In this document: one piece after another, positions 1 through 64,000 of the stretch | Layout of the letters: the number at the start of each line of letters is the position of its first letter | How positions within the stretch are numbered: position 1 is the first letter of the stretch | Source: Escherichia coli | GTDB lineage: Bacteria; Pseudomonadota; Gammaproteobacteria; Enterobacterales; Enterobacteriaceae | Assembly: GCF_030384885.1 (NCBI RefSeq) | Contig: NZ_CP128615.1 | Strand: one strand, 5' to 3' | Length of the DNA: 64,000 nt | Notes under the pieces: model-generated | The model's input: the letters and a program-made list of their open reading frames with translations, nothing else | What the model was told of the DNA's origin: nothing | Database searches by the model: none | Translations under genes and position numbers: made by a program

Positions 1-2
1 AG

Positions 3-1565
3 ATGCCTCTGATCACGCGGCTTATGCTGCAAAACTTTAAAAAGTTTCCGGAACTGGACCTGCGCTTCACTCATGACCGTAACATTCTGGTCGGGGATAA
101 TGAGTCCGGGAAAAGCACGATTCTGCTGGCCCTTGACCTTGTGCTGAGCGACAGCCGGCACCGGGTCGAGGCATTGGGTGTGGAATCGCTCCTGTCCCAG
201 TCAGCAGTCAGGCAGTTTCAGGAAGGTGAGCGCCGCGCCGATCGGTTACCCGTGCTGACAGCTGATGTTTTCCTGAGTAATGGGGGAGATCCTGACCTGA
301 ACGGCAGGCAAAATCTGGCGGGTATCGATGCGGATGGTCTCAGAATGCGCATTGCACCCATGACGGAGGAATACGGTCAGGATATACATCATGTCCTGCA
401 GCAGGATCCCGATAATTTTCCCTATGAATACTATTCCGTGCGGTTCAGCACCTTCTCCGGGGGGCATTTTGCCGGCTTCAGACGCTATCTGCGCCATCTG
501 CTGTTAGACAGTGCACGCATCGATAACGAGCACGCCGCACAGGAATATACGCGCACAGTTTACAGCGTCAATGTGCCGGTAGCCGATCGGTACCGGCTTG
601 AAAACAGTTACCGGCAACAGAAAATGCACTTCTGCACCCGGCATCTGTCAGCCATAAACGACACGCTGGATACGTATCAGTTTGGCGTGCGTTCCGGTGC
701 TAAATCAGGTCTTGAGGCGAATCTGGACATTACCGAGGACGGTATTTCCATTCGTCACCGTGGAAAAGGAAGGCAGTGCTTCATCAAAACAGAGTTTGCA
801 CTGCAGCGGCATCAGCAGCAGGGAGAGCTCCACGCACTGTTGCTTGAGGAGCCGGAGAATCATCTCAGCCATGTCAGTATGAAGAGGCTGGTTAATCAGC
901 TTGCAACTGAACGGCAGACGCAGGTGTTTATTGCCACACACAGCAGCCATATCTCATCCCGCCTCGATCTGCGTAAGGCAATCCTCCTCGGGTCTGCCCG
1001 ACCGGTACTGATGAATGAACTTTCCGCTGAGACTGCCGCCTTCTTCATGAAAGCACCGGACAATAATGTGCTGGAATTTGCGCTGGCCAGACGTGTGCTG
1101 CTCGTGGAGGGGGATGCTGAGTTTATTCTGATCGAGGCCTTTTATCGCCGCCTGTATGGCAGGTCGCCGGAGGATGACGGGGTTCACATCATCGCTATCG
1201 GCGGAACGAGTTTCCGTCGTTATCTTGAACTGGCCCGTCTTCTGGAAAATCGCGTCGCGGCCCTTCGTGATAATGACGGCAACTATCAGCAAAACTGCGA
1301 TGAACGCTATGCTGACGTGCTTTGTTCCCGCTCCCGGGTATTTGCTGATCGCGATAACACCCGATCCACATTTGAAATCTGCCTGTATCAGGATAACGCT
1401 GGTCTGTGTGATGCGCTTTTCCGCGGAACACGCCGGACACTCACGGTGCAGGAATACATGCTGGCCAATAAGGCAGAAGCAGCATTCCGGCTGTTACAGC
1501 TGCACGCCGAAGAGCTGACAGTACCTGATTATATTCAGGAGGCACTGGCATGGATAAGAGAGTGA
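3..1565 (+). CDS. OLD-family ABC-type ATPase with C-terminal Toprim-like nuclease domain (GajA-like / class 1 OLD)
   Basis: 520-aa ORF; Walker A GDNESGKST, Walker B LLEEPE, C-terminal VLLVEGDAEF...RDNDGN Toprim-like motifs; stop overlaps start of downstream helicase gene. Confidence 0.75.
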   Translation: MPLITRLMLQNFKKFPELDLRFTHDRNILVGDNESGKSTILLALDLVLSDSRHRVEALGVESLLSQSAVRQFQEGERRADRLPVLTADVFLSNGGDPDLNGRQNLAGIDADGLRMRIAPMTEEYGQDIHHVLQQDPDNFPYEYYSVRFSTFSGGHFAGFRRYLRHLLLDSARIDNEHAAQEYTRTVYSVNVPVADRYRLENSYRQQKMHFCTRHLSAINDTLDTYQFGVRSGAKSGLEANLDITEDGISIRHRGKGRQCFIKTEFALQRHQQQGELHALLLEEPENHLSHVSMKRLVNQLATERQTQVFIATHSSHISSRLDLRKAILLGSARPVLMNELSAETAAFFMKAPDNNVLEFALARRVLLVEGDAEFILIEAFYRRLYGRSPEDDGVHIIAIGGTSFRRYLELARLLENRVAALRDNDGNYQQNCDERYADVLCSRSRVFADRDNTRSTFEICLYQDNAGLCDALFRGTRRTLTVQEYMLANKAEAAFRLLQLHAEELTVPDYIQEALAWIRE

Positions 1566-2572
1566 TATTTGCGGTTGCCGGCTCGGGCAAGACCACGCTG
1601 CTGATACAGCGGTTGAGTGAGGACCGGCGGACGCTGATCCTGACCTTCACCGTGAATAATGAAGCGCATCTCCGGGCGCAGATTATCAGACGTTTTGGCT
1701 TTATCCCGGACGGGATCAGGGTGATGACCTGGTTTGAGTTTCTGCACGGTTTTTGCTTCAGGCCTTTCCTGCAGGAGCAGCTGGCATCGCGTGGGCTGAG
1801 CTTCGACCAGCCCCCACCCAGAATACCGCGCACGAATGCCCGGCATTATCAGGATCCCGCCGGACGGCTGTATCACCGGAGGCTCGCACACTTACTCACA
1901 GCCCGGGGGCTGCTGCCAGATATCCGTACCCGGCTTGCCCGTTACTACGATGAACTGCTTGTCGATGAAGTCCAGGACTTTGCCGGACATGACTTTAATT
2001 TTCTGCTGGAGCTCTGCCGCGCGGAAATCACTGTGCTCTGTTGCGGCGATTTTTATCAACATACCTTTGATACAAGCCATGACGGCAACGTTAATTCAAC
2101 GCTGCACGATGACATTACGCGATATGAGGCCCGCTTCGACGCAGCAGGTTTCACGGTTGACCGGGACACGCTCAACCGGACATGGCGTTGCTCAGCTTCA
2201 GTGTGCGAGTTTATCACCGGACAACTGAACATCCGTATCGCTGCCCATGGGATACATGCCACCCTGATTGAAACGATCACAGATGCAGAGCGCACAGCCA
2301 CCCTGCACGCCGATAATACGGTGATTAAGCTCTTCTATCGTGAACATCACCGTTACGGCTGCTATTCCATGAACTGGGGCGTCAGTAAAGGGCTCGACCA
2401 CTTTCAGGATGTCTGCATTGTGATGGGATCTTCCCACTGGAAGCTTCTGACCCGTCAGGAACTGGCAGCCCTTCCACCGTCGTCCCGTAACAGGCTGTAC
2501 GTGGCATGCTCACGGGCGCGCGGCAACATTTATTTTGTTCCCGAAATTCATCTGCGCCGATTCCGGAACTGA
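1550..2572 (+). CDS. compact UvrD/Rep-like SF1 helicase (GajB-like partner of the OLD nuclease)
   Basis: 340-aa ORF; AGSGKTT Walker A, DEVQDF motif II, YVACSRARG C-terminal motif; 16-bp overlap with upstream gene. Confidence 0.7.
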   Translation: MDKRVIFAVAGSGKTTLLIQRLSEDRRTLILTFTVNNEAHLRAQIIRRFGFIPDGIRVMTWFEFLHGFCFRPFLQEQLASRGLSFDQPPPRIPRTNARHYQDPAGRLYHRRLAHLLTARGLLPDIRTRLARYYDELLVDEVQDFAGHDFNFLLELCRAEITVLCCGDFYQHTFDTSHDGNVNSTLHDDITRYEARFDAAGFTVDRDTLNRTWRCSASVCEFITGQLNIRIAAHGIHATLIETITDAERTATLHADNTVIKLFYREHHRYGCYSMNWGVSKGLDHFQDVCIVMGSSHWKLLTRQELAALPPSSRNRLYVACSRARGNIYFVPEIHLRRFRN

Positions 2573-2699
2573 GTCAGCTGCTTCTCAGTCGGGCACAATT
2601 CAGAAATAAAGCTGTATGGCCAACGATGTCACTTCAGGCTGGAAAAGTGCGGATCCGGTTTTGCCTTTTTTCGGATCTGAGCGGGAAAAGTGAGAAACC

Positions 2700-2861
2700 A
2701 ACATAGGTGTAACATATCCATATGCCGGGCATCTGCATAGGCAAAGCATACGCATATACCTACCATCTGCATATGTAACACCTATACAAGCCGGGCTTGC
2801 AGGCATATACTTCACCTATGCGGGAATACTCCCTGGCACACTCAGCATATGAGGAAAAACC
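2700..2861 (+). promoter_or_regulatory. putative vagCD promoter/operator (inverted repeat ATAGGTGT/ACACCTAT, CATCTGCATA direct repeats)
   Basis: repeat-rich region immediately upstream of vagC; a related repeat-rich region precedes the second vagC copy at 58860-59026. Confidence 0.4.
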
Positions 2862-3092
2862 ATGCGCACAGTTTCGATATTTAAAAACGGCAATAACCGC
2901 GCCATCCGTCTGCCCCGGGACCTGGATTTTGATGGCGTCAGCGAGCTGGAGATCGTCCGGGAAGGGGACAGCATCATTCTGCGTCCCGTCCGGCCGACCT
3001 GGGGCTCGTTCGCGCAGCTGGACAGGGCCGATCCGGACTTTATGGCGGAGCGTGAGGATGTGGTCAGCGATGAAGGACGCTTTGAGCCATGA
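2862..3092 (+). CDS. vagC: VagC/VapB-type antitoxin (AbrB/SpoVT fold)
   Basis: 76-aa ORF MRTVSIFKNGNNRAIRLPRDL...; 4-bp overlap with downstream PIN toxin. Confidence 0.9.
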   Translation: MRTVSIFKNGNNRAIRLPRDLDFDGVSELEIVREGDSIILRPVRPTWGSFAQLDRADPDFMAEREDVVSDEGRFEP

Positions 3093-3505
3093 AGAAAACC
3101 TGGATGCTCGACACCAACATCTGCTCGTTCATCATGCGCGAGCAGCCGGCAGCGGTGCTGAAGCGCCTGGAGCAGGCGGTGCTGCGCGGTGATCGCATTG
3201 TGGTCTCGGCCGTGACGTATGCCGAGATGCGCTTCGGCGCCACCGGCCCGAAGGCCTCGCCGCGCCATATTCAGCTGGTCGACGCGTTCTGCGCGCGCCT
3301 CGATGCCGTCCTGCCCTGGGACCGCGCCGCGGTGGACGCCACGACGGACATCCGGGTGGCGCTGCGCCTAGCCGGGACGCCGATCGGCCCGAATGACACG
3401 GCCATTGCCGGGCACGCCATCGCGGCGGGCGCCATCCTGGTGACGAACAATGTGAGAGAGTTTGCGCGGGTCCCGGGCCTGGTGCTGGAAGACTGGGTGA
3501 AATAA
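3089..3505 (+). CDS. vagD: VagD/VapC PIN-domain toxin
   Basis: 138-aa ORF MKKTWMLDTNICSFIM... with PIN acidic residues; overlaps vagC stop. Confidence 0.9.
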   Translation: MKKTWMLDTNICSFIMREQPAAVLKRLEQAVLRGDRIVVSAVTYAEMRFGATGPKASPRHIQLVDAFCARLDAVLPWDRAAVDATTDIRVALRLAGTPIGPNDTAIAGHAIAAGAILVTNNVREFARVPGLVLEDWVK

Positions 3506-3547
3506 TCCCGTAATAATTTCCGTGACGGAGACGACAGACATGAATGG

Positions 3548-3608
3548 GCTTTGTTGAATAAATCGAACTTTTGCTGAGTTGAAGGATCAGATCACGCATC
3601 CTCCCGAC
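3548..3608 (+). mobile_element. IS903-like (IS5 family) terminal fragment including IR GGCTTTGTTGAATAAATC
   Basis: matches the first ~61 bp of the intact IS903-like copy at 23903; homology stops where the IS3-family element begins. Confidence 0.65.
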
Positions 3609-3708
3609 TGGATTTGCCCCTATATTTCCAGACACCTGTTATCACTTAATGGAGTGACCCCGAGCCCGTAGACAAATCTGCCCTATAGTTTGAGCATAGG
3701 AGGAGTCT

Positions 3709-3993
3709 ATGGGCACATCACGTTTTACCCCTGAATTTAAGGAAGAGGCCGTCCGCCAGATCACCGAGCGGGGCTATTCTATTGCTGAAGTATCTGAACG
3801 GCTCGGCGTGTCGGCGCACAGCCTATATAAATGGCTCCGGGCTGTTAAGCCTGACAACAGTGGACAGCAGGCACAGGATTTACTGGATGCCAGAACAGAA
3901 ATTCTCAGGCTGAAAGCACAGCTTAAACGCACTGAGGAAGAGCGGGATATTCTGAAAAAGGCAGCGCGGTACTTTGCAAGGGAGCCCGACTGA
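3709..3993 (+). CDS. IS3-family transposase OrfA (HTH)
   Basis: 94-aa ORF with HTH (YSIAEVSERLGVSAHSLYKW) and leucine-zipper-like C-terminus. Confidence 0.85.
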   Translation: MGTSRFTPEFKEEAVRQITERGYSIAEVSERLGVSAHSLYKWLRAVKPDNSGQQAQDLLDARTEILRLKAQLKRTEEERDILKKAARYFAREPD

Positions 3994-4567
3994 AGTATCG
4001 CTTTATCAACGATCACCGTGAAATCTGGTCGATCGTTACAATGTGTCGGGTCCTTAAGGTTGCCCGTGCCGGATTTTATGTCTGGCTCCATAACCCTGTA
4101 TCTGCCGGAGAAAAGGATAACCAGCGACTGCTGGAACTCATCCGCGACTCCTATACGCTGAGTGGTGGAGTTTACGGTTATCGCAGGGTTCATGGCGATC
4201 TTCGCGAAATTGGCGAAGTGTGCAGCAGAAACCGGGTTGCCAAAATCATGAGGAAAAACAGGATTCAGGCTATACATGGTTATAAAGTGCCACGCGGGAG
4301 CCGGGGACGACCGTCACTGATAGCGCCTAATCACGTGCGGCGTGAATTTACTGTAGTGAAGCCCAATCAGGTGTGGGTCACCGACATCACCTACATCCGC
4401 ACCTGGCAGGGCTGGCTGTACCTGGCAGTGGTTATCGATCTTTTTGCCCGTAATGTGGTGGGCTGGTCGATGAAGCCGACACTGTCGCGCGAGCTGGCAC
4501 TGGATGCGCTGCTGATGGCGGTCTGGCGACGTAAACCTGAAGAAAACGTCATTGTGCACAGCGATAG

Positions 4568-5941
4568 TAATAATGCCGATGTCAGTCTTTACCACCACTT
4601 AGTTTGCCGTTTAACCAGATTGGTGTGATTACTGATGCAGTGAAGACCTTCCCGCATCCTGACTCACACAGCGATCGACCTTTTGTGTCCTGCCCTGGAC
4701 CCGTCGGTTGCCGGAAGCGCCTTCATGCGAGGCATCTCCTCACCGATGCGCGTGACTCAAGAAGGGCCTGACGGCTTGTCTCGTTACTGTCCTGTCCGGG
4801 TTATCTGTCTGGAGATTCAACTCTGTTTCCTCACAGGAGCTCTGTCATGGTTGATAAAGTTACCGAAGCTGCCGTTGTGGGTGGCGTGGATACACATAAA
4901 GATTTGCACGTTGCCGCTGTCGTAGATCAGAACAATAAAGTCCTTGGGACTCAGTATTTCTCCACAACACGACAAGGTTACCGGCAGATGCTGGCATGGA
5001 TGACCTCGTTTGGGACATTAAAGCGAATTGGTGTTGAGTGCACAGGTACCTATGGTTCCGGTTTGCTTCGTTATTTTCAGAACGCCGGGTTAGAAGTTCT
5101 TGAGGTGACTGCTCCAGACCGGATGGAGCGACGCAAACGGGGTAAAAGTGACACAATTGATGCTGAATGTGCCGCTCATGCAGCATTCTCAGGCATCAGG
5201 ACAGTTACTCCCAAAACGCGTGATGGCATGATTGAGTCCCTGCGGGTATTAAAAACTTGCCGAAAAACAGCAATATCAGCCCGCAGAGTCGCTCTCCAGA
5301 TTATCCATTCAAATATTATCTCTGCCCCGGATGAATTACGTGAACAGCTCAGAAATATGACGCGCATGCAGCTCATCAGGACCCTGGGTTCCTGGAGACC
5401 TGATGCCAGTGAATACCGCAATGTAACCAACGTTTATCGCATTTCATTAAAGTCCCTTGCCCGACGCTATCTCGAGTTACATGACGAAATCGCTGATCTG
5501 GATGTCATGATTGCGGCAATTGTCGACGAGTTGGCACCTGAGCTGATTAAACGTAATGCTATCGGATACGAAAGCGCTTCACAGTTGCTGATCACTGCCG
5601 GAGACAATCCTCAACGGTTAAGATCAGAATCAGGATTTGCGGCACTGTGTGGTGTCAGCCCGGTCCCCGTTTCTTCTGGAAAAACGAACCGTTACCGACT
5701 TAATCGTGGTGGAGATCGTGCTGCAAATAGTGCACTTCACATCATCGCCATCGGACGCTTACGAACTGACGCAAAAACAAAGGAATATGTCGCCAGGCGT
5801 GTAGCCGAAGGACATACAAAAATGGAAGCGATACGCTGTCTAAAGCGATATATCTCCCGCGAAGTTTACACGTTACTGCGCAATCAAAACAGGCGGATCA
5901 ACAGTATCCCGATAACAGCTTGACTCTTAGAAGGGCGTCCA
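4568..5941 (+). mobile_element. IS110-family insertion sequence (about 1374 bp, no obvious terminal IRs)
   Basis: precisely interrupts the IS3 orfB codon run HSD|RGSQY (2-bp junction ambiguity); carries a DEDD-type transposase gene. Confidence 0.75.
4847..5923 (+). CDS. IS110-family (DEDD) transposase
   Basis: 358-aa ORF; N-terminal GVDTHKDLHVAAV, C-terminal ...NRGGDRAANSALHIIAIGRLR... typical of IS110 family. Confidence 0.85.
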   Translation: MVDKVTEAAVVGGVDTHKDLHVAAVVDQNNKVLGTQYFSTTRQGYRQMLAWMTSFGTLKRIGVECTGTYGSGLLRYFQNAGLEVLEVTAPDRMERRKRGKSDTIDAECAAHAAFSGIRTVTPKTRDGMIESLRVLKTCRKTAISARRVALQIIHSNIISAPDELREQLRNMTRMQLIRTLGSWRPDASEYRNVTNVYRISLKSLARRYLELHDEIADLDVMIAAIVDELAPELIKRNAIGYESASQLLITAGDNPQRLRSESGFAALCGVSPVPVSSGKTNRYRLNRGGDRAANSALHIIAIGRLRTDAKTKEYVARRVAEGHTKMEAIRCLKRYISREVYTLLRNQNRRINSIPITA

Positions 5942-6325
5942 GGGCAGTCAGTATGGCAGTGATGACTGGCAGCGGTTCTGCCGGGCCAATAATCTGGTAC
6001 CGAGCATGAGCCGTCGCGGCAACTGCTGGGATAATGCAGTGGCAGAATCGTTCTTCAGTTCACTCAAAAAAGAGCGCATCAGGAAGCGGATATACAAAAC
6101 CCGGGACATGGCCCGGGCGGATATTTTCGATTATATTGAAGTGTTCTACAACCGGGCCCGGCGCCACAGTCATCTCGGCGGCGTCAGCCCGGAGGCCTTC
6201 GAAAAGGCCTCGCAGTGAGGACAGAAACTGTCTACCGGAGCGTGGTCACTCCACATTTAAAGAAACGAGCTTTGGTAAACATACCTGTAATGACTCCATA
6301 AAATGGCGCGTCAAACGACACCTAA

Positions 6326-8401
6326 TCAATTAACCCCAAGCGCCTTAAACACGGCATCGACGGGGTCTGCATAAAAGCTGATCTGGAATTTTGAGAACAA
6401 CTCAGCAGGAACCGTTGGAATATCTGAGGCTGAGGCCATTGGGAGCAAAATACGCTTTGCGCCACTGTCCATAGCTAACTGAAGACTGCCTGCAAGATCT
6501 TGAACAGGATTGACGACACCACCTAAAGTCATCTCACCCAAAACAACCATCTGCTCTTGAATCGGTCGGTTCATCAGAATTGAACAGAACGCAATTAATG
6601 CAGCGAGCGATGACTTTGTACTTGGCCCCGTATTGTGGAGCTCAACAACATGGAGGTGATACTCATGATCAGAAAACTTCGCCGACGCACTGATTCTATT
6701 CAGGTTACCTTTGAAATAATCAAAGCCAACACGCACAGCTTCTTTCGCTGCGGTATTCGAACCAAGGCCAGACACTGAGTGTTTACCAGAACCAGCCATC
6801 ATCTGGGTTTCATAGCGATATAACCCAAGCTGCCCAGTGCTTCCCTGAGTAACCAAGTGCACGACACCAGCGCGAGGTAAGCCCTCAGGAATTAGCTTGC
6901 TGCCACCTTGTTCCGGTACATTGATGAAGAATTCTTCTAATGAATCGTTATCGATGTAGCTAAAGTGCACATCAAAAAATTCCATTCCGCCAAGCTTTTT
7001 CAATTGCTCTTTGACTCTACGTCTAGTTTCCAGCGCATAGGTCAGGCAGGCTCTTACATCATCTTTTGTGTACTGTGCGTCGGGGTGTAGTAGCTTTAAC
7101 AAGCCCGAAACAGTTCTGCGTACAGCAATTACATCACGCTGATTAAGGTTATTACCGAGTTTGAAGAACTTATCGATAGCATCCGCAAAACTTCTTTTGC
7201 GCATTTCACGCATGTATTCAGCAAGATAGTCTGTGATTAATCCGTAACTATTGGTGAAAAACTCAGGACGCATCTTCGGTATTTCCCATCCAGGAATATA
7301 GGAATGGAAACGGTCAAAAAAAGCAGTGTCAATCATGGCTTCAGGAAAAGGTGCCAACAGATGACTGGTCTTCACCAGTGTCTCAACGCTTTGATTGATG
7401 TTACCGACGAATACCATGGAAGCCTTCGCTTCGATTGAATCACGACCACGGGCAAAAGACCCTGACGCCATATAATCTTTCATTATTTGGACGCCGTCTT
7501 TGTCTTTAAAGTTAATACCCGCTACTTCATCAAAGGCGACAACATCCCACATTCCGACCAACCCAACTTGGCGCGAGCTCATGTTATAGAACAAGTTCGC
7601 CACAGTTGTTTGTCCGCCCGAGACAAGCAATGAGTTTGGTGAGCACTCCTTGTAGACATGGCTTTTACCTGTCCCTCTTGGTCCGAGCTCACAAACGTTG
7701 TAGTTGTTTTCAACGAATGGGATCATACGAGTGATAAGATGCCATTTCACCCGATGCTCTAAGTTGGTTGGCTCCATACCCACGGAACGAAGCAACACAT
7801 CCATCCACTGATCGGTACTAAAATGTCTTCTGGTTGAAAACACCTCATCCATGTTCATGGACGGCATTTGTATCGGTTTTAAACTCATAATGGAGAAAGG
7901 TGATGTCTTCTGACCTTCCTCAAAGAAATACTGGACGGTAATAATGCACCAGATGCCGCCAGTTAATAATTTTTCGTTGTCTTGTACTATTTTGGTCGGT
8001 ACAAGGGCATCCTTGATACCCAGGTTCGACAACGCAGCTTCATAGACGTCTTTTTTCTGGTTGAGCTTAACGCTTACTTTGTCGATGATTTTAAACGTGC
8101 CGCGTTCACGGATCAGTGACTTCACTTTCTCCGCTTCATCTGGTCGGACATAGTTCTCAGCCAAGATTTTTTTTACATTATCAAGGCCTTGCATTACAAC
8201 TTCGTCGTCATCGGACGCACAATACATGCCTAGTAAATACTCAAGCACATAGACAGGGACGTTAGCGCCTTCTTTCAATTGCTTTGTCAGATCTTTTCGA
8301 ACGACACGGCCTTTAAAATATTGGTTGAGCAATGCGTCTAAATCGGCGCTTTGCATCTGATTTTTTTCGTCTTTATGATCTTGTGAAAAATCAGTTGTCA
8401 T
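6326..8401 (-). CDS. brxL: BREX BrxL (Lon-like protease domain protein)
   Basis: 691-aa ORF, last gene of the BREX operon; P-loop GPRGTGKSH and Lon-like C-terminus. Confidence 0.85.
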   Translation of the reverse strand: MTTDFSQDHKDEKNQMQSADLDALLNQYFKGRVVRKDLTKQLKEGANVPVYVLEYLLGMYCASDDDEVVMQGLDNVKKILAENYVRPDEAEKVKSLIRERGTFKIIDKVSVKLNQKKDVYEAALSNLGIKDALVPTKIVQDNEKLLTGGIWCIITVQYFFEEGQKTSPFSIMSLKPIQMPSMNMDEVFSTRRHFSTDQWMDVLLRSVGMEPTNLEHRVKWHLITRMIPFVENNYNVCELGPRGTGKSHVYKECSPNSLLVSGGQTTVANLFYNMSSRQVGLVGMWDVVAFDEVAGINFKDKDGVQIMKDYMASGSFARGRDSIEAKASMVFVGNINQSVETLVKTSHLLAPFPEAMIDTAFFDRFHSYIPGWEIPKMRPEFFTNSYGLITDYLAEYMREMRKRSFADAIDKFFKLGNNLNQRDVIAVRRTVSGLLKLLHPDAQYTKDDVRACLTYALETRRRVKEQLKKLGGMEFFDVHFSYIDNDSLEEFFINVPEQGGSKLIPEGLPRAGVVHLVTQGSTGQLGLYRYETQMMAGSGKHSVSGLGSNTAAKEAVRVGFDYFKGNLNRISASAKFSDHEYHLHVVELHNTGPSTKSSLAALIAFCSILMNRPIQEQMVVLGEMTLGGVVNPVQDLAGSLQLAMDSGAKRILLPMASASDIPTVPAELFSKFQISFYADPVDAVFKALGVN

Positions 8402-8417
8402 GTTTCACCTCAGCGCC

Positions 8418-11090
8418 TTAGAAAAAATCATCTTGGAATGCCAAATCAATGGTTACCGCGTATTGGCTATAACGGGTTCTCATTTCCGCATTCTCAAGAA
8501 CTAATGTGTATTGAGCGTTTCTATCGAACTGGGAGCCAATAAGCTTTAACCTAGCTTCGCGAGTACGTTCATCCATCACTTTACTCACGCTATCAAAGTT
8601 AATCGTTTCACGACTGGAGACTTCATTACCTTGTGCATCGACGATATAGACATCCAACAACCGTGCGACGAAACGCTCGCCTACAGGGTCTGTCTGAATA
8701 AATCTGACCTTGTCGATATTGTTTACTAATTTGATGGGCTGAGTGGCTGCTACAACACCTACCGGTTGTTTCTCATGTTTTGCTGCTTGTTCTTTTTGTA
8801 GCTCTCGCACATGTAGTACCGGTACGCAGACTTCCTGTAGCATCGCTCCGCCATGCACAAACTTAGCACCACCAACGAAGTGGAAGCGTTGAGCCGCTTT
8901 TGGAAGCAGGAACTCGGTATCACTTGAGCCATGAGCCGTATCGTTAATTGAGCCTTTCCAACAGGCTTCATCTGAAGGCAAGTTATTACCAACGATATAA
9001 CGTTTCTTGGCTTCTATCGCTCCAGCAGGTTTGGTTTTCAACGAGGTTTTGTCAGCCGCTACAAGTGCTTTTTGTTGGAAGAGGAAGCCATGGTCAGCAG
9101 TGATCACAACTCGGCTGCCGTTTAGACGGTTGATGACCCGCCCAACGAGGTCTTTTAGCTCTTCAATGGCACTACGACAGGCTTCAAACGTTTTCTCTTC
9201 AGTTGCTGCCTTATCACCAATCGCATCAATGGTATCGTGATAGATATAAACGACTTCTACGTCTCGAACCTTGTCACGCCCCTCCTGGTTACTCCAGCTC
9301 ATCAGTTCCTTAGAACTCACTGCCATACCACCTACTTTTTGTAGGATGGCGTTGCGGTTGTCTAGACCCTGTGAAGAAATACCATCCACATAAACAGCCG
9401 TGCCTTGCTCTGGCTGGTAACTGAGCGCCTTATGAGGCAATAATGCCGCCATCCCAAGTTGGGTATAACTCGGCAAAACGCCCAACTGCGTAGACACCTC
9501 AGCCTTAAATCGCTTCTCGTTGTTAATGATAGCGCCAAGCTCATTCGCAATTTCAAAACGCAGGGCATCAGAGATGATCACAAACACTCGTTTTGTCTGT
9601 TTCAGACTCAGTCGTGTGCGAACTTCTTTTTCATAGAAGTCATACTGGTGCGGTACGCCAGAAATCTGCCACTTTTCAAGTAATTTTTCATTGGCCAAGT
9701 GACGATCCCATGCAAGGCCAAGCTCATACAAGTACCAGTTGGTATAAATGCTTTCGACTTCGTCGTCGAGCTGACGCAGTATGTCTGCACCTTTACTCAA
9801 TACAGAGTGCACATGCTCATTGAACAAACGGTAAGCCTGGTCAAAACGATAAATGTCTGTGGTATAGGCGTCGTACATTGCTTTCGCGTTATCAAAGTGG
9901 AACCCATCCACATAGCGATTTCGCAAGTGCATTAACTCTTCAGCGTTGCGGATAGCTTCATAAATTGCGAAGTATTCTTTGCGTGACAATGTCCAGTGGC
10001 TAGAAAGACGTCTTGATAAGACCGTATCAAACTGAACCCGGTCTAGCGCTTTACTGCTATCGAGCAAATCACGAACTAAACCACGGATTATGGCCTGTTC
10101 CACAGCTTCGAACGTTTCGCATTCGATAAGCTCAACCGGATGGTACTGCCCAGCACGAGTCGAAATTTCCAACTGTTGGCTAAGCACCTTAGAGATGCTT
10201 TCGTAGTAAGCGGCGAAAGAGCGGCTGTCGCGCCAGCTCACCATAAACGCCAAGGCTGTCGCCCGGCCTGATGCGCTTTTTAGAACATTGTTAAGCAACC
10301 AATCGCGTTCAACACCTTCAATTTGGCTCCAGAATTCAGTACAGAATAATTTCAACACGAAGTCTGAGAAGGTTGGCTCTTCAACTGTATAGCCAAAACC
10401 CTCACTCAGATATGCCCAGAGTGAGGTCTCAAGATCAAACTTTCCTAGCTGGCTCCATAAAGGTTGACCAAGGCTTTCATCTTCGATATAAGCCGCATAT
10501 TCGCGTAGTAACCCAAGCAGAATGTCCGACAAAGACGCAGAATCAGCTTTTACAACCACTGCCATCATCTTTCTGTCTAACGACAGTTCGTCTTCGTTCT
10601 CAGTCACCCACTTTTTTAAACCGGCTATGCGCTGTTTATTGGCAAAAAAGCTCTGGCGCTTACGAATGTGCGTGCGAAGCGCCATTTTCGGAATACCCAG
10701 CTCATTAAGCAGCATTGAGCTGTGATCAGCAAAAAACTGCTCGCTATACAAACGCACGTCTAGCAACCAATCGCGGTCAGGCTCTGGCTCAGCGCTTGGA
10801 AAATAGATAAGGAATTTAGCTTCACGCTCATCTACTTCAATGCGTTTTTTCACTGCCAATACAGACTCATTGCCCATATTGAGGATGGTCAAATCATTTG
10901 GAAGCACCCGTGCAGTTTTATCCGCCGATTTATCGTCTGTTTCTTTTGCAAGCCCTTCTTTTGCAATAGAGAGGGCGTTAGCTAAATGCTCAAGCTCTTC
11001 AGTAAAGCTTTGCTCTGGGTCGTACCAAAACACAATGCGGCTTTGTTCAAATTTGGCAGCAACGCCTTGTGCCAGTTCACTAATCTGCAT
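8418..11090 (-). CDS. pglZ: BREX PglZ (alkaline-phosphatase superfamily)
   Basis: 890-aa ORF between pglX and brxL; N-terminal VFWYDP motif; size and position typical of PglZ. Confidence 0.85.
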   Translation of the reverse strand: MQISELAQGVAAKFEQSRIVFWYDPEQSFTEELEHLANALSIAKEGLAKETDDKSADKTARVLPNDLTILNMGNESVLAVKKRIEVDEREAKFLIYFPSAEPEPDRDWLLDVRLYSEQFFADHSSMLLNELGIPKMALRTHIRKRQSFFANKQRIAGLKKWVTENEDELSLDRKMMAVVVKADSASLSDILLGLLREYAAYIEDESLGQPLWSQLGKFDLETSLWAYLSEGFGYTVEEPTFSDFVLKLFCTEFWSQIEGVERDWLLNNVLKSASGRATALAFMVSWRDSRSFAAYYESISKVLSQQLEISTRAGQYHPVELIECETFEAVEQAIIRGLVRDLLDSSKALDRVQFDTVLSRRLSSHWTLSRKEYFAIYEAIRNAEELMHLRNRYVDGFHFDNAKAMYDAYTTDIYRFDQAYRLFNEHVHSVLSKGADILRQLDDEVESIYTNWYLYELGLAWDRHLANEKLLEKWQISGVPHQYDFYEKEVRTRLSLKQTKRVFVIISDALRFEIANELGAIINNEKRFKAEVSTQLGVLPSYTQLGMAALLPHKALSYQPEQGTAVYVDGISSQGLDNRNAILQKVGGMAVSSKELMSWSNQEGRDKVRDVEVVYIYHDTIDAIGDKAATEEKTFEACRSAIEELKDLVGRVINRLNGSRVVITADHGFLFQQKALVAADKTSLKTKPAGAIEAKKRYIVGNNLPSDEACWKGSINDTAHGSSDTEFLLPKAAQRFHFVGGAKFVHGGAMLQEVCVPVLHVRELQKEQAAKHEKQPVGVVAATQPIKLVNNIDKVRFIQTDPVGERFVARLLDVYIVDAQGNEVSSRETINFDSVSKVMDERTREARLKLIGSQFDRNAQYTLVLENAEMRTRYSQYAVTIDLAFQDDFF

Positions 11091-14000
11091 TAGTTAACCT
11101 CCGGGGCCGAACCGGTAATGGCCTTAACATCAGCCAACAGATCACCAAACTTGCCGTAATTCACTTTCACGCCATCATCCAAATCCAGTGAAATACGCAT
11201 ATCAGCGTAGTGTTTTAGCTTGTCATCAAACTCGCGTAGTTCAACCTGTTTCTTGATTAAGGCATCCAACTCTTTCTTGAAGCGGTTCGCTTCACTGGTC
11301 GAGTCTGCCGTTTCAATCTGCTTCTCAAGCTGCTCTGCATAAGCATCGTATTTGCCGAGTAACGGGGTGACATACTCGGTACGCATACGCGAAAGCGTGC
11401 CCTCGTTGTAACGGTGCAGGTAAACCAGGCACTCAAAAGCCTTCTGTTTGCCTGAGCTAAACAACCAATAAATAGGACGTTTTTTGTATGTCTTCAGGTG
11501 GTCTTTGTAGAATTGAGTCGATAAATAGCGGCGGATCGTCTCAAGAGCTGATTCTGATTTTTTGGGCTTTATGGCATTTAAGCACAGAGACTCTGCAACA
11601 AAATCGAGATTTTCTTGTAAGTGTTCTTCACCCCAAACAACTTGGACAAACTCGCGGAAACGATTGGTTGCGTCGTCCTTGAACCATTCTTGGTCGGTTA
11701 GGGGAATGATGCCATTTTCGTCGGCAGCAAAAGATTGATAAGCACCTTCGGCAACGAGTTTATCAAACCCATAATTACAAGCATGAGCGTAGACTAAGCC
11801 TTCACGATCAAGAGAGTAACGCCCCATCATGCAACCAATGGAGTAACTAATGAGTTCACAGGTTGTATCAGATTTTAACTTACTTAAATCAGTAGAATTT
11901 TCATATCGAAAAGCAGGGTTAGCAAATAATGATAGTGTTGAAATATCTATTGAAACCGGCACCGAAATTCCAAAATCATTGCATATTAAAGAATTAACTT
12001 CACTTTCCAAATTGGCTTGTTCATTAACTAGATTTAACTTCACTTCATTTAGAACCTGATAAGATTCAGCAATTTTGGCACGTTTTATTTTACACAGAGG
12101 CGAACATTCAAAGTTCCATGACGTTTCGTACATATCCCAATCAACCTTTGCGTTGGAAATTAAATCGCTCACCTTTTCAAACAATGCTTCTTTGTCAGCC
12201 TTATTGAAAATTGCCGGCAATGAGGCTATTTGACTCGTTTCATAGTTAAGCGTTGGCGAAATGATTTTTAACTGTTCCAGCACTACAGATGAGTTTAACT
12301 GAGCCAATAAGGCATATTCTTCAATTCGAGAATTAAGAAATACTGATGCACCTGCAACGTCAAATATCGCTCCTTCAGGCTGCCATCTGAACGATGGAAT
12401 TCCACTCGAAATTTTTGACCAAGTTACTGAGCTACGAAAATAAAATGCACCATTTTTCACAGTTCTAGTAGGAGACCCATACAAACTTTTAGCGTATGCA
12501 AATACCTCTTCACCTGCATTTTCCCAATTAATTACGTATTCCTGATTGCCATACCATTTTCTATATGAACCGCCTTTATTATATGGAAACCATTTGAATC
12601 CTGAGGATTCAGCTTCATCTTTAGAACTAGAGTCATACATTGAGGTGTTTACTGGAACTTCATGCCATAGCCTTAAGAATCTATTATTATCACTTGTTTG
12701 ACACCCAACTCTAGTTTTAGCAACTGACGATATTGGCGCGTCCATAAATGTATTTAATATTTCCTTGGCAACCCAATAAGCAATCGGACTCCCAGGAATC
12801 TTTTTGAAATCATCCTGAGCTGTCGCTGCAAATTCATTCTCTCTATTGAGCAATGCTTTTTGCTTTTCTTCTTCATTGCCATCTATCAGCCTATAAAAGG
12901 TAGGTTGATAATGATTGATGTGCTTATTTTGAATAATCCAGGCAGTAGTCTGTACAACCTCGCCACTAATCTGACTAAAAGCGCGTGCACCGAGGTGAGC
13001 CATAGTAATAAATGTATGGTCTTCCAATAAATTGTTTCTTAGTTGCTCATAACTCGACAAGAACATCCACGATTGCATATTGATTTGAGCATTAAATCCA
13101 TATTGAGAAAGCAATTTAAATGCTCGCTCCATAAAAATGGCAAACAAGTCTGATTTACTATTTGGGTATTGTTTCTTAGCAAACTCTTTCAAATCTGCAT
13201 TCATTCCTTTTGCTCCCATATAGGGAGGATTAGCAATCACAGCATCGTAACGAATAGATAAAACCAAAGCCTGGTGAACAAACTCAATCAATTGCTTCGC
13301 TGCCAGCTTCTGCATTGAGTCGCCTGACTCTTGTAGCTCTACTAGCGTGCTCAGGAGCTCTTTTAGCTGTTCATGGTCATCGCTTGGTACATCAATCAAT
13401 GAACCAAAGGTCTTGGCTTGAGTAAATCTTGCCAACGTTCGCTTCAGCAGTTGGTAGCGGTTGTCTGCATTGAACGAGCTTAAATCTTGCTCTTCGTCAG
13501 AGAACAGTCCTTGTGATGTGCCGCTTTGCCAACTTCCCGATAGGTTGAGTGCTTTCCATAAGGTCGGCAGATCAATATGGTTACTTTCCTGCAATGACAG
13601 TACATTGAGTCGCACGTTACGGGTAAAAATACGCTTGTCGTCATCTCTCGCCATCATCATCAGGGCAAAGCCAGATAGCTGTGCTGCACGATCATCTATG
13701 TCCAAGCCGAAGAGGTTGTTCTCCAGGATCATCTTTGGAATGTCACGAGAGCGGAAACCACGTTCTTCGTAGATGGCTTTTAGTACGTTGTAAGCTTCAA
13801 TCAGTATGTGGCCCGAGCCACAAGCGGGATCGAGTACTTTGATGGTTTCAGGTTCAATCGATTCTGGCGTAATAGCCTTTAGCTGTTGGTTAACTTCGTC
13901 AGATTGCTGCGCAGGCTCAATGTAGTATTCCATCTGGCTTTTAATGGCAGAGTCTGGGTAGGTTTGCAGCCATTGACGACCGACTGAGTTTTGTACCAGG

Positions 14001-14758
14001 TACTTTACAATCCAGTTAGGTGTAAATAGCTGAGTAGCGGCAGGAATGTCTTCACTTTTGACTACTTTTCCGATGACCTGATCTTTCTTTTCAGAAATGT
14101 AGAATTGGTAAAGCCAACCAATCACTTCGACTTGTTGCCAGTCCTCTTCAGGGATGCCGTCTACCAATCCACGCAGAATGGAGTCGGTACGCATTAGGTT
14201 GTCTGGTAGCAGAAGCTCTGTTTCATCGTCCAATGCGTCAAATAAGAAAGGCATCGCTTCATGTAGCTTATGGCACTGGCCTAACAGCAGTTCACGATAC
14301 AGCTCTTCGTCTTTGTTGCCCGCAAGCTTGAGTTCAACAATGCGAGCTCTATCTAATCCGAGTTCATCCGCAGCGTCTTGGGCATGGTCGATAATTTCAA
14401 AGCCTTTAGGGTTGTCTGGGTGCGACAAAACACGAAAACCGTGGCCTAGATAGTCATGGATTTCCATATAGCGAATAGCACACAGACGGTTGAACCAGGT
14501 ATAAGCTACTTGTTCAATAAGTTGTGCATACCCAAGTTTCTGGCTTCTGGCTACTATGCGTTTTCTGGGCTCGGCCAGTTTACCGTCAAAACTGTTACCA
14601 GCGATTTGAAGCACAGAACCTTGTAGATTCGCTTCTGCAATTTGTAGCTCGCCCTTTTTATTCGCGGTGATACCAAAGGTATTTAATCGTTTAGCTACCG
14701 CATCCATAAATTCGCGGCGCGCTTTTGGTGCGTATTTTTTAATGTTGTTCGTATTCAT
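11090..14758 (-). CDS. pglX: BREX PglX N6-adenine DNA methyltransferase
   Basis: 1222-aa ORF; SAM motif LDPACGSGHIL and catalytic NPPY (ANPPYMGAKG). Confidence 0.9.
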   Translation of the reverse strand: MNTNNIKKYAPKARREFMDAVAKRLNTFGITANKKGELQIAEANLQGSVLQIAGNSFDGKLAEPRKRIVARSQKLGYAQLIEQVAYTWFNRLCAIRYMEIHDYLGHGFRVLSHPDNPKGFEIIDHAQDAADELGLDRARIVELKLAGNKDEELYRELLLGQCHKLHEAMPFLFDALDDETELLLPDNLMRTDSILRGLVDGIPEEDWQQVEVIGWLYQFYISEKKDQVIGKVVKSEDIPAATQLFTPNWIVKYLVQNSVGRQWLQTYPDSAIKSQMEYYIEPAQQSDEVNQQLKAITPESIEPETIKVLDPACGSGHILIEAYNVLKAIYEERGFRSRDIPKMILENNLFGLDIDDRAAQLSGFALMMMARDDDKRIFTRNVRLNVLSLQESNHIDLPTLWKALNLSGSWQSGTSQGLFSDEEQDLSSFNADNRYQLLKRTLARFTQAKTFGSLIDVPSDDHEQLKELLSTLVELQESGDSMQKLAAKQLIEFVHQALVLSIRYDAVIANPPYMGAKGMNADLKEFAKKQYPNSKSDLFAIFMERAFKLLSQYGFNAQINMQSWMFLSSYEQLRNNLLEDHTFITMAHLGARAFSQISGEVVQTTAWIIQNKHINHYQPTFYRLIDGNEEEKQKALLNRENEFAATAQDDFKKIPGSPIAYWVAKEILNTFMDAPISSVAKTRVGCQTSDNNRFLRLWHEVPVNTSMYDSSSKDEAESSGFKWFPYNKGGSYRKWYGNQEYVINWENAGEEVFAYAKSLYGSPTRTVKNGAFYFRSSVTWSKISSGIPSFRWQPEGAIFDVAGASVFLNSRIEEYALLAQLNSSVVLEQLKIISPTLNYETSQIASLPAIFNKADKEALFEKVSDLISNAKVDWDMYETSWNFECSPLCKIKRAKIAESYQVLNEVKLNLVNEQANLESEVNSLICNDFGISVPVSIDISTLSLFANPAFRYENSTDLSKLKSDTTCELISYSIGCMMGRYSLDREGLVYAHACNYGFDKLVAEGAYQSFAADENGIIPLTDQEWFKDDATNRFREFVQVVWGEEHLQENLDFVAESLCLNAIKPKKSESALETIRRYLSTQFYKDHLKTYKKRPIYWLFSSGKQKAFECLVYLHRYNEGTLSRMRTEYVTPLLGKYDAYAEQLEKQIETADSTSEANRFKKELDALIKKQVELREFDDKLKHYADMRISLDLDDGVKVNYGKFGDLLADVKAITGSAPEVN

Positions 14759-14773
14759 ATGATCTTGCGCCTC

Positions 14774-16537
14774 TTATTCTGTCTCTACGCTGTTTGCGGG
14801 TTGTAATGCGGTTCTAATGCGGGCAAGCAGTGTTTCCTGACGCTCGCGGTAAAAGTCCATAAACTGGTTTAGTTGTTCAGGTAATGATGTTATGGCTTGC
14901 GATTGCAGATGTGCTTGTCTTGCATTCACATCAGGCCACTGCTGCGCATACCATTCATGGGGCATTTTTTGCCGCTTCTGGTTGTTGATTGTCCCTTCCA
15001 ACAGTTGAAGGTTTGGCAGCTTGTTAGATGCCTCGATGAGTTCATCTAGCTGTTCAGCTGGGACACCAACTTTTGCAAGCTTGTTACGCGTAAACAAACC
15101 TTTGGGGTAAATGTGGTCCACATGAAAGTGTCGTGAAAAATCGAATCCTGGGAACAACAAAGTCAACAAGGCAAAGGTACGCGGATTACCATAATCCAAC
15201 TGCGCTAGTTCACTAATTTCCTCTGGGTCAAAGCGCAACGATTTACCACGCTGTTGCATGGTCGCTTCAATTTTCGCTAGCGGGAAACCCGTATCACCCG
15301 ATTGTTTAATGTCTGAGCGAAGCATAGTAAGCAGGGTATCCAAACCACTTCCCCAGATGCCTGACGCTTTCAACAACGACCTAATGAGCCAGTTTCTGAT
15401 GCATTCTCTATCGACCGCATATTCAACCCTAGAAAGGTAGCTTGCCGTTAACTTTCGGTGGTGCAGGTAATAGGCTAACGGGAGGATGGCACTTGTTGCT
15501 CTGAGGTTTTGTGCATTAAAACCAAAACTTGCCAGCAACTGCATTGAGAGCAATAACGCATCACGAATTGGCGTCCAGTTCTTTTCGAGAATCGCCATAT
15601 TTTCCTTGTTAAAGTTCTCAACCTTAAAGCCCACGCTACCGATGTCAGAGAGCATTAAGCCTGCTTTTAAAACGAGATCTTTTGATACGTTGAATCCATC
15701 ACCAACACGGTTCATCTCATCCACTAAGGCATGAATTTCTTCACGGGCATCTAACGAGCTCCACTGCGCTACGGCTATTGAAAGTAGTAAGTCTGAGTAG
15801 GACAAAGTAGTGCCGCCGCTATTCATGCGGATAAAGATATTCAGAACACGTTCAAGGCTCTGATCACTTTCTTCGTAAAACGAAATCTTATCTTTGTCAT
15901 GGATAGTTCGATACAAGTGACGAAGAGTTGAGCGAGCCTCTTTGCGTTGCTCCGAGCTCAACCTAGCATCATCAGCAACTTCATCGATAAGTGCATCTTC
16001 TTCCTCTTCCATGATCCGGCCTACACGGAACCAGTATTGTTCAGATGCATCCAAAGAGGCTTTATCGTCGGTTAGGAACTCAAAGTCATACATCGACCCA
16101 GTTTCTAAGTCGGGCTGGCTTAACAGATTTAAGTGAAGCCTGCGCACTGGGAAGGCGTCATCATTGCTCCACCATTTACCTGTCAGCTTCCACGCAAATG
16201 AGCCGCGTAGGCCGATGTTCAAAGCGGTAATCCGCTGCTGTCCATCTAGGACGGCAATGAACTCACGCTCTGGTAACTGAGTGACATTTTCACAATGGTA
16301 GTTATCTCGCTCATGGTAATGCTGCATGAACTGATAAAACTGATAGCTATGCCGGTTCTCTGGTTTTATCTTCCAGAATAGAAAGGTCCCAAACGGGTAA
16401 CCTTGCAACAGGCTATCAAATAGACGACAGATCTGTTCTGGTCGCCATACAAACTCTCGCTGGATGGCCGGTAACAGGTATTCCTGCTCAGCAACCTTGT
16501 CGAGTAATGATCTTATTGTTCCACCCGCTTGATACAT
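14774..16537 (-). CDS. GmrSD-family type IV restriction endonuclease (DUF262 + DUF1524; BrxU-like) embedded in BREX locus
   Basis: 587-aa ORF; N-terminal IQREFVW and DGQQR (DUF262/ParB-like) motifs, C-terminal HxxH-type HFHVDHIYPK (DUF1524 His-Me finger). Confidence 0.8.
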   Translation of the reverse strand: MYQAGGTIRSLLDKVAEQEYLLPAIQREFVWRPEQICRLFDSLLQGYPFGTFLFWKIKPENRHSYQFYQFMQHYHERDNYHCENVTQLPEREFIAVLDGQQRITALNIGLRGSFAWKLTGKWWSNDDAFPVRRLHLNLLSQPDLETGSMYDFEFLTDDKASLDASEQYWFRVGRIMEEEEDALIDEVADDARLSSEQRKEARSTLRHLYRTIHDKDKISFYEESDQSLERVLNIFIRMNSGGTTLSYSDLLLSIAVAQWSSLDAREEIHALVDEMNRVGDGFNVSKDLVLKAGLMLSDIGSVGFKVENFNKENMAILEKNWTPIRDALLLSMQLLASFGFNAQNLRATSAILPLAYYLHHRKLTASYLSRVEYAVDRECIRNWLIRSLLKASGIWGSGLDTLLTMLRSDIKQSGDTGFPLAKIEATMQQRGKSLRFDPEEISELAQLDYGNPRTFALLTLLFPGFDFSRHFHVDHIYPKGLFTRNKLAKVGVPAEQLDELIEASNKLPNLQLLEGTINNQKRQKMPHEWYAQQWPDVNARQAHLQSQAITSLPEQLNQFMDFYRERQETLLARIRTALQPANSVETE

Positions 16538-16553
16538 AGTTATCCGTTGCCTC

Positions 16554-19500
16554 TTACTTAATTCTTACTCGGTCGCCAGCTTTGACCGCAGCAATCAGCT
16601 GCTCTCTTAAAGCGGCAAGATAGGCATCAACTTCGGCTTCACTTTCAATGAATCCGGTTGTTACTGACTTAGCCATGGCATCGGTTGAGTTAATCGTTAC
16701 GGTACGTTTTGCAACCGGCTGTGGCTGCACTGGTTCAGAGGCTGGCTCAGGTGCTGGAGCTGCTTTACCGGCTTTCGCTGCTTCCTCTTCGCGTGTCTGC
16801 TGTTCGAGTTCACGACGTCTTTGCTCAGCTTCAGCTTTTTTGCGTTGATCTTCGATAAAGCCATTCAGCAACTCATAGGCTTCGTCCTCGTAACCTTCCG
16901 CTTCAGTTTGCTCACTGATAATTTGTGGTATTGAAGAGGTCGCTTCAATACGCTGTCTGCACATTTGTAACGGGCGCAGTGCTTGGTTCTGTAATTCAGA
17001 CGGTGCATGAGCTTCAGCTAGCGCTTCTTTTACACGTCCGATGCGCAGATCAACACGCTCTAAGGCATGAGTGCGTTTTTCTTCAACCAATGTTGAGTTA
17101 ATTTTTGCCACCTGCTCGATAAGCGGATTAATGTGGCGCAGCTGCTCATACGGCGAGGGCATATTGTAAATGCGTTCTAATTCAGTGAGCGCTTTTAATG
17201 CTTCACTGTCTTTTTCTAACGCAGGTCTATTGGCCTTAAACTTCTCGTTCAATGCGCCAGCAAGGGCTTGCCAAGTTTGAAATTGGCTATTGTAGAAGTC
17301 ATCAAGATCCTCAAAGTCCTCAGCAAACTCTTCAAGGGCATCAGCGTTTTCTAAGAATCGGGTGATAAGAGCGAAGCTTGAAGTTTGCTCAAGAATACCC
17401 GCGACCAATGCAAGACCATCGTCAATTTGAGATTTACCTGGGAAATGGCCTGTCTGTGACTTGGTTCTGAATGATTTAAGCTCTTCATTCCAAGCCAGTA
17501 ATTCATCGCGCACTAATTCGTAGAGCTCCTTTTCACCAGAGCCGGTAAAGGTTTTTGAAAAGATCTCTTTAACAAGACCAGCAGCCTTTTTGATTTGGCG
17601 CTCGTCATGTTGCCTGATTTTATGTACACGGATCTCACCGCGTTTACGCACGCTGGTAAACGGCTCGTAAGCTTTTTTCAACGCCAGATCTGTGCCCTGG
17701 GTACTAAAAGATAACTTTCCAGCCAAGCCCAGCCTTGCAGTGAGCAATAAGATTTCATTGTCTGGCCAGCCATACGGGCGCTTGCCGAAGTGGGCAACGA
17801 TGTCACGTAAGTAAACAGGCTCATTACGCTCGACTTTTAGCGTTACGTACTGCTCAACCTCACGCGTAGCTTCTGGGTTACATTCATCCGCTTGAAGATC
17901 CAGTCCAATCTGAGCAATATCATCAGCAACAAGTACGGCCTGTAGCTCACGCAAAACTTCACCAGGCGTCGCCTTGAGCATGTTCAATTTAGCGAAGGTG
18001 TTTTCGATAACGTATTTGTATGCTTCTTCGACGATGGCACTTGGCGTTGCTGATTTCTTCGGTAGTTTTGTGCCGATAGCGTAAACGTCAGCCTCTGCAA
18101 ACAAAGCTTCAAAATCCGTTCTTAAGCGTTTTTCACGCTCAATATTTTCCATCTGCTTTTCGCGGAGAAGGTGTTCTTGCTCTGGTCGCTGTCCTGAATT
18201 TTGTTTTAAGAATCGGTCAGTTTTTATAAAGGTTGTCAGGTCATCCCAAAGACGTTTATGTTCGCCCAGCTTGACGAGCACGCACCCATCAGCCTCAAGC
18301 GTATGATTGATGCAGGCTTGATCGTGGGAGTAATTTTCAAAGTGCGAATCCAAAGGTGAAATGACTTTAATGACTAGATCTTCCAGCGTGGTGCCATCTT
18401 TTGGATGACCATTGCAAAAACGGCTCACCGCAAAGTCTTGCTTATTAATCGGGTATCGATAGGCACGATTACCTTTCAAAATACCGTCAAATACGATTGC
18501 TGAAAGCTTGTTAGAGACCTCTGACATTTCAACGTCAGTGTGGCGGATCTCGTTTTCAATCTCTTTTTCTTCGTTGGTCAGGAAGATAAATTCATCACCA
18601 TTACGCGCAATCAGCAATTGGCGTTCAAGACGATTCAAGCTCTCTTCAATTTGTTTACGCAGCGCAATTTTATCTGCATCGATTCGATCAATTGACAGCG
18701 TCACAAGGTTGTCTAGTGTGCTTTTGACAACGTCCACATAACGGATCAAGAAAAGAGTTTTTAGAATCTTGCCATCGAATTCTGTTAAGGAATCCAACTC
18801 ACAGGCTTGGTCAATCGTTCGCTTAACCGCTGGCTCCAAAAAGCTTTCAATCGGTGCATAGAAACTGTAAAACGGGATTAACACATCAAGGCCAGAGTCC
18901 TTCATCTGTTTTGCAGCTGATTGGAAAGCATCAAGTAATGAACGCTCACCCATGGCTAAGTGCTTACCCGTCGCGCCTTTTGTTCGAATTGACTCAAACA
19001 CTTTTTGAACCAGCGTGTAGTGGTAAGGCACAAACGGATAGTTGTCCACGAAAGACGGAGCGTCGGTGTAGCCCTTTAGAGACGCAGTTGTCGTTTTATC
19101 AAATGTCAGCTGGTTACGAAGAATGTCGCCCTTTTCAGCAAACACATCGATGAGGTGTGTACGAGCTTCTTCCGTTTTGGACAACAAACGCTTTTGAATA
19201 ACTTCCGAGGTATTCGAGCTCGACAGCTGCAAGCGGGTACTAAAACGCCCTTGAATTTTAGAGAAGTCCTCGCCATCGCGCTTATCCATACCACCAATGG
19301 CAGCATCAATGTCTGCCTGAGAGGTAACAACGACCCAAGCTCTGCCACCACAATATGTGCCAAGATCTTCAGTAATGGTCTGAAGCTTCAACATCATTTG
19401 TGTGTTCTTACCGATAAACTGACCGACTTCATCGACTAAGAAAAGAAGGTTACGATCTCCAGTTCGATCTAAGTATTCATTAACCCACTTACAGAAGTTT

Positions 19501-20231
19501 CGGATATCTAGCGGGAAATTGTTTTCAACCTGTTCAACCCACGCTTTGGCAGACTCTAATGATTGCTCACTGGCATGAGCGAGTGCTTCTGAAAGTTCGT
19601 CTCGATAGAAGTCATAGGCGTCACGCTCCTTTTCCCAAGTTGATTGAGTCAACTCAGCAAATTTGTCCTTGAAAGACATGTATTGATTACGCTTATCAAG
19701 CTCGCGTTCTAAATGCGCAATGTGAGGAAAATCAGCGCAGTATCCTACACGCTCATTAAAGACTTTGAGGAAGACCTTAAGAATGGCATTTTCTCGGTCA
19801 TCCGTATTGGCTCGTGAATCGATGTTAAAAAGAATAACATCAGTGTCTTTGGTAACAGCGTTTTGGATATCGGCCAACAGCATGGCATCGTTGATTTTGT
19901 CTTTAAAAAACTCAAATGCTTGACGGCCTTGGCCATCCTTTTCGACAGACTTATTTTCGAGGAGGTAAGACAAAATTTTCAGGAAGTGAGACTTACCCGA
20001 ACCAAAGAAGCCAGAGATCCACACACCAATTTTTCCTGACATTGATGCGCCACTTTGCGTCACAGATGGAACGTAAGCCTCAAAGAAAGCGCGAAAATGT
20101 CGATCTAGCTCTCGGGTTACAACATACTCATCAAGTTCGACATACACACTGTCATTGTCTTTCTGTTCCGCTTTAACAACGCCGTTAATATCACGCGTCA
20201 ACTTCTTGGAAAAAATCTGTTCAATTTTCAT
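16554..20231 (-). CDS. brxC: BREX BrxC (large P-loop ATPase)
   Basis: 1225-aa ORF; Walker A GFFGSGKSH; position downstream of brxB. Confidence 0.9.
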   Translation of the reverse strand: MKIEQIFSKKLTRDINGVVKAEQKDNDSVYVELDEYVVTRELDRHFRAFFEAYVPSVTQSGASMSGKIGVWISGFFGSGKSHFLKILSYLLENKSVEKDGQGRQAFEFFKDKINDAMLLADIQNAVTKDTDVILFNIDSRANTDDRENAILKVFLKVFNERVGYCADFPHIAHLERELDKRNQYMSFKDKFAELTQSTWEKERDAYDFYRDELSEALAHASEQSLESAKAWVEQVENNFPLDIRNFCKWVNEYLDRTGDRNLLFLVDEVGQFIGKNTQMMLKLQTITEDLGTYCGGRAWVVVTSQADIDAAIGGMDKRDGEDFSKIQGRFSTRLQLSSSNTSEVIQKRLLSKTEEARTHLIDVFAEKGDILRNQLTFDKTTTASLKGYTDAPSFVDNYPFVPYHYTLVQKVFESIRTKGATGKHLAMGERSLLDAFQSAAKQMKDSGLDVLIPFYSFYAPIESFLEPAVKRTIDQACELDSLTEFDGKILKTLFLIRYVDVVKSTLDNLVTLSIDRIDADKIALRKQIEESLNRLERQLLIARNGDEFIFLTNEEKEIENEIRHTDVEMSEVSNKLSAIVFDGILKGNRAYRYPINKQDFAVSRFCNGHPKDGTTLEDLVIKVISPLDSHFENYSHDQACINHTLEADGCVLVKLGEHKRLWDDLTTFIKTDRFLKQNSGQRPEQEHLLREKQMENIEREKRLRTDFEALFAEADVYAIGTKLPKKSATPSAIVEEAYKYVIENTFAKLNMLKATPGEVLRELQAVLVADDIAQIGLDLQADECNPEATREVEQYVTLKVERNEPVYLRDIVAHFGKRPYGWPDNEILLLTARLGLAGKLSFSTQGTDLALKKAYEPFTSVRKRGEIRVHKIRQHDERQIKKAAGLVKEIFSKTFTGSGEKELYELVRDELLAWNEELKSFRTKSQTGHFPGKSQIDDGLALVAGILEQTSSFALITRFLENADALEEFAEDFEDLDDFYNSQFQTWQALAGALNEKFKANRPALEKDSEALKALTELERIYNMPSPYEQLRHINPLIEQVAKINSTLVEEKRTHALERVDLRIGRVKEALAEAHAPSELQNQALRPLQMCRQRIEATSSIPQIISEQTEAEGYEDEAYELLNGFIEDQRKKAEAEQRRRELEQQTREEEAAKAGKAAPAPEPASEPVQPQPVAKRTVTINSTDAMAKSVTTGFIESEAEVDAYLAALREQLIAAVKAGDRVRIK

Positions 20232-20249
20232 TCGGGAGGCTCCCTGCTC

Positions 20250-20843
20250 TTAATTTTTTTTACCGTCTTCAGGCACAAGCTTGAAGGCGCGATAGTAGTT
20301 TTTAGATTCGATCATGCCGAAAGGATGCAAATCCCTTCCGCTATATTCACCCGGATAGAAAAGCACTAATGGCGTGCTACCCATAACGTCTTGCAGAGCA
20401 CTAAGTAACTCATGTCCTCGGATAAGAGGCCACGCACTGCCTAAGCCTGACAGCAACACAAACTCAAGTTCTGATGGCTTATATTTGTCCGCGATATACC
20501 TTGCCACTTTCTCTTGGCTCAGAGGCCCGGCTAGTGTTTTTCGAAGGCCATCAACACCGACTTGCAATTCACGCTGGCAAGCTCGGTCGAAAAGGCCTCG
20601 CTCCTCAAGCATATCTATCAAGACTTCAAAAATATTGAGATGGACAAAGCGGTAACCACGCTTGTTGAGTTTTTCGTCAACGTGCTTAATGTGCTCTCGT
20701 ACAAGCAGTTCATACTTGGCTGGATAGTCAAATACCCAAAATCCAATTTCATTGCCCAAGCCATCGTTTTTCAAAAACTTAGGGCTTTCAATTCGTTCCA
20801 GTATCAGATCAAGCCTGGTCTGAAGAGCCTTCATATTGTGCAC
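20250..20843 (-). CDS. brxB: BREX BrxB (DUF1788)
   Basis: 197-aa ORF immediately upstream of brxC, overlapping brxA; size and position typical. Confidence 0.8.
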   Translation of the reverse strand: MHNMKALQTRLDLILERIESPKFLKNDGLGNEIGFWVFDYPAKYELLVREHIKHVDEKLNKRGYRFVHLNIFEVLIDMLEERGLFDRACQRELQVGVDGLRKTLAGPLSQEKVARYIADKYKPSELEFVLLSGLGSAWPLIRGHELLSALQDVMGSTPLVLFYPGEYSGRDLHPFGMIESKNYYRAFKLVPEDGKKN

Positions 20844-21430
20844 TCCATTACCTCAATCAAATCTTCCCGGCCCAGACGAACTAACCAGTCTTTAACTTCT
20901 GGCATTAGGTAAACAGGTTGTATTTTCTTTGTCCTGCTATCACTCAGGTAGCCACTATCAACCAGTGCCTTAATTGCGTTGTTACCCATTTTTTTGACAG
21001 TTGAGTCAGAAAAACCGCCAAGCTCAGCATATGCCCGCACTCTCGTGTCATAAAACTCAGACCATGCATCAGCGGTTAAAGAGGGTTTATAGGTGCGACG
21101 AGCTTCGGCTAAGGTAAGTCGCATAAAATAAGCGACAACCGGAGAATGAATGAGTAATGACATCATCAGCATTTGGACATAGGCACGTTCACTCGCGGCT
21201 AAAAGATCAGTCATAAACTCATCACCCAGGCCTTCAATACGCCAACGGATTGTTCTGGCATAACGAATAGCCGTCTGACCGGATTTTTTCTGAAGAACAT
21301 TTTGCTCAACGATCAGCGACTTCCACTCATCTTCTGGAAGTTTTTTCAATAGCGATTCTGCGATTATTCTAGATTCAGTTATCAATAAACTGCCTCCGAT
21401 AAGATCGCCTAAATATTCTTTTATATTCAT
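20831..21430 (-). CDS. brxA: BREX BrxA (DUF1819)
   Basis: 199-aa ORF first structural gene of operon; size and position typical. Confidence 0.8.
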   Translation of the reverse strand: MNIKEYLGDLIGGSLLITESRIIAESLLKKLPEDEWKSLIVEQNVLQKKSGQTAIRYARTIRWRIEGLGDEFMTDLLAASERAYVQMLMMSLLIHSPVVAYFMRLTLAEARRTYKPSLTADAWSEFYDTRVRAYAELGGFSDSTVKKMGNNAIKALVDSGYLSDSRTKKIQPVYLMPEVKDWLVRLGREDLIEVMECTI

Positions 21431-21439
21431 AAATTCATC

Positions 21440-22366
21440 TCACGATTCGCTATATCCAGGAGCGAGTGCAGCATTGTCAACGCCGTATAGTGCTTCTGGA
21501 TTTTTAAGTGCTAAATGGAACTCTCGCCCATTGCTCTTACAATTCTTTGAACAATCGATATTCCATAAACGCAGTAAATATCCAGCGAACGCAGCTCTTA
21601 TCTCTACACGCAACCTATTGTTTTCCATTGCGTAGTCCATCGATACAGCTTCTGGATGTGCTAGTTTTGGATGAGGTATCAGCTCTAGCTCAACGATTCG
21701 GTTCCATTGCTTATCCCACTGAAGAGTCTCAACTTCGTCGTTAACCTCATCCTCTAACAACTCAACTTCACTTATTCTGGTTAAAACAAAATCCCTAAAT
21801 TCTCTAAGCTTTCTATCGAATGCTCGGACATGCCATCTCAAGCCATTGTCAATCAGGGTATGAGGAACTATTTGCCTGCTCCCATGACCACTCGACAATG
21901 AGGTGTACTCAATATTAATCACAGCGCGCTTATGTATGGCTTCACTAATAGCCGCTACAACTTCCAATTTCGGCTTATTGAGATGGAATGGTGCTTCACA
22001 AGCCATAGGTGGCCTGGCCTTGCCAAGAAAGCCATCACCGAACCCTTGGCTTATCGTCGCAAGAGTTCGAACAACGTCATAATCAAACAACGGCTGGAAT
22101 GCGCTCGTCTTCAAGTGCACTCTGCGCTTTTCGTCATACATAACGTTGTTAGGAGCCAACTCTTTGTACCGCGCAAAATCTTGTGTTGCCACAGACGGCG
22201 CTACGCTAAATCGCTCGGTTAAATAACTACGCCCAGCTTCACCTTTAAATAACAAAGTGAAATCAATATGAGCGAGTCGTTCTCTCTGTGCTTGGCTAAG
22301 CTCTTCAAGTCCAGTGTTGTCTTGCACTGTCAGCCTCTCAATCCATCTGGGACAAGCCCTAATCAT
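21440..22366 (-). CDS. brxR: BrxR-type WYL-domain transcriptional regulator
   Basis: 308-aa ORF upstream of brxA; WYL-like core (RWHVRAFDRKLREFRDF); true start may be an internal Met. Confidence 0.75.
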   Translation of the reverse strand: MIRACPRWIERLTVQDNTGLEELSQAQRERLAHIDFTLLFKGEAGRSYLTERFSVAPSVATQDFARYKELAPNNVMYDEKRRVHLKTSAFQPLFDYDVVRTLATISQGFGDGFLGKARPPMACEAPFHLNKPKLEVVAAISEAIHKRAVINIEYTSLSSGHGSRQIVPHTLIDNGLRWHVRAFDRKLREFRDFVLTRISEVELLEDEVNDEVETLQWDKQWNRIVELELIPHPKLAHPEAVSMDYAMENNRLRVEIRAAFAGYLLRLWNIDCSKNCKSNGREFHLALKNPEALYGVDNAALAPGYSES

Positions 22367-22685
22367 TTAAAACTAGGAAGCCATCGATTGAATGCCATCA
22401 AGCAACCTACTTTTTTTCATTAGGTATCATAGTATCAACAAGTCGTCTTGTTGGCTATAAAAATTGGCTTGACGTTGTTCGAATGTTTCTTTTCTGGCCT
22501 TGATAGAAGCTCACGCTGGAATGCCAACTGACGCAATTCATTCTCTCGAACACGCCTAGCAACTTCTGCCTGGGCTGGTAGCTGATCTTGACCCTCCATC
22601 TCCGAACAGCTTTTGTATCTTAAGTTAACGATGTCCGCTGCCGCCGGTATTCCCTCGGGGAGTGATATCCCAGCGCGCTGTGCGG

Positions 22686-22961
22686 GTGGCTTCCATTTCC
22701 ATCAGATGTCCTTCCTGCTCCGCTACTGAAGGCGTGGTGCGTAACGGCAAAAGCACTGCCGGACATCAGCGCTATCTCTGCTCTCACTGCCGTAAAACAT
22801 GGCAACTACAGTTCACTTACACCGCCTCTCAGCCCGGTACGCACCAGAAAATCATTGATATGGCCATGAATGGCGTTGGATGCCGGGCAACCGCCCGCAT
22901 TATGGGCGTTGGCCTCAACACGATTTTACGTCACTTAAAAAACTCAGACCGCAGTCGGTAA
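22686..22961 (+). CDS. insA: IS1 InsA
   Basis: [37 protein letters not shown]...; GTG start; the ORF-track Met at 22662 lies outside IS1. Confidence 0.85.
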
Positions 22962-23383
22962 CCTCACGCATACAACCGGGCAGTGACGTCATTGTTTGCG
23001 CGGAAATGGACGAACAGTGGGGTTATGTCGGCGCTAAATCACGCCAGCGCTGGTTGTTTTACGCGTATGACAGGATACGGAGGACGGTTGTGGCGCACGT
23101 ATTCGGTGAACGCACGTTGTCCACGCTGGAGCGTCTTCTGGGCCTGCTGTCGGCCTTTGAGGTCGTGGTATGGATGACGGATGGCTGGCCGCTTTATGAA
23201 TCACGCCTGAAGGGAGAACTGCACGTTATCAGCAAGCGATATAAGCAGCGCATTGAGCGGCATAACCTGAATCTGAGGCAGCATCTGTCAAGGCTGGGCA
23301 GGAAGTCACTGTCGTTCTCAAAATCGGTGGCGCTGCATGACAAAGTCATCGGGCATTATCTGAACATAAAACACTATCAGTAA
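22880..23383 (+). CDS. insB: IS1 InsB (expressed as InsAB fusion by frameshifting)
   Basis: 167-aa [29 protein letters not shown]... Confidence 0.85.
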
Positions 23384-23590
23384 GTTGGAGTCATTACCTT
23401 CTTTGCCGCCGGACATTGTCCGGCGCAACACCAAACCGGTCTGGCGGGCTGAGCCAATCCCGCAGGCAAATTCAGCCCTTACCGGATGGCTCAGCCCCCT
23501 ACTCATTGGAATTGGATATTCAACTTTCAGGGGCTACTGCGCCAGACTTCAGTCTTTAAAGTGATTGACTTAGCGCCTGGCACACTCAAT

Positions 23591-23902
23591 TTATTTAGGT
23601 AGCGGGCCTAATTGCACCCCATCAGGATAATACTTCCAGCCATCGCGAATTTTGACATTTTCATCCCACGGAAGTTTGTATTCGCCATTGGCAAGATCGC
23701 GCACCCAGGTCAGGTAATTCTCGCGTTCGCCTCCCGGTTTGCCGACATAGCCCCGGCAGCCAAGGTTGAAAATATTGTTTTCCAACGCCCAGTTTTCACG
23801 CGCTTTATCCACCAGGCGCGGGAACAGCTCTGCGGTAACAATTTCCCATGGGTTGCGGTGCCCCTGCTGAATGACGTTACCGTCATAATTGCAGACCGTA
23901 CC
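23591..23902 (-). pseudogene. 3' fragment of an unidentified gene, N-terminally truncated by IS903
   Basis: C-terminal ORF ...[58 protein letters not shown] abuts the IS903 IR at 23903. Confidence 0.4.
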
Positions 23903-24959
23903 GGCTTTGTTGAATAAATCGAACTTTTGCTGAGTTGAAGGATCAGATCACGCATCCTCCCGACAACACAGACCATTCCGTGGCAAAGCAAAAGTTCAGA
24001 ATCACCAACTGGTCCACCTACAACAAAGCTCTCATCAACCGTGGCTCCCTCACTTTCTGGCTGGATGATGGGGCGATTCAGGCCTGGTATGAGTCGGCAA
24101 CGCCTTCATCACGGGGAAGGCCCCAGCGCTATTCTGACCTTGCCATCACGACTGTGCTGGTCATTAAACGCGTATTCAGGCTGACCCTGCGCGCTGCGCA
24201 GGGCTTTATTGATTCCATTTTTACACTGATGAATGTTCCGTTGCGCTGCCCGGATTACAGCTGTGTCAGCAGGCGGGCAAAGTCGGTTAACGTCAGTTTC
24301 AAAACGTTCACCCGGGGTGAAATCGCGCATCTGGTGATTGATTCCACCGGGCTGAAGGTCTTTGGTGAAGGCGAGTGGAAAGTCAAAAAGCATGGCCAGG
24401 AACGCCGTCGTATATGGCGAAAGTTGCATCTGGCAGTTGACAGCAACACACATGAAATCATCTGTGCAGACCTGTCGCTGAACAATGTGACGGACTCAGA
24501 AGCCTTCCCGGGTCTTATCCGGCAGACTCACAGAAAAATCAGGGCAGCATCGGCAGACGGCGCTTACGACACCCGGCTCTGTCACGATGAACTGCGGCGT
24601 AAGAAAATCAGCGCGCTTATCCCTCCCCGAAAAGGTGCGGGTTACTGGCCCGGTGAATATGCAGACCGTAACCGTGCAGTGGCTAATCAGCGAATGACCG
24701 GGAGTAATGCGCGGTGGAAATGGACAACAGATTACAACCGTCGCTCGATAGCGGAAACGGCGATGTACCGGGTAAAACAGCTGTTCGGGGGTTCACTGAC
24801 GCTGCGTGACTACGATGGTCAGGTTGCGGAGGCTATGGCCCTGGTACGAGCGCTGAACAAAATGACGAAAGCAGGTATGCCTGAAAGCGTGCGTATTGCC
24901 TGAAAACACAACCCGCTACGGGGGAGACTTACCCGAAATCTGATTTATTCAACAAAGCC
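23903..24959 (+). mobile_element. IS903-like (IS5 family) copy 1, 1057 bp, intact
   Basis: 18-bp IRs GGCTTTGTTGAATAAATC at both ends; no 9-bp target duplication. Confidence 0.9.
23935..24903 (+). CDS. IS903-like DDE transposase
   Basis: 322-aa ORF ...[28 protein letters not shown]... Confidence 0.9.
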
Positions 24960-25112
24960 AGATGGAATAGCCCCGCTCGGTGATTTGGCGGACAGCTTCT
25001 TCCTTAAATTCAGGGGTAAAACGTGGTGTGCCCATAGACTATGACCTGCTCCCCGTTGATTAGTACACCCCGATGTTAGTAATGTCTTCATAAGCCACAT
25101 GAGGACATCCCC

Positions 25113-25376
25113 ATGAAGAAGCGTTTTTCCGACGAACAGATCATCAGTATTCTCCGCGAAGCCGAAGCTGGGGTACCCGCCCGTGAACTCTGCCGCAAGC
25201 ATGCCATTTCCGATGCCACGTTTTACACCTGGCGTAAGAAGTATGGCGGTATGGAGGTGCCTGAAGTTAAGCGCCTGAAGTCGCTTGAGGAAGAGAACGC
25301 CAGACTCAAGAAGCTGCTTGCCGAAGCCATGCTGGATAAAGAGGCGCTTCAGGTGGCTCTTGGGCGAAAGTACTGA
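25113..25376 (+). CDS. IS3-family transposase OrfA
   Basis: 87-aa ORF MKKRFSDEQIISILREAEAGVPARELCRKHAISDATFYTWRKKYGG... Confidence 0.85.
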   Translation: MKKRFSDEQIISILREAEAGVPARELCRKHAISDATFYTWRKKYGGMEVPEVKRLKSLEEENARLKKLLAEAMLDKEALQVALGRKY

Positions 25377-25399
25377 CGACAGACCAGAAGCGGGAAGCC

Positions 25400-25624
25400 G
25401 TGATGCTGATGTGTGATGCGACCGGTCTGTCGCAACGTCGTGCCTGCAGGCTTACAGGTTTGTCCCTGTCGACCTGCCGCTATGAGGCTCACCGTCCGGC
25501 TGCTGATGCGCATTTATCAGGGCGCATCACTGAGCTGGCACTGGAGCGCAGGCGTTTTGGCTACCGTCGTATTTGGCAATTGCTGCGCCGTGAAGGGCTT
25601 CATGTTAATCATAAGCGCGTGTAG
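25400..25624 (+). pseudogene. IS3-family transposase OrfB, N-terminal fragment only
   Basis: 74-aa ORF ending at the truncation point. Confidence 0.7.
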
Positions 25625-25873
25625 TGATGCGGACTACGACGTGCGTTTGGTCCAGGACTGCTGCTACGACCCGGATCGGGATGCCCACGAAGCTCTGTTG
25701 CGTTCCGGGTTCGGCGGACGTGTACAGGTCGTGTAATTTTCGGGCCTCGCATGATCGCGGCCATAGCCGCAGGTGGATTGGTGCGAGGCAGGGCCAGTCC
25801 AAGTCAGGGTGCGGTCATCGCGGCGCCTGCAACTCTCAAAAACCCATCGCCGTAGCGGAGGTCTTGTAATCGC

Positions 25874-26758
25874 ATGTCATTACGCACGCCCGATTTATTG
25901 TTCACAGCGATAGCACCTGCCATTTGGGGCAGCACCTACATTGTCACCACCCAATACCTGCCGAACTTCTCACCGATGACGGTCGCGATGCTGCGGGCGT
26001 TGCCGGCGGGTTTATTGCTCGTGATGATCGTCCGACAGATTCCAACGGGAATCTGGTGGATGCGCATCTTCATCCTCGGCGCACTTAATATTTCGCTATT
26101 CTGGAGCTTGTTGTTTATTTCGGTCTACCGCCTGCCGGGCGGGGTCGCGGCGACGGTAGGCGCTGTGCAGCCGCTGATGGTCGTGTTCATCTCTGCCGCT
26201 CTGCTAGGTAGCCCGATACGATTGATGGCGGTCCTGGGGGCTATTTGCGGAACTGCGGGCGTGGCGCTGTTGGTGTTGACACCAAACGCAGCGCTAGATC
26301 CTGTCGGCGTCGCAGCGGGCCTGGCGGGGGCGGTTTCCATGGCGTTCGGAACCGTGCTGACCCGCAAGTGGCAACCTCCCGTGCCTCTGCTCACCTTTAC
26401 CGCCTGGCAACTGGCGGCCGGAGGACTTCTGCTCGTTCCAGTAGCTTTAGTGTTTGATCCGCCAATCCCGATGCCTACAGGAACCAATGTTCTCGGCCTG
26501 GCGTGGCTCGGCCTGATCGGAGCGGGTTTAACCTACTTCCTTTGGTTCCGGGGGATCTCGCGACTCGAACCTACAGTTGTTTCCTTACTGGGCTTTCTCA
26601 GCCCGGGGACCGCCGTGTTGCTAGGATGGTTGTTCTTGGATCAGACGCTGAGTGCGCTTCAAATCATCGGCGTCCTGCTCGTGATCGGGAGTATCTGGCT
26701 GGGCCAACGTTCCAACCGCACTCCTAGGGCGCGTATAGCTTGCCGGAAGTCGCCTTGA
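25874..26758 (+). CDS. EamA/DMT-family transporter (PecM-like)
   Basis: 294-aa multi-TM ORF adjacent to tetA(A), as in Tn1721. Confidence 0.8.
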   Translation: MSLRTPDLLFTAIAPAIWGSTYIVTTQYLPNFSPMTVAMLRALPAGLLLVMIVRQIPTGIWWMRIFILGALNISLFWSLLFISVYRLPGGVAATVGAVQPLMVVFISAALLGSPIRLMAVLGAICGTAGVALLVLTPNAALDPVGVAAGLAGAVSMAFGTVLTRKWQPPVPLLTFTAWQLAAGGLLLVPVALVFDPPIPMPTGTNVLGLAWLGLIGAGLTYFLWFRGISRLEPTVVSLLGFLSPGTAVLLGWLFLDQTLSALQIIGVLLVIGSIWLGQRSNRTPRARIACRKSP

Positions 26759-26789
26759 CCCGCATGGCATAGGCCTATCGTTTCCACGA

Positions 26790-27989
26790 TCAGCGATCGG
26801 CTCGTTGCCCTGCGCCGCTCCAAAGCCCGCGACGCAGCGCCGGCAGGCAGAGCAAGTAGAGGGCAGCGCCTGCAATCCATGCCCACCCGTTCCACGTTGT
26901 TATAGAAGCCGCATAGATCGCCGTGAAGAGGAGGGGTCCGACGATCGAGGTCAGGCTGGTGAGCGCCGCCAGTGAGCCTTGCAGCTGCCCCTGACGTTCC
27001 TCATCCACCTGCCTGGACAACATTGCTTGCAGCGCCGGCATTCCGATGCCACCCGAAGCAAGCAGGACCATGATCGGGAACGCCATCCATCCCCGTGTCG
27101 CGAAGGCAAGCAGGATGTAGCCTGTGCCGTCGGCAATCATTCCGAGCATGAGTGCCCGCCTTTCGCCGAGCCGGGCGGCTACAGGGCCGGTGATCATTGC
27201 CTGGGCGAGTGAATGCAGAATGCCAAATGCGGCAAGCGAAATGCCGATCGTGGTCGCGTCCCAGTGAAAGCGATCCTCGCCGAAAATGACCCAAAGCGCG
27301 GCCGGCACCTGTCCGACAAGTTGCATGATGAAGAAGACCGCCATCAGGGCGGCGACGACGGTCATGCCCCGGGCCCACCGGAACGAAGCGAGCGGGTTGA
27401 GAGCCTCCCGGCGTAACGGCCGGCGTTCGCCTTTGTGCGACTCCGGCAAAAGGAAACAGCCCGTCAGGAAATTGAGGCCGTTCAAGGCTGCCGCGGCGAA
27501 GAACGGAGCGTGGGGGGAGAAACCGCCCATCAGCCCACCGAGCACAGGTCCCGCGACCATCCCGAACCCGAAACAGGCGCTCATGAAGCCGAAGTGCCGC
27601 GCGCGCTCATCGCCATCAGTGATATCGGCAATATAAGCGCCGGCTACCGCCCCAGTCGCCCCGGTGATGCCGGCCACGATCCGCCCGATATAGAGAACCC
27701 AAAGGAAAGGCGCCGTCGCCATGATGGCGTAGTCGACAGCAGCGCCGGCCAGCGAGACGAGCAAGACCGGCCGCCGCCCGAAACGATCCGACAGCGCGCC
27801 CAGCACAGGTGCGCAGGCAAATTGCATCAACGCATACAGCGCCAGCAGAATGCCATAGTGGGCGGTGACGTCGTTCGAGTGAACCAGATCGCGCAGGAGG
27901 CCCGGCAGCACCGGCATAATCAGGCCGATGCCGACAGCGTCGAGCGCGACAGTGCTCAGAATTACGATCAGGGGTCTGTTGGGTTTCAC
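26790..27989 (-). CDS. tetA: tetracycline efflux MFS transporter TetA(A)
   Basis: 399 aa from GTG start (VKPNRPLIVILSTVALDAVGIGLIMPVLPGLL...); the ORF-track start at 28064 is an upstream extension. Confidence 0.9.
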   Translation of the reverse strand: MKPNRPLIVILSTVALDAVGIGLIMPVLPGLLRDLVHSNDVTAHYGILLALYALMQFACAPVLGALSDRFGRRPVLLVSLAGAAVDYAIMATAPFLWVLYIGRIVAGITGATGAVAGAYIADITDGDERARHFGFMSACFGFGMVAGPVLGGLMGGFSPHAPFFAAAALNGLNFLTGCFLLPESHKGERRPLRREALNPLASFRWARGMTVVAALMAVFFIMQLVGQVPAALWVIFGEDRFHWDATTIGISLAAFGILHSLAQAMITGPVAARLGERRALMLGMIADGTGYILLAFATRGWMAFPIMVLLASGGIGMPALQAMLSRQVDEERQGQLQGSLAALTSLTSIVGPLLFTAIYAASITTWNGWAWIAGAALYLLCLPALRRGLWSGAGQRADR

Positions 27990-28094
27990 GTCTGGCCTCC
28001 GGACCAGCCTCCGCTGGTCCGATTGAACGCGCGGATTCTTTATCACTGATAAGTTGGTGGACATATTATGTTTATCAGTGATAAAGTGTCAAGC

Positions 28095-28745
28095 ATGACA
28101 AAGTTGCAGCCGAATACAGTGATCCGTGCCGCCCTGGACCTGTTGAACGAGGTCGGCGTAGACGGTCTGACGACACGCAAACTGGCGGAACGGTTGGGGG
28201 TTCAGCAGCCGGCGCTTTACTGGCACTTCAGGAACAAGCGGGCGCTGCTCGACGCACTGGCCGAAGCCATGCTGGCGGAGAATCATACGCATTCGGTGCC
28301 GAGAGCCGACGACGACTGGCGCTCATTTCTGATCGGGAATGCCCGCAGCTTCAGGCAGGCGCTGCTCGCCTACCGCGATGGCGCGCGCATCCATGCCGGC
28401 ACGCGACCGGGCGCACCGCAGATGGAAACGGCCGACGCGCAGCTTCGCTTCCTCTGCGAGGCGGGTTTTTCGGCCGGGGACGCCGTCAATGCGCTGATGA
28501 CAATCAGCTACTTCACTGTTGGGGCCGTGCTTGAGGAGCAGGCCGGCGACAGCGATGCCGGCGAGCGCGGCGGCACCGTTGAACAGGCTCCGCTCTCGCC
28601 GCTGTTGCGGGCCGCGATAGACGCCTTCGACGAAGCCGGTCCGGACGCAGCGTTCGAGCAGGGACTCGCGGTGATTGTCGATGGATTGGCGAAAAGGAGG
28701 CTCGTTGTCAGGAACGTTGAAGGACCGAGAAAGGGTGACGATTGA
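28095..28745 (+). CDS. tetR: tetracycline repressor TetR(A)
   Basis: MTKLQPNTVIRAALDLLNEVGVDGLTTRKLAERLGVQQPALYWHF...; divergent from tetA. Confidence 0.9.
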   Translation: MTKLQPNTVIRAALDLLNEVGVDGLTTRKLAERLGVQQPALYWHFRNKRALLDALAEAMLAENHTHSVPRADDDWRSFLIGNARSFRQALLAYRDGARIHAGTRPGAPQMETADAQLRFLCEAGFSAGDAVNALMTISYFTVGAVLEEQAGDSDAGERGGTVEQAPLSPLLRAAIDAFDEAGPDAAFEQGLAVIVDGLAKRRLVVRNVEGPRKGDD

Positions 28746-29043
28746 TCAGGACCGCTGCCGGAGCGCAACCCACTCACTACAGCAGAGCCATGTAGACAAC
28801 ATCCCCTCCCCCTTTCCACCGCGTCAGACGCCCGTAGCAGCCCGCTACGGGCTTTTTCATGCCCTGCCCTAGCGTCCAAGCCTCACGGCCGCGCTCGGCC
28901 TCTCTGGCGGCCTTCTGGCGCTCCTGCTGCGGCGTCCGCTCGTGGGCCGTGGCGCGGGTCCGCGCGCCGGCCTCGTGCGCCTGGCGCTCGCGGGCGAGGT
29001 CCAGGGCGGCCGTCTTCACGTTCTGCCTTGCGCAGATGAGATA

Positions 29044-29081
29044 GGGGAGCCCGCAGAATTCGGAAAAAATCGTACGCTAAG
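29044..29081. repeat. Tn1721 internal 38-bp inverted repeat
   Basis: GGGGAGCCCGCAGAATTCGGAAAAAATCGTACGCTAAG, overlapping tnpA stop. Confidence 0.8.
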
Positions 29082-32043
29082 GTTTTCCGGGCATCCGTAA
29101 GGGCCGAAACTTCCCGTCTTCCAGTCTGCGGCTCTGCCGCCAGACGTAATCGCCGGTTAGGTTGATGTGCTCCCAGCCCAGCGGCGACAGGAATTGCAGC
29201 AGCTCGCCGTCCACCGGCTTGCCGGCCTCGACCAACCCCTGGGTGGCGCGTTCCAGGTACACCGTGTTCCACAGCACGATAGCCGCCGTCACCAGGTTGA
29301 GGCCGCTGGCCCGGTAGCGCTGCTGCTCGAAGCTCCGATCCCTGATTTCCCCAAGGCGGTTGAAGAACACCGCCCTGGCCAGCGAGTTGCGCGCCTCACC
29401 TTTGTTCAGGCCGGCATGCACGCGGCGGCGCAGTTCAACACTTTGCAGCCAGTCCAGGATGAACAGCGTGCGCTCGATCCGGCCCAGCTCGCGCAGGGCC
29501 ACGGCCAGTCCGTTCTGGCGCGGGTAGCTGCCGAGCTTGCGCAGCATCAGCGAGGCGGTGACGGTGCCCTGCTTGATCGAGCTGGCCAGGCGCAGGATGT
29601 CGTCCCAGTGGGCACGCACGTGCTTGATGTTCAGGGTGCCGCCGATCAGCGGGCGCAACGTCGGGTAGGCTTGCACGCCCTGCGGCACGTACAGCTTGGT
29701 TTCGCCGAGGTCGCGGATGCGCGGCGCGAAGCGGAAGCCTAGCAGGTGCATCAGGGCAAAGACGTGATCGGTGAAGCCGGCCGTGTCGGTGTAGTGCTCC
29801 TCGATCCGCAGGTCGGACTCGTGGTACAGCAGGCCGTCGAGCACATAGGTGGAATCGCGGACGCCGACATTCACCACGCGGGTGCTGAACGGCGCGTACT
29901 GGTCGGAGATATGGGTATAGAACAGCCGTCCCGGCTCGCTACCGTACTTCGGGTTGACGTGCCCGGTGCTCTCGCCCCGGCCACCCGCGCGGAAGCGCTG
30001 GCCATCGGAGGATGAGGTCGTGCCGTCGCCCCAGTGGGCGGCAAAGGCGTGGCGATACTGGTGGTTGACCAGCTCGGCCAAGGCCGCCGAATAGGTTTCG
30101 TCGCGGATGTGCCAGGCTTGCAGCCAGGACAGCTTGGCGTAGGTCAGGCCGGGGCTCGACTCGGCCATCTTGGTCAGCCCGAGGTTGATCGCATCACCGA
30201 GGATTGCGGACAGCAGCAACGTCCTGTCTTTGGCCTCGGCCCCGTCCTTCAAGTGGGTGAAGTGGCGGCTGAAGCCCGTCCAGTCGTCCACGTCCATCAG
30301 CAGTTCGGTGATCTTGATGCGCGGCAGTAACTGGCTGGTTTGGTCGATCAGCGCCTGCGCCCGATCCGGCACCGCCGCATCCAGCGGGGTGATTTTCAGC
30401 CCTGACTCGGTGAGGATGGCATCGGGCAGCTCGTTGTCCTTGGCCAGGCGGGTGACGGTGGCCAACTGCTCGTCCAGCAGCTGCAAACGCTCTTCCAGGT
30501 ACTGGTCGCTGTTCGGGTTGATCGCCAGGGGCAGGGCCTGCTCGCGCTTGAGTGCGGCGAACTTCTCGGCCGGCAGCAGGTAGTCGTCGAAGTCGCGGAA
30601 CTGCCGCGAGCCCTTGACCCAGATGTCGCCGGAGCGCAGGGCGTTCTTCAGCTCGGACAGGGCGCAGATTTCGTAGAATTTCCGGTCGAGGCCTTCCGGG
30701 GTGATCACCAGCGGCTTCCAGCGCGGCTTGATGAAGGCCGTGGGTGCATCGGCCGGCACCTTGCGCAGGTTGTCGGCGTTCATCTCACGCAGGGTCTGCA
30801 CGGCTGCCAGCACGCCTTGCGCGGCCGGCGCGGCGCGCAGTTCCAGCACCTCCAGCAAGGCCGGCGTGTAACGGCGCAGGGTGGCGAAGTTCTCGCCGAC
30901 CAGGTGCAGGTGGTCGAAGCCTTCCGGCCGGGCCAGCAGCTCGGCCTCGCTGACGCTCTCGGTGAACTCGTCCCAGGGAATCACCGCCTCGATGGCGGCA
31001 TAGGGGTCGCTGCCGCTTTCCTTCGCTTCCAGCAGCGCCTGGCCGATCCTGGAGTACAGGCGCACCTTGTCGTTGATCGCCTTGCCCTGCTTCTGGAACT
31101 GCTGCTGATGCTTGTGCTTCGCGCCGCTGAACAGCTTGACCAGGATGCGGTCATGCAGATCGACCAGCTCATCGATCACGGTCGCGGTGCTCTCCAGCAC
31201 CACGGCGGCCAGGGTCGCGTAGCGGCGCTGCGGCTCGAACTTACCGAGGTCTTTGGGCGTCATCTGCCCACCCTCGCGGGCCAGCTTGAGCAGGCGGTTC
31301 TGGTGGATGTGCCGGCCCAGGCCTTCGGGCAAGTCCACCAACTGAAATGTCTTCAGCCGCTCGATGTGTTCCAGCATGTGCCGAGAGTTGGGTTTCAGCG
31401 GTGCCTGGCGCAGCCAGGTCAACCAGGTGATGCTGCTGCCGGCCTTGAGCTTCAACAGCTCGTCCAGCTTGGCCCGATGCGAGTCCGTGAGTGGTTCGAC
31501 CAGGGCGCGGTAGACCCGCCGATTGGCTCGCGCAATGGCTTCCGAGCAGGCCCGGTCAATCACGCTCAGCGCCGGCAGGATGCGTCGTTTCTGCCGTAGG
31601 CTCTCCAGGGCCTGACCGGCCAGCAGCAAGCCTTTGTCGGTCTGCTGGGCCAGCTCGGTTAGCTCGCGCACCAGGGCGCGGAAGTCGGACAGGCCGAACG
31701 GGGCCAGTTGCAGGTAGGTGCGCAGTTCCTGGGCATGCTCGCGACGGGTCACGTCGCGCTCGCCGTACTTTGCCCAGCTCGCCGGCTCGGCCTGGACTTG
31801 CTTCGCCACCCACAGGATGACCGGCTCGGGCAGCTCGCTGTCGGTTCCCAGCGCGTAACCGGGGTAGCGCAGCAGGCAGAGCTGCACGGCGAAGCCGAGG
31901 CGGTTGGCGTCGCCGCGTCGCTGGCGGATCAGCGACAGGTCGGAGTCGTTGAAGGTGTAGTAGCGGATCAGGTCATCCTGGCTTTCCGGCAGCGCAAGCA
32001 GGGTGTCCCGCTCCGTGGCCGAGAGGATCAAGCGACGCGGCAT
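29077..32043 (-). CDS. tnpA: Tn3-family transposase TnpA (Tn1721-type)
   Basis: 988-aa ORF; C-terminal ...[17 protein letters not shown] motif. Confidence 0.9.
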
Positions 32044-32046
32044 GTG

Positions 32047-32607
32047 TCAGTCGTCCGTGCGGAGGTACTGGTAGAGGGTTTCCCGGCTGATGTTGAACTC
32101 GCGGGCAAGCTGCGCCTTGGGCTCGCCGGCCGTCGCTCGCTGCCGCAGGGTAGCAGCCTGCTCATCGGACAGGGCTTTCTTGCGGCCCCGGTACGCGCCA
32201 CGCTGCTTGGCCAAGGCGATGCCCTCACGCTGCCGCTCGCGGATCAGGGCGCGCTCGAACTCAGCGAAGGCCCCCATCACCGACAGCATCAGGTTGGCCA
32301 TCGGCGAGTCCTCGCCAGTGAACACCAGGCCCTCCTTCAGGAACTCGATGCGCACGCCGCGCTGAGTCAGCTTCTGTACCAAGCGACGCAGGTCATCGAG
32401 GTTGCGGGCCAGCCGATCCATGCTGTGCACCACCACTGTATCGCCTTCGCGGACGAAGCTCAGCAGCGCTTCGAGCTGGGGGCGCTGGGTGTCCTTGCCC
32501 GATGCCTTGTCGGTGAACACCTTGCTCACCTGGGTTTGTTCCAGCTGGCGTTCCGGGTTCTGGTCAAAGCTGCTGACCCGGACGTAGCCGATGCGGTGCC
32601 CCTGCAC
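32047..32607 (-). CDS. tnpR: serine resolvase TnpR
   Basis: 186-aa ORF MQGHRIGYVRVSSFDQNPERQ... with catalytic Ser and C-terminal HTH. Confidence 0.9.
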   Translation of the reverse strand: MQGHRIGYVRVSSFDQNPERQLEQTQVSKVFTDKASGKDTQRPQLEALLSFVREGDTVVVHSMDRLARNLDDLRRLVQKLTQRGVRIEFLKEGLVFTGEDSPMANLMLSVMGAFAEFERALIRERQREGIALAKQRGAYRGRKKALSDEQAATLRQRATAGEPKAQLAREFNISRETLYQYLRTDD

Positions 32608-32800
32608 GATGTCTCCTTGGTTGAAGGCGGCTTAAGTGCACTTTCTGTTCCGTTGTGCCTCAAAGCCCATTTCTGTCAGGCTGAAATCTATAACCTTCGC
32701 GGGCATGTGTCAAAAAATGGGAAAGCAGACTCTATTCTGACGAAGCGGCGCGCCCTGCCTGACATCAAGTTAGGGTATAGCCTAGATTGACATGCGCGAT
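32608..32800. promoter_or_regulatory. probable res site / tnpR promoter region
   Basis: AT-rich intergenic region between tnpR and mcp, by position only. Confidence 0.4.
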
Positions 32801-32915
32801 GCAACCCTTAACTTGCTTGCACCTATCGTTTCCATGCTAGCTTTATCGTAACGCTCAAGAAATTGGGCTTAATGCCGAAAACAATAAAATAAAACAGCCA
32901 ACCCTTGAGGTTCTT

Positions 32916-34493
32916 ATGCGCCAGAATTTACCAGTGACGGGTCGAAACTTAGAACTCCCAAAAGATGCCAATATTCTTTCGACTACCTCCCCTCAAAGCC
33001 ATATCACGTACGTTAATCCTGACTTCATTAAAATCAGTGGTTTCACTGAGGAAGAACTATTAGGCCAGCCTCACAACATCGTAAGACACCCAGATATGCC
33101 GCCTGCTGCATTTGAGCATATGTGGAGTACATTAAAATCTGGCCGCTCATGGATGGGGCTAGTAAAAAATCGCTGTAAAAATGGCGACCACTATTGGGTA
33201 AGTGCTTATGTAACGCCAATAGCTAAGAATGGTTCGATTGTTGAATACCAGTCTGTAAGGACCAAGCCTGAACCTGAGCAGGTTTTGGCTGCGGAAAAAT
33301 TATATGCTCAATTGAGAAGCGGGAAGGCCGCGAGGCCGAAATTGGCTGCTAGCTTTTCCGTGAAAATACTCTTGCTCATATGGGGTAGTATTATATCAAG
33401 CGCAATGGCTGCCGGCATGCTTACTGATACATCAATAAGCAGCTTATTGTTAGCCACTTTAATGTCAGGAAGCTTAAGCTCTGTTAGTGTTTTGGCTATT
33501 CTCTCTCCTCTTGGAAGACTGGTTGAAAGAGCCAGGAATATTTCCAATAACCCATTAAGTCAATCCCTCTACACTGGGCGCACCGATGAGTTTGGCCAAA
33601 TAGAGTTTGCTTTACGAATGATGCAAGCTGAAACAGGCGCCATAGTAGGTCGCATAGGTGATGCATCAAATCGGCTTAGCGAACACACCCGAGGCCTACT
33701 AAAGGATATTGAGTCAAGCAATGTACTTACAGTTGAGCAGCAGGCAGAGACAGATCAAATAGCAACGGCAGTAAACCAAATGGTGGCAAGCATTCAAGAG
33801 GTTGCGAGCAATGCACAGCATGCTGCAGATGCGGCCGGAAGAGCAGACACTGAGACGGCATCTGGCCAGCGTCTGGTAGCCCACACAAGCCAGTCAATCA
33901 CTGCCCTTGAAGGTGAAATTAGGCAAGCCACTCAGGTTATTCATGAGCTTGAAGGTCAAAGTAACGAGATATCAAAAGTTCTTGACGTTATACGAGGGAT
34001 CGCCGAGCAAACGAATTTGTTGGCACTCAACGCAGCAATTGAGGCCGCGCGTGCTGGTGAGCAGGGGCGTGGTTTTGCTGTTGTCGCCGATGAGGTTCGC
34101 AGTCTTGCTGCTCGCACACAGCAATCGACAACGGATATTCAAAGCATGATCAGCGCTCTACAAGAGCGAGCGCAATCCGCTGTTACAGTCATGGAGCAAA
34201 GTAGTCGGCAAGCGCACACGAGTGTAGCTCACGCAGAGGAAGCAGCTACAGCTCTTGATGGAATTGGCCAACGCGTTAACGAAATTACCGACATGAACGC
34301 GCAAATAGCGACTGCGGTCGAGCAGCAGGGAGCAGTAAGTGAAGACATAAACCGCAGTATTATCAATATACGCGATGCTGCTGATACCAATGTACAGACC
34401 GGGCAGAATAATTTGCAAAGTGCGAAATCTGTCGCTCAGTTAACTAGCGCTCTGAGCGAACTGGCAAAACAGTTTTGGGAAAAACGAGGATAA
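32916..34493 (+). CDS. methyl-accepting chemotaxis-like protein (Tn1721 orfI-type, PAS + MCP signalling domain)
   Basis: 525-aa ORF; PAS-like N-terminus, TM segment, MCP signalling repeats ([30 protein letters not shown]). Confidence 0.85.
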
Positions 34494-34643
34494 CGCTTTT
34501 CAGTATCTCGACAGGGATAACTTACTTTACCATCGGTTATCCCTTTTAGCCGCACAAATTTTAGCCATGGCTTTTCAGGAAGTCAGGGCTATCAGAATGG
34601 CCTTAGAAAGCCTAGTCAAAGAGCTGTCACGAGAACACCGTTA

Positions 34644-34681
34644 GCTTAGCGTACGATTTTTTCCGAATTCTGCGGTTCCCC
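34644..34681. repeat. Tn1721 terminal inverted repeat (mcp side)
   Basis: reverse complement of GGGGAACCGCAGAATTCGGAAAAAATCGTACGCTAAG. Confidence 0.8.
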
Positions 34682-34715
34682 CTTAATTTCAGTATCTGTT
34701 ATTACAGTTGGGTAT

Positions 34716-34790
34716 CGGTGATGCTGCCAACTTACTGATTTAGTGTATGATGGTGTTTTTGAGGTGCTCCAGTGGCTTCTGTTTCTATGG
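34716..34790 (+). mobile_element. IS1 terminal fragment (IR plus first ~75 bp)
   Basis: GGTGATGCTGCCAACTTACTGATTTAGTGTATGATGG...; joined directly to a Tn3-family IR. Confidence 0.8.
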
Positions 34791-34828
34791 GGTCAGTTTG
34801 GATATCGAAAATTATTGTACGTTAAGGT
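34791..34828. repeat. Tn3-family 38-bp terminal inverted repeat (unidentified transposon)
   Basis: GGGGTCAGTTTGGATATCGAAAATTATTGTACGTTAAG followed on minus strand by a tnpA 3' fragment. Confidence 0.7.
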
Positions 34829-35147
34829 CGTTTTTTGACCTTTCTACTTTAGCTGGCCTCAGCCGACGAAACTTACCGGAGGCCGGTATTCTGTTGTTTT
34901 TCCAGATGTAATCGCCTGTCAGATTGATATGCTCCCAGCCTAACGGCGACAAATGTGACAGCAGTTGCTCGTTGATCTTCACCCCTTTACGCTTCAGGGC
35001 ATCGACCGCTCTTTCCATATACACTGTATTCCACAGCGAGATAGTTGCTGTCAGCAGCGTCAGTCCACTGGCGCGGTAGCTCTGATTTTCCGGTTTACGA
35101 TCCCTGATTTCACCCAGACGGTGCAGGAATACCGCGCGCGCTAGAGA
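34812..35147 (-). pseudogene. Tn3-family transposase TnpA, C-terminal ~110 codons only
   Basis: ...[17 protein letters not shown]...[17 protein letters not shown]...; homology to TnpA ends near 35147. Confidence 0.75.
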
Positions 35148-35666
35148 GAGCTCCCATCGCTGCGCGACGGGCCCCAACCGGAGAACCAAGTTAGTTACAG
35201 CATTCAGATGAAAATTCATCATAAAACCGGCGCCGGTTTGCCAGCCAGGAGCCCCTCCCCACCACTGAAAAGCGCCGCCGCCCCCGGCCGAAGGCCGGGA
35301 GTAGTGTCGCTTTTAATGATGGGTGTTGTAACTACTCTTCGTCATCTCTGTGAGTAGTGTCGCGGTAAGTTCTGGGATACACGCTCGTAAGCGGCCCTAA
35401 CGGCCCGCTAACGCGGAGATACGCCCCGACTGCGGCTGTCGCCTTGCCGGGACCACTCCGACCGCGTACAGAGGCATCTGAGCCGTTTTTAGCGGGTATA
35501 GCTTTGCAGGGAAGGGGGTGGGTGAGGCAGAACCTGTCAAAACAGCAGCCGGCTGCGCCGGGCGACGGCGCCATTTACCCGCAGTACTCCATTCAACTTC
35601 AGCTGGCGCCTCCATGCCGCTGACGCGGCATTATCTATACTTTAAGTCTGGCCACTGGAGGTAACC

Positions 35667-35751
35667 ATGTGCGGACGTTTTTCTCAGTCTATGACGCGGG
35701 AAGAGTATCTTTCTCTCCTCGCCAATGAAGCCGATCGAAATATTGCCTACG
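35667..35751 (+). pseudogene. SRAP/YedK-like (DUF159) gene, first 28 codons only, truncated by IS903
   Basis: MCGRFSQSMTREEYLSLLANEADRNIAY with RBS GGAGGT; runs into the IS903 IR at 35752. Confidence 0.5.
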
Positions 35752-35912
35752 GGCTTTGTTGAATAAATCAGATTTCGGGTAAGTCTCCCCCGTAGCGGGT
35801 TGTGTTTTCAGGCAATACGCACGCTTTCAGGCATACCTGCTTTCGTCATTTTGTTCAGCGCTCGTACCAGGGCCATAGCGGGGTCGTTTGCGGGAGGGGG
35901 CGGAATCCTACG

Positions 35913-38798
35913 CTAAGGCTTTGGCCAGCGATATTCTCCGGTGAGATTGATGTGTTCCCATCCGAGCGGCGAAACATGGGCCAAGAGATCGGGCGATAGC
36001 AGCTTTCCATCGCGTTTCTGGTTTGCAACGACCTCGCCGAGCTTCATGGTGTTCCAGAAGATGATGATGGCGGCGAGCAGATTCATGCCGGCGATGCGGT
36101 AATGCTGGCCTTCGGCGGAACGGTCGCGGATTTCACCGCGGCGGTGGAAGCTGATTGCCCGCTTCAGCGCATGATGAGCTTCGCCTTTGTTGAGCCCGAT
36201 CTGGGCACGCCGTTGGAGTTCGGCATCCAGAATCCAGTCGATCATGAACAGGGTGCGCTCGACGCGACCGACTTCCCGCAGGGCTGTCGCGAGCTCGTTC
36301 TGCCGCGGATAGGAGGCGAGTTTCCGCAGAATCTGGCTTGGCGCGACGGTCCCGGCAGCAATGGTGGCGGCGATGCGCAGGATGTCGGGCCAATTGCGCT
36401 CGATCATGGCTTGGTTGACCTTTCCGCCGATCAACGCTCGCAGGTGCGCCGGGGCGGCCGACGGATTGAACGCGTAGAGCCGTTTGGATGGCAGGTCGCG
36501 GATGCGCGGAGCGAACCGGTAGCCGAGAATGGCACATGCGGCAAAGACGTGATCGGTGAAGCCGCCCGTGTCGGTGAACTGCTCGCGGATATGGCGTCCA
36601 GCATCGTTCATCAGCAGGCCATCGAGGATGTAAGGCGCTTCGCTTGCCGTTGCAGGAATCACCTGGGTTGCGAACGGCGCATATTGGTCGGAGACGTGGC
36701 TATAGGCTTTCAGGCCCGGGGTATTGCCATATTTCGCGTTGACCAGGTTCATGGCCTCACCTTGCTCTGTAGCGACGAAGAACTGTCCGTCGCTCGAAGC
36801 CGACGTGCCCATGCCCCAGAACCGGGCCATGGGTAACGCTGCCTGTGCCTCGACCACCATGGCCAGCGCCCGGTCATAGGCTTCGCCCTCGACATGCCAC
36901 CGTCCAATGCGGATCAATTCCCAGAAGGTGTGGGTGTTTGTCGCATCCGCCATTTTGCGCAAGCCGAGGTTGATCCCTTCCGCCAAGATAACGTTCATTA
37001 GCCCGATCCGGTCAGCGCAGGGTGCTCCTGTGCGCAGATGGGTGAACGCTTCGGTGAAGCCGGTCGCCGCATCCACCTCCAGCAGGAGATCGGTGATGCG
37101 CGTGGGCGGGATCTGCTTGTAGAGATCGAGCACCAGATCTTCGGCGCCTGTCGGCGCGGCGGCTTCGAGTTTCTCGATATGCAGAACGCCGTTTTCAATC
37201 GACCCGCCCGGGATCGTGCCTGCGCGAGCGGCACGGCCAAGCTCGCGCAACCGCATGTCGAGGCGAGCTTGCCGGTCTGCCAGCCATTCCTCCGGCCGCA
37301 ATGGCACAGCGAGACGACCGCCTTCCGCGATGGATTGTGCCGGAACGAGTGCGTGTTTCAGATCGCCATAGCGCCGGGACCTAGTAAGCCAGACATCTCC
37401 GGAGCGGAACGCATCGCGCAGATGGAACAGCACCGCGATCTCCCATAGGCGAGCGTCGCCAGCCCTCTGGGCCCGAAGGTGGCGATGCCATTTCGAGCTG
37501 GGCCGCAAGAAGCTGGTCATCGCGGCATCGTTCAAACCGGTACGAAGGGCCGTCACCGCTTCCAGAAGCGGCAGTGCAACGGGCGCAGCTCGCAGATCGA
37601 GCAGGCGCAACATGCGTGGAGCGTATCGGCGGAAGCGGTGATAACCGTCGAGCACATGATTGAGCGGATCGTCGGCCATGGTGGCGGTCAGCCTGGTTGC
37701 CATTGCAACAAGGGTTTTTAAGCCGTCCCACCCTGACCCACTCGCGATGACATCGCCCAGCGGCTGGCCATCATCCTGTGCATCGACCAGGGCGCCCCCG
37801 ATCTCGGCGAAGGATTTCAGGGTGTCACGCACCACCCCCGCTTCGTCTGCGACCTTTGCATGGCAAATACGCTCCGAAGCACGGTAGAGACGGCCGACGA
37901 TCCGGTCGTGGGTTTCGACCACTGCGTCGGCCAACATCGCCTGCCATTCCGAGACGCAAACAGCCAAGATCGCAAGCCGCCTGTCCTCCGGGAGATCGCG
38001 CATGCCGTCGGCATAATACCGTTCACCCTGCCTGCGCAGACGAGTCACCCGATGGGCAGGAACGCCGGCAAGCAGATCCTCGGGGAGATCGATGCGTTGC
38101 AGATATTCGAGCCGGTCGAGCAGCCGGTTGGCCGACGAAGAGTTCGAGCCAGGCTCGAACTGGCGCAGCCACACAAAACGGGTCACCCGATCATCAGCCG
38201 TCTCCTCGAGCAATGCCAGCAACTGTTCTCGGATCGACATAGGCAGCCGACTGGCGATCCTCGTCTCGATGCGTCGCTCGGCATCGACGAGAGCCGCGGC
38301 ACAAAGCCGCTCGATCGTGGATGTCGCGGGAAGGACAGTGCGGGTGCGTCGGCACTCGGCTACGAAGCGACGGGCGATATCCTCGTTCGACACCGCCATC
38401 TCGGCTTCTCGGAACAACCATTCCTTCAGCTCGCTCGCACCACGTCCGGAGAAGGTGCGGAAGCCGTAGAGCCCCCGTAACTCGGCAAGATGCTCGTGCC
38501 GTGTTTCCTCGCGGGCAGCATAGTCTACGAGATCGTCGGCACCCAGGCCAAGCTGCGCTCCGATAAATTCGATGACCTCTGCAGGGATCAGTTCGCCTGG
38601 AGCCAGCACCCGGCCGGGATAGCGCAGGACACACAATTGCAGGGCGAAGCCGAACCTGTTGTGAGCGCGCCGACGCAGCCTGATATGCCCAAGGTCTTCA
38701 TCACTCAGCGTATAGTGCTTGAGCAAATCCGTCTGTGAAGTCGGCAAGCGCAACAGCGCGTCTTTCTGCCGATCGGTTAGAGTGACGCGACGCGGCAT
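35913..38798 (-). CDS. tnpA: Tn3-family transposase TnpA (Tn5393)
   Basis: 961-aa ORF; C-terminal ...[17 protein letters not shown]. Confidence 0.9.
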   Translation of the reverse strand: MPRRVTLTDRQKDALLRLPTSQTDLLKHYTLSDEDLGHIRLRRRAHNRFGFALQLCVLRYPGRVLAPGELIPAEVIEFIGAQLGLGADDLVDYAAREETRHEHLAELRGLYGFRTFSGRGASELKEWLFREAEMAVSNEDIARRFVAECRRTRTVLPATSTIERLCAAALVDAERRIETRIASRLPMSIREQLLALLEETADDRVTRFVWLRQFEPGSNSSSANRLLDRLEYLQRIDLPEDLLAGVPAHRVTRLRRQGERYYADGMRDLPEDRRLAILAVCVSEWQAMLADAVVETHDRIVGRLYRASERICHAKVADEAGVVRDTLKSFAEIGGALVDAQDDGQPLGDVIASGSGWDGLKTLVAMATRLTATMADDPLNHVLDGYHRFRRYAPRMLRLLDLRAAPVALPLLEAVTALRTGLNDAAMTSFLRPSSKWHRHLRAQRAGDARLWEIAVLFHLRDAFRSGDVWLTRSRRYGDLKHALVPAQSIAEGGRLAVPLRPEEWLADRQARLDMRLRELGRAARAGTIPGGSIENGVLHIEKLEAAAPTGAEDLVLDLYKQIPPTRITDLLLEVDAATGFTEAFTHLRTGAPCADRIGLMNVILAEGINLGLRKMADATNTHTFWELIRIGRWHVEGEAYDRALAMVVEAQAALPMARFWGMGTSASSDGQFFVATEQGEAMNLVNAKYGNTPGLKAYSHVSDQYAPFATQVIPATASEAPYILDGLLMNDAGRHIREQFTDTGGFTDHVFAACAILGYRFAPRIRDLPSKRLYAFNPSAAPAHLRALIGGKVNQAMIERNWPDILRIAATIAAGTVAPSQILRKLASYPRQNELATALREVGRVERTLFMIDWILDAELQRRAQIGLNKGEAHHALKRAISFHRRGEIRDRSAEGQHYRIAGMNLLAAIIIFWNTMKLGEVVANQKRDGKLLSPDLLAHVSPLGWEHINLTGEYRWPKP

Positions 38799-38923
38799 AC
38801 ATGTTCCTTTTTCAAAATCTGATAGCGTTCAAGACGCTTTGTTTATGAAGCTGGTTGAGATACATTTCCAGAGGTCAATGCAATCGTGGCCGAAGCGCCG
38901 CCTCAAACCAACGTTTGTGATAC

Positions 38924-39538
38924 ATGCTGATCGGATATGCCCGCGTCTCCAAAGCCGATGGCTCGCAGTCTCTCGACCTGCAGCACGACGCCTTGCGCGC
39001 CGCAGGTGTCGAACGGGACAATATCTATGATGATCTTGCTTCCGGCGGTCGTGATGATCGCCCTGGCTTGACTGCCTGCCTCAAGTCATTGCGTGACGGC
39101 GATGTGCTGGTGGTCTGGAAGCTCGATCGCCTCGGACGATCGCTTGCCCATCTGGTCAACACGGTGAAGGAGCTGTCAGACCGCAAGATCGGCCTGCGGG
39201 TTCTGACTGGAAAGGGCGCTCAGATCGACACCACGACTGCGTCCGGTCGCATGGTGTTCGGAATCTTCGCCACCTTGGCCGAGTTCGAGCGGGATCTGAT
39301 CCGAGAGCGCACCATGGCGGGTCTCGCCTCCGCGAGAGCGCGCGGTCGCAAGGGCGGACGAAAATTCGCGCTCACCAAAGCTCAGGTGCGTCTCGCGCAA
39401 GCCGCCATGGCCCAGCGCGATACTTCAGTTTCCGATCTCTGCAAGGAACTCGGCATCGAGCGCGTCACTCTCTACCGATATGTCGGTCCCAAAGGCGAGC
39501 TCAGAGACCATGGAAAGCATGTTCTCGGACTTACGTAG
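38924..39538 (+). CDS. tnpR: serine resolvase TnpR (Tn5393)
   Basis: 204-aa ORF MLIGYARVSKADGSQSLDLQ... Confidence 0.9.
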   Translation: MLIGYARVSKADGSQSLDLQHDALRAAGVERDNIYDDLASGGRDDRPGLTACLKSLRDGDVLVVWKLDRLGRSLAHLVNTVKELSDRKIGLRVLTGKGAQIDTTTASGRMVFGIFATLAEFERDLIRERTMAGLASARARGRKGGRKFALTKAQVRLAQAAMAQRDTSVSDLCKELGIERVTLYRYVGPKGELRDHGKHVLGLT

Positions 39539-39581
39539 TGGACTTGCCTCGGTTTCGTTCCGGTCTTTTTGAGAGCATTAT

Positions 39582-39878
39582 TTGTTATCAAGGAGACCAT
39601 ATATGTCATTAAAGCATAGTGATGAATTTAAGCGTGATGCAGTTCGCATAGCACTCACTAGTGGCTTAACACGCCGTCAAGTTGCGTCAGATTTAAGTAT
39701 TGGGCTTTCCACGCTTGGGAAATGGATCGCATCAATTTCCGATGAAACTAAAATTCCTACCCAAGACACTGATCTTCTGCGTGAGAATGAACGTTTACGC
39801 AAAGAGAACCGTATCCTTCGGGAGGAGAGGGAGATATTAAAAAAGGCAGCAATATTTTTCGCAGTACAAAAGCTGTGA
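39582..39878 (+). CDS. IS1133 transposase OrfA
   Basis: 98-aa ORF with HTH. Confidence 0.8.
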   Translation: MLSRRPYMSLKHSDEFKRDAVRIALTSGLTRRQVASDLSIGLSTLGKWIASISDETKIPTQDTDLLRENERLRKENRILREEREILKKAAIFFAVQKL

Positions 39879-40732
39879 GATTTCAGTTTATTACGGATTA
39901 CCGTGGCTCTCTCTCACGTTCACGCATATGTCGTTTGATGGGCGTAACAGATCGTGGTTTACGTGCATGGAAACGCCGTCCTCCATCACTGCGCCAGCGT
40001 CGTGATCTTATACTTCTAGCGCATATACGTGAGCAGCATCGGTTGTGTTTGGGGAGCTATGGTAGGCCGCGTATGACAGAAGAGTTGAAAGCGCTGGGCC
40101 TGCAGGTTGGGCAGCGTCGGGTTGGACGTTTGATGCGCCAGAATAACATTACAGTTGTTCGAACGCGTAAATTCAAACGGACAACGGATAGTCATCATAC
40201 CTTCAACATTGCACCGAACCTATTAAAACAAGACTTTAGCGCAAGCGCACCCAACCAGAAATGGGCAGGCGATATCACTTATGTTTGGACCAGAGAAGGA
40301 TGGGTCTATCTTGCTGTTATCCTTGACCTGTATTCCCGTCGCGTGATTGGCTGGGCAACAGGTGATCGATTAAAGCAGGATCTTGCATTAAGGGCACTGA
40401 ATATGGCGTTGGCTTTACGCAAACCACCACCGGGTTGTATTCAACACACAGACCGTGGGAGCCAATATTGCGCTCATGAATATCAAAAGCTACTGCTCAA
40501 ACATCAATTGCTGCCGTCCATGAGCGGGAAAGGCAATTGTTTTGATAACTCCGCAGTAGAAAGCTTCTTTAAATCATTAAAGGCTGAGTTGATTTGGCGC
40601 AGACACTGGCAAACAAGGCGAGATATTGAGATTGCAATCTTCGAATATATAAATGGCTTTTATAATCCACGCCGAAGACATTCAACACTCGGCTGGAAAT
40701 CGCCGGTGGCATTTGAGAAAAAAGCCGCTTAA
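39875..40732 (+). CDS. IS1133 transposase OrfB (DDE/rve)
   Basis: 285-aa ORF; 4-bp overlap with orfA. Confidence 0.8.
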   Translation: MRFQFITDYRGSLSRSRICRLMGVTDRGLRAWKRRPPSLRQRRDLILLAHIREQHRLCLGSYGRPRMTEELKALGLQVGQRRVGRLMRQNNITVVRTRKFKRTTDSHHTFNIAPNLLKQDFSASAPNQKWAGDITYVWTREGWVYLAVILDLYSRRVIGWATGDRLKQDLALRALNMALALRKPPPGCIQHTDRGSQYCAHEYQKLLLKHQLLPSMSGKGNCFDNSAVESFFKSLKAELIWRRHWQTRRDIEIAIFEYINGFYNPRRRHSTLGWKSPVAFEKKAA

Positions 40733-40838
40733 AATGAGAGATAGACCGGAACACAACCGGTGCAAGTCCATAGCAACTCGTTTCTTTTCGCAGGTTGAGC
40801 CACCTCCGCGCTTCATCAGAAAACTGAAGGAACCTCCA

Positions 40839-41642
40839 TTGAATCGAACTAATATTTTTTTTGGTGAATCGCATTCTGACTGGTTGCCTGTCAGAGGCGG
40901 AGAATCTGGTGATTTTGTTTTTCGACGTGGTGACGGGCATGCCTTCGCGAAAATCGCACCTGCTTCCCGCCGCGGTGAGCTCGCTGGAGAGCGTGACCGC
41001 CTCATTTGGCTCAAAGGTCGAGGTGTGGCTTGCCCCGAGGTGATCAACTGGCAGGAGGAACAGGAGGGTGCATGCTTGGTGATAACGGCAATTCCGGGAG
41101 TACCGGCGGCTGATCTGTCTGGAGCGGATTTGCTCAAAGCGTGGCCGTCAATGGGGCAGCAACTTGGCGCTGTTCACAGCCTATCGGTTGATCAATGTCC
41201 GTTTGAGCGCAGGCTGTCGCGAATGTTCGGACGCGCCGTTGATGTGGTGTCCCGCAATGCCGTCAATCCCGACTTCTTACCGGACGAGGACAAGAGTACG
41301 CCGCAGCTCGATCTTTTGGCTCGTGTCGAACGAGAGCTACCGGTGCGGCTCGACCAAGAGCGCACCGATATGGTTGTTTGCCATGGTGATCCCTGCATGC
41401 CGAACTTCATGGTGGACCCTAAAACTCTTCAATGCACGGGTCTGATCGACCTTGGGCGGCTCGGAACAGCAGATCGCTATGCCGATTTGGCACTCATGAT
41501 TGCTAACGCCGAAGAGAACTGGGCAGCGCCAGATGAAGCAGAGCGCGCCTTCGCTGTCCTATTCAATGTATTGGGGATCGAAGCCCCCGACCGCGAACGC
41601 CTTGCCTTCTATCTGCGATTGGACCCTCTGACTTGGGGTTGA
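40839..41642 (+). CDS. strA: aminoglycoside 3''-phosphotransferase APH(3'')-Ib (streptomycin resistance)
   Basis: 267 aa from TTG start (NRTNIFFGESHSDWLPVRGGESGDFVFRRGDGHAFAKIAP...); the ORF-track start at 40653 is an upstream extension. Confidence 0.9.
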   Translation: MNRTNIFFGESHSDWLPVRGGESGDFVFRRGDGHAFAKIAPASRRGELAGERDRLIWLKGRGVACPEVINWQEEQEGACLVITAIPGVPAADLSGADLLKAWPSMGQQLGAVHSLSVDQCPFERRLSRMFGRAVDVVSRNAVNPDFLPDEDKSTPQLDLLARVERELPVRLDQERTDMVVCHGDPCMPNFMVDPKTLQCTGLIDLGRLGTADRYADLALMIANAEENWAAPDEAERAFAVLFNVLGIEAPDRERLAFYLRLDPLTWG

Positions 41643-42478
41643 TGTTCATGCCGCCTGTTTTTCCTGCTCATTGGCACGTTTCGCAACCTGTTCTCATTGC
41701 GGACACCTTTTCCAGCCTCGTTTGGAAAGTTTCATTGCCAGACGGGACTCCTGCAATCGTCAAGGGATTGAAACCTATAGAAGACATTGCTGATGAACTG
41801 CGCGGGGCCGACTATCTGGTATGGCGCAATGGGAGGGGAGCAGTCCGGTTGCTCGGTCGTGAGAACAATCTGATGTTGCTCGAATATGCCGGGGAGCGAA
41901 TGCTCTCTCACATCGTTGCCGAGCACGGCGACTACCAGGCGACCGAAATTGCAGCGGAACTAATGGCGAAGCTGTATGCCGCATCTGAGGAACCCCTGCC
42001 TTCTGCCCTTCTCCCGATCCGGGATCGCTTTGCAGCTTTGTTTCAGCGGGCGCGCGATGATCAAAACGCAGGTTGTCAAACTGACTACGTCCACGCGGCG
42101 ATTATAGCCGATCAAATGATGAGCAATGCCTCGGAACTGCGTGGGCTACATGGCGATCTGCATCATGAAAACATCATGTTCTCCAGTCGCGGCTGGCTGG
42201 TGATAGATCCCGTCGGTCTGGTCGGTGAAGTGGGCTTTGGCGCCGCCAATATGTTCTACGATCCGGCTGACAGAGACGACCTTTGTCTCGATCCTAGACG
42301 CATTGCACAGATGGCGGACGCATTCTCTCGTGCGCTGGACGTCGATCCGCGTCGCCTGCTCGACCAGGCGTACGCTTATGGGTGCCTTTCCGCAGCTTGG
42401 AACGCGGATGGAGAAGAGGAGCAACGCGATCTAGCTATCGCGGCCGCGATCAAGCAGGTGCGACAGACGTCATACTAG
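41642..42478 (+). CDS. strB: aminoglycoside 6-phosphotransferase APH(6)-Id (streptomycin resistance)
   Basis: 278 aa MFMPPVFPAHWHVSQPVLIADTF...; overlaps strA stop. Confidence 0.9.
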   Translation: MFMPPVFPAHWHVSQPVLIADTFSSLVWKVSLPDGTPAIVKGLKPIEDIADELRGADYLVWRNGRGAVRLLGRENNLMLLEYAGERMLSHIVAEHGDYQATEIAAELMAKLYAASEEPLPSALLPIRDRFAALFQRARDDQNAGCQTDYVHAAIIADQMMSNASELRGLHGDLHHENIMFSSRGWLVIDPVGLVGEVGFGAANMFYDPADRDDLCLDPRRIAQMADAFSRALDVDPRRLLDQAYAYGCLSAAWNADGEEEQRDLAIAAAIKQVRQTSY

Positions 42479-42584
42479 ATATCAAGCGACTTCTCCTATC
42501 CCCTGGGAACACATCAATCTTACCGGAGAATATCGTTGGCCAAAGCCTTAGCGTAGGATTTCGCCCTCTCCCGCAAACGACCCC

Positions 42585-43486
42585 ATAGCCTCCGCAACCT
42601 GACCATCGTAGTCACGCAGCGTCAGTGAACCCCCGAACAGCTGTTTTACCCGGTACATCGCCGTTTCCGCTATCGAGCGACGGTTGTAATCTGTTGTCCA
42701 TTTCCACCGCGCATTACTCCCGGTCATTCGCTGATTAGCCACTGCACGGTTACGGTCTGCATATTCACCGGGCCAGTAACCCGCACCTTTTCGGGGAGGG
42801 ATAAGCGCGCTGATTTTCTTACGCCGCAGTTCATCGTGACAGAGCCGGGTGTCGTAAGCGCCGTCTGCCGATGCTGCCCTGATTTTTCTGTGAGTCTGCC
42901 GGATAAGACCCGGGAAGGCTTCTGAGTCCGTCACATTGTTCAGCGACAGGTCTGCACAGATGATTTCATGTGTGTTGCTGTCAACTGCCAGATGCAACTT
43001 TCGCCATATACGACGGCGTTCCTGGCCATGCTTTTTGACTTTCCACTCGCCTTCACCAAAGACCTTCAGCCCGGTGGAATCAATCACCAGATGCGCGATT
43101 TCACCCCGGGTGAACGTTTTGAAACTGACGTTAACCGACTTTGCCCGCCTGCTGACACAGCTGTAATCCGGGCAGCGTAGCGGAACGTTCATCAGAGAAA
43201 AAATGGAATCAATAAAGCCCTGCGCAGCGCGCAGGGTCAGCCTGAATACGCGTTTAATGACCAGCACAGTCGTGATGGCAAGGTCAGAATAGCGCTGAGG
43301 TCTGCCTCGTGAAGAAGGTGTTGCTGACTCATACCAGGCCTGAATAGCTTCATCATCCAGCCAGAAAGTTATGGAGCCACGGTTGATGAGGGCTTTATTG
43401 TAGGTGGGCCAGTTGGTTATTTTGAACTTTTGCTTTGCCACGGAACGGTCTGCGTTGTCGGGAAGATGCGTGATCTGATCCTTCAA
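42585..43486 (-). pseudogene. IS903-like transposase, C-terminus replaced by read-through into Tn5393 IR
   Basis: ORF identical to the other copies up to ...VAEAM, then diverges (GSFAGEGEILR) at the Tn5393 junction. Confidence 0.8.
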
Positions 43487-43857
43487 CTCAGCAAAAGTTC
43501 GATTTATTCAACAAAGCCCATTCAGTCCTCAATTTGTGCATTTTTTAAACGAAAAAAGGGTGTCTAATACGGTGAAATCATAGTATTACCAAAGTAATAA
43601 ATAAAAAGTTATTTAAATCAGTAATTTAGATTTGATTTGTAATACCTGGGTAATACCGCAGCATGGCTAAATTTTGTTTTTTTTCTTTTAAATCAGTGCG
43701 ATAGCGTGATTTATCACGCTGCGTTAGGTGTATAGCAGGTTAAGGGATAAAAAATCATCTTTTTTTGGTAGGGCGATCTCCGTAGGTTAAGGGGCATTTG
43801 GCTAAAAAGCGTCCTATTCTTTGATGGTCATGCTTGCATGACCATCTGAGCAACCAA

Positions 43858-44006
43858 AAACTACAGATAAACTACAGATAAACTACAAAAAACGTTTTGC
43901 CTTAGTGTTGTAAGACTACAAATAGACTACAATAAAACTACAAATAAACTACAAAAAACGTGACAGACTACAAATAGACTACAATAAAACTACAGATAAA
44001 CTACAA
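43858..44006. repeat. array of ~11-bp ACTACA(A/G)ATA direct repeats (iteron- or centromere-like)
   Basis: at least 12 copies of (A/G)ACTACA(A/G)AT(A) in 150 bp, preceded by a perfect palindrome GATGGTCATG-cttg-CATGACCATC at 43821-43846. Confidence 0.6.
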
Positions 44007-44066
44007 AACTCGATTGACCCCTTCTTACGAGTGTTGTAGAGTCATTTTCATACAACGGAGGGGGTT

Positions 44067-44246
44067 ATGAATAAACCAGCAGATCTGAAACCCCGCAACT
44101 TATCGGCTGCTGTCAGATTGCGCCTAAATGAAATCGAGAACTGGCTGGACAGAGGGCTAACGCGGCATGAAATTGCTGAAATCCTCGACAGCGAATACAG
44201 CTTTTCGGTAACAGCCAAAGGGCTTGAGATGGATGGCACTGTATAG
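44067..44246 (+). CDS. small hypothetical protein (59 aa), possible DNA-binding regulator
   Basis: strong RBS GGAGGGGG 6 bp upstream; MNKPADLKPRNLSAAVRLRLNEIENWLDRGLTRHEIAEILD...; below the ORF-track length cutoff. Confidence 0.45.
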   Translation: MNKPADLKPRNLSAAVRLRLNEIENWLDRGLTRHEIAEILDSEYSFSVTAKGLEMDGTV

Positions 44247-44465
44247 AACGCGGCAAAACCGAAAAAATGTATTGCACAATACGCATGATAAGAGTAGCGC
44301 GAAGGGTGCAGCGGAAAGTGTATTGCACAATACACAACCGTCTGAGCCTGAAGTGCAGGAAAGTAAAAAAGCAGAGAGTCCCGGCATTATTGATAAAGAA
44401 TTCTTCAAGAAAATCGGTGAGAATTTCGACCCTAAGAAGTTCAACAAAAAATTCTGAGGTGATTT

Positions 44466-44540
44466 ATGAAAGTAGCGGTAATTAATTACAGTGGCAGTGT
44501 TCGTAAAACCTTAATTTCATCTTACCTGTTAGCCCCGCGC
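44466..44540 (+). pseudogene. 5' fragment of a gene (MKVAVINYSGSVRKTLISSYLLAPR), truncated by IS903 copy 3
   Basis: RBS GAGGTGA then ATG; the N-terminus resembles the start of a ParA-like NTPase but the Walker A is not canonical. Confidence 0.35.
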
Positions 44541-45597
44541 GGCTTTGTTGAATAAATCAGATTTCGGGTAAGTCTCCCCCGTAGCGGGTTGTGTTTTCAG
44601 GCAATACGCACGCTTTCAGGCATACCTGCTTTCGTCATTTTGTTCAGCGCTCGTACCAGGGCCATAGCCTCTGCAACCTGACCATCGTAGTCACGCAGTG
44701 TCAGTGAACCTCCGAACAGCTGTTTTACCCGGTACATCGCCGTTTCCGCTATCGAGCGACGGTTGTAATCTGTTGTCCATTTCCACCGCGCATTACTCCC
44801 GGTCAGCCGCTGATTCGCAACAGCACGGTTACGGTCTGCATATTCACCGGGCCAGTAACCCGCGCCTTTTCGGGGCGGGATAAGCGCGCTGATTTTCTTA
44901 CGCCGCAGTTCATCGTGACAGAGTTGGGTGTCGTAAGCGCCGTCTGCCGATGCTGCCCTGATTTTTCTGTGAGTCTGCCGGATAAGACCCGGGAAGGCTT
45001 CTGAGTCCGTCACATTGTTCAGCGACAGGTTTGCACAGATGATTTCATGTGTGTTGCTGTCAACTGCCAGATGCAACTTTCGCCATATACGACGGCGTTC
45101 CTGGCCATGCTTTTTGACTTTCCATTCGCCTTCACCAAAGACCTTCAGCCCGGTGGAATCAATCACCAGATGCGCGATTTCACCCCGGGTGAACGTTTTG
45201 AAACTGACATTAACCGACTTTGCGCGCTTGCTGACACTGGTGTAATCCGGGCAGCGCAACGGAACATTCATCAGTGTAAAAATGGAATCAATAAAACCCT
45301 GTGCAGCCCGCAGGGTCAACCTGAACACGCGTTTAATGACCAGAACGGTGGTGATGGCGAGATCAGAATAGCGCTGAGGTCTTCCCCGTGATGAAGGCGT
45401 TGCCGACTCATACCAGGCCTGAATAGCTTCATCATCCAGCCAGAAAGTTATGGAGCCACGGTTGATGAGGGCTTTATTGTAGGTGGGCCAGTTGGTTATT
45501 TTGAACTTTTGCTTTGCCACGGAATGGTCTGCGTTGTCGGGAAGATGCGTGATCTGATCCTTCAACTCAGCAAAAGTTCGATTTATTCAACAAAGCC
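44541..45597 (-). mobile_element. IS903-like copy 3, 1057 bp, intact
   Basis: 18-bp IRs at both ends; same orientation as copy 2. Confidence 0.9.
44597..45565 (-). CDS. IS903-like DDE transposase
   Basis: 322-aa ORF nearly identical to copy 1. Confidence 0.9.
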   Translation of the reverse strand: MKDQITHLPDNADHSVAKQKFKITNWPTYNKALINRGSITFWLDDEAIQAWYESATPSSRGRPQRYSDLAITTVLVIKRVFRLTLRAAQGFIDSIFTLMNVPLRCPDYTSVSKRAKSVNVSFKTFTRGEIAHLVIDSTGLKVFGEGEWKVKKHGQERRRIWRKLHLAVDSNTHEIICANLSLNNVTDSEAFPGLIRQTHRKIRAASADGAYDTQLCHDELRRKKISALIPPRKGAGYWPGEYADRNRAVANQRLTGSNARWKWTTDYNRRSIAETAMYRVKQLFGGSLTLRDYDGQVAEAMALVRALNKMTKAGMPESVRIA

Positions 45598-46099
45598 GTC
45601 TGTGTTGTAAAATGGCGCCGAAAGCCCGGCGTAGCCGGTTGCCGGGCTATAAATTCTGCCACCCTACCCCCTGCCCTGATTAGCCTTAACTCGCGAACAG
45701 CAATGAAGAAGTCAAAGTAATCCCTTTTAACCCCGGTGAGCGGGCTTTACGGCGTTTACGACGTAAAGGGCGTGATTTCCGGGGCCTAAGCGGCGGCAGC
45801 TTGCTGCTGACGCTTAGGGGGATGTTCATCAACTATTTCAGCGACACCAGGGAACTTAACACGGTAGCTGCAAAGCCCTAATCCCGCTCACCGCCACGCA
45901 GCTGCCGTACGTCCCCCACGGGGGTGCGCAGTGCTGCGCGCGGGAACGGCGGCCCGTCTGCGGGACGCGGCGCCGTACTGCGCGTTAGCGGCCGCACGCG
46001 GCCGGTTACGGGGGACACTCCGCCATACGACCAGCGACCCGCTGAGCTGCACAATCCACAGATAACACAAGCTACATACATGTCGATATGGGAATCGGC

Positions 46100-46660
46100 C
46101 CACCTTGCCGGGCGCCGGTGCCGTGTGGAAATCCGCCCACCTTGCCGCGCGCCGGTGCCGTGTGGGAATCCGCCCACCTTGCCGCGCGCCGGTGCCGTGT
46201 GGGAATCCGCCCACCTTGCCGGGCGCCGGTGCTGTGTGGAAATCCGCCCACCTTACCGGGCGCCGGTGCTGTGTGGAAATCCGCCCATCTTGCCGGGCGC
46301 CGGTGCCGTGTGGGAATCCGCCCACCTTACCGGGCGCCGGTGCCGTGTGGGAATCCGCCCACCTTACCGGGCGCCGGTGCCGTGTGGGAATCCGCCCACC
46401 TTACCGGGCGCCGGTGCTGTGTGGAAATCCGCCCACCTTGCCGCGCGCCGGTGCCGTGTGGGAATCCGCCCACCTTGCCGCGCGCCGGTGCCGTGTGGGA
46501 ATCCGCCCACCTTGCCGGGCGCCGGTGCTGTGTGGAAATCCGCCCACCTTACCGGGCGCCGGTGCTGTGTGGAAATCCGCCCATCTTGCCGGGCGCCGGT
46601 GCCGTGTGGGAATCCGCCCACCTTACCGGGCGCCGGTGCTGTGTGGAAATCCGCCCATCT
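46100..46660. repeat. tandem array of about 15 copies of a 37-bp repeat (putative Rep_3 iterons)
   Basis: unit CTTGCCG(G/C)GCGCCGGTGC(C/T)GTGTGG(G/A)AATCCGCCCAC; lies downstream of the truncated repA fragment. Confidence 0.7.
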
Positions 46661-46708
46661 TCATGACAAAAATTTGTCAAATGACAGGCTCATGTGTGCT
46701 GATTTATG

Positions 46709-47011
46709 TCAGACGGGATTTTGCTTATCAATTATTGAGAACAGAAATTTTCCTGAATCATCAATACTATACTTAGCAAGTAAAGGTGTTTTCTCATTTA
46801 TCTGCTTGAGTGCAGGATCAAGGAAAGATCGTTTCAACTCTGCCAAGTTCTTCTGCTGGGATTCCGGTAAGACGAAACGGTCATTTAACCAAGCATGAGT
46901 AGTAACCCATAAGCCTGAAGATTTGAATTGAGCAAGACTTTCATAAAGGCGGATCGTCCGGGGATTTCGAAGACTGCCACAATCGCGGAGCGAGTAGGTG
47001 GTGAACTGGTT
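46709..47011 (-). pseudogene. Rep_3-family replication initiator, C-terminal ~100 codons only (truncated by IS1)
   Basis: translation ...NQFTTYSLRDCGSLRNPRTIRLYESLAQFKSSGLWVTTHAWL... aligns with the C-terminus of the intact RepA at 54593-55459. Confidence 0.8.
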
Positions 47012-47026
47012 GGTAATGACTCCAAC

Positions 47027-47530
47027 TTACTGATAGTGTTTTATGTTCAGATAATGCCCGATGACTTTGTCATGCAGCGCCACCGATTTTGAGAACGACA
47101 GTGACTTCCTGCCCAGCCTTGCCAGATGCTGCCTCAGATTCTGGTTATGCCGCTCAATTCGCTGCGTATATCGCTTGCTGATAACGTGCAGTTCTCCCTT
47201 CAGGCGGGATTCATAAAGCGGCCAGCCATCCGTCATCCATACCACGACCTCAAAGGCCGACAGCAGGCCCGGAAGACGCTCCAGCGTGGCCAGAGTACGC
47301 TCACCAAAGACGCGTGCCACCACCGTCCTGCACATCCTGCCATAGGCGTAAAATAACCAGCGCTGACGTGATTTAGCCCCGACGTAGCCCCACTGTTCGT
47401 CCATTTCCGCGCAGACAATGACGTCACTGCCCGGTTGTATGCGTGAGGTTACCGACTGCGGTCTGAGTTTTTTAAGTGACGTAAAATCGTGTTGAGGCCA
47501 ACGCCCATAATGCGGGCGGTTGCCCGGCAT
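47027..47530 (-). CDS. insB: IS1 InsB
   Basis: 167-aa ORF. Confidence 0.85.
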
Positions 47531-47724
47531 CCAACGCCATTCATGGCCATATCAATGATTTTCTGGTGCGTACCGGGCTGAGAGGCGGTGTAAGTGAACT
47601 GTAGCTGCCATGTTTTACGGCAGTGAGAGCAGAGATAGCGCTGATGTCCGGCAGTACTTTTACCGTTACGCACCACGCCTTCAGTAGCTGAGCAGGAGGG
47701 ACAACTGATGGAGATGGAAGCCAC
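47449..47724 (-). CDS. insA: IS1 InsA
   Basis: 91-aa [14 protein letters not shown]... Confidence 0.85.
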
Positions 47725-47789
47725 TGGAGCACCTCAAAGACACCATCGTACACTAAATCAGTAAGTTGGCACCATTATCCGGCAGGCGA

Positions 47790-49700
47790 TCTGGATTATC
47801 GTCACGCTGTTAAATATGTCGCGGTAGGGATACCCGTTACCGGATACCCCCCGCACAGATCCCGGCGTGCGCGATTTACGCACCGGGCTCCTGCCTCGGG
47901 TGTCTGGCGGTGAACCGCTCCACAGGCCATGGATGAAGAACCCGAACCCTTGGTAGCCATGCGGCTGCCAGTTTGTTTGCTTTCGTCCAGGTCGTATCAT
48001 CCTTCTGGCTCCTGCGCCTGAGCGCCCGGCGCCAGAGGTTTGTTACGTGTGTCCTGAACTTCTGCATGGTGGGGAAGTTGCCCGGTACCGAGTGATAGTT
48101 CAGGTATCCCTGAACCACTCTCCTGAGCCATTTTCCCTGTTCGGGGATTGAGTAATGCCAGCGCCTTCGCAGACCGTCTTTGATGGCTTTCAGAGTTGCC
48201 GTCATCCGATCCCGGCGGGTCTTTCGTATCAGCATGAACCTGCCGTTGCGATCTTTCCCGCTGATGTGCGTGAACCCGAGGAAGTTGAACGTTTCTGGTT
48301 TGCCTTTTCCCCTGATGGCACGGTTTTCGGCAGCGAAGCGGCCGAACTCCATCAGACGGGTTTTCTCCGGGTGAACCGTGAGTCCGAACTCCCTCAGTCT
48401 GCGCTGCATGGCTATACGGAAGCGCCGGGCATCGTATCGTTTGTCGAACCCGATGACGATGTCATCGGCGTATCTGACCATTACCACATTGCCTGTGGCA
48501 TAGCGACGTCGCCACTGATGCGCCCACAGATCGAAGACGTAGTGGAGGTATATGTTTGCCAGCAGCGGTGAGATGACCGCACCCTGTGGGGTGCCTTCCT
48601 CCGTTGCTCGCCATTGACCCTCCTCCAACGTCCCGGCTGTGAGCCACTTACGTATGAGCCTGATTACGCTCCGGTCGCCGATCCGATGCTCTGTGAACCT
48701 GATCAGCCATTCGTGGCTCACCCTGTCGAAGAACTGACTGATGTCGGCATCCAGTACCCAGTTTACGTTAGTGCGTACCAGCCCTGTGGCCAGTGCGTCC
48801 AGTGCATCGTGCTGGCTTCGCCCGGGTCTGAACCCGTATGAGAACCCCATAAAGTCGTTTTCATAGACTGCGTTCAGGATTTTCACCAGCGCATACTGGA
48901 CGATCTTGTCCTCCAGCGAGGCGATGCCGAGCGGGCGTTGTTTTCCATCCGCTTTTGGGATGTAGTGACGCCTGCCGGGCTGCGCCCTGTAGCTGCCCTA
49001 ATGTAGCCTCCGGTGCAGATCTGTTATGTTGTTCTTCATGTTTCCGGCGTAGTCCATCCACCTGATGCCATCCACTCCGGCGGCCGCTTTCCTGCTCAGG
49101 GAGAGGAATGCGGCTTCCAGTGCTTCGACTGTCAGCAGGTGGAACAATGCTGTAAACCGTTCTTTCTTCCGCTGCTTCGCAGCTTCCCGCACGCGTGACA
49201 GCCTCTGTGACATGCTTTCCCGGCTCTGTGTCCGGCGCATGTGTGGCTGTTCCGCGTTCCCCTTGGCCCCGCTCCTTCGCTCCACTGACTCCGCTCCTTT
49301 CGGGTTGTTCGCCTGCTTCGCCGCTACTATGAGCGAGTCCGACTTCTCCTCTCCGTACATCACCGGCTATGACTCCTCGTCTTCCCGGTGCGGGCCGTCT
49401 CCGACACTGGCAGATGGTCAGAGGGGAGATCTCCCGGTTCCCGCGTAGAGATCGTATTGACATGCCAGGGTCTCAGACCCCGCCGGGTCCATGTGGCACT
49501 CGCAGTATCGCACCCTATGATGTTGCCTTCCGTTAACAGTACAACGTCGGCACCCGGTAATTTAATATACATTTCGTGGCTCAATGGCTGGCCTGTCAAC
49601 ACCCCTGTCAACGCTTCGCCCCATACCTCGCGGTATGCAACGCATGACTCGGGGACCTTGTGGATTGCTGGTCCTTCAATGGTCGGGGACTTTCACCCCT
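47790..49700 (-). mobile_element. bacterial group II intron (boundaries approximate)
   Basis: intron-encoded RT/maturase ORF; domain V-like hairpin in the reverse complement of 47845-47880; 5' boundary not pinned. Confidence 0.6.
47876..49363 (-). pseudogene. group II intron reverse transcriptase/maturase, interrupted by one in-frame TAG
   Basis: two same-frame ORFs (48998-49363 and 47876-48886) separated by a TAG at 48998-49000; RT motifs ...GVDGIRWMDY..., ...FSYGFRPGRSQHDAL..., ...YADDIVIG... Confidence 0.75.
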
Positions 49701-49727
49701 TGATCTCTACCGGTCTCCCGGTGAACA

Positions 49728-49743
49728 CTGTATGTATAACCAG
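49728..49743 (+). promoter_or_regulatory. LexA (SOS) box upstream of umuD
   Basis: CTGTATGTATAACCAG (CTGT-N8-CCAG, one mismatch to the CTG-N10-CAG consensus) 26 bp upstream of the umuD start. Confidence 0.6.
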
Positions 49744-49768
49744 TAAAATTAGAGTGTCAGGAGGAAAG

Positions 49769-50200
49769 ATGAAACTACAACTTTTCAGCACCGGGAAAGA
49801 ACTCCCGCCACAGGCCCATCCATTGTTTGCCGATCTGGCCAGCTGCGGTTTTCCCAGCCCTGCTGCTGACTATGTCGAGTCCGATCTGGATCTCCATGAT
49901 TACTGCATACGGCATCCGAGCGCGACGTACTACCTGCGTGCCAGCGGAGACAGCATGGCCGACGGCAGTCTGTACAATGGCGATCTGCTGGTTGTGGACA
50001 GTGCTGAAAAGCCGCGGCACGGCGATATCGTTGTCGCCAGCATGCAGGGGGAGTTTACGGTGAAACGGCTTCTGCTGACGCCGCGACTGACGCTGCAGCC
50101 CATGAATGCCTCCTGGTCGCCGATTTATCCTGATCCCGACGAGCTGGATATCTTTGGCGTCGTCACGCATATCATCCACCGCCCGAGGGAGATGTACTGA
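49769..50200 (+). CDS. umuD: UmuD-like SOS mutagenesis protein (LexA-like peptidase S24)
   Basis: 143 aa from [10 protein letters not shown]... with RBS AGGAGG; Ser-Lys dyad region (SGDSM...K); the ORF-track start at 49388 is an upstream extension. Confidence 0.85.
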
Positions 50201-51471
50201 TGTTTGCCCTGGCCGATGTGAACAGCTTCTATGCCAGCTGTGAACGTGTTTTCCGCCCGGATTTGAAAGGAAAGCCGATAGTCGTCCTGAGCAACAACGA
50301 CGGGAATGTAATCGCTCGCAGTGCCGAGGCGAAGCCCTGGATCAAAATGGAAACTCCGTGGTTTCAGATAAAAAACGAAAGATACCCGGAAAAAATATAT
50401 GCGTTTTCAAGTAACTATGAACTTTATGCCTCGATGTTGGCGCGCGTGATGAACAGCCTGGAGGAACTGGCCCCCAGAGTGGAACAGTATTCAATTGATG
50501 AGATGTTCCTCGATTTGACCGGCGTGGAGCACTGTATGGAGCTTGAGGACTTCGGCCGGCAGCTGCGTCAGCACGTGTATGACTGTACCCACCTGACCAT
50601 TGGCGTGGGCGCCGGACCAACGAAGACCCTCGCAAAATCAGCCCAGTGGGCCTCAAAAGAGTGGAAACAGTTTCGTGGCGTACTTGCTCTGACCAGGGGA
50701 AATCCGCAGAGAACGCGGAAACTGCTTTCACTGCAGCCGGTTGAAGAAATCTGGGGGGTGGGTAACCGTATTGCACGCAAGCTGAATGTACTGGGCATTA
50801 AGACCGCGCTCGATCTCGCCCTGACGAACCCGGCCTTCATCCGCAAAAATTTTTCTGTGGTCCTTGAGCGAACGGTACGGGAACTGAACGGGGAAAGCTG
50901 CCTTTCGCTTGAGGAAGCCCCTCCGACGAAACAGCAAATTGTCTGCAGCCGCAGTTTTGGCGTGAAGATCACGGAGTACGAGTCACTCCGTCAGGCTATC
51001 TGTCAGCACGCAGAGCGGGCCTCTGAAAAACTGCGTAAAGAGCACCAGTATTGCCGGCATATTTCCGTTTTCATCAAAACGTCTCCGTTCGCCATTAAAG
51101 AGCCTTACTACGGCAACGTGGCTACGGAAAAACTTCTTACACCCACTCAGGACACCAGGGACATCATTGCAGCCGCTACAACGGCTCTGGAGCGTATCTG
51201 GAGGGATGGGCACCGGTATGCCAAAGCCGGAGTTATGCTGAATGACTTCACCGGCTCCGGCGTTTCGCAGCTGCAGCTGTTCGACGAACGCCCGCCACGC
51301 CCTTACAGTGCTGAGCTGATGAAGGTTCTGGACGGGATCAACAACTCAGGGCTGGGTAAAGTATGGTTTGCGGGGCGGGGTATTGCCCCGGAATGGCAGA
51401 TGAAACGGGAGATGCTTTCTCCTGCTTATACGACACGATGGTCAGATATTCCTTCAGCGAAACTGGCGTAA
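50200..51471 (+). CDS. umuC: UmuC-like Y-family DNA polymerase V catalytic subunit
   Basis: 423-aa [44 protein letters not shown]... Confidence 0.9.
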
Positions 51472-51481
51472 AACTTTGGCG

Positions 51482-51550
51482 ATTTCACCTTGAAATTCTC
51501 AGCCTAAACTGCCTAATTACAATAAGTTAGATGTGAAATCGCCATGGCGA
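51482..51550. promoter_or_regulatory. putative P1-type parS centromere (heptamer ATTTCAC and hexamer TCGCCA boxes)
   Basis: GATTTCACC...GTGAAATCGCCATGGCGAAAT immediately downstream of parB. Confidence 0.5.
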
Positions 51551-51552
51551 AA

Positions 51553-52530
51553 TTATTGACTCAAATTTCTGTCAAGGACCTCGTTGATAGCCTTGTCCAG
51601 TTCATCCTGAATCACTTTTGACATACGGCTAAACTCATAAGTCAGCGTACGCCCTTTCACACGCTTACGCGCGAACTTGTCCTTTTCTTCAAAAGACCAG
51701 AGTGGGGAAACCACTGACTTTTCCTTGGGAGATGGATCTATCAATGCCTGAGATGCCTGAGAAATCAGCTTCAGTATACTGGCTTTCTGTTCGTCTTCTG
51801 GTCGCTCGCCTTCACTCAAAATTGCATCGAGCTGAGCTGATACAGACTGAATGAGTTCTTCAGGCGTTAATCCCTTTTCACTGAGTTTTTCATTAACTTC
51901 TAAAAGAAGTTTATAGTCACTAAACGATAGCTCCGACTGAACCGGGAACAGAGAAATCAAGTCTTGCGGTACGGCCGCCGCCTGCAGCGCCCTGGTAACT
52001 TTAGCTTGAGATAACCCCTCCAGTTCAGCAATTTCCTTTTGATTAAATCCGGACTCTTTAAGAGCGATCAATCTCAGGCCAATCTCCCGAAGATTATGTT
52101 CTTTAGCTGTCTGGATATCTTTAGCCAGTTGGCGAGCTTCATCAGCTGATAAATGCTCTTCGGTAACCATTACATCAAGGCCTGTACGGACAAAAATTGC
52201 TGAGGCTCGCCGTCTTGAACCATCCAGTATCTCAATCCTTTCACTTTGCTTAATACCAATACAGGGAAAGAACTGCTGAAACTTAATCGTCTGGATAATG
52301 GATTTCAGGGATTCCCTGGTCAGTGCAAGTTGATCTCTTCCGTTGTTTTCCTGGTTTACGAAGGTCTTACTTTCAACTTCAGATGCAGGCACCCGAACAA
52401 ACCTGAACGTTACCTTCCTGCCGGTTTTTAAGGTAAATACCTGGCTTCTACCGGTGTCCGTCATTTCCGCAATTGACGCCTGGGTATTTAACTGTCTGCC
52501 GATGGTTTTTCTTTTCTCATTCGACATCAC
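51553..52530 (-). CDS. parB: ParB/SopB-family partition protein
   Basis: 325-aa ORF downstream of parA, overlapping its stop. Confidence 0.8.
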   Translation of the reverse strand: MMSNEKRKTIGRQLNTQASIAEMTDTGRSQVFTLKTGRKVTFRFVRVPASEVESKTFVNQENNGRDQLALTRESLKSIIQTIKFQQFFPCIGIKQSERIEILDGSRRRASAIFVRTGLDVMVTEEHLSADEARQLAKDIQTAKEHNLREIGLRLIALKESGFNQKEIAELEGLSQAKVTRALQAAAVPQDLISLFPVQSELSFSDYKLLLEVNEKLSEKGLTPEELIQSVSAQLDAILSEGERPEDEQKASILKLISQASQALIDPSPKEKSVVSPLWSFEEKDKFARKRVKGRTLTYEFSRMSKVIQDELDKAINEVLDRNLSQ

Positions 52531-53732
52531 ATACCTCCGTTAGTACGAATGAACTCGATGCGATCAAAGACTGCCTTCGCAAAGTCTTCCGCTGCTGATT
52601 TTGCGCTTTTTAGTGCCTCTGTACTTCCATCATAGGTTGCTGGATTTGCTGAAATAACTGTGTCAAAAGTCTCCCCACAACGTTCGAAACCATCCAGTCT
52701 TGGCAGAACCATGTCTAGCATATCGGCACCGAAAACCTCTTTGGCCTGACTATGGCAAATTTTGTGATCAGACTTGTTCAGGATCTTGGACATGAAGCCG
52801 ACATTACCGATGAGATTGCAGGTGTGCCCATCCATTTCGATGGAATCTATGAGGGCAGGGAGGCTGGCCACAAACTTCAGGGAAGAATGAAAATCAACCG
52901 TCGCCGGTGGAAGAGGGGTCAACATCAGGTCTGCCGCCCCAATGCAGTTTTTCAGGAACGCATCAAGGTGAGGACCACTATCAAGGAAAATAAAGTCGTA
53001 GTCATGCTGGAGCTTGTCGATAATGTTCTCTTTAAGCACCGCATGAATATTTTTCCCTGGCAGATGTTCTTCACACAATCCCTTCCAGCCTTCAGCAAGG
53101 AATGCATCGTCAATGGAAGCGGGGATTACATCAACACCAGGGATAATAGACGGTACTATAAAATCGGAAAGTAATTCTTCACGAGACACGTTCTGGAGCA
53201 TGGCCTGAGCAGCCGTATTTTCAACCAAGCCCACTGAATTCTCATGGCTCAGGAACATTGTCAGAGATGCCTGCGGATCGAAATCGATGGCCAGAATACG
53301 CAGGTCTTCGAACAGAAGCTGAGGATGAGCTCGAAAAGCATGTGATAATGAAGCGGTAGAAACTGTCTTGGAACCACCACCTTTAAGATTACATACAAAA
53401 ATCGTAAAGGCTTTATCGAAGCGATCCCTGTACTTCGGTACTTTACGATGGTTATACAGATCGATGACATTCTGAATCGTCATCGCGTATTTCATCGTAT
53501 TACCAGAAGGTTTCTTTTTAAAAATGTAGCCACCGGCTTCCATTTCGGACACAGCATACTCAACACTGCCTTTACTGAGCTTAGGCAGCTTATACAGAGC
53601 GGCTTTGCTGTATTCCTGATAGAACTCGGTAAGCTTCAATTCCTCTTTTTGCTGTCGGATACTTTCGCTCAAAGATGTCAGAAGCTTACCTGCACGTGTA
53701 GCGACTTTCCGTAACTGCTCAATATTGTCCAT
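52527..53732 (-). CDS. parA: ParA/SopA-family type Ia partition ATPase
   Basis: 401-aa ORF; deviant Walker A (CNLKGGGSKTVSTASL) after an N-terminal DNA-binding extension. Confidence 0.85.
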   Translation of the reverse strand: MDNIEQLRKVATRAGKLLTSLSESIRQQKEELKLTEFYQEYSKAALYKLPKLSKGSVEYAVSEMEAGGYIFKKKPSGNTMKYAMTIQNVIDLYNHRKVPKYRDRFDKAFTIFVCNLKGGGSKTVSTASLSHAFRAHPQLLFEDLRILAIDFDPQASLTMFLSHENSVGLVENTAAQAMLQNVSREELLSDFIVPSIIPGVDVIPASIDDAFLAEGWKGLCEEHLPGKNIHAVLKENIIDKLQHDYDFIFLDSGPHLDAFLKNCIGAADLMLTPLPPATVDFHSSLKFVASLPALIDSIEMDGHTCNLIGNVGFMSKILNKSDHKICHSQAKEVFGADMLDMVLPRLDGFERCGETFDTVISANPATYDGSTEALKSAKSAAEDFAKAVFDRIEFIRTNGGM

Positions 53733-54125
53733 TTATCACCTCATGACGTTTTTTGTCATTTTGAACAAAAAGTGTCATGTTGCAAGAAAAAAATCATATT
53801 GTTTTGATTTCGCTCTCAACAGAAGGGGGATGAAGCTCGACGGGCGTGCTACTAAATCACACTGCAGCAACACGCAGACGCACTTTTGACCATCAACAGC
53901 AACTCATACAAAAGGGCTTTGAGAAAGGTATTCAACTTGCAAGACAGGAGAGTCATTCAGAAGGATTCTGATTTTAGTTACGACCAGTGCAATGCTGAGC
54001 CTTATGTATCAGCGCTCGCCGCAGCCATGTAACCGAGCGTAGCGAGCGAACTGGCGAGGAAGCGAAGAGGAACCGTTCCGGCAGATAGCTCTTACGCTCA
54101 GCACAAGAAGAGTTTTCCATCCTCT

Positions 54126-54545
54126 GTGGGAAACAGGTCAACTTTAATGGACGCTCCGGACTATGGGAAACAGGTCAACTTCGCGGACGGCCCGGACTAT
54201 GGGAAACAGGTCAACTTCACGGGCGGCCGGGAGTGTGGGGAACAGGTCAACTTCGCGGACGGCCCGGATTATGGGAAACAGGTCAACTTCGCGGGCGGCC
54301 GGGACTGTGGGAAACAGGTCAACTTTGCAGACGGCCCGGACTGTGGGAAACAGGTCAACTTCGCGGGCGGCCGGGAGTGTGGGGAACAGGTCAACTTCGC
54401 GGACGGCCCGGACTAAGGGAAACAGGTCAGCTTCTCGGACGGCCCGGACTATGGGAAACAGGTCAACTTCTCGGACGGTCGGGAGTGTGGGAAACAGGTC
54501 AAGTTAGGCAAGCACTATGGGAAACACAGCAAGTTCAGTATCCCC
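54126..54545. repeat. tandem array of about 11-12 copies of a 36-bp repeat (putative repA iterons / copy-control array)
   Basis: unit TATGGGAAACAGGTCAACTTCGCGGACGGCCCGGAC; immediately downstream of repA. Confidence 0.7.
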
Positions 54546-54592
54546 CCATATGTCAGCAACAAACTAAGGGGGGAGGAAATAAAAATTACAGA

Positions 54593-55459
54593 CTATTGTT
54601 TTTTATCAAGAAAATTAAACAGCAAGCGACCATCTTCTTCAGTGGTATATGTTACCTTTAATGGCGTCTTCTCATTAATTTTCTTCAGAGCAGGTTCCAG
54701 GAAGGTACGCTTCATTTCAGCAATATTGTTTTTCTGCGAGGCAGGGAGCATAAACCTTTCACATAACCAGTCATGTGTGGTGATCCAGACACCAGTGCTC
54801 CGGAACTGACACAGGCTTTCATAAAGCCGGATGACACGAACACTATTAAGCTGGCCACAGTCATAGAGAGAATAGGTAGTGAACTGGGAGGTTAAGCCGA
54901 CCAGGAATGGCATGACCTTGTAGTTAAATTCAATCTGCCAGGAACCCCGGCCTCGCTTCATTCCTGCTTCAGCCAGCCACGGACGTTTAACTTCTTCAAA
55001 CTCACCTTCTTTTGGATAAAAGGTAACCGTTGATTCGCCCAGAGCATTTACCCCAGCCTTCACATCACGACTGGCGACAGACGTAGCGACATTGAAGTAT
55101 TTGACGTAATCGGAAACGCTGATTTTGAAGAGCGGCAATACGTCAGAGTCATCTTCCTGGCTGTCATTAAAATAGGCCTGCATGAGGCATAACCACAGCA
55201 CACGTTTTGCCTGAAGAGGCAGGTAATATGCAGCTTCGGTCAATTCGTTAGATTGCTTTATACTGGCGCGTTTTTTAAACGTTTTAGTAGCTGGCAAGAG
55301 TGCTTGAGTATCCATTTCAATGCCTATGGGTAAATTTTTACCCACCCATAATGACAGTGAAAACAGAAATTGCAAGCTATCGCGATACTTATCCACCGGA
55401 AAAATCTGCACTTTATCCACAAGTGGATAATTGAGAACTGAACTTGACCTCTTTCCCAT
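54593..55459 (-). CDS. repA: Rep_3-family replication initiator (RepFIB-type)
   Basis: 288-aa ORF; N-terminal IKQSNELTEAAYYLPLQAKRVLWL typical of Rep_3. Confidence 0.85.
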   Translation of the reverse strand: MGKRSSSVLNYPLVDKVQIFPVDKYRDSLQFLFSLSLWVGKNLPIGIEMDTQALLPATKTFKKRASIKQSNELTEAAYYLPLQAKRVLWLCLMQAYFNDSQEDDSDVLPLFKISVSDYVKYFNVATSVASRDVKAGVNALGESTVTFYPKEGEFEEVKRPWLAEAGMKRGRGSWQIEFNYKVMPFLVGLTSQFTTYSLYDCGQLNSVRVIRLYESLCQFRSTGVWITTHDWLCERFMLPASQKNNIAEMKRTFLEPALKKINEKTPLKVTYTTEEDGRLLFNFLDKKQ

Positions 55460-55700
55460 AGCTTGTTGATGCGTATCCCATAGCTTGTTGACACAAAACC
55501 CACTGATACGTGATTAATTTCCCATATTATGTTTACCAGTTGCCCATACAGGCCCCCTCTCAGGCCGCACTGTACGCGGCTTTCAGGCTCCCTAAAAGAT
55601 GTAAAATAAAGAAAAAGAATAAAAAAGTACTTTATAAAAATATGCCCGTGGATAAGTGGATAACCCCGAGGGGAGGTGATTTTTCAGGCATTGAGCGTAA
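55460..55700. other. putative oriV region (DnaA boxes, short direct repeats, AT-rich tract)
   Basis: TTATCCACA at 55414-55422, TGGATAAGTGGATAA near 55640, two copies of TCCCATAGCTTGTTGA at 55460-55500. Confidence 0.5.
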
Positions 55701-56221
55701 GCAGAATTTATAAGTTTTGTTCCCTGGTGCTTCCTCGCTCACTCGGGGCTTCGCCCTGTCGCTCGACTGCGGCGAGCACTGCTGGCTCGATCATATCCGT
55801 GGCCGGAAGATACTACTCCTCCCCCGAGTCGCTCTCCAGAGCCGGCTACAGCGAGACAACCCGCACGAAGATTTCTATCGTCCCTGCAGACATATTCGAA
55901 TCGTTTTTATTAACCCTGGCTTCCGTCGTGACAGAACACTACGTCCTGTAAAAGGGGGACTAAGGCCCCTGAATCACACACCTGAATAATGCGGAGTTTT
56001 ACGATAATGTCATTGCTGGAAACTTTCCTGACCGCTTCTCAGGGGGCAACAATCCTGTTCCTTGCCATGCTGATCTACTGGCAAAAGCGATAAATCCAAG
56101 CGGGCTGGCCTTTGGCCAGCTTCGCTGTATAAGGGGAAAAATGCGGCATATCCAGACATTTCACTAGGCAATTTGAATTCAGATATCTATGCTTGGGATC
56201 CGGTCAACAGGAGGTAACAAG

Positions 56222-56479
56222 ATGAAACTTGAAACTATACAGATAGATAATACCGTAAGGAGTGGTCTTAATTCTTTCACTGACGGGGTGATTATTCGTG
56301 ATACAAAGGTATTGATCACGCTCAATCTCCCGGATGGACAGAAAACCACTATTGAGGGGGAATGGCGGCATATGTCGGACGCCAACAGGTTGTCAGAACG
56401 TATTACGATGCTTCAGCATGCGATCTATGAGCAGTATGAGGAATACAGAGCAGATATTCCCGTCAGCTGGTCCAGATAA
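56222..56479 (+). CDS. hypothetical protein (85 aa)
   Basis: RBS AGGAGG then MKLETIQIDNTVRSGL...; no recognisable motif. Confidence 0.5.
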   Translation: MKLETIQIDNTVRSGLNSFTDGVIIRDTKVLITLNLPDGQKTTIEGEWRHMSDANRLSERITMLQHAIYEQYEEYRADIPVSWSR

Positions 56480-56536
56480 CGTCTGACAGACCTCCCCGGC
56501 GAGCAGGACGTTCGCCAGCATCATTCTCCTAAGTAC

Positions 56537-57315
56537 TTAAATATTCCCTTTCAGCATGGCTACCGCATCCGCTTCGGGCATCTGAAACTGAACTCGATGC
56601 CGCGCAGCAACATCAAGTGCGAACACCTTCGTATAGACTTCCGTCGAGCTAATCGATTTGTGGCCCATCAGGCTCTGCAAAACCTTCAGTGGTATGCCGG
56701 CATACAGCACATATGCATCGCGTAGGAGTGGCGGAACGTATGCGGGGTGACCGGCACCGAGAATGTCACCCCGTCGACGGCGGCCGCTTCAACCGCTTCG
56801 CCAATCCAGGTCCGTACTGTCCGGTCGGTGATGTCCCAGATGCGGGCTTTCTCTGTTCTGCCGGTACGCTTGTTGCGTCTTTCCAGCGGAATTTTCAGGG
56901 TGGCCACCATCATCTGCAGCTGGCTGACGTAGTGGTGATCGGAAAGCGGAACCAGACGATGAGCCTGGCTACCGGCGGGAGCTCGGCCGGCTGTCCTGGC
57001 CGCTTTTTCGGTGCGCTGCTTAAGCGTGGCCAGCTGCACGAACGGATACGGTGGCACCAGCGAAAAATCCCCCCGGGTCAGCGCCAGCGCCTCGTTGATA
57101 CGTGCGCCGGTGTTCCAGAGGGTTGCCAGCAGCATCTTGCGGTGCAAATCGGGCACATAATGGAGCAGGGCGCTGACTTCCGGTGCCAGCAGGTATTTCG
57201 GTAGTTCATCTTGAACGAGCGCCATCTGGCGCAGGGCCAGCGCGGCGGGATAGTCAATGGCCACCGGCATTTGCGCCGGCTGCTGCGGGTGAGAATATGA
57301 TAAGAGGCCGCTCAT
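56537..57315 (-). pseudogene. tyrosine site-specific recombinase (XerD/ResD-like) with frameshift upstream of the catalytic Tyr
   Basis: ORF 56686-57315 ends ...HTFRHSYAMHMCCMPAYH*; the adjacent frame continues LYAGIPLKVLQSLMGHKSISSTEVYTKVF... Confidence 0.7.
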
Positions 57316-58055
57316 TGGTTTGACATTCCATCAGGTATCACTAATTGATTCCACTCCCTGTTGCGGGTAGCTTCAGCAGCGCGCAGGGCTCTTTCGCGCC
57401 TCCAGACTTTACGAAACACGGAAACTGCAGACCATTCATCATGACCTGTAAGACGTGTTTCGGGCATCCCGGTTGCCTTGCGCAGACGGACGGCAAGAAT
57501 GACAGCGTTGATGCCCAAGCGCGTGAACTGATACTGCCGTTCCCTGAAATAGTCCTTATGCCAAGGAGGGTCGGAGTATTCGGCGGCATATGCAATTGCC
57601 CTGTGGGCCTCATCCTGGAGCACCGGCAGTTCACGGATGCGATACATAAGACGTGGCTCTAAAGTCCGCCAGTCACCGGAGACATCGATCAGATTCAGTT
57701 CAGGGTAATTCGTGACAGCTTTTCTCTCAGGCTGGGGGGCATCATCATCCTGGCCGTCATCCGTCACAACCCGGAAACAACCCTCAGCATACCGTTCAAG
57801 CATGAATACCAACTCGGTGGCAATGTAATGCAGTTCCTTTTTCATTTTATCTTCTGACGCCTGTCTCTCACGCTTAAGCGTGAAATAATGTGTCAGCCAG
57901 ATGCCAGTGAGTGTTATACCCCCAGTAAGCAGGCCAGTGATAAGCCCGGTTGCCACGTTTCCCCAGATCCCCGCCCCTTGATTAATCAGCTGTACGGAAA
58001 CCGGATGGGATGTCGCAGCAACTATACTCTCAGTTGCGGCCTGTATATCAGTCAT
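57312..58055 (-). CDS. hypothetical membrane-anchored protein (one N-terminal TM helix)
   Basis: 247-aa ORF; hydrophobic segment GNVATGLITGLLTGGITLTGIWL; 4-bp overlap with the recombinase start. Confidence 0.6.
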   Translation of the reverse strand: MTDIQAATESIVAATSHPVSVQLINQGAGIWGNVATGLITGLLTGGITLTGIWLTHYFTLKRERQASEDKMKKELHYIATELVFMLERYAEGCFRVVTDDGQDDDAPQPERKAVTNYPELNLIDVSGDWRTLEPRLMYRIRELPVLQDEAHRAIAYAAEYSDPPWHKDYFRERQYQFTRLGINAVILAVRLRKATGMPETRLTGHDEWSAVSVFRKVWRRERALRAAEATRNREWNQLVIPDGMSNQ

Positions 58056-58105
58056 TGATCATTTACCCCTTTATATTCCTGAGAAATCCCGCCCTCTGTC
58101 CGTAG

Positions 58106-58456
58106 TCAGCGGCCGGCAGCCAGCTCTTCAGCCAGTTTCACAAACCTTTTGTGCTCAGTCTGCAGGTAATGGCTGTAAATCCGGGCATCACGTTCTGTCA
58201 GTCCGGATGGATTGCCGGTGAAGTAACGTTGCAGCACCGCAATACAGTGATTGTAGGTATCGAGATCATATTCCCAGTTTCCCAGCTCACCGGCCGCATC
58301 CAGTTCCTGGCGAAACTGCTCGTATTTACGGAGCAGAATGCCAAGACCTAATTCTGTTGCAGCATAAAGATTATTTTCTCCTGGCGCGGAAATCGCATTA
58401 CGGATTTTTTCAAAAGCATAACTGAAATCATTTCTCTCATTGAATGCAGTAAACAT
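58106..58456 (-). CDS. hypothetical protein (116 aa)
   Basis: ORF 50 bp upstream of the membrane protein gene, same strand; no recognisable motif. Confidence 0.5.
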   Translation of the reverse strand: MFTAFNERNDFSYAFEKIRNAISAPGENNLYAATELGLGILLRKYEQFRQELDAAGELGNWEYDLDTYNHCIAVLQRYFTGNPSGLTERDARIYSHYLQTEHKRFVKLAEELAAGR

Positions 58457-58859
58457 GTCCTTTCCTCAGTTGAATAGTTAGCCGTGCAATTTTACCACAC
58501 CTCAATCATCGTCAGATGAGTGCCACTCTGTCGCGACAGTGACTTTCACGAGAGTGATTTTCACATACTAAAATAATAAGCAGCCATATAACAACGTAAT
58601 TAAATTACCTGACGGCCGCTCTGGCCGGATCCGACTTTTATGTTATTCCACAGTTTCCGGAAGTGTACCACGCACACGGAATAACCACAGCGCCCTTTCA
58701 GGGTGGTGAGCGGCCGGTCACGGGGCAGGGGAGGGGCACAACATATATGGTCACTGACAGCTGGAAACACCGCTACATCTTGTGTTTCCGGGCCGCTGCG
58801 CGCCGGCGGGGCTGAATCAGATCCGGAACTGGTGGTTTTCGGATCTGCGGTGGAGAAAT

Positions 58860-59026
58860 GAGAAAACAGGATATGCGCAGCATATCCACATGCCACGCAT
58901 CTGCATAGGGCAGACATACGCATATGTCAGTCATCTGCATATGTTACACCTATACAGACCAGTCCGGCAGGCATATACTGCACATATGTACTCACACATC
59001 ATGCATGATCAGCCGGAGGAACATCC
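58860..59026 (+). promoter_or_regulatory. putative promoter/operator of second vagC copy (CATATG / CATCTGCATA repeats)
   Basis: repeat pattern related to, but diverged from, 2700-2861. Confidence 0.4.
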
Positions 59027-59257
59027 ATGCGCACAGTTTCGATATTTAAAAACGGCAATAACCGCGCCATCCGTCTGCCCCGGGACCTGGATTTTGACGG
59101 CGTCAGCGAGCTGGAGATCGTCCGGGAAGGGGACAGCATCATTCTGCGTCCCGTCCGGCCGACCTGGGGCTCGTTCGCGCAGCTGGACAGGGCCGATCCG
59201 GACTTTATGGCGGAGCGTGAGGATGTGGTCAGCGATGAAGGACGCTTTGAGCCATGA
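59027..59257 (+). CDS. vagC: VagC/VapB-type antitoxin, second copy
   Basis: 76-aa protein identical to the first copy; two synonymous DNA differences noted. Confidence 0.9.
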   Translation: MRTVSIFKNGNNRAIRLPRDLDFDGVSELEIVREGDSIILRPVRPTWGSFAQLDRADPDFMAEREDVVSDEGRFEP

Positions 59258-59349
59258 AGAAAACCTGGATGCTCGACACTAACATCTGCTCGTTCATCAT
59301 GCGCGAGCAGCCGGCAGCGGTGCTGAAGCGCCTGGAGCAGGCGGTGCTG
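59254..59349 (+). pseudogene. vagD: vagD (PIN toxin), first ~32 codons only, truncated by IS21-family element
   Basis: MKKTWMLDTNICSFIMREQPAAVLKRLEQAVL then IS terminus TGTCAACGCC... Confidence 0.85.
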
Positions 59350-59407
59350 TCAACGCCACGATGTTTGACCGTTATTTGCCATTTTCATGCCCGCTAAGAT
59401 ACTTTCG

Positions 59408-60191
<784 letters not shown>

Positions 60192-60195
<4 letters not shown>

Positions 60196-60833
60196 AACAG
60201 CTCCTCATAGGCACTCAGTGGTCGATGTTCCACCTGACTGACCTGCTGCCAGAGCGGGGCGTGATGCTCCGGCACTGTCTGCCAGCCAGACGATGCCGGA
60301 CAGAGGCGATGTGAGGCCACCAGTTTCTCATTACTGTAGATCCGCAACTCGTCATCCAGCGATATTCGTATCGATACTGGCTGACCACACAGCGCTTCGG
60401 GAACGCTGTAACGATTACCACCAACCTCGATATAGCTGTCCCAGGACACATGGCGGATGTCGAAGTAACTGGTATCGAAGTCCGTATCCGGTAACGGCTG
60501 CAGATGTTCCTGCTCCAGCGCGAAGCGCTGTTCCGGCGTTTCTTTGAACTGGCGAAGCTCCCGTTTGTCAGCCACATCGGCTATCCATTGCTCCAGTTGT
60601 TGATTAACATGAGTGAAGCTGTCGAACCTGCGGTACCGGACGAAGAAGTTCTCCTTGAGGTATTTCACCATCCGCTCAACCTTACCTTTTGTTCTGGCCC
60701 TGCGTGGACGGCATGCCCGTGGCAGGAAGTTATAGTGGTCGGCCAGCAACAGGAATCCGGAGTTGAACACGACTTTCCCGTTGTTATTCTTCAGCACCGC
60801 AGCCTTCTGGTTATCAACCAGCACCGTTTTCAC
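60192..60833 (-). pseudogene. istA: IS21-family IstA transposase, C-terminal 213 codons only
   Basis: ORF ...[23 protein letters not shown]...; overlaps istB start. Confidence 0.75.
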
Positions 60834-61020
60834 ACAACCACCGAATTTGATCCCTGAAAACTGTCAGCGCTGCGAGGACGAAGAAAGTATTACGGCTAAA
60901 GCCGTAATACCTCCCCATCCAGCTTCAAGCTATGTAGAAACTTATGTGGGTAGAGCAGTCCCGACAGGGCAGTACCGCATTGACAGGCCGTCAGGGCCAC
61001 TTACGAGCTTGTATGACAAG

Positions 61021-61058
61021 GGGGGCCGTCTGGATATAGCGAATTATTGTACGGTAAG
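61021..61058. repeat. Tn3-family-like 38-bp inverted-repeat sequence, isolated
   Basis: GGGGGCCGTCTGGATATAGCGAATTATTGTACGGTAAG, about 80 percent identical to the IR at 34791-34828. Confidence 0.5.
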
Positions 61059-61394
61059 CCTTTTTTGAACAGCCTTACCTATTGCTATAGAGGGGAACTC
61101 CTACGTTATACGCCGCTTTCAGGGGATTCGACCTTAATGAGACAACTCAAATATGATCGACAACTTAAACGCGATAGTTGCTGATAAAATCAATCCATTA
61201 CGCGTTTCAATTGATTAAATAATGCACTTAATGTACAAAAATTCCCGATCTCAAAACTGAACCCTAAAGATACCAGGCATCTCCCCCAGGAAGCGCCCTC
61301 ATGCGTTTTCCTGTTCCGCCCCTGCCACCTACCTTCTGTTTCATACTTGTTGTATTATTGTTTTTGTTTTCAATCCCCAAGGAGACGTCGCTAT

Positions 61395-61562
61395 ATGACT
61401 GTGCGGGAGACAGAGGAAAACATTGAACAAATCTTCCCTGAGCTTTCGAACTTAATTGATATTATTAATAAATGGCTTTCCCATGGAAACATTGATCCTG
61501 AACTGGCACACTTCATCATTTATCTTCTTGATTACCTAACCACCACACACAAAAGCATATAA
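61395..61562 (+). CDS. small hypothetical protein (55 aa)
   Basis: MTVRETEENIEQIFPELSNLIDIINKWLSHGNIDPELAHFIIYLLDYL...; followed by a strong terminator; RBS weak. Confidence 0.35.
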   Translation: MTVRETEENIEQIFPELSNLIDIINKWLSHGNIDPELAHFIIYLLDYLTTTHKSI

Positions 61563-61677
61563 AAATTTTCCTTGCACATCCATTTTTTTGCGAATATTAT
61601 TATTCCTGCTGAATATGATTCAATATCGCACGCTACTCATCCATCCCAGGATAATGAGTACATAGGTTGAAGTTTCA

Positions 61678-61705
61678 ACACCCCCATTACGGGGGTGTTT
61701 TTTTT
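61678..61705 (+). terminator. rho-independent terminator
   Basis: ACACCCCCATTACGGGGGTGT followed by T8. Confidence 0.7.
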
Positions 61706-61823
61706 ACCAATAAACACAAATCACACCATCGCCATACTCTGTTTGCCAGACATCGATTGGTAAATATGCGTAACTCGCTATAATACAAAAAGAAAAATCA
61801 GAACCAGAAACCAGTTTCCAGAT

Positions 61824-61850
61824 AAAAAACACCCTCCCGAAGGAGGGGAC
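61824..61850 (-). terminator. rho-independent terminator (minus strand)
   Basis: reverse complement of CCCTCC-CGAA-GGAGGG hairpin followed by a T-run. Confidence 0.6.
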
Positions 61851-62180
61851 AGACACATTCATATTTCCCAAAACAGGAATTTTTATTTTTATGACGCATT
61901 AATGAAGTTACTTCATCTCCAGTAGATTAACTTCATTTAAAGTGGCGATCAATCATATTTATTACGACTCTAAACTATTACAACAACCACAATAAGATAT
62001 CACCTCAAATATAAAAGATAACTCTTACAAAAACGTTCCGAAAACAAAAAATACAGATAAACACCAATAAAAAACAGAAAACTCTTACACATTTAAAGAT
62101 GGTAAAATAATATAGAACTGTTAGTCTAATGGAGAAGGCGCATCTGATTCAGAGCAATCTATTGCGAAGAATCAGAGTAA

Positions 62181-62219
62181 CAGGGCCCCATGATATAATC
62201 ATGGGGCCCTGTTGCTTTT
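62181..62219. terminator. strong near-perfect hairpin, possibly a bidirectional terminator
   Basis: CAGGGCCCCATGA-TATAA-TCATGGGGCCCTG followed by TTGCTTTT. Confidence 0.6.
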
Positions 62220-62463
62220 ACAGATGTAAAAACGACCAATCATTTAACATCTGTTATCGGCACCGCCCCGGACGGGTTCGGCGCAAATATGGTATGGTAC
62301 CAGCCCGGCAATTCACCTGCCGTGCAATCTGACGAAGCAGTACCGGCGTATGCAGATATATCGTCCAGACATATCTGCCGCATTCAGGCGGTGAGTAAAG
62401 CCTTCTCTCTCAAAAGAGGAGCAACAGTTATCCACAGATTCTGGGGATAACTGCGAAAAGAAT

Positions 62464-62604
62464 ATGTGCCAGGAAAGTCGGCTCCCGGGAAAAAGACCGC
62501 TGGCGGCGCAGCTGCTGGATACGAAAGCTGAGCTGAAAGGATCCCGGGAGGACGTCCGTAAACTTCAGTCCCTGGCCCGTCATGACGGGAAGGTGAAAAA
62601 GTGA
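62464..62604 (+). CDS. small hypothetical protein (46 aa)
   Basis: MCQESRLPGKRPLAAQLLDTKAELKGSREDVRKLQSLARHDGKVKK; stop overlaps GTG start of the next ORF (GTGA); below the ORF-track cutoff. Confidence 0.3.
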   Translation: MCQESRLPGKRPLAAQLLDTKAELKGSREDVRKLQSLARHDGKVKK

Positions 62605-63242
62605 ATGCGGATACCTGGACCCGCCTGCAGGCCTTCCGACATGCTCTGGAGCTGACTTCCTGTGAGGCTTCTCTCACCGCCGGGTATGATCACCTGAAGG
62701 ATTTCCCGGCCGGTTGCAGCGAGCTGGCCAGCCAGACGCTGACTGATTATCTGACGGAAGACGGCAGCAACCTGTACTCCTGTATTGTCGGTATGCAGTG
62801 GGATAATGGTCCTGGCAGATACGGCCACGTCATTGCCGCCCCTGCCAGGGACTATATCGACCTGACCCTTGATCAGTTTCCAGGCTATCATAACCGGATT
62901 GTGGCAGAGCCCGTTGAGTCCGGCGGACAGCTCGCGGCAGACCTCAACAGGGAGCCTGCCATCAGTACAGCTGATGGAATAGTGGCCAGCGCATCAGATA
63001 AGGTTAATTACATTACTGAACAGAAAAATCGCCAGCCAATGGTGATCATTACAGAATGTTACAAGCTGATCAGAATAACGGCAAGATTTATACCAATGTG
63101 CCAGTCATCTCAACTCTTCCAGCACCAGGTATTCCCTCGCTTATTTATCATTTCAGACGTTGGCTCCTGCAGTTTGTCCAGGAACACCTTAGATCGTTTA
63201 GCTACTGACTGGAAGGTGACACTGTCCATCCTGTCGCTATAG
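62601..63242 (+). CDS. hypothetical protein (GTG start; 3' part may be spurious)
   Basis: 213-aa ORF; N-terminal ~150 aa look protein-like; 3' end overlaps a convergent ORF. Confidence 0.35.
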   Translation: MNADTWTRLQAFRHALELTSCEASLTAGYDHLKDFPAGCSELASQTLTDYLTEDGSNLYSCIVGMQWDNGPGRYGHVIAAPARDYIDLTLDQFPGYHNRIVAEPVESGGQLAADLNREPAISTADGIVASASDKVNYITEQKNRQPMVIITECYKLIRITARFIPMCQSSQLFQHQVFPRLFIISDVGSCSLSRNTLDRLATDWKVTLSILSL

Positions 63243-63430
63243 GGCTTGATATAAACCTGGCAGGCAAGGGATCTGGTTAACTCCTTTCCTTCCATAAAGT
63301 GTTTGAAGATCCAGAGATACGTATCCACAAGCTCCAGCCCTGTACTCTGTGTCCCCGACTGGAAGACCTGCGGTTCAGCTGGTATTTCCGTTACATCCAT
63401 GACCGGTGTCTGCGCAGCAGTGCCTGTCAT
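63110..63430 (-). CDS. hypothetical protein (106 aa)
   Basis: ORF convergent with and overlapping 62601-63242; no recognisable motif. Confidence 0.3.
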   Translation of the reverse strand: MTGTAAQTPVMDVTEIPAEPQVFQSGTQSTGLELVDTYLWIFKHFMEGKELTRSLACQVYIKPYSDRMDSVTFQSVAKRSKVFLDKLQEPTSEMINKRGNTWCWKS

Positions 63431-64000
63431 CAGGATCCTGTCACTCTTTCGACCGACAGCTTATGGCATACAGTTGGGCTCGTAAGATCCAGAGTCAATA
63501 ACTGACAGGGTTTATTCTGTCATCCTCCGGCAACAAAGGCATATACGATATTCACTTATTTTGTCGGCCCAACGGCTTTTTACAGTAGCTCGTTTTGCCC
63601 AACTGATGCTACAGCTCTTTGGTTTGCTTCATCACGGATATCAGCTCCGACACAGGCACAGCTGACTGGTTGCAACGTCTGCACTTCTCTGGACCTGAAA
63701 CGTCAATTATCAGGATTCTGACGATTAGTCTTAAGACTGTCGGTAAATTAAGTGATGCCAGTTGTCAGGATATTCATGGAGCCAGTCTGCATGCGCCTCT
63801 GGCGTTGAGACAAACATATGAAGTGTATTTCGGATATGACTGTACGCTCAGGAAGTACGGCAGATTCCGTCAAAAATTACCTGTAAAGACAGACTTCAGA
63901 AAAAACAGTGCTCGCCGCAGACCGGTGACCGGGCGAAGCCCGCGAACCGGCGAGGAAGCGCAATATATCTGTAGTTACAGTGAGCAGGTACGCCCTGAAG

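What the first reader, a model, noticed from the sequence alone, without database searches (positions are those of the whole stretch)
43519..44540. Plasmid-module remnant trapped between two IS903 copies
The 1-kb segment has a perfect palindrome (GATGGTCATG-cttg-CATGACCATC), at least 12 copies of an 11-bp ACTACA(A/G)ATA repeat, a 59-aa ORF with a strong RBS (absent from the ORF track), two copies of TGTATTGCACAATAC 50 bp apart, and the first 25 codons of a gene (MKVAVINYSGSVRKT...) cut by IS903. The layout resembles a centromere-plus-operator partition or replication-control cassette, but I could not assign it to a known family.
Basis: seen in the sequence. Interest (0 to 1): 0.45.

Follow-up and report, generated by a model that had tools for sequence, protein, structure and literature searches.

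The report
Orphan IncN transfer origin with stbA
The 1-kb segment is a well-known leftover of an IncN conjugative plasmid: its complete origin of transfer, the repeat array bound by the StbA segregation protein, and a broken stbA gene, stranded between two IS903 copies on an IncR-type resistance plasmid. It is ordinary, except that it probably lets the host plasmid be transferred by a helper plasmid.

Summary
Window 43519-44540 is the IncN (R46/pKM101 family) boundary between the transfer genes and the leading region. It holds:
- the start codon of traK
- the whole 545-bp traK-stbA intergenic region, which is the origin of transfer (oriT), with the experimentally defined pKM101 nic sequence GCGTTAGGTGT|ATAGC at 43721-43736
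- eleven 11-bp-phased ACTACA repeats, the counterpart of the R388 stbS centromere/operator
- the stbA promoter and stbA
- the first 25 codons of stbB, cut by IS903B

The "59-aa ORF" is the N-terminal piece of the 128-aa stbA. A 4-bp duplication (GATG) broke the gene, and none of 1145 matching PLSDB plasmids carries it.

The two TGTATTGCACAATAC copies lie inside stbA, in a 51-bp in-frame repeat.

The same IS903-bounded remnant, base for base, occurs in about 550-600 sequenced plasmids, mostly IncR, and has been described in print. The window has no relaxase, coupling protein or TraK, so this is an orphan oriT that only an IncN-type helper could use.

Novelty: already known. Interest: low.

Two side observations may merit a specialist's look. 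The StbA N-domain and its repeat array exist as two co-varying alleles. A 16-bp palindrome is shared between stbA and the mpr promoter region.

The parts
42583..43518 (-). Left IS903-like copy. It lacks about 122 bp at its far end, where the terminal repeat of a Tn5393-like strA-strB transposon abuts it. It carries a transposase ORF at 42548-43486.
   Evidence: Alignment to the right copy; ORF list; 18-nt terminal repeat 43501-43518 (I1). The Tn5393 end was identified from my own knowledge of its terminal repeat, together with the aph(3'')-Ib and aph(6)-Id hits.
43519..43521 (-). Start codon (CAT = ATG on the minus strand) of traK, the oriT accessory protein. This is all that remains of the gene.
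   Evidence: In intact IncN loci the annotated traK CDS overlaps the match by exactly 3 bases (L005 5587-6003, match starting at 6001). tblastn finds no TraK in the window.
43522..44066 (+). Complete traK-stbA intergenic region, which is the IncN-type origin of transfer (oriT) plus the stbA control region.
   Evidence: Collinear with the traK-stbA intergenic region of R46 (512 bp) and of IncN plasmid NZ_CP149583 (556 bp).
43583..43656 (.). AT-rich region with inverted and direct GTAATAC(C) motifs (arms 43583-43599 and 43640-43656). Candidate TraK operator and divergent traK promoter region; this role is an inference.
   Evidence: I2. The motif TATTACCAAAGTAATA is conserved in R46.
43703..43720 (+). 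Nic-proximal inverted repeat AGCGTGAT-TT-ATCACGCT, the relaxase recognition hairpin.
   Evidence: Folds as a 7-bp hairpin in ssDNA. It has the same position and sequence as in R46/pKM101 apart from 1 base in the arm. The pKM101 pre-nic 35-mer contains a hairpin.
43721..43736 (+). Nic region GCGTTAGGTGT|ATAGC. The predicted cleavage is between T43731 and A43732 on the + strand, so DNA to the right (stbA side) would enter the recipient first.
   Evidence: The 11-mer co-crystallised with pKM101 TraI is described base by base as T1 C2 G3 T4 T5 A6 G7 G8 T9 G10 T11, the bases directly 5' of nic. That matches 43722-43731. The sequence from 20 nt before nic to more than 40 nt after it is identical to R46.
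43737..43793 (+). Two copies of AGGTTAAGGG, 47 bp apart, just 3' of nic. Candidate accessory-protein sites; this role is an inference.
   Evidence: D5; conserved in R46 and NZ_CP149583.
43823..43846 (.). Perfect palindrome GATGGTCATGC-TT-GCATGACCATC. The binding partner is unknown.
   Evidence: R46 has GTATTCATGC-TT-GCATGAATAC at the same place, so the palindrome is kept through symmetric changes in both arms.
43860..44010 (+). Eleven 11-bp-phased direct repeats with core ACTACA, in blocks of 3+4+4. This is the stbS-like StbA binding array, acting as centromere-like site and operator.
   Evidence: The repeat sequence co-varies with the StbA N-domain type in 8 loci. The analogue is the R388 stbDRs: 9 bp plus a 2-bp spacer, in two sets of five, bound by StbA.
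44014..44042 (+). stbA promoter TTGACC-17-TAGAGT. Its -35 box starts 3 bp after the last repeat. The ribosome-binding site GGAGGGGG is at 44057-44064.
   Evidence: the only promoter-like site in the segment.
44067..44457 (+). stbA pseudogene. The 128-aa gene is broken by a 4-bp tandem duplication (GATG GATG, 44228-44235). This leaves the 59-aa ORF at 44067-44246 and an out-of-frame remainder at 44224-44457.
   Evidence: Alignment to IncR plasmids carrying intact stbA (WP_001039464), where the duplication is the only difference in 1022 bp. NCBIfam StbA_2: 204 bits for the intact allele and 64.8 bits for the fragment, against a cutoff of 100. None of 1145 PLSDB records carries the duplication.
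44268..44334 (+). Two copies of the palindrome TGTATTG-CA-CAATAC(A/G) at 44268-44283 and 44319-44334, inside a 51-bp in-frame repeat of stbA that encodes ..VLHNT..
   Evidence: Exact extragenic copies exist in IncN backbones upstream of the SprT-like gene and after the ORF downstream of stbC.
44466..44540 (+). First 25 codons of stbB (ParA/MinD-like ATPase), cut by IS903B. The Walker A glycine is changed to arginine (GSVRKT, against GSVGKT in intact genes).
   Evidence: tblastn with R46 StbB residues 1-25 gives 96% identity; DNA alignment; NCBIfam StbB for the intact homologue.
44541..45597 (-). Complete IS903B-type element: 1057 bp, 18-bp terminal inverted repeats, 322-aa IS5-family transposase ORF at 44597-45565. 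Its two flanks show no 9-bp target duplication.
   Evidence: A PLSDB record annotates the homologous copy as 'IS5-like element IS903B family transposase'.
45868..47017 (-). Context: a second IncN-derived remnant on the other side of IS903B. It holds a CUP-like repeat (45868-46070), 15.5 copies of the 37-bp IncN iteron (46089-46661) and the last 102 codons of IncN repA (47017-46712).

Best explanation
The segment is a fragment of an IncN (R46/pKM101-family, MOBF11) conjugative plasmid. It spans the boundary between the transfer genes and the leading region: traK start codon | oriT | stbS-like repeat array | PstbA | stbA | 5' end of stbB. IS903 events cut it on both sides, and it sits on an IncR-type multiresistance plasmid.

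How the intact module works (shown for pKM101 and R388, inferred here):
- TraK and host factors prepare oriT.
- The TraI relaxase binds the hairpin and cleaves GGTGT|ATAGC on the window's + strand.
- TraI pilots that strand 5'->3' into the recipient, so the stb side enters first.
- StbA binds the 11-bp-phased repeats on one face of the helix. This forms a segregation complex, represses the abutting stbA promoter and damps conjugation.
- StbB counteracts StbA.

In this window only the cis-acting parts are intact: the nic core, the hairpin, the accessory repeats, the repeat array and the promoter. Every trans-acting part is missing or dead. traK is deleted, stbA is frameshifted at codon 55, stbB is truncated, and there is no relaxase, coupling protein or type IV secretion system.

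It is therefore an orphan oriT. Its only plausible present-day activity is to make the host plasmid mobilisable by a co-resident IncN-type helper. I put the identity at about 0.97 and actual use as a mobilisation origin at about 0.55. The confidence given below is for the identity and anatomy.
For: Identity:
- 1875 PLSDB plasmids match the segment. 1129 match across at least 80% of it, and the gene is annotated stbA.
- Intact IncN plasmids show the order mobF - T4CP gene - traK | intergenic region | stbA-stbB-stbC.
- Intact StbA scores 204 bits against NCBIfam StbA_2 (cutoff 100). StbB scores 280 bits (cutoff 200).

oriT:
- The 11 bases 5' of nic used in the pKM101 TraI co-crystal (xCGTTAGGTGT) are at 43721-43731.
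- The region around nic is identical to R46, from 20 nt before it to more than 40 nt after it.
- The hairpin folds.
- IncR plasmids that carry this remnant and have no typed relaxase are still typed 'mobilizable' by MOB-suite in PLSDB.

StbA and the repeat array:
- An IncN StbA profile has the R388 StbA DNA-binding domain (7PC1) as its best PDB hit, E = 9.7e-4.
- In 8 loci the repeat core co-varies strictly with the StbA N-domain type. ACTAC(A/T) goes with MNKPADLKPRNLSAAV..., and TACA(T/A)CA goes with MKPKSIRAALQLML... TraK is 99% identical between the types and the StbA C-terminus is conserved.
- The R388 stbDRs have the same 11-bp period, and StbA binds and acts through them.
- The -35 box lies 3 bp after the last repeat.

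Orphan status: tblastn with R46 TraI, TraJ, TraK, StbC, VirB4 and VirB11 finds nothing in the window.

A remnant shared with other plasmids:
- The segment is identical to IncR plasmids p12-6919.2 and pKPN-041 apart from the 4-bp duplication.
- The right junction is in about 595 PLSDB records and the left junction in about 558.
Against: - No experiment on this remnant was found. Nicking or mobilisation from this copy has not been shown.
- The accessory protein TraK and the relaxase must come from a helper. The same plasmid carries 15.5 IncN iterons, which by established iteron biology could make it incompatible with such a helper and limit co-residence.
- stbA decay here, other frameshifted alleles in the databases and the Walker A change in the stbB stub suggest the protein-coding parts are not under selection.
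- The near-identity among hundreds of plasmids may reflect recent spread of one IncR lineage rather than selection on the segment.
Confidence: 0.9

Rival explanations
1. Inert debris. The segment is a functionless scar of IS903-mediated deletion in an ancestral IncN-IncR cointegrate. It persists only because it lies between mobile elements on a successful plasmid lineage, and its oriT is never used.
For: - stbA is frameshifted here, and other frameshifted stbA alleles exist.
- The stbB stub carries a Walker A G->R change.
- No helper functions are present in the window.
- A second IncN scar (iterons plus a repA fragment) lies next to it.
- The IS903B copy has no target-site duplication, which is consistent with recombination or deletion.
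Against: All cis-acting oriT elements are intact, and the nic core is identical to an experimentally nicked sequence. oriT-only plasmids are transferred by helpers in Klebsiella: 528 of 811 mobilizable plasmids lack a relaxase, and examples have been validated experimentally (PMC10691111). This rival concerns use, not identity.
Confidence: 0.4
2. One reading: a working partition or replication-control cassette that serves the host plasmid. The repeats act as centromere or iterons, the 59-aa protein as adaptor, and the TGTATTGCACAATAC pair as operators.
For: - In R388, StbA plus stbS stabilise a plasmid without StbB. In the many IncR plasmids whose remnant has an intact stbA, a stabilising role is therefore conceivable.
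- The array abuts the promoter.
Against: - In this window stbA is broken at codon 55. The break removes the invariant LYRxRQ motif and most of helix 4 of the DNA-binding domain.
- The host already has the IncR parAB genes.
- The 11-bp repeats are not iterons. No rep gene adjoins them, and the IncN iterons are the 37-bp repeats at 46089-46661.
- The 15-mers are within the stbA coding sequence.
Confidence: 0.07
3. Interference determinant. The orphan array, together with the neighbouring IncN iterons and, in other plasmids, the intact stbA, titrates or supplies IncN regulators. This destabilises competing IncN plasmids or blocks their transfer.
For: - Extra StbA in trans abolishes transfer of R388 lacking stbABC, and it acts through the repeats.
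- The plasmid carries 15.5 IncN iterons, against 6.5 in R46.
- About 785 of the 1145 plasmids with this stbA type are non-conjugative carriers.
Against: This is purely inferential. No incompatibility or exclusion data were found. stbA is inactive here, so only titration by cis sites could operate. IncN+IncR cointegrates do exist.
Confidence: 0.1

Closest known systems
oriT-stbABC region of IncN plasmids R46 / pKM101 / pCU1 (MOBF11 relaxase TraI, accessory protein TraK)
   Same: - Same position between traK and stbA.
- The nic core and post-nic sequence are identical, and the hairpin is nearly identical.
- Same AGGTTAAGG repeats, and a palindrome at the same place.
- 11-bp-phased direct repeats lie upstream of stbA. 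R46 has 13. From memory, Paterson & Iyer 1992 reported 13 direct 11-bp repeats in pCU1 oriT; that paper is not held, so this is unchecked.
- The StbA C-terminal half and the StbB N-terminus are conserved.
   Different: - The repeat core is ACTACA instead of TACA(T/A)CA.
- The StbA N-terminal DNA-binding domain is of a different type. By my count from the alignment it is about one third identical to R46, and the whole proteins are 50% identical.
- The outer palindrome arms differ.
- The closest intact relatives are IncN plasmids such as NZ_CP149583 and p48293_IncN (91% and 88% identity).
- Here the module is truncated at both ends and stbA is frameshifted.
StbA / stbS (stbDR) system of IncW plasmid R388
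   Same: - It is encoded just downstream of oriT, next to a ParA-like stbB.
- It is preceded by blocks of direct repeats with an 11-bp period that overlap its own promoter.
- The stb genes lie on the 3' side of nic, in the leading region.
   Different: - R388 has two sets of five TTGCATCAT repeats. Here there are three blocks (3+4+4) of ACTACA.
- Sequence similarity is marginal.
- No repeat pairs were found in other promoters of the IncN backbone, whereas R388 StbA also controls other leading-region promoters.
- Binding was not tested here.
The 'Delta-IS903B - stbA - IS903B - Delta-rep - IS1X3' structure of IncR plasmids (for example pC275-2, pKPN-041, p12-6919.2)
   Same: Same 1018-bp IncN insert, same two IS903 junctions, and the same IS903B and downstream sequence.
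   Different: - This copy has the private 4-bp duplication in stbA.
- It keeps a longer left IS903 (about 935 bp, against about 240 bp in L001 and L002), ended by a Tn5393-like transposon.
ParR/parC (type II) and TubR/tubC (type III) centromeres
   Same: Arrays of short direct repeats with about one helical turn of spacing, placed upstream of and overlapping the promoter of the operon that encodes the binding protein. This comparison is made by the R388 StbA authors.
   Different: No actin-like or tubulin-like motor. The neighbouring ATPase is ParA/MinD-like and, in R388, is not needed for stability.

Membership tests
IncN-type (MOBF11) origin of transfer | Lies in the intergenic region between the relaxosome accessory gene traK and the leading-region operon stbABC | tested here: met
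   Collinear alignment with R46 and NZ_CP149583. The traK start codon is at 43519-21 and stbA starts at 44067.
IncN-type (MOBF11) origin of transfer | Nic sequence recognised by TraI of pKM101/pCU1, preceded by an inverted repeat | tested here: met
   GCGTTAGGTGT|ATAGC at 43721-36 matches bases 2-11 of the crystallised 11-mer. It is identical to R46. The hairpin at 43703-20 folds.
IncN-type (MOBF11) origin of transfer | Is nicked by TraI and supports transfer in the presence of IncN transfer functions | not testable with these tools
   Needs a nicking or mating assay. The only indirect support is the MOB-suite 'mobilizable' typing of relaxase-less IncR carriers.
Self-contained mobilisation module (oriT plus cognate relaxase in cis) | Relaxase and accessory genes adjacent to oriT | tested here: not met
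   tblastn with TraI, TraJ and TraK finds nothing in the 64-kb window. This is an oriT-only remnant.
StbA (NCBIfam NF041290 StbA_2; homologue of R388 StbA) | Full-length protein scoring above the family cutoff | tested here: not met
   The window's 59-aa product scores 64.8 bits, below the cutoff of 100, and covers profile positions 1-50 of 123. The intact allele in sister plasmids scores 204 bits. The gene here is a pseudogene.
StbA (NCBIfam NF041290 StbA_2; homologue of R388 StbA) | N-terminal helix-turn-helix DNA-binding domain like PDB 7PC1 | tested here: met
   [not shown]
StbA (NCBIfam NF041290 StbA_2; homologue of R388 StbA) | Cognate array of direct repeats with an 11-bp period upstream of the gene, overlapping its promoter | tested here: met
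   11 repeats at 43860-44010 and -35 box at 44014. The repeat type co-varies with the N-domain type in 8 loci.
StbA (NCBIfam NF041290 StbA_2; homologue of R388 StbA) | Specific binding of the protein to the repeats | not testable with these tools
   An EMSA is needed. Only co-variation and the R388 precedent support it.
StbB (ParA/MinD-like ATPase, NCBIfam NF041292) | Full-length ATPase with a deviant Walker A motif | tested here: not met
   Only residues 1-25 remain, and the Walker A reads GSVRKT instead of GSVGKT.
IS903 / IS903B (IS5 family) | An element of about 1057 bp with 18-bp terminal inverted repeats and an IS5-family transposase | tested here: met
   The right copy is 44541-45597. 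Repeats GGCTTTGTTGAATAAATC; transposase scores 351 bits against NF033579; PLSDB annotates it as IS903B. The left copy is incomplete.
   No rep gene adjoins the 11-bp repeats. The IncN iterons are 37-bp repeats next to the repA remnant at 46089-47017.

The most novel reading that the evidence does not exclude
Two features of the IncN stb locus may not have been described.

(1) An exchangeable specificity cassette. The StbA N-terminal domain, its 11-bp repeat array and the adjacent palindrome behave as one unit with at least two alleles: the ACTACA type and the TACATCA type. Recombinant proteins exist (P0107). The unit sits between a near-invariant nic core and TraK on one side and a conserved StbA C-terminus and StbB on the other. 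It could therefore set segregation and transfer-control specificity, and incompatibility, independently of the relaxase.

(2) A dual-use palindrome. The 16-bp palindrome TGTATTG-CA-CAATACA lies in the variable-copy 51-bp coding repeat of stbA. It could be the operator of an unidentified regulator, because exact copies also lie 17 bp upstream of the SprT-like (mpr) start codon and directly after the ORF downstream of stbC in IncN backbones. In that case the orphan remnant would still carry two binding sites for it.
Probability: 0.2. Interest if true: 0.4.

Novelty: already known. Interest (0 to 1): 0.12.

Why it matters
In practical terms, the segment explains why relaxase-less IncR resistance plasmids are typed as mobilisable. 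They carry a complete IncN origin of transfer, so an IncN helper in the same cell could move the whole plasmid (here with tet(A), strA-strB and a BREX system). For annotation, the case shows that a 'novel small ORF with a strong RBS' can be the stump of a frameshifted known gene, and that apparent operators can be coding repeats. Nothing here changes current understanding. The allele-swap and palindrome observations are minor leads for people who work on StbA.

Tried and rejected
- The local Pfam-A scan of StbA, StbB, TraK and the 59-aa ORF gave no hits. The database's precomputed label PF28167 is apparently newer than the local copy.
- PHROGs gave nothing. Rfam gave nothing in 43400-44700 at E <= 1.
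- phmmer of the window-type StbA alone against PDB gave only a spurious bS20 match. Only the R46 type (E = 0.26) and the family profile reached 7PC1.
- The R388 record BR000038 is not in the collections.
- The Paterson & Iyer and Paterson et al. papers on pCU1/pKM101 oriT are not held. Statements about them rest on memory and are marked as such.
- I considered whether the 16-bp palindrome is the ArdK/CUP site. I rejected this because no copy lies in the ardK, ardB or repA promoter regions of R46.
- I looked for a regulator for the palindrome among StbC, the 114-aa ORF and ArdR. Pfam gave nothing, and a literature search for the sequence found nothing.
- I rejected reading the 11-bp repeats as replication iterons.
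- I looked for direct experimental evidence that an IncN helper mobilises an IncR plasmid through this oriT. None was found in the held literature.
Full report
**Observation.**
I read 42300-45800 and listed ORFs.
- The palindrome is GATGGTCATGC-TT-GCATGACCATC at 43823-43846. As ssDNA it folds far better than shuffles (z = -4.5, 0 of 200).
- The 11-bp repeats number eleven with an exact ACTACA core, not twelve. They fall in three blocks (43860-43892, 43915-43958, 43967-44010) in strict 11-bp register on the + strand. Eleven of the window's fifteen + strand ACTACA hexamers are here.
- The 59-aa ORF (44067-44246) follows GGAGGGGG.
- The two TGTATTGCACAATAC copies start 51 bp apart.
- The MKVAVINYSGSVRKT... 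ORF has exactly 25 codons of its own before the IS903 terminal repeat at 44541.
- The right IS903 is complete (1057 bp). The left copy lacks about 122 bp at its far end. The two-copy alignment had 93% mean column identity including the non-IS lead-in, and I estimate about 95% over the shared IS part. Both copies have the same orientation.

**Identity.**
A megablast of the 1022 bp against 72,556 plasmids matched 1875 records, and the gene is annotated stbA, 'plasmid stabilization protein'.

Intact loci in conjugative IncN plasmids show the parent arrangement: mobF relaxase, T4CP gene and traK on one strand, an intergenic region of 512-588 bp, then stbA-stbB-stbC on the other strand. The loci examined were R46, NZ_CP149583 and p48293_IncN.

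The segment's left end is 3 bases into traK, so only its start codon survives. Its right end is codon 25 of stbB. NCBIfam confirms StbA_2 (204 bits for the intact allele) and StbB.

**oriT.**
The left part of the intergenic region aligns almost perfectly with R46 around AGCGTGAT-TT-ATCACGCT GCGTTAGGTGT ATAGCAGGTTAAGGG.

The structural study of pKM101 TraI describes the 11 bases directly 5' of nic as T1 C2 G3 T4 T5 A6 G7 G8 T9 G10 T11. TraI cuts a 57-mer made of 35 pre-nic bases (with a hairpin) and 22 post-nic bases. Bases 2-11 equal window 43722-43731, so the predicted cleavage is between 43731 and 43732 on the + strand. The 22 post-nic bases are identical to R46.

The transferred strand leaves 5'->3'. 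The stb side therefore enters first, as stated for all stb-carrying plasmids.

tblastn with R46 TraI, TraJ, TraK, StbC, VirB4 and VirB11 finds nothing in the window. This is an orphan oriT.

**The repeats and StbA.**
In R388, StbA binds two sets of five 9-bp repeats spaced by 2 bp, an 11-bp period, located at its own promoter. Through them it mediates stability, autorepression and inhibition of conjugation, and StbB counteracts it.

The evidence here is as follows.
- The array ends 3 bp before the -35 box of the only promoter-like site, TTGACC-17-TAGAGT at 44014-44042.
- An IncN StbA profile has the R388 StbA DNA-binding domain as its best PDB hit, E = 9.7e-4.
- Co-variation holds across eight loci. 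StbA proteins starting MNKPADLKPRNLSAAV... always sit behind ACTAC(A/T) arrays of variable copy number. Those starting MKPKSIRAALQLML... (R46, pPM15-KPC) sit behind TACA(T/A)CA arrays. TraK is 99% identical between the types, and the StbA C-terminus, the stbB start and the nic core are conserved.
- The palindrome changes with the type too, by symmetric substitutions in both arms.

Binding itself is inferred, not shown.

**The 59-aa ORF.**
Alignment with two IncR plasmids shows the window is identical to them over the whole segment and both junctions. The single exception is a 4-bp tandem duplication (GATG, 44228-44235). It shifts stbA out of frame at codon 55. This removes the invariant LYRxRQ motif and most of helix 4.

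None of 1145 plasmids carrying this part of stbA has the duplication; the best identity is 95.1%, which corresponds to the 4-bp gap. Other frameshifted alleles occur in the protein database. The stbB stub of the remnant lineage also has a Walker A G->R change.

**The 15-mers.**
These lie inside stbA, in a 51-bp in-frame repeat encoding ..(S/N)VLHNT.. whose copy number ranges from 1 to 4 among alleles. As intergenic operators they are refuted.

They are nevertheless perfect 7-2-7 palindromes. All 17 VLHNT instances in 8 loci use the same codons apart from one ACG. Exact copies also occur outside stbA in IncN backbones:
- 17 bp upstream of the start of the SprT-like gene, called mpr in PMC6353027;
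- in reverse orientation, abutting the stop codon of the ORF downstream of stbC.

The palindrome is absent from the CUP/ArdK-controlled promoters. No candidate binder or publication was found. I leave this unexplained.

**How common, and context.**
About 595 PLSDB records carry the right junction and about 558 the left junction. [quoted passage not shown]

The window's right flank is the IncR backbone: umuDC, parBA and repB.

Immediately beyond IS903B lies a second IncN scar. It holds a CUP-like repeat, 15.5 copies of the 37-bp IncN iteron and the last 102 codons of repA, inverted relative to R46. The IS903B copy has no target duplication. Together these point to IS903-mediated rearrangement of an IncN-derived segment in an ancestor of this IncR lineage; that origin is an inference.

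To the left lie a Tn5393-like strA-strB transposon, a Tn1721-like tet(A) region, a third IS903 copy and a BREX type 1 system.

**Function now.**
What is shown:
- the cis elements of oriT are intact;
- the nic core equals an experimentally cleaved sequence;
- all trans factors are absent.

What is inferred:
- an IncN-type helper could mobilise the plasmid;
- by analogy with R388 delta-stbA and delta-stbAB, the loss of StbA would if anything relieve inhibition and remove the need for StbB.

What argues against regular use:
- the IncN iterons next door may be incompatible with a helper;
- no experimental evidence was found.

oriT-only plasmids are, however, transferred by helpers in Klebsiella.

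**Verdict.**
This is a known module in a known, widespread configuration. The only private feature is a frameshift. Interest is low.

Noticed in passing
window 45868-47017: A second IncN remnant lies on the far side of IS903B: a CUP-like repeat (45868-46070, similar to three other CUP copies in R46), 15.5 tandem copies of the 37-bp IncN iteron (46089-46661; R46 has 6.5) and the last 102 codons of IncN repA (47017-46712, 98% aa identity). It is inverted relative to stbA when compared with R46. Orphan iterons could confer incompatibility with IncN plasmids.
   Followed up: partly
window 44268-44334; L003 (R46) 30004-30019 and 22547-22562; L006 42781-42796; L012 1565-1580: The 16-bp palindrome TGTATTG-CA-CAATACA inside the stbA coding repeat also occurs exactly upstream of the SprT-like (mpr) gene. 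A reverse-orientation copy lies right after the ORF downstream of stbC in IncN backbones (exact in L006, 1 mismatch in R46). It is not in the CUP/ArdK promoters. The binding factor is unknown.
   Followed up: partly
L003, L005, L007, L008, L009, L010 and window 43823-44230: IncN plasmids carry two alleles of a unit made of a palindrome, an 11-bp repeat array and the StbA N-terminal domain (ACTACA type and TACATCA type). The oriT nic core, TraK, the StbA C-terminus and StbB are conserved around it. Repeat copy number varies between plasmids (11, 12 or more), and a recombinant StbA exists (P0107).
   Followed up: partly
window 6326-22366 (minus strand): A BREX type 1 anti-phage system: brxL, pglZ, pglX, an unassigned 587-aa ORF, brxC and smaller upstream ORFs, on what appears to be a plasmid.
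   Followed up: no
window 23935-24903: A third IS903-like transposase ORF (322 aa, IS5 family). The window therefore holds at least three IS903 copies, which could recombine with one another.
   Followed up: no
window 26790-42584: A resistance region: tet(A)/tetR with a Tn3-family transposase and an MCP-like ORF (Tn1721-like), then a Tn5393-like unit (tnpA, tnpR, an IS3-family ORF, aph(3'')-Ib, aph(6)-Id). The terminal repeat of the Tn5393-like unit ends at about 42584, inside the left IS903 copy.
   Followed up: partly
window 45598-45867: About 270 bp between IS903B and the CUP-like repeat has no match in R46 or NZ_CP149583, but the IncR plasmids L001 and L002 share it. Its origin was not determined.
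   Followed up: no
window 44502-44504 (codon 13 of the stbB stub): The Walker A glycine codon GGT is CGT (Arg) in this remnant and in the IncR remnants L001 and L002, whereas intact stbB genes have GGT. The substitution is shared by the IncR remnant copies I examined.
   Followed up: yes

Follow-up and report, generated by a model that had tools for sequence, protein, structure and literature searches.

The "G site" of plasmids R1 and R100 primes leading-strand synthesis ~400 bp downstream of oriR. A primase-only G site in this region was reportedly described by Masai and Arai in 1989, and Jiang et al. are said to have given its location as well, in 1993. A second kind of system is found in F and IncI1 plasmids, where the Frpo/ssi single-stranded-DNA promoters of the leading region form repeated non-coding hairpins; these are carried by the transferred strand and precede anti-defence operons that are expressed early (PMC12672017, PMC9849209). 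How leading-region genes come to be expressed early is an active question (PMC12672017). In the IncN plasmid R46, the repeats upstream of ccgAI, ardA, ccgD and ardB are the CUP elements of Delver and Belogurov (1997), as far as the citations of that work in PMC5371602 and PMC6289460 go. The function of the >400-bp CUP sequence was described in 2018 as not studied in detail (PMC6294495), and none of the papers that we searched links CUP to ssi signals. Near their replicon, IncN plasmids carry 37-bp repeats named IncN iterons (PMC9412624, PMC6052338). Such iterons, together with IS903B, IS1X3 and a repA remnant, have already been described as the "N region" of IncR plasmids (PMC9412624).

We analysed a 64,000-nt stretch of an Escherichia coli contig (NZ_CP128615.1), referred to here as the window. 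Comparison with plasmid sequences showed the segment 45598-46088 to be non-coding plasmid backbone, a truncated, chimeric copy of a hairpin-rich module family. Its hairpin cluster is genuine but ordinary: it consists of an IncN CUP repeat and an IncFII-type relative, of a kind already known. The whole segment is present in 758 PLSDB plasmids, and the IncR N region is its setting. The features discussed below are collected in Table 1.

Table 1 Positions of features in and around the segment, in window coordinates.
Feature	Position	Strand	Details
Second, independent module copy	35165-35660	-	IncFII(K)-type; b-c-d-e plus Ter-like site; blastn match to c1-d1
IncN oriT nic region	43721-43747		R46 27-mer, found once in the window; adjoins stbA
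IS903B transposase ORF	44597-45565	-	
IS903B terminal inverted repeat	45580-45597		gatttattcaacaaagcc; left boundary of the module
Left half of segment	45598-45888		Corresponding module in its IncFII(K) version
Module c1	45614-45648	+	Overlapping hairpins CGCCG-aaagcc-CGGCG and CCGGC-gta-GCCGG, plus AGCCCGGC/GCCGGGCT
Module d1	45674-45694	+	CCCTGATTAGCCTTAACTCGC; degenerate form of CCCTGC(A/T)AAGCC-ATA(A)CCCGC; aligned with R100 CCCTGCCAGACCATACCCGC
Long-range pairing	45734-45747 with 45880-45893		14 nt; 93% complementary
Left arm of long-range pairing	45734-45747	+	CGGTGAGCGGGCTT; part of the IncFII(K)-type half; found in L002 and L008, not in IncN copies
Hairpin H1 (module b2)	arms 45745-45755 / 45758-45768	+	CTTTACG-gcgtttacga-CGTAAAG, then GGCGTG; inverted-repeat search
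Hairpin H2 (module c2)	16-nt arms 45785-45800 / 45803-45818	+	CCTAAGCGGCGGCAGC-tt-GCTGCTGACGCTTAGG (CCTAAGCG.../...CGCTTAGG); 88% complementary
Right half of segment	45868-46085		Distal part of IncN CUP repeat; native site between 37-bp iteron array and resP
Module d2	45868-45887	+	CTGCAAAGCCCTAATCCCGC; joint of IncFII(K)-type left half and IncN CUP right half
Right arm of long-range pairing	45880-45893	+	AATCCCGCTCACCG; in the IncN half; present in pE109_IMP6
Module e, GC-rich multibranch fold	45898-46024	+	RNAalifold consensus, alignment A2
Hairpin CCCCC-ac-GGGGG	45913-45924		Inverted-repeat search
Module e helix	45921-45926 / 46019-46024	+	
Module e helix	45927-45931 / 45978-45982	+	CGCAG/CTGCG
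Module e small hairpin	45948-45950 / 45956-45958	+	
Module e small hairpin	45960-45962 / 45971-45973	+	
Hairpin CGGCCG-cacg-CGGCCG	within 13-nt arms 45983-45995 / 45998-46010		
Module e imperfect palindrome	45984-45994 / 45999-46009	+	GTTAGCGGCCG / CGGCCGGTTAC
Conserved distal CUP end	46050-46072	+	CACAATCCACAGATAACACAAGC; contains AATCCACAG
IncN iteron-I array	46089-46661		15.5 copies of 37 bp (TRF)
IncN repA 3' remnant	46709-47011	-	Stop codon 46709-46711; colinear with the repA end of pE109_IMP6
IS1X3	47012-47779	-	insA/insB ORFs; inverted repeat ggtaatgactccaactta starts at 47012; right end estimated from the 768-bp length of IS1

The mosaic make-up of the segment emerged from megablast, which split the query in two: positions 1-291 matched Klebsiella IncFII(K) plasmids at ~95% identity and positions 271-488 matched IncN1 plasmids at ~91%. 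Both this split and our alignments place the junction of the two halves inside the shared d motif, CTGCAAAGCC, and in alignments A1 and A2 the segment is colinear with its relatives. The right half has ~84% identity over ~210 bp to the distal part of every R46 CUP, and ~91% to the repA-adjacent copies of IncN1 plasmids. It aligns with the CUP of pKM101/R46 over its full length, including the terminal CACAATCCAC(A/G)GATAACACAA, and beside iteron I the segment stands where the repA-adjacent copy natively lies. Unlike a CUP, the segment has a middle part replaced by IncFII(K)-type sequence that resembles CUP in architecture only; the similarity of the left half to CUP is not at blast level, and the order of hairpins alone is held in common. 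The segment also lacks the 126-bp promoter-proximal part of a CUP, with its sigma-70 promoter (TTGACT-17-GATAAT in R46) and ArdK site, as does the repA-adjacent copy of R46, and it therefore controls no operon. To its left lies IS903, not a leading-region operon. GC content is 55% in 45600-45899 and 67% in 45800-46099. The statement in the earlier note that no ORF explains this region was borne out: none of the four overlapping ORFs has a Pfam match, and homologues of the region vary by 1-nt and further non-triplet indels, as expected of non-coding sequence. The "hypothetical proteins" annotated across the segment and the iterons in some records are artefacts, and the segment would best be labelled an IncN CUP-like/post-origin non-coding module.

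The family to which both halves belong has a fixed order on the + strand, b-c-d-e. Module b is a hairpin ATGCCnn...nnGGCAT followed by GGA(A)GGCG; module c consists of one or more hairpins around CCGGCGTAGCCGG, usually with a CTG no more than 12 nt beyond; module d is CCCTGC(A/T)AAGCC-ATA(A)CCCGC; and module e is a multibranch fold, rich in GC, with the imperfect palindrome GTTAGCGG..CCGnTTAC at its end. We found this series just downstream of oriR in R100 (IncFII; modules b-c at about 90,400-90,520 of its record), past the origin in R64 (IncI1), just past oriR in IncFII(K) plasmids, in pLST424C-61, and in a second copy within the window (nhmmer E 9e-5; blastn E 1e-5 and 1e-3). That second copy, which we included in alignments A2 and A4, is itself a relic, flanked by an IS903 end and a Tn3-family fragment. 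In IncN1 plasmids the family lies past the 37-bp iteron-I array, and in pE109_IMP6 and R46 it follows directly after the array, downstream of repA. The order relative to the rep gene is identical in IncN, IncFII and IncI1. The distance from hairpin c to the CTG is at most 12 nt in R100, R64, the IncFII(K)-type locus L002, the 35.6-kb copy of the window and the R46 CUP, and the same applies to two of the three c-type hairpins (c2 and c3) of pLST424C-61. At least 5000 near-identical IncFII matches to the R100 module were found in PLSDB; three further loci (H127, H136 and H139) added no new diversity to the family.

IncN plasmids also carry duplicates of the module: each CUP repeat that precedes a leading-region operon (ardA, ardB, ccg) has one as its distal ~320 bp. 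In R46, the copy beside repA and the iterons (32767-33090) is 98% identical, in inverted orientation, to the repeats upstream of ccgAI, ardA, ccgD and ardB. The d motif was not found in the CUPs of the IncN2 plasmid p271A, and the link to the family is therefore one of IncN1 only. A useful by-product of these comparisons is that the CUP repeats, the repA-adjacent segment of IncN and the post-oriR region of IncFII, IncFII(K) and IncI1 plasmids come together as one family with conserved hairpins.

In the window copy, c1 is homologous to the R100 hairpin that precedes TACTG (nhmmer, window against R100 over c1-d1, E 9e-5), and where c1 of its relatives reads TTACCTGG with CTG, the window has TTGCCGGG and the CTG is lost (compared with L002). 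We compared d1 with its counterpart in pLST424C-61 by eye. H1 stands in a b-type position, where MAFFT aligns it with the b hairpin of CUP; in pLST424C-61 it reads CTGTACG...CGTACAG, a compensatory T>G / A>C change. H2, in the c position in alignment A1, is the most stable local hairpin (-14.6 kcal/mol in a DNA-parameter fold). Module e of the window has a 12-nt deletion relative to IncN1 plasmids. The conserved distal CUP end in the segment (CACAATCCACAGATAACACAAGC) recurs in the repA-adjacent copy and in those R46 CUPs that precede ccgAI and ccgD. A candidate Ter site at 45603-45613 (TGTTGTAAAAT) was rejected by eye, since it has A in place of the critical C of GTTGTAAC and no such motif occurs in the homologue from Klebsiella.

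Insertion sequences interrupt both the module and repA. The IS903B insertion splits the module family between hairpins b1 and c1; the uninterrupted form, with hairpin b1 on the left, is seen in pRHBSTW-00105_3 (L004, 3958-3985). On the other side, IS1X3 is annotated at the same site in pEFER, pKUN4843_1 and others. Because IS1X3 truncates repA and IS903B removes b1 plus anything further left, the module copy, read from these insertions, is a relic carried in the IncR N region, and the replicon is dead. As the mark of a dead IncN replicon inside mosaic resistance plasmids, IncR and others, the segment is relevant to replicon typing and to the reconstruction of IS-mediated rearrangements. The earlier note had suggested that the structure is associated with an origin and had proposed a comparison with intact iteron arrays. 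That comparison agrees with the suggestion: 37-bp repeats also follow repA in pE109_IMP6 and R46, the same sequence comes directly after the iteron-I array of these intact IncN1 plasmids, and homologues follow the R100 oriR and the R64 origin.

We then asked how far the pairing itself exceeds chance. All of the nested hairpins listed in the earlier note are present in the GC-rich region, and the whole region folds modestly better than dinucleotide shuffles: z = -2.93 for the + strand as ssDNA, and -1.95 (+ strand) and -1.67 (- strand) as RNA. It is conservation, not overall folding energy, that raises the structure above chance. Between IncN and IncFII-type copies, the helices of 45921-46024 keep 95.3% of cells paired, with compensatory change at 7 pairs, and the covariation of module e is 0.272, compared with 0.094 for shuffles (0/500) and no more than 0.082 for slid controls, covariation here being essentially between two deep clades, IncN and IncFII-type. 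Hairpin b is 98% paired, with 2 compensatory pairs. Alignments of the + and - strands, which MAFFT aligns differently, both yield a consensus fold, and the covariation is compatible with folding on either strand. The long-range pairing that encloses several local hairpins in the earlier note is indeed present (14 nt, 93% complementary), but as a signal it did not hold up. Its left arm is confined to IncFII(K)-type copies and its right arm to pE109-type IncN copies, the counterpart of the latter being AACCCAGCCCGCCG in R46 CUPs and CCCGCTTTCAGCC in IncFII types; judged from this distribution, the pairing is not conserved and is an accident of the chimera. The earlier reading overlooked the CUP copy, the two-lineage chimera and the origin of the long-range pairing as a by-product of it.

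What might such a module do? By analogy with R1/R100, we infer that the favoured mechanism is a single-strand priming signal of the G-site type. This reading is based on position, orientation, conserved hairpins and the G-site literature on R1/R100. The + strand would turn single-stranded when helicase unwinds from the origin or when the transferred strand enters in conjugation; the hairpins would then fold and offer a start signal to the host primase DnaG (a G4-type ssi signal), and DNA synthesis would proceed leftwards, away from repA. R100 fits this picture: counted from the AT-rich end of oriR, the CTG that follows hairpin c is ~393 bp further on, and it belongs to the template strand for synthesis directed away from repA. 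In the window, the stem-loops on the template strand are c1, H1, H2 and module e, and compensatory changes occur among the conserved hairpins. With b1 gone and the CTG after c1 altered by mutation, residual priming from the window copy, if any, would come from the second unit, H1-H2-d2. Taken as a whole, the reading of this copy as a relic, chimeric CUP-type module from a family with a G4-type priming role seems to us evenly balanced between right and wrong.

The module shares with the repA4 region of R1/R100 (G site/ssiA) and with the ssi near the ColIb-P9/R64 origin the b-c-d-e order, the orientation to the rep gene and the conserved helices. Unlike in R1/R100, the IncN module is parted from repA by an iteron array rather than by oriR and a Ter site, and the window copy is without b1 and without the CTG after c1. 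Phage G4 oric likewise has hairpins on one strand 5' of a CTG start; the hairpin-TACTG of R100 resembles G4 hairpin I-TACTG, and the exact 10-mer CTGCAAAGCC at 45868-45877 is identical to the oric start region. However, CTGCAAAGCC lies 48 nt past the nearest hairpin, H2, in the window, whereas in G4 the distance is 3 nt. In each of 3 copies tested, the G4 primer template matched the + strand best at module c, with scores within the shuffle range. Smith-Waterman comparison of G4 oric with the window, R100 and pLST424C-61 was not significant (shuffles at least as good in 0.13-0.29), and blastn against 50,697 phage records gave chance matches alone (E >= 2).

Conserved helices with compensatory change would fit RNA as well as single-stranded DNA, and G-U type pairs are tolerated. 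In transcripts that run in from neighbouring genes, the hairpins could serve, much as REP/BIME elements do, to insulate, to direct processing or to stabilise 3' ends. Such transcripts would come from the previous operon in the IncN leading region or, at the replicon, from resP and repA, which converge there. In keeping with this, the module is always placed between transcription units, be it resP (+) and repA (-) in IncN or successive leading-region operons in R46. Like REP/BIME, it has short, GC-rich, imperfect palindromes in intergenic mosaic arrays of variable number and order; unlike them, it is plasmid-borne, tied to replicon ends or leading regions, and built of a much longer unit. The RNA folding z-scores are weak, however, no Rfam family matches, no site resembling an intrinsic terminator occurs on either strand (0 sites in 45500-46800, against 2.0 expected in shuffles), and in IncFII and IncI1 the module lies past the origin, where no known transcript needs it. 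We consider an RNA-level role rather unlikely. The earlier note's idea of a structured noncoding RNA, taken as a gene in its own right within the disrupted replicon, meets the further difficulty that a scan of 45500-46800 found no promoter-like site; the search with the covariance models of Rfam 15, over 44000-48000 on both strands at E up to 10, gave 0 matches. We regard such a gene as very improbable, and the same holds for the oriT-like element that was proposed with it. Inverted repeats do lie beside a conserved GCGTTAG heptamer, which is also present in the IncN nic region, and carrier plasmids are often typed as mobilizable. That typing is explained by the real IncN oriT beside stbA, at the only occurrence of the R46 nic 27-mer in the window; nothing similar to this nic-region sequence was found in 45598-46088.

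The hairpins could instead be a by-product of a cluster of double-stranded sites (for ArdK/ArdR, DnaA, IHF or a Tus-like protein) or of a homologous-recombination hot spot by which backbone modules are shuffled. It is known that CUPs are regulatory repeats under the control of ArdK (PMC5371602, PMC6289460) and that they serve as substrates for recombination (PMC3490853, PMC5371602), and the window copy is itself recombinant, joined in a shared motif. The GTTAGCGG..CCGnTTAC palindrome of module e is conserved in sequence as well as in pairing, and could equally be a double-stranded protein-binding site. Against this, the ArdK sites and promoter of a CUP belong to the promoter-proximal part that the window and the repA-adjacent copy of R46 lack, the module is common to replicons with unrelated regulators, and its stems change sequence yet stay complementary, which a sequence-specific site would not tolerate. 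Nor did the DnaA-box-like sequence AATCCACAG (46053-46061) of the earlier note keep its meaning: it matches at 7/9 positions and is the conserved end of CUP copies far from any origin. CAATCCACA (46051-46059) likewise agrees with the DnaA box TTATNCACA at 7/9 positions and lies in the repeat end common to leading-region CUPs. The strict box is absent from the region and matches in the window only at 55413 and 62428. We think it unlikely that double-stranded sites or recombination account for the module.

The priming reading could extend to the leading region. Tentatively, and with more doubt than confidence, the distal two-thirds of every IncN CUP may be, rather than a spacer or an operator, a duplicate of the replicon's post-origin priming region, with the G-site region of IncFII and IncI1 plasmids as its homologue. 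In the leading region of R46, every copy has this part on the transferred strand, directly 3' of the promoter of the CUP and of the anti-restriction operon; priming by DnaG would therefore make that promoter and operon the first to become duplex. If this is true, ardA, ardB and ccg would be expressed early by a "prime-then-transcribe" route instead of by single-stranded promoters of the Frpo type, as found in F and IncI1, and the window copy would be a disabled member. The two systems are alike in that the R46 CUP modules lie on the transferred (+) strand upstream of ardA and ardB. They differ in that Frpo rebuilds -35/-10 boxes in a long stem, whereas no such boxes occur in the GC-rich distal part of CUP, and the promoter of CUP is of the ordinary double-stranded kind. 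The window copy is now on the transferred strand, ~2 kb inside the leading region that starts from the IncN-type oriT, a place that it would owe to an IS903 rearrangement.

The GC-rich hairpin cluster at 45700-46040 lies in a non-coding segment of plasmid backbone (45598-46088) that is, from its database matches, a mosaic of two parts. By megablast, query positions 1-291 of this segment (window 45598-45888) match more than 1000 Klebsiella plasmids at ~95% identity, and positions 271-488 (45868-46085) match IncN1 plasmids at ~91%. The parts meet in a motif common to both lineages, CTGCAAAGCC (45868-45877); the left side of the region has 55% GC and the right side 67%. A Klebsiella IncFII(K) plasmid (L002) carries the left part ~700 bp after repA ends, on the far side of a perfect DnaA box. 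The earlier note had proposed a comparison with intact iteron arrays, and equivalent sequence was indeed present in the IncN1 plasmid pE109_IMP6: the right part stands there as in the window, directly past the iteron array downstream of repA and just ahead of a convergent resolvase gene.

A sensitive search placed the right part in up to four or five locations per IncN plasmid. In R46, the copy adjacent to the repA iterons (32767-33090) is 98% identical, in inverted orientation, to repeats at four sites, listed in the table. These repeats are the "conserved upstream repeats" (CUP) of Delver & Belogurov 1997, which mark the 5' ends of leading-region operons, their gene-proximal end carrying a promoter and an ArdK site (PMC5371602, PMC6289460). 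Judged by its sequence, the right part belongs to the IncN CUP repeats. Aligned with CUP copies, the window follows the distal part of the repeat as far as its conserved end, CACAATCCAC(A/G)GATAACACAA, with a 12-nt deletion relative to IncN1. The 126-bp gene-proximal part, which in R46 contains TTGACT-17-GATAAT on the - strand, is absent from the window and from the repA-adjacent copies. Because the match runs to the conserved end, AATCCACAG, previously likened to a DnaA box, is simply the repeat terminus: it agrees at seven of nine box positions, and the same terminus occurs in copies far from any origin. No strict DnaA box was found in the region. A PLSDB search returned 3165 matching records, 758 of which cover at least 80% of the 488-bp query, mostly at 99% identity or more; backbone repeats of this kind are already known, and hundreds of sequenced plasmids carry the cluster.

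Features of the hairpin cluster, its surroundings and related loci (window positions unless a plasmid is named)
Feature	Position	Strand	Remarks
Module b		+	hairpin ATGCCnn-loop-nnGGCAT, then GGA(A)GGCG
Module c		+	overlapping hairpins around CCGGCGTAGCCGG
Module d		+	CCCTGC(A/T)AAGCC-ATA(A)CCCGC
Module e		+	GC-rich multibranch region ending in imperfect palindrome GTTAGCGGnC...GnCCGnTTAC
Unit 1: c1; d1	45614-45648; 45674-45694		b1 hairpin removed by IS903
Unit 2: H1 (b type); H2 (c type); d2; e	45745-45768; 45785-45818; 45868-45887; 45898-46024		H1, H2: local hairpins
IS903B transposase	44597-45565	-	left neighbour; IS terminal repeat ends 45597
37-bp tandem (iteron) array	46089-46661		15.5 copies; right neighbour
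37-bp iterons, pKUN4843_1 (L005)	5490-6500		~27 copies
37-bp iterons, pE109_IMP6 (L003)	3230-3660		~11-13 copies
37-bp iterons, R46 record (L007)	32473-32768		~7 copies
IncN repA 3' remnant	stop codon 46709-46711	-	beyond array; cut by IS1, inverted repeat begins 47012
IncN-type transfer origin block	43501-44530		another IS903 end (43501-43518) at left limit
R46 oriT nic 27-mer, exact	43721-43747	+	then short direct repeats, stbA, stbB start; stbB cut by IS903 at ~44530
Second relic, IncFII(K) type, b-c-d-e	35165-35660 (to 35770)	-	Ter-like aatgctgtaactaa at ~35190-35205; IS903 inverted repeat 35753-35770
R46 repeat upstream of ccgAI	23209-23658
R46 repeat upstream of ardA	24550-24994
R46 repeat upstream of ccgD	25760-26202
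R46 repeat upstream of ardB	27778-28009		shortened
Module e variant, pRHBSTW-00105_3 (L004)	4310-4385

All of the pairings listed in the earlier note were found in place, and the cluster folds better than dinucleotide shuffles of itself, but by a modest margin (z -2.93 for the + strand as DNA, -1.95 as RNA, and -1.67 for the - strand as RNA). The long-range pairing (45734-45747 with 45880-45893) lies outside the conserved structure. IncFII(K)-type copies alone have its left arm and pE109-type IncN copies alone its right arm, so that the pairing exists only in the chimera of the two halves. A coding explanation was rightly set aside: ORFs overlapping the cluster had no Pfam match, and indels between homologues have lengths that are not multiples of three. 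Long ORFs across the iteron array into the cluster (45924-46898 on the + strand, 45878-46177 on the - strand and similar), likewise lacking Pfam matches, are repeat artefacts; some PLSDB records annotate a "hypothetical protein" under this match. The suggestion of a structured noncoding RNA fared poorly, with no Rfam match even at E up to 10 and neither a promoter nor an intrinsic terminator by consensus scans.

The hairpins belong to a wider family of ordered modules, b-c-d-e, whose order and orientation relative to the rep gene are constant in R100, R64, IncFII(K), pLST424C-61, a second relic in the window and all R46 CUPs. The series lies downstream of oriR and the Ter site in R100, downstream of the origin in R64 (IncI1), and in the distal part of every CUP in R46; it is present in the IncFII(K) plasmid and has additional b and c units in pLST424C-61. 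Window and R100 are colinear (c1-d1, nhmmer E 9e-5 and blastn 1e-5; palindrome in e, blastn 1e-3), and at least 5000 PLSDB records contain the R100-type module. In the consensus fold of module e, 95.3% of cells are paired and 7 of 24 pairs are compensatory (eight sequences of IncN and IncFII types, few independent lineages), with covariation of 0.272 versus 0.094 in shuffles (0/500) and at most 0.082 in slid controls. Hairpin b has 98.3% of cells paired and two compensatory pairs (nine sequences, again few independent lineages). Examples are CGCAG/CTGCG in IncN versus CGGAG/CTCCG in IncFII, within e, and the change of H1 from CTTTACG/CGTAAAG to CTGTACG/CGTACAG in pLST424C-61. Pair counts do not indicate the folding strand, because the - strand alignment also gives a consensus fold; on the + strand, G-T exceed A-C cells by 7 to 1, an excess biased by the structure-prediction procedure.

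We favour the reading that this family may act as a single-strand priming signal. Leading-strand synthesis in R1/R100 begins at a "G site", located ~400 bp downstream of oriR, where DnaG primase acts alone to make the primer. This site is similar to the phage G4 origin of complementary-strand synthesis, and the ColIb-P9 origin has a comparable single-strand initiation signal close by. In R100, the CTG after hairpin c lies ~393 bp past the AT-rich oriR end, on the strand templating synthesis away from repA, in the context GCCGG-TA-CTG compared with GTCCC-TA-CTG in G4; most family members have a CTG within 12 nt of hairpin c. The G4 primer template found its best + strand match on module c in three copies, with scores inside the shuffle range, and a blast search against phages gave no match; given both, we infer priming from position, orientation and the conserved hairpins. 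Of the earlier proposals, origin association is borne out by the positions in pE109_IMP6, R100 and R64, and single-strand initiation is possible. The + strand of R46 is the transferred strand by its IncN oriT nic region, and the leading-region CUPs carry b-c-d-e on it, 3' of the CUP promoter and operon. Synthesis primed there would cross both the promoter and the anti-restriction genes.

A role at the RNA level, as an insulator or 3'-end stabiliser, also fits a module with conserved helices between transcription units, although no terminator, Rfam match or transcript speaks for it. A double-stranded protein site or recombination hot spot would suit the history of CUP and the recombinant junction, but is difficult to reconcile with stems that alter sequence yet remain paired, and with a copy that lacks the ArdK-bearing part. 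The oriT-like role considered earlier is excluded, as the sole occurrence of the R46 nic 27-mer is outside the cluster. Relative to that 27-mer, the cluster is ~2 kb inside the leading region, on the strand that is transferred. Only the kinship of CUP with the post-oriR region, together with the priming hypothesis built on it, merits follow-up.

Annotated carriers typed as IncR include pEFER, pKUN4843_1 and an E. coli AR_0011 plasmid, in which the block is flanked by IS903B and IS1X3, then retA, umuDC, parAB and IncR repB. The transfer origin block probably explains the mobilizable typing of these IncR plasmids. The "N region" of the IncR plasmid pST1023 comprises IS903B, IS1X3 and an IncN repA remnant with its 37-bp iterons (PMC9412624), reported at 24.3 copies. 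Iteron number varies among otherwise identical regions, which could reflect real slippage or assembly collapse. IS903B (44530-45597) has unlike 9-bp flanks, gccccgcgc (44521-44529) and gtctgtgtt (45598-45606), and no target-site duplication; its junction with the cluster therefore arose through rearrangement, a deletion or inversion in which the element fused two unrelated IncN-derived fragments. Beyond the left part of the module in relatives, defence genes follow a WYL-domain regulator on the same strand as repA (BREX in pEFER, L001 1-3100; a DUF262 protein in the IncFII(K) plasmid, L002 1-2400), so that defence islands lie directly after the post-origin module.

The replicon in the window is dead, IS1 having cut its repA. 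After c1, the CTG is altered from TTACCTGG in L002 to TTGCCGGG, a change that incidentally creates an 8-bp inverted repeat (45623-45630 / 45641-45648). With repA cut, b1 lost to IS903, this CTG changed and the junction rearranged, we regard the locus as a relic, which may at most retain residual priming activity. The b1 hairpin is retained in the uninterrupted pRHBSTW-00105_3. The second relic of the family has an IS903 inverted repeat on one side and a Tn3-family transposase fragment on the other. Module e of pRHBSTW-00105_3 has lost an internal stretch between short GGCGCC repeats, and its palindrome is perfect, GTAACCGGCCGC-AC-GCGGCCGGTTAC, in place of the imperfect GTTAGCGGCCGC-AC-GCGGCCGGTTAC of the window; both changes resemble quasipalindrome (template-switch) correction.

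Follow-up and report, generated by a model that had tools for sequence, protein, structure and literature searches.

A truncated replication initiator gene and a long array of tandem repeats lie side by side at 46089–47011 in the 64-kb window analyzed here (the whole stretch of Escherichia coli DNA under study), on a molecule that also carries an intact Rep gene at 54593–55459. The initial annotation described this locus as a second Rep_3 replicon destroyed by IS1 and suggested that its orphan iterons might still be bound in trans by the related initiator. The locus raises the questions of which replicon it came from, what it has retained, and on which plasmid, if any, its repeats could act. 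Our analyses indicate that it is very probably a nonfunctional remnant of an IncN1 replicon of the R46/pKM101/pCU1 type that an IncR plasmid carries as passenger DNA.

The Truncated Gene Is the 3′ End of an IncN1 repA

The minus strand of 46709–47011 contains an open frame of 100 amino acids, which ends with a stop codon at 46709, 47 bp from the repeat array. As had been noticed initially, this frame is homologous to the C terminus of the resident Rep; its alignment to residues 191–287 of the 54593–55459 ORF shows 61% identity (E = 6e-46). In Pfam, the fragment matches Rep3_C (the WH2 domain) with E = 8.5e-10 and also the final 25 positions of Rep3_N (the WH1 domain). Thus, the truncated ORF does align with Rep_3 proteins and retains sequence from both domains of the family. 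In NCBIfam, the best family for the fragment and for the intact IncR Rep alike is RepE, with both scoring below its cut-off.

The locus is not, however, a sister of the resident replicon. By tblastn, the fragment is 99% identical at the amino acid level to IncN1 RepA (R46 WP_000359513, 239 aa; NC_003292; pKP96), and by blastn it shows 98.3–98.9% nucleotide identity to intact IncN repA genes. Compared with R46 repA, it has synonymous changes in four codons and a single amino acid difference (V/L). It corresponds to nucleotides 418–720 of the 720-nt gene and to amino acids 140–239 of 239, which comprise the tail of WH1 and the whole of WH2. The reading of the locus as a Rep_3-family remnant that is cut by IS1 and followed by iterons is thus correct, but the remnant belongs to IncN1. 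The 5′ 417 nucleotides of repA, its promoter and the 22-bp iterons that accompany it in IncN plasmids were not found anywhere in the 64-kb window.

The retained frame contains no in-frame ATG, GTG or TTG before a TTG at 46846, and because it has no in-frame start codon we regard it as a pseudogene. Expression of a Rep fragment or of an InsB–RepA fusion was considered and rejected, since an in-frame insB stop codon is located five codons upstream of the IS1/ΔrepA junction and no start codon follows it. The ΔrepA frame, taken as 46709–47029, is shared with that of IS1 insB, such that a fusion would arise only through read-through of the stop codon; this sharing of frame is probably a coincidence.

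The Retained Array Is Composed of Intact IncN1 Iterons

The array, which corresponds to the "iteron I" array of IncN1 plasmids, spans 46089–46661 on the plus strand. Tandem Repeats Finder reports 15.5 copies with 93% matches, no indels and a score of 957, that is, 15 full 37-bp units and a half unit. These values agree with the roughly 15 tandem copies of 37 bp described at the outset, though the array begins at 46089 and not at 46100. Each unit is built around an 18-bp core, TGGRAATCSGCCCAYCTT, a candidate binding site for IncN RepA, which occurs 16 times with 0 mismatches, always on the plus strand and at an exact spacing of 37 bp. Shuffled versions of the window contained on average 0.38 core matches when up to 3 mismatches were permitted. 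The 16 cores conform to the IncN1 iteron core TGGRAATCCGCCCACCTT, and their variants are those of R46, pBK13048, pKP96 and pM159-1.2. Indeed, the two dominant variants, TGGGAATCCGCCCACCTT and TGGAAATCCGCCCACCTT, and also CCCATCTT, are all present beside intact repA genes in these four plasmids.

When the units are classified by type, they follow the order ABCDEFGGH-BCDEF-H, and part of the array therefore appears to stem from a recent internal duplication of 8 units (296 bp). Length differences between arrays consist of whole units. Cores were counted directly in 8 loci, as BLAST spans (60 plasmids) are ambiguous where the array is longer than the query. These direct counts gave 9 and 16 cores in orphan arrays of IncR-typed plasmids, 24 in the orphan array of an IncY plasmid that has pieces of IncR backbone, and 7, 16, 37 and 39 cores in working IncN arrays. 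Because the orphan lengths lie within the working range of 7–39 cores, they give no sign of decay or of runaway expansion. The idea that orphan arrays have become longer than working ones under relaxed constraint was rejected for the same reason, as working arrays reach 37–39 cores. The description of the locus as a decaying relic thus does not fit the array, which is without visible decay and has the core variants of working IncN arrays. An Rfam scan of 43000–56500 found no structured RNA except the group II intron described below, and scans of the relic for promoters and terminators returned nothing above shuffle level.

Insertion Sequences Bound the Relic on Both Sides

On its right side, the relic ends at an IS1X3 element (47012–47779, minus strand, 768 bp) that has IS1 terminal repeats at both ends and insA/insB ORFs at 47027–47724 and that adjoins the IncR backbone, specifically the group II intron/retA. 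The rep frame is interrupted exactly at 47011/47012, which confirms the IS1 cut recorded at 47012. The cut is not, however, that of a simple insertion. The 9-bp flanks of IS1X3 are unlike each other (GAACTGGTT versus CGGCAGGCG), so the element lacks a target duplication, and the window nowhere contains the 5′ portion of the gene.

The left boundary is formed by IS903B, a member of the IS5 family (44541–45597, minus strand), with terminal repeats GGCTTTGTTGAATAAATC at 44541 and, inverted, at 45580–45597. Its 322-aa transposase ORF is located at 44597–45565, and the element is annotated as IS903B in pEFER. It also lacks a target duplication, the flanking 9-mers being GCCCCGCGC and GTCTGTGTT. Because neither element has a target duplication and the repA 5′ part, its promoter and the upstream iterons are all missing, the edges of the relic are best explained by IS-mediated deletion or recombination and not by clean insertion.

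Homology to R46 begins at repA nucleotide 418, spans the 37-bp array and ends ~220 bp past it, at window position 45868. The segment distal to the iterons (45868–46088), which in R46 lies toward resP, is 84% identical to R46 and ~92% identical to other IncN plasmids; it has neither an AT-rich stretch nor, with up to 1 mismatch allowed, a DnaA box. Between this segment and IS903B lies a piece of non-IncN DNA of ~290 bp (45598–45890) that is 95.6% identical to K. pneumoniae CP052554.1. In Klebsiella plasmids, its counterpart is found ~1.1 kb downstream of an FIA(HI1)-type repE, and the piece has been described as a small IncFIB-derived segment (PMC11047700). This GC-rich piece contains hairpin-forming repeats and occurs in ~2,000 plasmids of Klebsiella; its final 23 bp (45868–45890) overlap the IncN homology and may mark the crossover point.

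The Origin Module of the IncN Replicon Is Missing

In R46 (locus L004), the region upstream of repA contains a DnaA box at 3286, an AT-rich stretch at 3291–3394 and five 22-bp iterons at 3394–3499. This module is absent from the relic and from the entire window. The relic lacks an AT-rich stretch and, even with 1 mismatch allowed, a DnaA box; both elements are found upstream of rep in R46 and in the resident IncR replicon. Thus, when compared with a working IncN1 replicon (R46/pKM101/pCU1/pKP96), the relic shares the repA 3′ end, the 37-bp units, their core and their spacing from the stop codon, but is without codons 1–139, the promoter, the five 22-bp iterons, the AT-rich stretch and the DnaA box. 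The sequence beyond its array, 84–92% identical to that of IncN1 plasmids, is joined to non-IncN DNA. As it contains neither an initiator gene nor an origin-opening module, the relic cannot replicate on its own.

The IncN and IncR replicons are arranged alike, with a DnaA box, an AT-rich stretch, short iterons, rep and a long downstream iteron array in that order. Mini-F (ori2/incB, repE, incC) and P1 (oriR, repA, incA) follow the same plan, and the finding that both Rep proteins have RepE as their best NCBIfam family fits such a layout. By analogy with these plasmids, the retained array corresponds in its position to the copy-control/incompatibility locus and not to the origin. Like mini-F incC and P1 incA, it consists of long, putatively initiator-binding repeats downstream of rep and apart from the upstream origin iterons. 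In contrast to those loci, its cognate initiator is absent from the molecule, and any effect of the array could thus fall only on a separate IncN plasmid.

Taken together, these features suggest a history in which IncN and IncR plasmids, or fragments of both, would have been joined, after which deletion or recombination mediated by IS1X3 and IS903B would have eliminated the origin module of the IncN replicon together with the promoter and codons 1–139 of repA. What would have been left over are the last 100 repA codons and the downstream "iteron I" array, whose length would then drift by unequal crossing-over while the relic remained neutral cargo for the host IncR replicon. The earlier proposal of a cointegrate relic thus named the right sort of history.

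The Relic Corresponds to Region N of IncR Plasmids

Plasmids matching the window are typed as IncR by PLSDB, and to the right of IS1 the window contains the usual IncR backbone of group II intron/retA, umuDC, parBA and repB with 36-bp iterons. A 1,432-bp match to the relic region is 99.2% identical in E. fergusonii pEFER and 100% identical in K. pneumoniae OW849432. Indeed, the structure is an ordinary and known one that has already been published. Oliva et al. 2022 named it "region N" and reported on 74 IncR plasmids (PMC9412624), and a second paper describes this complex together with its small IncFIB-like piece (PMC11047700). Our window contains the parts of region N, namely IS903B, an IncN repA remnant with 37-bp iterons, and IS1X3, in that order and just upstream of retA, which is the same place as in pST1023, pEFER and others. 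The only difference is in the number of units, with 15.5 here, 24.3 in pST1023 (PMC9412624) and 9 to 24 cores elsewhere. The locus thus has an IncN1-like initiator sequence (99% amino acid identity over the retained 100 aa) and all features of region N, but it does not have a complete, expressible repA (nucleotides 418–720 only, with no in-frame start) or an upstream origin module, and we therefore class it as IncN-derived DNA and not as a second replicon.

Segments 99–100% identical to this ΔrepA occur in roughly 600–800 PLSDB plasmids. Among 5,426 complete E. coli genomes, the IS1X3/ΔrepA junction is present in 155 and an intact IncN repA 5′ region in 91. A query with the IncN repA 5′/upstream region (R46 L004:3380–3990) matched 337 E. 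coli genomes at ≥99% identity, 91 of them with ≥80% coverage; the remaining matches are presumably other truncated IncN replicons, e.g., the IS26-cut form of F33 plasmids. That form is an independent IncN ΔrepA with 30–31 iterons (PMC6052338). It resembles the relic in being an initiator-less IncN1 "iteron I" array on a plasmid that uses another replicon, but differs in that the cut is made by IS26 at the repA 5′ end with most of the gene kept, the backbone is IncFII and there are 30–31 units. The region N junction is also found beyond IncR plasmids, in a chromosome record of E. coli D4 (NZ_CP010143.1), and strains 2017-19-1CC and 15.03CC each harbor two plasmids with the junction.

With its IncN iterons and 303 bp of IncN repA, the relic can mislead replicon typing or the calling of hybrid plasmids. 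Assemblies are likely to collapse at the tandem array, and plasmids that are otherwise identical are likely to differ there in length. The relic is also a marker of past IncN–IncR recombination that aids in tracing IncR lineages.

The Resident IncR Replicon

The intact IncR initiator gene, repB (54593–55459, minus strand), encodes a protein with Rep3_N and Rep3_C domains that is 57% identical to IncN RepA over 234 aa. Alignment with the 239-aa IncN RepA suggests that translation probably starts at Met49 (55315), in which case the first 48 codons of the ORF would be origin/operator DNA. The 288-aa rep ORF, which is the PGAP length in pEFER, begins inside an iteron-like site at 55441–55458. The IncR origin module (55441–55663, minus strand) comprises iteron-like sites to 55441, an AT-rich stretch at 55589–55647 and two DnaA-box-like sites at 55647–55663. 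The IncR iterons, which are not part of the relic, are located at 54127–54535 on the plus strand and consist of 36-bp units with 11–12 cores of the form TGGGRAACAGGTCARSTT; 10.4 copies have been reported for the IncR 36-bp array (PMC9412624).

Could the Orphan Array Still Act?

The effect proposed in the initial annotation, in which the resident initiator binds the orphan array and thereby tunes IncR copy number, appears very improbable. The two initiators are indeed related (57% overall and 61% in the C-terminal 100 aa), the arrays have the same orientation and are 7.5 kb apart, and 13 of the 18 core positions are common to both iterons, including both ends (TGGGAA...CA.CTT), from which weak binding by IncR RepB is conceivable. 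The iteron cores are nevertheless distinct. They differ at 5/18 positions, with CC..C in IncN and GT..A in IncR at positions 11, 12 and 15; these three positions are invariant in 15/16 IncN and 10/11 IncR array cores, and each exception is at position 15. Neither core pattern matches the other array within 3 mismatches, and accordingly no 37-bp unit contains TGGGRAACAGGTCARSTT at that threshold. Moreover, the size of the orphan array varies from 9 to 24 cores across relic carriers, and IncR is an incompatibility group of its own that often shares cells or molecules with IncN (PMC7707992, PMC6353027), with intact IncR and IncN1 replicons coexisting on one plasmid (PMC6353027). Given the distinct cores, the failure to cross-match, the variable array size and this coexistence, the sequences make cross-regulation of IncR unlikely, and the trans binding by the related RepA is left without support. 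A role for the relic as a helper-dependent origin, at or near which IncN RepA supplied in trans would initiate replication of the IncR plasmid, is extremely improbable. The relic does offer 16 candidate RepA binding sites, and pCU1 is stated to have several mapped origins, one of them RepA dependent, according to the title of Zoueva 2003 as cited. However, the canonical module lies upstream of repA and is deleted here, leaving the relic with neither a DnaA box (within 1 mismatch) nor an AT-rich unwinding stretch.

An action on IncN plasmids is a different matter. The 37-bp iterons of pCU1 are reportedly dispensable for replication and express incompatibility. It is plausible that the orphan array could titrate IncN RepA in trans and so cause IncN incompatibility: when an IncN plasmid enters the cell, the 16 sites would titrate or handcuff its RepA and thereby depress replication of that plasmid. 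RepA binding and copy-number control by the 37-bp repeats are mentioned, as cited from Papp & Iyer 1995 and Krishnan & Iyer 1990, in two later reports (PMC6052338, PMC9412624). Whether selection has maintained the array as a weapon against IncN plasmids, soaking up their RepA and blocking their establishment, is a further step, and we consider it quite improbable. Its cores are intact (16 exact), the relic is widespread in PLSDB plasmids and in the 155 E. coli genomes noted above, initiator-less IncN arrays arose at least two times (with the IS1X3 junction here and with IS26 in F33 plasmids), and the one co-resident IncN plasmid found also has an IncX1 replicon that might rescue it. This wide spread could also reflect selection instead of hitch-hiking, and a more specific form of the argument, in which titration of IncN RepA keeps incoming IncN plasmids from displacing nonconjugative IncR plasmids and, as an independent case, F33 plasmids, seems to us unlikely. 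Against selection, the copies are 99–100% identical, which indicates recent spread, so that their conservation says nothing on selection and hitch-hiking with the IncR backbone suffices; in addition, array length varies freely. At least one strain also combines the relic with an intact IncN replicon, showing that coexistence is possible. In E. coli M159-1 (NZ_CP058721.1, NZ_CP058720.1), one plasmid, typed as IncY, carries a 24-core relic together with retA and a fragment of umuD, and another plasmid is IncN+IncX1 with an intact RepA and 39+5 iterons; the second, IncX1, replicon could be what permits this coexistence. By chance, the junction and an intact IncN repA would be expected together in ~2.6 of the E. 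coli genomes, and among the 60 matches listed of each set there was one co-occurrence against ~0.7 expected, which gives no sign of exclusion, although the comparison is of low power. That initiator-less relics form easily when cointegrates shed one replicon is a simpler reading than usefulness. Whether orphan iteron arrays influence plasmid cohabitation is a fair question, though the mechanism, titration of an initiator by its binding sites, is textbook knowledge and not new.

Other Features of the Window

To the left of IS903B, stbA is split over two frames, with 44067–44246 matching positions 1–50 of the StbA_2 profile and 44224–44457 matching positions 50–123. In a plasmid whose stbA is annotated as intact, the corresponding span is 4 bp shorter, and the split appears from the sequence to result from a frameshift or from an error in sequencing. 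Ahead of stbA lie two blocks of 11-bp repeats (43858–43887 and 43915–44007), which form a candidate StbA-binding site. On the other side of the relic, the group II intron occupies 47780–49693, with its 3′ side adjoining IS1X3 at 47779/47780 and its RT/maturase at ~47876–49363. Rfam identified domains D1–D4 at 49468–49693 and gave no D5/D6 match in the intron; a D5-like hairpin is visible by eye near 47810–47850.

The window also contains, as does pEFER, a type 1 BREX phage-defense system (6326–22366) with BrxL, PglZ, PglX, BrxC and DUF1788/DUF1819/WYL-type genes and, in the same region, a 587-aa ORF at 14774–16537. A resistance region at 25874–43486 carries tet(A)/tetR with a Tn3-family transposase (Tn1721-like), aph(3″)-Ib/aph(6)-Id (strAB), a second Tn3-family transposase with a resolvase, and IS3- and IS5-family elements.

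What the first reader, a model, noticed from the sequence alone, without database searches (positions are those of the whole stretch)
47790..49700. Group II intron with an in-frame amber codon in its reverse transcriptase, wedged between IS1 and the umuDC SOS promoter
The intron RT/maturase reads as one frame interrupted by a single TAG at 48998-49000 (...DLHRRLH*GSYRAQ...), at a position normally occupied by a sense codon, so the RT is probably inactive. A domain V-like hairpin sits just inside the IS1 junction, and the 5' end falls within about 30 bp of the umuD LexA box. The intron could influence SOS-regulated umuDC expression, or mark a favoured landing site.
Basis: partly seen in the sequence, partly recalled or inferred. 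Interest (0 to 1): 0.45.

Follow-up and report, generated by a model that had tools for sequence, protein, structure and literature searches.

The report
Dead intron that homes to LexA boxes
This is a full-length but disabled copy of a self-splicing mobile intron, and its active relatives insert almost only at the DNA sites where the SOS repressor LexA binds, a choice of target I found in no paper I could search.

Summary
A 1909-nt group II intron lies on the minus strand at 47818-49726. Its reverse-transcriptase frame is broken by one TAG (48998-49000), where 17 of 18 other distinct copies have CAG. RefSeq already annotates this as "ltrA, internal stop", and IncR plasmid papers call it retA.

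IS1 does not truncate the intron: 37 bp of native plasmid DNA separate them. Domains V and VI are present. The first intron base abuts the umuD LexA box. This copy also has a mutated 5' splice site (GUUCA instead of GUGCG), so it is doubly dead.

Among 84 distinct insertion sites of this intron, 73 are exact LexA boxes (CTG-N10-CAG), with the intron starting right after ...ACAGT. The sites come from Enterobacterales, Burkholderia, Paraburkholderia and metagenomes. Relatives with 69-74% protein identity do the same. Deleting the intron restores intact umuD and tisB/istR operators.

A hairpin loop in domain I (EBS1, ACUGU) pairs with the right half-site. It covaries with the exon end in four lineages. 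I found no paper reporting this target.

More tentatively, the two 5'-end mutations create a -35-like hexamer for umuDC.

The parts
47818..49726 (-). Complete group II intron, 1909 nt, starting GUUCACC and ending CCGCGAC
   Evidence: The boundaries come from comparing the empty site L006 with filled sites. Intact copies are the same length. RF02005 matches within it.
49722..49726 (-). Mutated 5' splice-site pentamer: GUUCA instead of the family's GUGCG (G3>U, G5>A)
   Evidence: All 18 other distinct full-length copies have G at both positions.
49468..49693 (-). Domain I-IV core matched by Rfam RF02005
   Evidence: 186.6 bits, E 1e-54, full model length 1-225.
49536..49540 (-). EBS1 (ACUGU) in the loop of hairpin 49531-49546. 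It pairs with the last five exon bases, ACAGU, which are the right half of the LexA box.
   Evidence: All 5 positions pair in 77 of 84 sites and 4 of 5 in the other 7. The loop covaries with the exon end in four lineages. The predicted fold shows a hairpin loop here.
49565..49569 (-). Candidate EBS2 (UAUAU) in a single-stranded stretch, proposed to pair with target positions -13..-9 (AUAUA)
   Evidence: Target positions -12, -11 and -10 are nearly invariant: T in 83, A in 77 plus G in 7, and T in 82 of 84 sites. The pairing register is ambiguous because of the TA periodicity. Support from other lineages is partial.
47876..49363 (-). Intron-encoded reverse transcriptase/maturase frame (495 codons, no endonuclease domain). 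It is a pseudogene here.
   Evidence: ORF list. Pfam finds RVT_1 only. The best solved-structure match is GsI-IIC RT, 6ar1, E 8e-43. RefSeq notes "internal stop".
48998..49000 (-). In-frame TAG at codon 122, derived from CAG
47858..47890 (-). Domain V: AGC triad, AC bulge, and the protein's stop codon UAA in its loop
   Evidence: The predicted fold and pair counts show 12 pairs, 100% paired, and nearly invariant.
47821..47854 (-). Domain VI with a GUAA loop and a bulged A (47825) 7 nt from the 3' end
   Evidence: 6 pairs have changes on both sides. 98.6% of cells are paired.
49726..49745 (+). umuD LexA box, cACTGTATGTATAACCAGTA. Its first base is now the complement of intron base 1.
   Evidence: The empty site L006 has TACTGTATGCATAACCAGTA.
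49722..49749 (+). Promoter-like site TGAACA-16 nt-TAAAAT. Its first hexamer is built from the two mutated intron bases.
   Evidence: The promoter scan scores it 9 of 12 in the window, against 0.1 expected in shuffles. The same rule finds none at the empty site. Intact-intron junctions have CGCACA there.
49769..51471 (+). Plasmid umuD (49769-50200) and umuC (50200-51471), the SOS operon whose operator was hit
   Evidence: ORFs. RefSeq annotation of the identical DNA.
47781..47817 (.). 37 bp of native plasmid DNA, the original upstream flank of the umuD box, now the intron's 3' exon side
   Evidence: Identical to the DNA next to the box at empty site L006, and to the same flank in L149.
47012..47780 (-). 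IS1-like element. It is not part of the intron and cuts the rep gene on its other side.
   Evidence: Terminal repeats read. RefSeq calls it IS1X3.

Best explanation
**What the element is.** The window holds a complete but dead copy of a mobile group II intron. This intron lineage uses the LexA operator (the SOS box, TACTG-N10-CAGTA) as its natural homing site.

**How it inserts.**
- An active copy inserted by reverse splicing exactly after ...ACAGT of the plasmid umuD box. It read the strand opposite to umuD, which is possible because the box is palindromic.
- The intron RNA reads the box by base pairing. EBS1 (ACUGU) pairs with the right half-site ACAGU. A second single-stranded stretch (UAUAU) probably pairs with the AT-rich centre.
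- The left half-site (CTG at -17 to -15) is probably read by the intron protein. This last step is inferred.

**What happened afterwards.**
- The copy decayed. CAG became TAG in the reverse transcriptase, and the 5' splice site changed from GUGCG to GUUCA.
- This decayed form is the one carried in IncR-type plasmid backbones (the gene called retA or ltrA).
- The insertion replaced the -35 region of the umuDC promoter. The two 5'-end substitutions improve a -35-like hexamer (TGAACA, 16 nt upstream of TAAAAT), so they may have been selected to keep umuDC expressed. This last point is inference only.
For: **Insertion sites**
- Scans of public genomes and metagenomes with a 5' intron pattern gave 84 distinct upstream flanks. 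73 are exact CTG-N10-CAGT followed directly by the intron, and most of the rest are near-boxes.
- Conservation at the target is high at positions -19..-10 and -7..-1.
- The sites lie next to known SOS genes: umuD, tisB/istR, uvrD, imuA/imuB-like genes and SRAP.

**Precise insertion into a pre-existing box**
- L006 is an empty IncR site with the whole box.
- Joining the flanks of L004 and L003 after removing 1909 nt gives the uninterrupted umuD promoter in 5323 of 5426 E. coli genomes. It gives the uninterrupted tisB/istR region in 4150 of them. The best matches are 100% identical.

**EBS1 covaries with the exon end**

| Lineage | EBS1 | Exon end |
|---|---|---|
| Window type | ACUGU | ACAGU |
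| L144 | CCUGU | ACAGG |
| L127 | UACUG | CAGUA |
| L138 | UCCGCA | UGCGGA |

Sources.

**Decay of this copy**
- Only six bases set this copy apart from its closest intact relatives. They include intron positions 3, 5 and 727.
- 382 plasmids carry this exact junction. 1280 carry the unmutated-5'-end junction at the same or a closely related umuD box.

**Promoter**
- The promoter-like site is found only in the mutated version.
Against: - No experiment here shows mobility, splicing or LexA binding.
- Rfam's domain V/VI model (RF00029) does not match.
- The EBS2 register is ambiguous, because three registers pair almost equally well. One lineage (L144) fits it only 4 of 5.
- 11 of 84 sites lack an exact CTG. 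The left half may therefore matter less for recognition than its frequency suggests, and selection after insertion could contribute to the pattern.
- The 84 flanks include orthologous umuD promoters from related species. The number of independent insertion events is therefore below 84.
- The -35 idea rests on a consensus scan and two bases. Those same two changes would also be expected from neutral decay of a dead element.
Confidence: 0.85

Rival explanations
1. The intron landed next to umuD once, by chance. It looks associated with the LexA box only because that one plasmid module has spread widely.
For: More than 3500 plasmids carry nearly identical intron DNA, and many share the parAB-umuDC module.
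Against: There are 84 different flanks. They sit next to different genes (umuD, tisB, uvrD, imuAB, SRAP and others) in Enterobacterales, Burkholderia, Ralstonia, Duganella and a Herbaspirillum-like genome. Empty sites exist for three loci.
Confidence: 0.03
2. The LexA box is carried by the mobile unit as cargo or as its own promoter and operator, rather than being the target.
For: The box is always immediately 5' of the intron.
Against: The spacer of the box differs from site to site and equals the native box at empty sites. The canonical GUGCG intron start follows the box. No box is duplicated.
Confidence: 0.02
3. Recognition works as in group IIC introns. The palindromic box folds into a DNA hairpin on single-stranded DNA, and the shape is what is recognised, not the sequence.
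For: The protein lacks an endonuclease domain and its best solved relative is a IIC reverse transcriptase. The ribozyme is small, about 420 nt outside the reading frame. The target is a palindrome.
Against: Typical boxes form only weak hairpins, -1.8 to -4 kcal/mol, not clearly better than shuffled sequence. The arm that would form the stem is itself paired with EBS1, and EBS1 covaries with it. Sites lacking the left arm are still used.
Confidence: 0.1
4. The TAG is a sequencing error, or is read through, so the reverse transcriptase is functional in this plasmid.
For: It is a single base change in an otherwise open frame.
Against: One search finds 382 plasmid records that match the window junction at 99% or better. 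The two identical copies examined, a plasmid and a chromosome-integrated copy, are both flagged "internal stop" in RefSeq. The stop lies before the whole RT domain. The same copy also has a damaged 5' splice site.
Confidence: 0.03

Closest known systems
retA / ltrA of IncR and IncFII(K) Klebsiella plasmid backbones
   Same: Identical DNA in the same parAB-umuDC-ltrA-IS1-truncated rep arrangement. RefSeq annotates it as an ltrA pseudogene with an internal stop. IncR reviews list retA as a backbone gene encoding a group IIB intron reverse transcriptase.
   Different: The literature I could read treats it as a backbone gene. It does not describe the intron boundaries, the mutated splice site or the LexA-box target.
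Group IIC introns that insert after transcription terminators or into integron attC sites
   Same: An endonuclease-less protein, a small ribozyme, and a target that is a recurring palindromic regulatory motif rather than a unique gene.
   Different: Here the target is a repressor operator. EBS1 is a full 5-6 nt and pairs inside the palindrome arm. A candidate EBS2 exists. The DNA hairpins are weak. Membership of class IIC was not established.
Endonuclease-less group IIB-like introns such as RmInt1 (class D) and classes E and F
   Same: No endonuclease domain, EBS1 and EBS2 in domain I, and a small ribozyme. Classes IIE and IIF are described as 450-700 nt without the reading frame.
   Different: The protein's reading frame runs into the loop of domain V, and I could not check whether that is typical of those classes.

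Membership tests
Group II intron | Conserved 5' end GUGYG | tested here: not met
   The window copy has GUUCA. All 18 other distinct full-length copies and all relatives have GUGCG. The family meets this feature; this copy has lost it.
Group II intron | Domain I-IV ribozyme core | tested here: met
   RF02005 at 186.6 bits against a gathering score of 49, matching the full model.
Group II intron | Domain V: a hairpin of about 34 nt with the AGC triad and a 2-nt bulge | tested here: met
   At 47858-47890: 12 pairs, an AC bulge and the AGC triad, and the predicted fold agrees. The G of the triad faces A instead of U in the whole family. RF00029 gave no match.
Group II intron | Domain VI with a bulged branch-point A 7-8 nt from the 3' end, and a 3' end of AY | tested here: met
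   Bulged A at 47825, 7 nt from the end. The intron ends ...GAC. 6 pairs have compensatory changes.
Group II intron | Reverse transcriptase/maturase encoded in domain IV | tested here: met
   RVT_1 at E 5e-47. The best PDB matches are group II intron reverse transcriptases. In the window the frame is broken at codon 122.
Group II intron | EBS1-IBS1 pairing with the 5' exon | tested here: met
   5 of 5 pairs in 77 of 84 sites. Four covarying EBS1/exon-end combinations across lineages.
Group II intron | Precise insertion without target duplication (retrohoming) | tested here: met
   Empty sites are restored exactly by removing 1909 nt.
Group II intron | Self-splicing and mobility | not testable with these tools
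   Requires RT-PCR and retrohoming assays.
Group IIC class | Target is a stable DNA stem-loop, with a short IBS1 of 3-4 nt and no EBS2 | tested here: inconclusive
   The hairpins are weak. IBS1 is 5-6 nt. A candidate EBS2 is present but its register is uncertain.
LexA operator (SOS box) of Gamma- and Betaproteobacteria | CTG-N10-CAG palindrome in front of an SOS gene | tested here: met
   The window box is at 49726-49745, 23 bp upstream of the umuD start codon. 73 of 84 sites fit the motif, and their neighbours are SOS genes.
LexA operator (SOS box) of Gamma- and Betaproteobacteria | Bound by LexA, before and after the insertion | not testable with these tools
   Requires a gel-shift assay, ChIP or reporter assays.

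The most novel reading that the evidence does not exclude
A widespread lineage of group II introns has evolved to use a transcription-factor operator, the LexA box, as its homing site, reading it with its own RNA. This gives it dozens of conserved landing pads per genome. They lie on chromosomes, plasmids and prophages across Gamma- and Betaproteobacteria and next to damage-inducible genes, so intron spread and SOS gene control become linked. In IncR plasmids, a dead copy was then reshaped by two point mutations into part of the umuDC promoter.
Probability: 0.45. Interest if true: 0.8.

Novelty: new variant of a known kind. Interest (0 to 1): 0.68.

Why it matters
**For group II intron biology.** These introns were known to home to unique genes, to terminators and to integron attC sites. 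An operator-homing lineage adds a new kind of target. It also explains how one intron can be nearly identical in Klebsiella, E. coli, Pluralibacter, Burkholderia and Paraburkholderia.

**For the SOS response.** Each insertion splits a LexA box from one side of its promoter. Strains carrying the intron may therefore differ in umuDC, tisB, uvrD or imuAB expression, and so in mutagenesis and persistence.

**For resistance plasmids.**
- The "retA backbone gene" of IncR plasmids is a fossil of such an insertion.
- Copies in different plasmids appear to serve as recombination points (L115 and L116).

**For engineering.** The natural rule of EBS1 plus a candidate EBS2 could be used to design targetron-style tools.

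Tried and rejected
- **Rfam Intron_gpII (RF00029)** gave no match at E<=10 on 47600-50000. Domains V and VI had to be shown by folding and pair counts instead.
- **IS1 truncation.** I first suspected IS1 had truncated the intron. I rejected this once intact copies and the empty site fixed the 3' end at 47818.
- **Literature.** Seven searches combined "group II intron" or ltrA with LexA box, SOS box, LexA, umuD, SOS response or LexA binding site. None found a paper on this target. [quoted passage not shown] According to a paper citing it, it concerns an attC top strand.
- **Intron class.** This could not be settled. The papers on classes E and F and on endonuclease-less proteins name no Klebsiella or Ralstonia member.
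- **ACAG motifs as EBS2.** Two ACAG motifs in domain I would give only 4 pairs with the left half-site CTGT. I judged this by eye and dropped the idea.
- **A delta-delta' pair.** In window-type sites the U 5' of EBS1 could pair with exon base +1 (A in 15 and G in 2 of 17 sites). This fails in the Ralstonia lineage, where +1 is T in 6 of 6 sites, so I dropped it.
- **One failed look-up.** The look-up for P0030 found nothing.

Full report
**1. The observation**

The Rfam family group-II-D1D4-6 (RF02005) matches 49693..49468 on the minus strand at 186.6 bits. So the intron reads right to left in the window.

The protein frame starts at 49363 and ends at 47876. It has a single internal TAG at 48998-49000, which is codon 122. 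Pfam finds only the reverse-transcriptase domain, at residues 135-365, and no endonuclease domain. The stop therefore removes all catalytic parts.

Among 18 other distinct full-length copies, 17 have C at that base, giving CAG. RefSeq already annotates the identical DNA as "ltrA, internal stop". It sits in the arrangement parAB-umuDC-ltrA-IS1-truncated rep. IncR plasmid reviews list the gene as retA.

**2. Exact boundaries**

Copies in other contexts stop matching the window near 47816. One IncR-type plasmid, L006, has no intron at all. There the umuD box is followed directly by the 37 bp that in the window lie between the intron and IS1.

Comparing empty and filled sites leaves no ambiguity. 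The 5' exon ends ...ACAGT. The intron is 1909 nt, from 49726 down to 47818, and the 3' exon starts ATATTT. IS1 (about 47012-47780) is a separate, later neighbour and does not cut the intron.

The last 73 nt fold into a canonical domain V and domain VI:
- Domain V has the AGC triad and an AC bulge. The protein's UAA stop codon lies in its loop.
- Domain VI has a GUAA loop and a bulged A 7 nt from the end.
- Across ten sequences from the family, 99.2% of cells pair, against at most 46.5% when the partner columns are slid.
- Six domain VI pairs change on both sides.
- The Rfam domain V/VI model finds nothing. Possibly this is because the G of the triad faces A rather than U in the whole family.

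**3. This copy is doubly dead**

It differs from its nearest intact relatives at six positions only. Three of them are unique or nearly unique to this lineage:
- G3>U and G5>A in the intron's first five bases, so GUGCG becomes GUUCA.
- The C>T change that makes the TAG.

From what is known of group II ribozymes, the first five bases are needed for catalysis, so splicing is unlikely. That is an inference and was not tested here.

**4. The landing site is the family's target**

In three E. coli genomes, intact copies sit right after a LexA box. The loci are the tisB/istR region, chromosomal umuD, and an unannotated region of strain EC29.

I scanned one genome per species and the metagenome collection with a 5' intron pattern. 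This gave 84 distinct 30-nt upstream flanks.
- 73 are exactly CTG-N10-CAGT followed by GTGCGCC.
- Several of the others are near-boxes, with GTG or ATG in place of CTG.
- The few sites lacking a left half still keep TATAT-N4-(A/T)CAGT.
- Conservation is high at -19..-10 and -7..-1. Exon base +1 is A in 15 of 17 sites.
- Both orientations relative to the SOS gene occur. By crude sequence proxies, about 35 look sense and about 21 antisense. This fits a palindromic target.

The box is the target, not cargo. Its spacer varies from site to site. Removing exactly 1909 nt from L004 and L003 restores the uninterrupted umuD promoter and the tisB/istR region. The best matches are 100% identical. They are found in 5323 and 4150 of 5426 complete E. 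coli genomes respectively.

**5. Relatives and how the box is read**

Proteins 64-81% identical to this one are common in Ralstonia, Paraburkholderia, Duganella and Serratia, and in a Herbaspirillum-like genome. Where flanks could be read, most of these relatives also sit at LexA boxes. Their neighbours include uvrD, imuA/imuB-like genes and an SRAP gene.

A hairpin loop in domain I carries ACUGU (49536-49540). This pairs with the last five exon bases in 77 of 84 sites. The loop changes together with the exon end:

| Lineage | EBS1 loop | Exon end | Note |
|---|---|---|---|
| Window type | ACUGU | ACAGU | |
| Paraburkholderia (L144) | CCUGU | ACAGG | |
| Ralstonia (L127 type) | UACUG | CAGUA | Inserts one base further along. 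Two ectopic sites end CGGUA and CAGUA. |
| L138 (65% identical) | UCCGCA | UGCGGA | Not in a LexA box |

In all lineages EBS1 starts at the same loop position. This identifies EBS1 and shows that the right half-site is read by RNA.

A single-stranded UAUAU (49565-49569) could pair with -13..-9.
- For: positions -12, -11 and -10 are T in 83, A in 77 plus G in 7, and T in 82 of 84 sites. That is tighter than I would expect a LexA box to require (my judgement), and every base at -11 can pair with U.
- For: two lineages with UUUAU sit at boxes reading AUAAA.
- Against: the TA periodicity makes three registers almost equally good.
- Against: one lineage fits only 4 of 5.

EBS2 therefore remains a candidate. 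The left half-site CTG is present in 87% of sites but is not explained by any convincing RNA pairing. Recognition by the intron protein, as in other group II introns, is my inference. Recognition of a DNA hairpin, as in IIC introns, is unlikely for most sites because the hairpins are weak.

**6. Consequences in the window**

The intron is antisense to umuD. It replaced everything upstream of the box, including the -35 position relative to the TAAAAT hexamer at 49744-49749.
- The promoter scan finds TGAACA-16-TAAAAT in the window, scoring 9 of 12 against 0.1 expected in shuffles.
- The same rule finds nothing at the empty site.
- Junctions with an intact intron read CGCACA at that place.
- So the two substitutions that destroy the splice site also move the hexamer towards the -35 consensus.

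This could reflect selection to keep umuDC expressed, or it could be chance. I rate the idea at roughly one in three.

In the plasmid collection, 382 records carry the window's junction. Another 1280 carry the unmutated version at the same or a closely related umuD box. One of those, L149, has CAG but a separate 1-nt frameshift. Decay has therefore happened more than once.

Plasmids L115 and L116 join the 5' flank of a different plasmid umuD to the IncR 3' flank and IS1. One carries the TAG and the other does not. This pattern fits recombination between intron copies.

**7. Novelty**

Seven full-text searches combined "group II intron" or ltrA with terms for LexA, the SOS box or umuD. They found nothing on this target.

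Most subscription-journal papers are missing from the library, and I could not consult the curated intron database, so prior description cannot be excluded. The intron class also remains open. IncR papers say IIB. The small ribozyme and the endonuclease-less protein fit class C, E or F.

I file the window element as a known pseudogene. I file the homing to LexA boxes as a new variant of a known kind.

Noticed in passing
window 46089-46661: 15.5 tandem copies of a 37-bp unit (93% matches). They lie next to a replication-initiator gene remnant cut by IS1 (the rep remnant is annotated) and are probably the iterons of the plasmid origin.
   Followed up: partly
window 25343-25460: Full-length match to the IS1222 ribosomal frameshift element (RF00383, 152 bits), so an IS3-family insertion sequence lies there.
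   Followed up: no
window 61608-61699: Match to the E. coli small RNA UptR (RF02568, 123 bits against a gathering score of 100), in what is otherwise plasmid-like DNA.
   Followed up: no
L115 and L116 (E. coli plasmids pBY63-1 and pYUXYEH3934-1), locus positions about 2460-4450: Hybrid loci. The 5' side of the intron abuts the LexA box of a different plasmid umuD, while the 3' side is the IncR flank plus IS1. One copy has the TAG and the other has CAG. This looks like homologous recombination between two intron copies.
   Followed up: partly
L149 (K. pneumoniae pF726925-1): The same umuD site carries an intron with an intact 5' end and CAG, but with a 1-nt insertion near intron position 1312. 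This is an independent way of inactivating the reverse transcriptase.
   Followed up: partly
L137, about 880-935: A relative (65% protein identity) lacks about its first 72 nt yet still sits directly after ...GTATATTTATACAGTA. It is a 5'-deleted copy at a LexA-box-like site.
   Followed up: no
L131 (Ralstonia), around 1135: An ectopic copy of the Ralstonia lineage lies between two gene calls that both hit the T4SS coupling-protein family (T4SS-DNA_transf), so it has probably split that gene. The exon ends CCGGTA, and only EBS1 pairing is evident.
   Followed up: no
E. coli O68:H12 strain 97.3 chromosome (NZ_CP061758.1): Six places in one chromosome match the intron. Only the tisB/istR copy was read. 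The other five would show which LexA boxes are used within a single genome.
   Followed up: no
L002 (E. coli CUWW06 chromosome): The whole IncR segment (parA remnant-parB-umuDC-dead intron-IS1-rep remnant) is integrated in a chromosome next to actP.
   Followed up: no

Follow-up and report, generated by a model that had tools for sequence, protein, structure and literature searches.

An Escherichia coli plasmid sequence (contig NZ_CP128615.1) carries a GC-rich palindromic motif upstream of its parA gene, and the question that this locus raises is what kind of signal the motif represents. The window, by which we mean the whole stretch of DNA that was analysed (64,000 nucleotides), had previously been read by eye in a first-pass annotation, which described a bounded unit at this place and a related core near the end of the window, considered the motif to be unlike ERIC, and suggested either a shared regulatory site, for example for ParA autoregulation, or a small repetitive element. 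We consider it very probable (roughly 0.85) that the motif is a phiX174-type, PriA-dependent primosome assembly site of the sequence family to which the ssiA sites of ColE1/pBR322 and of the F plasmid belong. Such primosome assembly sites are also termed PriA-, protein n'- or factor Y-dependent sites and are abbreviated n'-pas or ssi. Direct support for the assignment comes from homology to named sites, from a conserved fold that covaries and is specific to one strand, and from a distribution that is restricted to plasmids and adjacent to origins; each of these points is presented below.

Three related copies of the element in the window

To locate the element independently of the window, we used an nhmmer profile that consists of the ColE1 site and the three F sites and includes no window sequence. 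In the 64-kb window, this profile matched three sites, termed A, B and C, with E values of about 1e-22 to 1e-24, and gave no fourth match up to E=10. The ColE1 sequence alone as query also recovered the three window sites, at 1.4e-6, 4.9e-6 and 0.02. Homology to experimentally defined members was therefore found by profile search for each of A, B and C. The sites and their predicted hairpins are as follows.

54000..54103, plus strand: site A, primosome-assembly-site-like element (nhmmer envelope 54000-54100, ColE1+F profile, E=4.6e-23)
54012..54065, plus strand: core irregular hairpin of site A with helices P1, P2 and P3 (alignment columns 35-91; covariation)
54037..54043, plus strand: GCGTAGC mini-hairpin with GNA triloop at the tip of site A (pattern kept in 37 of 41 family members)
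63894..63996, plus strand: site B (nhmmer, ColE1+F profile, E=8.6e-24)
63908-63961, plus strand: core hairpin of site B, with the tip CGGGC-GAA-GCCCG at 63930-63942
55692..55793, minus strand: site C, a third, inverted copy (11-mer search; nhmmer, ColE1+F profile, E=8.9e-22)
55779->55727, minus strand: core hairpin of site C, with the GCGAAGC mini-hairpin at 55754->55748

Site A is placed between the 36-bp iteron array of the IncR replicon and parA. Its plus-strand reading at 54012-54067 is GCGCTCGCCGCAGCCATGTAACCGAGCGTAGCGAGCGAACTGGCGAGGAAGCGAAG, and the core hairpin contains two invariant blocks, GCTCGCCGCAG at 54014-54024 and GCGAGGAAGCG at 54054-54064. Both 11-mers are present as exact matches in site B, at 63910-63920 and 63950-63960, within a core that reads GTGCTCGCCGCAGACCGGTGACCGGGCGAAGCCCGCGAACCGGCGAGGAAGCGCAA on the plus strand (63908-63963), and their spacing is 40 nt in both sites. 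The identity between A and B amounts to 79.3% over 58 core alignment columns and to 68.5% over about 95 columns. The annotation had proposed a related core at about 63905-63985 and named chance similarity as the point on which this would fall; with two exact 11-mers at equal spacing and the independent profile scores, the recurrence is confirmed, and by these scores A, B and C are related far above chance.

Both of the sites that had been claimed are real, but a third copy on the minus strand (55793-55692) had been missed. It was found by searching GCTCGCCGCAG and GCGAGGAAGCG, and its 11-mer pair spans 55777->55728. The bounded unit described at site A exists insofar as an 8-bp inverted repeat, TGCTGAGC (53993-54000) and GCTCAGCA (54096-54103), flanks this copy, but its left arm is absent in the 91%-identical F ortholog, and the repeat is therefore not a feature of the family. 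Terminal repeats conserved around the other copies were not seen in the alignments examined.

The copies flank the IncR and IncFIB replicons

Between 51.5 and 56 kb, the window is 100% identical to the IncR plasmid backbone, whereas the part from 61 to 64 kb matches IncFIB plasmids. The features of the IncR part that the argument requires are listed here.

53754..53791, no strand: 19-bp direct repeat (TGTCATGTTGCAACAAAAAG x2) adjoining parA (Tandem Repeats Finder)
54127..54502, no strand: IncR iteron array of 36 bp x 10.4 copies, downstream of repB (Tandem Repeats Finder)
54593..55459, minus strand: IncR repB, Rep_3 family initiator with WH1/WH2 (Pfam Rep3_N 1.8e-31, Rep3_C 2.4e-13; annotation of an identical record)
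55444..55663, minus strand: putative IncR origin core, between site C and repB (sequence reading and repeats)
55444-55502: 22-bp repeats of the putative origin (Tandem Repeats Finder)
about 55590-55640: AT-rich stretch of the putative origin (sequence reading)
55663->55648, minus strand: two tandem DnaA boxes, TTATCCAC (sequence reading)

Read along the minus strand, the order is site C, DnaA boxes, AT-rich stretch, 22-bp repeats, repB, 36-bp iterons, site A, 19-bp repeat, parA and parB. The IncR replicon is enclosed by C (minus strand) and A (plus strand), both of which face inward, and repB (55459->54593) as well as the iteron array (54502->54127) are inside this bracket. The 36-bp array has already been described (PMC9412624), and its position is equivalent to that of the incC iterons of F. 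Because the order of the parts matches the order published for F, namely ssiA, DnaA boxes, AT-rich region, iterons and repE (PMC4398462), 55444..55663 is probably the IncR origin core.

At the other end of the window, the FIB rep gene starts 417 bp past the window end, as seen in an identical record, and copy B is situated about 450 bp upstream of this gene and is oriented toward it. An origin-side location was thus found for A and C, at the IncR repB and its iterons, and for B, at the IncFIB rep.

Rfam matches elsewhere in the window comprised a group II intron (domain D1-D4; 49468-49693, minus strand, 186.6 bits), the counterpart of the retA intron known from IncR backbones, the UptR small RNA (61608-61699, plus strand, 123 bits with a gathering score of 100) upstream of the FIB replicon, and the IS1222 ribosomal frameshifting element (25343-25460, plus strand, 152 bits), which points to an insertion sequence of the IS3 family.

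Homology to the primosome assembly sites of ColE1 and F

The motif resembles the pBR322 sequence downstream of ori, and this resemblance was confirmed on ColE1 (NC_001371), in which the identical 11-mers occur at 1311-1321 and 1351-1361, again with a spacing of 40 nt. With ori placed according to the RNA II/ori sequence, these 11-mers lie about 110-160 nt downstream of ori on the RNA II-sense strand. A second ColE1 primosome site, ssiB, is located further downstream on the other strand; since the family profile returned a single site on ColE1, ssiB must belong to another sequence class.

The position of the ColE1 11-mers agrees with the published location of ssiA, or n'-pas, which becomes exposed as Pol I extends the RNA II primer and which recruits PriA (PMC3167613). 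PriA bound there leads to the start of lagging-strand synthesis by DnaB and DnaG (PMC3167613; for background, PMC5778457). The ssiA of ColE1/pBR322 and the window sites have in common GCTCGCCGCAG and GCGAGGAAGCG at 40 nt, the same hairpin, a GCGTAGC tip and the adjacency to an origin, and the core of the ColE1 site is 72-74% identical to those of A and C. The two settings differ in geometry: ColE1 ssiA lies downstream of an origin primed by RNA, is carried by the strand that Pol I displaces and faces away from the origin, whereas the window sites flank Rep_3 iteron origins and are directed toward them. In this comparison, which is one of sequences only, the window sites are oriented as the F copies are and opposite to the ColE1 site relative to the origin, and the ColE1 mode of exposure therefore does not transfer directly to IncR, FIA and FIB.

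The F plasmid has three copies, one upstream of ori2/repE, one inverted between incC and sopA, and one upstream of the RepFIB rep gene. Among these, the copy upstream of ori2 and repE is the published F ssiA (PMC4398462), and the F literature examined uses the name for this ori2-side copy only. Core identities are 96.6% between C and the ori2-side copy, 93.1% between A and the incC-sopA copy, and 98.3% between B and the RepFIB copy; judged by these values, C, A and B are orthologs of the three F copies. F RepFIA and IncR are also alike in the succession of ssi, DnaA boxes, AT-rich region, iterons, rep, control iterons, inverted ssi and parA/sopA, and they have the inward-facing pair in common, which in F brackets ori2-repE-incC. 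They differ in that the initiator and the iterons of IncR are its own and not those of FIA.

The similarity extends less far to other initiation signals. The prototype, the phiX174 complementary-strand origin in the F-G intergenic region, shares GAAGCG(G) and the GCGAAGC mini-hairpin with the plasmid sites and presumably relies on the same machinery of PriA, PriB, DnaT, DnaC, DnaB and DnaG. The overall similarity to phiX174 is not significant (family profile, best nhmmer E=0.26), and by this measure the plasmid sites form a sequence family of their own, apart from the prototype. The ssiA and ssiB sites of RSF1010 and the G-site of R1/R100 are alike in outline as origin-side hairpins of single-stranded DNA that direct priming, and those of RSF1010 form a pair in inverted orientation in which ssiA has a CCGAAGG mini-hairpin (PMC13037366, PMC8567376). 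This likeness is one of description; the sequences are unrelated, and these sites use the plasmid primase RepB' or DnaG directly instead of PriA.

A conserved, strand-specific hairpin

To collect the family, we scanned about 100,000 species genomes with a sequence pattern and filtered the matches with nhmmer, which left 41 distinct full-length members. They are found mostly on plasmids of Enterobacterales, including Enterobacter, Pantoea, Dickeya, Citrobacter, Xenorhabdus, Photorhabdus, Serratia, Erwinia and Yersinia. Chance matches in GC-rich genomes and vector contaminants were discarded. Short contigs in Mycolicibacter, Nitrolancea, Streptomyces, Cutibacterium and other assemblies contained sites identical to those of F or of ColE1/pUC-type vectors, and such contigs look like contamination of the assemblies with cloning vectors or E. 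coli plasmids.

RNAalifold and explicit pair counting over the 41 members supported an irregular hairpin of about 55 nt. Three helices make up this hairpin: the outer one, NNGCT/AGCNN, in which the conserved GAAGCGG takes part, one in the middle, and one at the tip that is closed by a GNA triloop. The covariation score of this fold was 0.265 compared to 0.127 in shuffles (0 of 500 reached 0.265) and at most 0.075 in slid-partner controls; it bears on the variable pairs and says nothing on those within the invariant blocks, which were fixed by the collecting pattern. Changes on both sides were observed at five pairs, 35-91 (15 times), 36-90 (8), 52-77 (13), 54-76 (16) and 62-69 (7). A first model with the stem CTCGC/GCGAG gave way to the outer helix NNGCT/AGCNN, which was favoured by RNAalifold as well as by the counts of covariation. 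Several GCGAG repeats are alternative partners for the 5' block, so that the details of the fold are provisional.

In the helix cells of the 41-member alignment, G.T occurred 18 times and A.C once. This ratio indicates that folding takes place in the aligned strand, which is plus for A and B and minus for C. Because the folding energies of the single strands were no better than those of shuffles for each site and both strands (z from -1.8 to +0.4), thermodynamics of single sequences was uninformative and the comparative analysis was used instead; the strand-specific hairpin is thus carried by covariation and by the G.T/A.C ratio, alongside unremarkable single-sequence energies and alternative pairings.

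In 37 of the 41 members the tip is GCGTAGC, GCGAAGC, GCGCAGC, GCGGAGC or GCGTTAGC, or one of the covariant forms ACGAAGT, CCGTAGG and ACGTTAGT. GCGNAGC/GCGNNAGC has been described as a mini-hairpin motif of DNA that is extremely stable, is poorly bound by SSB and occurs at priming origins (PMC13037366).

A TACGC block is located about 30 nt 3' of the hairpin (54093-54097, 63989-63993 and 55699->55695) and is conserved in nearly all 41 members. In copy A it could pair as GAGCGTA/TACGCTC, with GAGCGTA at 54035-54041. Across the family, no unique covarying partner for the block was found; four GCG sites can pair with it, and none of them shows distinctive covariation.

Distribution and gene neighbourhood

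Among 5426 complete E. coli genomes, we counted 6949 matches in 3603 genomes, corresponding to about two thirds. Plasmids accounted for 6875 of these matches (98.9%), and the remaining 74 were on chromosomes. The earlier view that the motif is unlike ERIC is in line with this plasmid-bound distribution, whereas the idea of a small repetitive element dispersed in enterobacterial genomes, for which these genomes served as the check, did not hold. In a sample of 40 RefSeq records, the place of the match was mostly unannotated, and in a few records it was overlapped only incidentally by a CDS labelled 'hypothetical protein' or 'rep protein'. The phage collection contained six matches, all weak and partial (E 4e-6 to 6e-4); five came from records between 1.4 and 5.3 kb in length, and the sixth from an Arsenophonus record of 33.6 kb.

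At the loci whose neighbouring genes we inspected, the copies keep fixed positions beside replication genes. In each of the eight Rep_3 replicons examined, the site precedes rep by a few hundred bp and is oriented toward this gene. Other arrangements were observed as well. A Photorhabdus contig has a copy at 1386-1481 (minus strand), about 700 bp downstream of an IncFII-type repA, and a Xenorhabdus contig has two copies, at 4688-4808 (minus strand) and 5731-5851 (plus strand), that are about 930 bp apart and face away from each other, one being directed to a Rep_3 gene and the other to an ArdC-N/DUF3560 gene. Several replicon types, in several geometries, thus make use of the family.

Alternative explanations

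The sites could be of the PriA type and yet serve mainly the synthesis of the complementary strand after entry of single-stranded DNA by mobilisation or conjugation, instead of vegetative replication. The presence of sites on both strands (A and C) means that either transferred strand has one, and IncR plasmids are typed as mobilisable. However, the sites are linked to rep and ori and not to oriT or a leading region, and this linkage is equally tight in contexts that are non-transferable. We consider a role primarily in transfer to be quite unlikely.

A structured RNA, such as a transcript stabiliser, an attenuator or a small RNA, would explain the covariation and the G.U-compatible changes as well as single-stranded DNA does. 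Against this, the Rfam scan at gathering thresholds gave no family at the sites, the hairpin is not followed by the T-run of a terminator, and the copies are found in differing transcriptional contexts. In addition, the homologous ColE1 site has been published as a primosome assembly site acting as DNA (PMC3167613), and the GCGNAGC tip has been described as a mini-hairpin of DNA (PMC13037366). We regard this explanation, an RNA signal instead of a DNA signal, as highly improbable.

The location of site A in the intergenic region between parA and the iterons, together with the orthologous F copy upstream of sopA, would fit an operator, that is, a double-stranded site at which ParA (or ParB) represses its own par operon. 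The core of site A is, however, 280-333 bp from the start of parA (start codon at 53732, minus strand), no promoter-like site was found in 53600-54200, and a separate 19-bp direct repeat, which is outside the primosome site, adjoins the gene; the repeat at 53754-53791 is a likelier candidate than site A for the operator or promoter element of parA. The element is also present in ColE1, which has no par gene in the PLSDB gene table, and in copies upstream of the IncFIB rep, the IncR repB and other Rep_3 genes that have no adjacent par operon. Finally, the G.T/A.C ratio of 18:1 indicates a fold of single-stranded DNA and not a duplex operator. With respect to both the position at a par promoter and the exclusive occurrence with par genes, the ParA/SopA operator of a type Ia partition operon fails, and we rejected it as extremely unlikely. 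From the suggestion of a shared regulatory site, what stands is a shared cis-acting site; ParA autoregulation does not, given the copies at ColE1, IncFIB rep and IncR repB.

Equally implausible is a small mobile or dispersed repeat (MITE, REP or ERIC-like) that landed at three places, for which three copies in 64 kb and the inverted repeat around copy A might speak, since the matches are almost entirely on plasmids, the positions relative to rep genes are conserved at the loci examined, and the flanking repeat is missing in the F ortholog with no conserved termini elsewhere, so that the many chromosomal copies and conserved terminal inverted repeats required of the ERIC/REP/MITE class are both lacking.

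Proposed mechanism

As a primosome assembly site, the element would act as DNA and not via a protein product. When the strand that carries it becomes single-stranded near the plasmid origin, about 55 nt would fold into the hairpin, the tip of which would be the GCGNAGC mini-hairpin. Recognition of this hairpin by PriA on SSB-coated DNA is expected from the analogy with ColE1, and on the same analogy A, B and C may each be bound by PriA. PriB, DnaT and DnaC would then load the DnaB helicase, and the DnaG primase would make primers. The outcome would be the start of discontinuous-strand synthesis or the reloading of a replisome at the site.

For the mode of strand exposure in iteron replicons and for the plasmid's dependence on the sites, we infer the following. 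The orientation toward the origin may mean that DnaB is loaded on the strand that would carry it through the origin and beyond. It is also compatible with an exposure of the site when forks come from outside toward the Rep-bound iterons, the site then being on their lagging-strand template. Iteron plasmids of the F type can be maintained in priA mutants, and the sites would therefore be auxiliary in iteron replicons. In pHW126-like plasmids, the ssi is dispensable and stabilising, and its loss results in a higher copy number and in multimers (bioRxiv 10.1101/2022.12.05.519187).

A further idea, which we put forward as speculative and rather improbable, is that the inward-facing pair of PriA sites at Rep_3 iteron replicons (IncR and F RepFIA) constitutes built-in restart stations and perhaps not an initiation device. 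Each site would then be on the would-be lagging-strand template of a fork that enters the Rep/DnaA-bound iterons from outside, and PriA would reload a replisome that has been stalled or dislodged by the nucleoprotein roadblock or by the handcuffed iterons of a silent second replicon.

Significance

This kind of signal has long been known, and the ori2-side copy of F already bears the name ssiA. The element is not listed in the IncR backbone descriptions examined (PMC9412624, PMC12310702), and the IncR and FIB copies therefore count, by their sequence relationship, as new, unannotated members of the family.

The practical value is mainly one of annotation, as the element is present in 3603 of 5426 complete E. 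coli genomes. Its recognition accounts for the conserved GC-rich islands that flank the IncR, FIA and FIB replicons and marks a cis-acting part that may matter for minimal replicons or curing cassettes. The inward-facing pair common to F and IncR poses a small question, namely how PriA sites serve iteron origins, and the restart reading, if true, would link the copy-control structures of plasmids to the restart pathway of the host.
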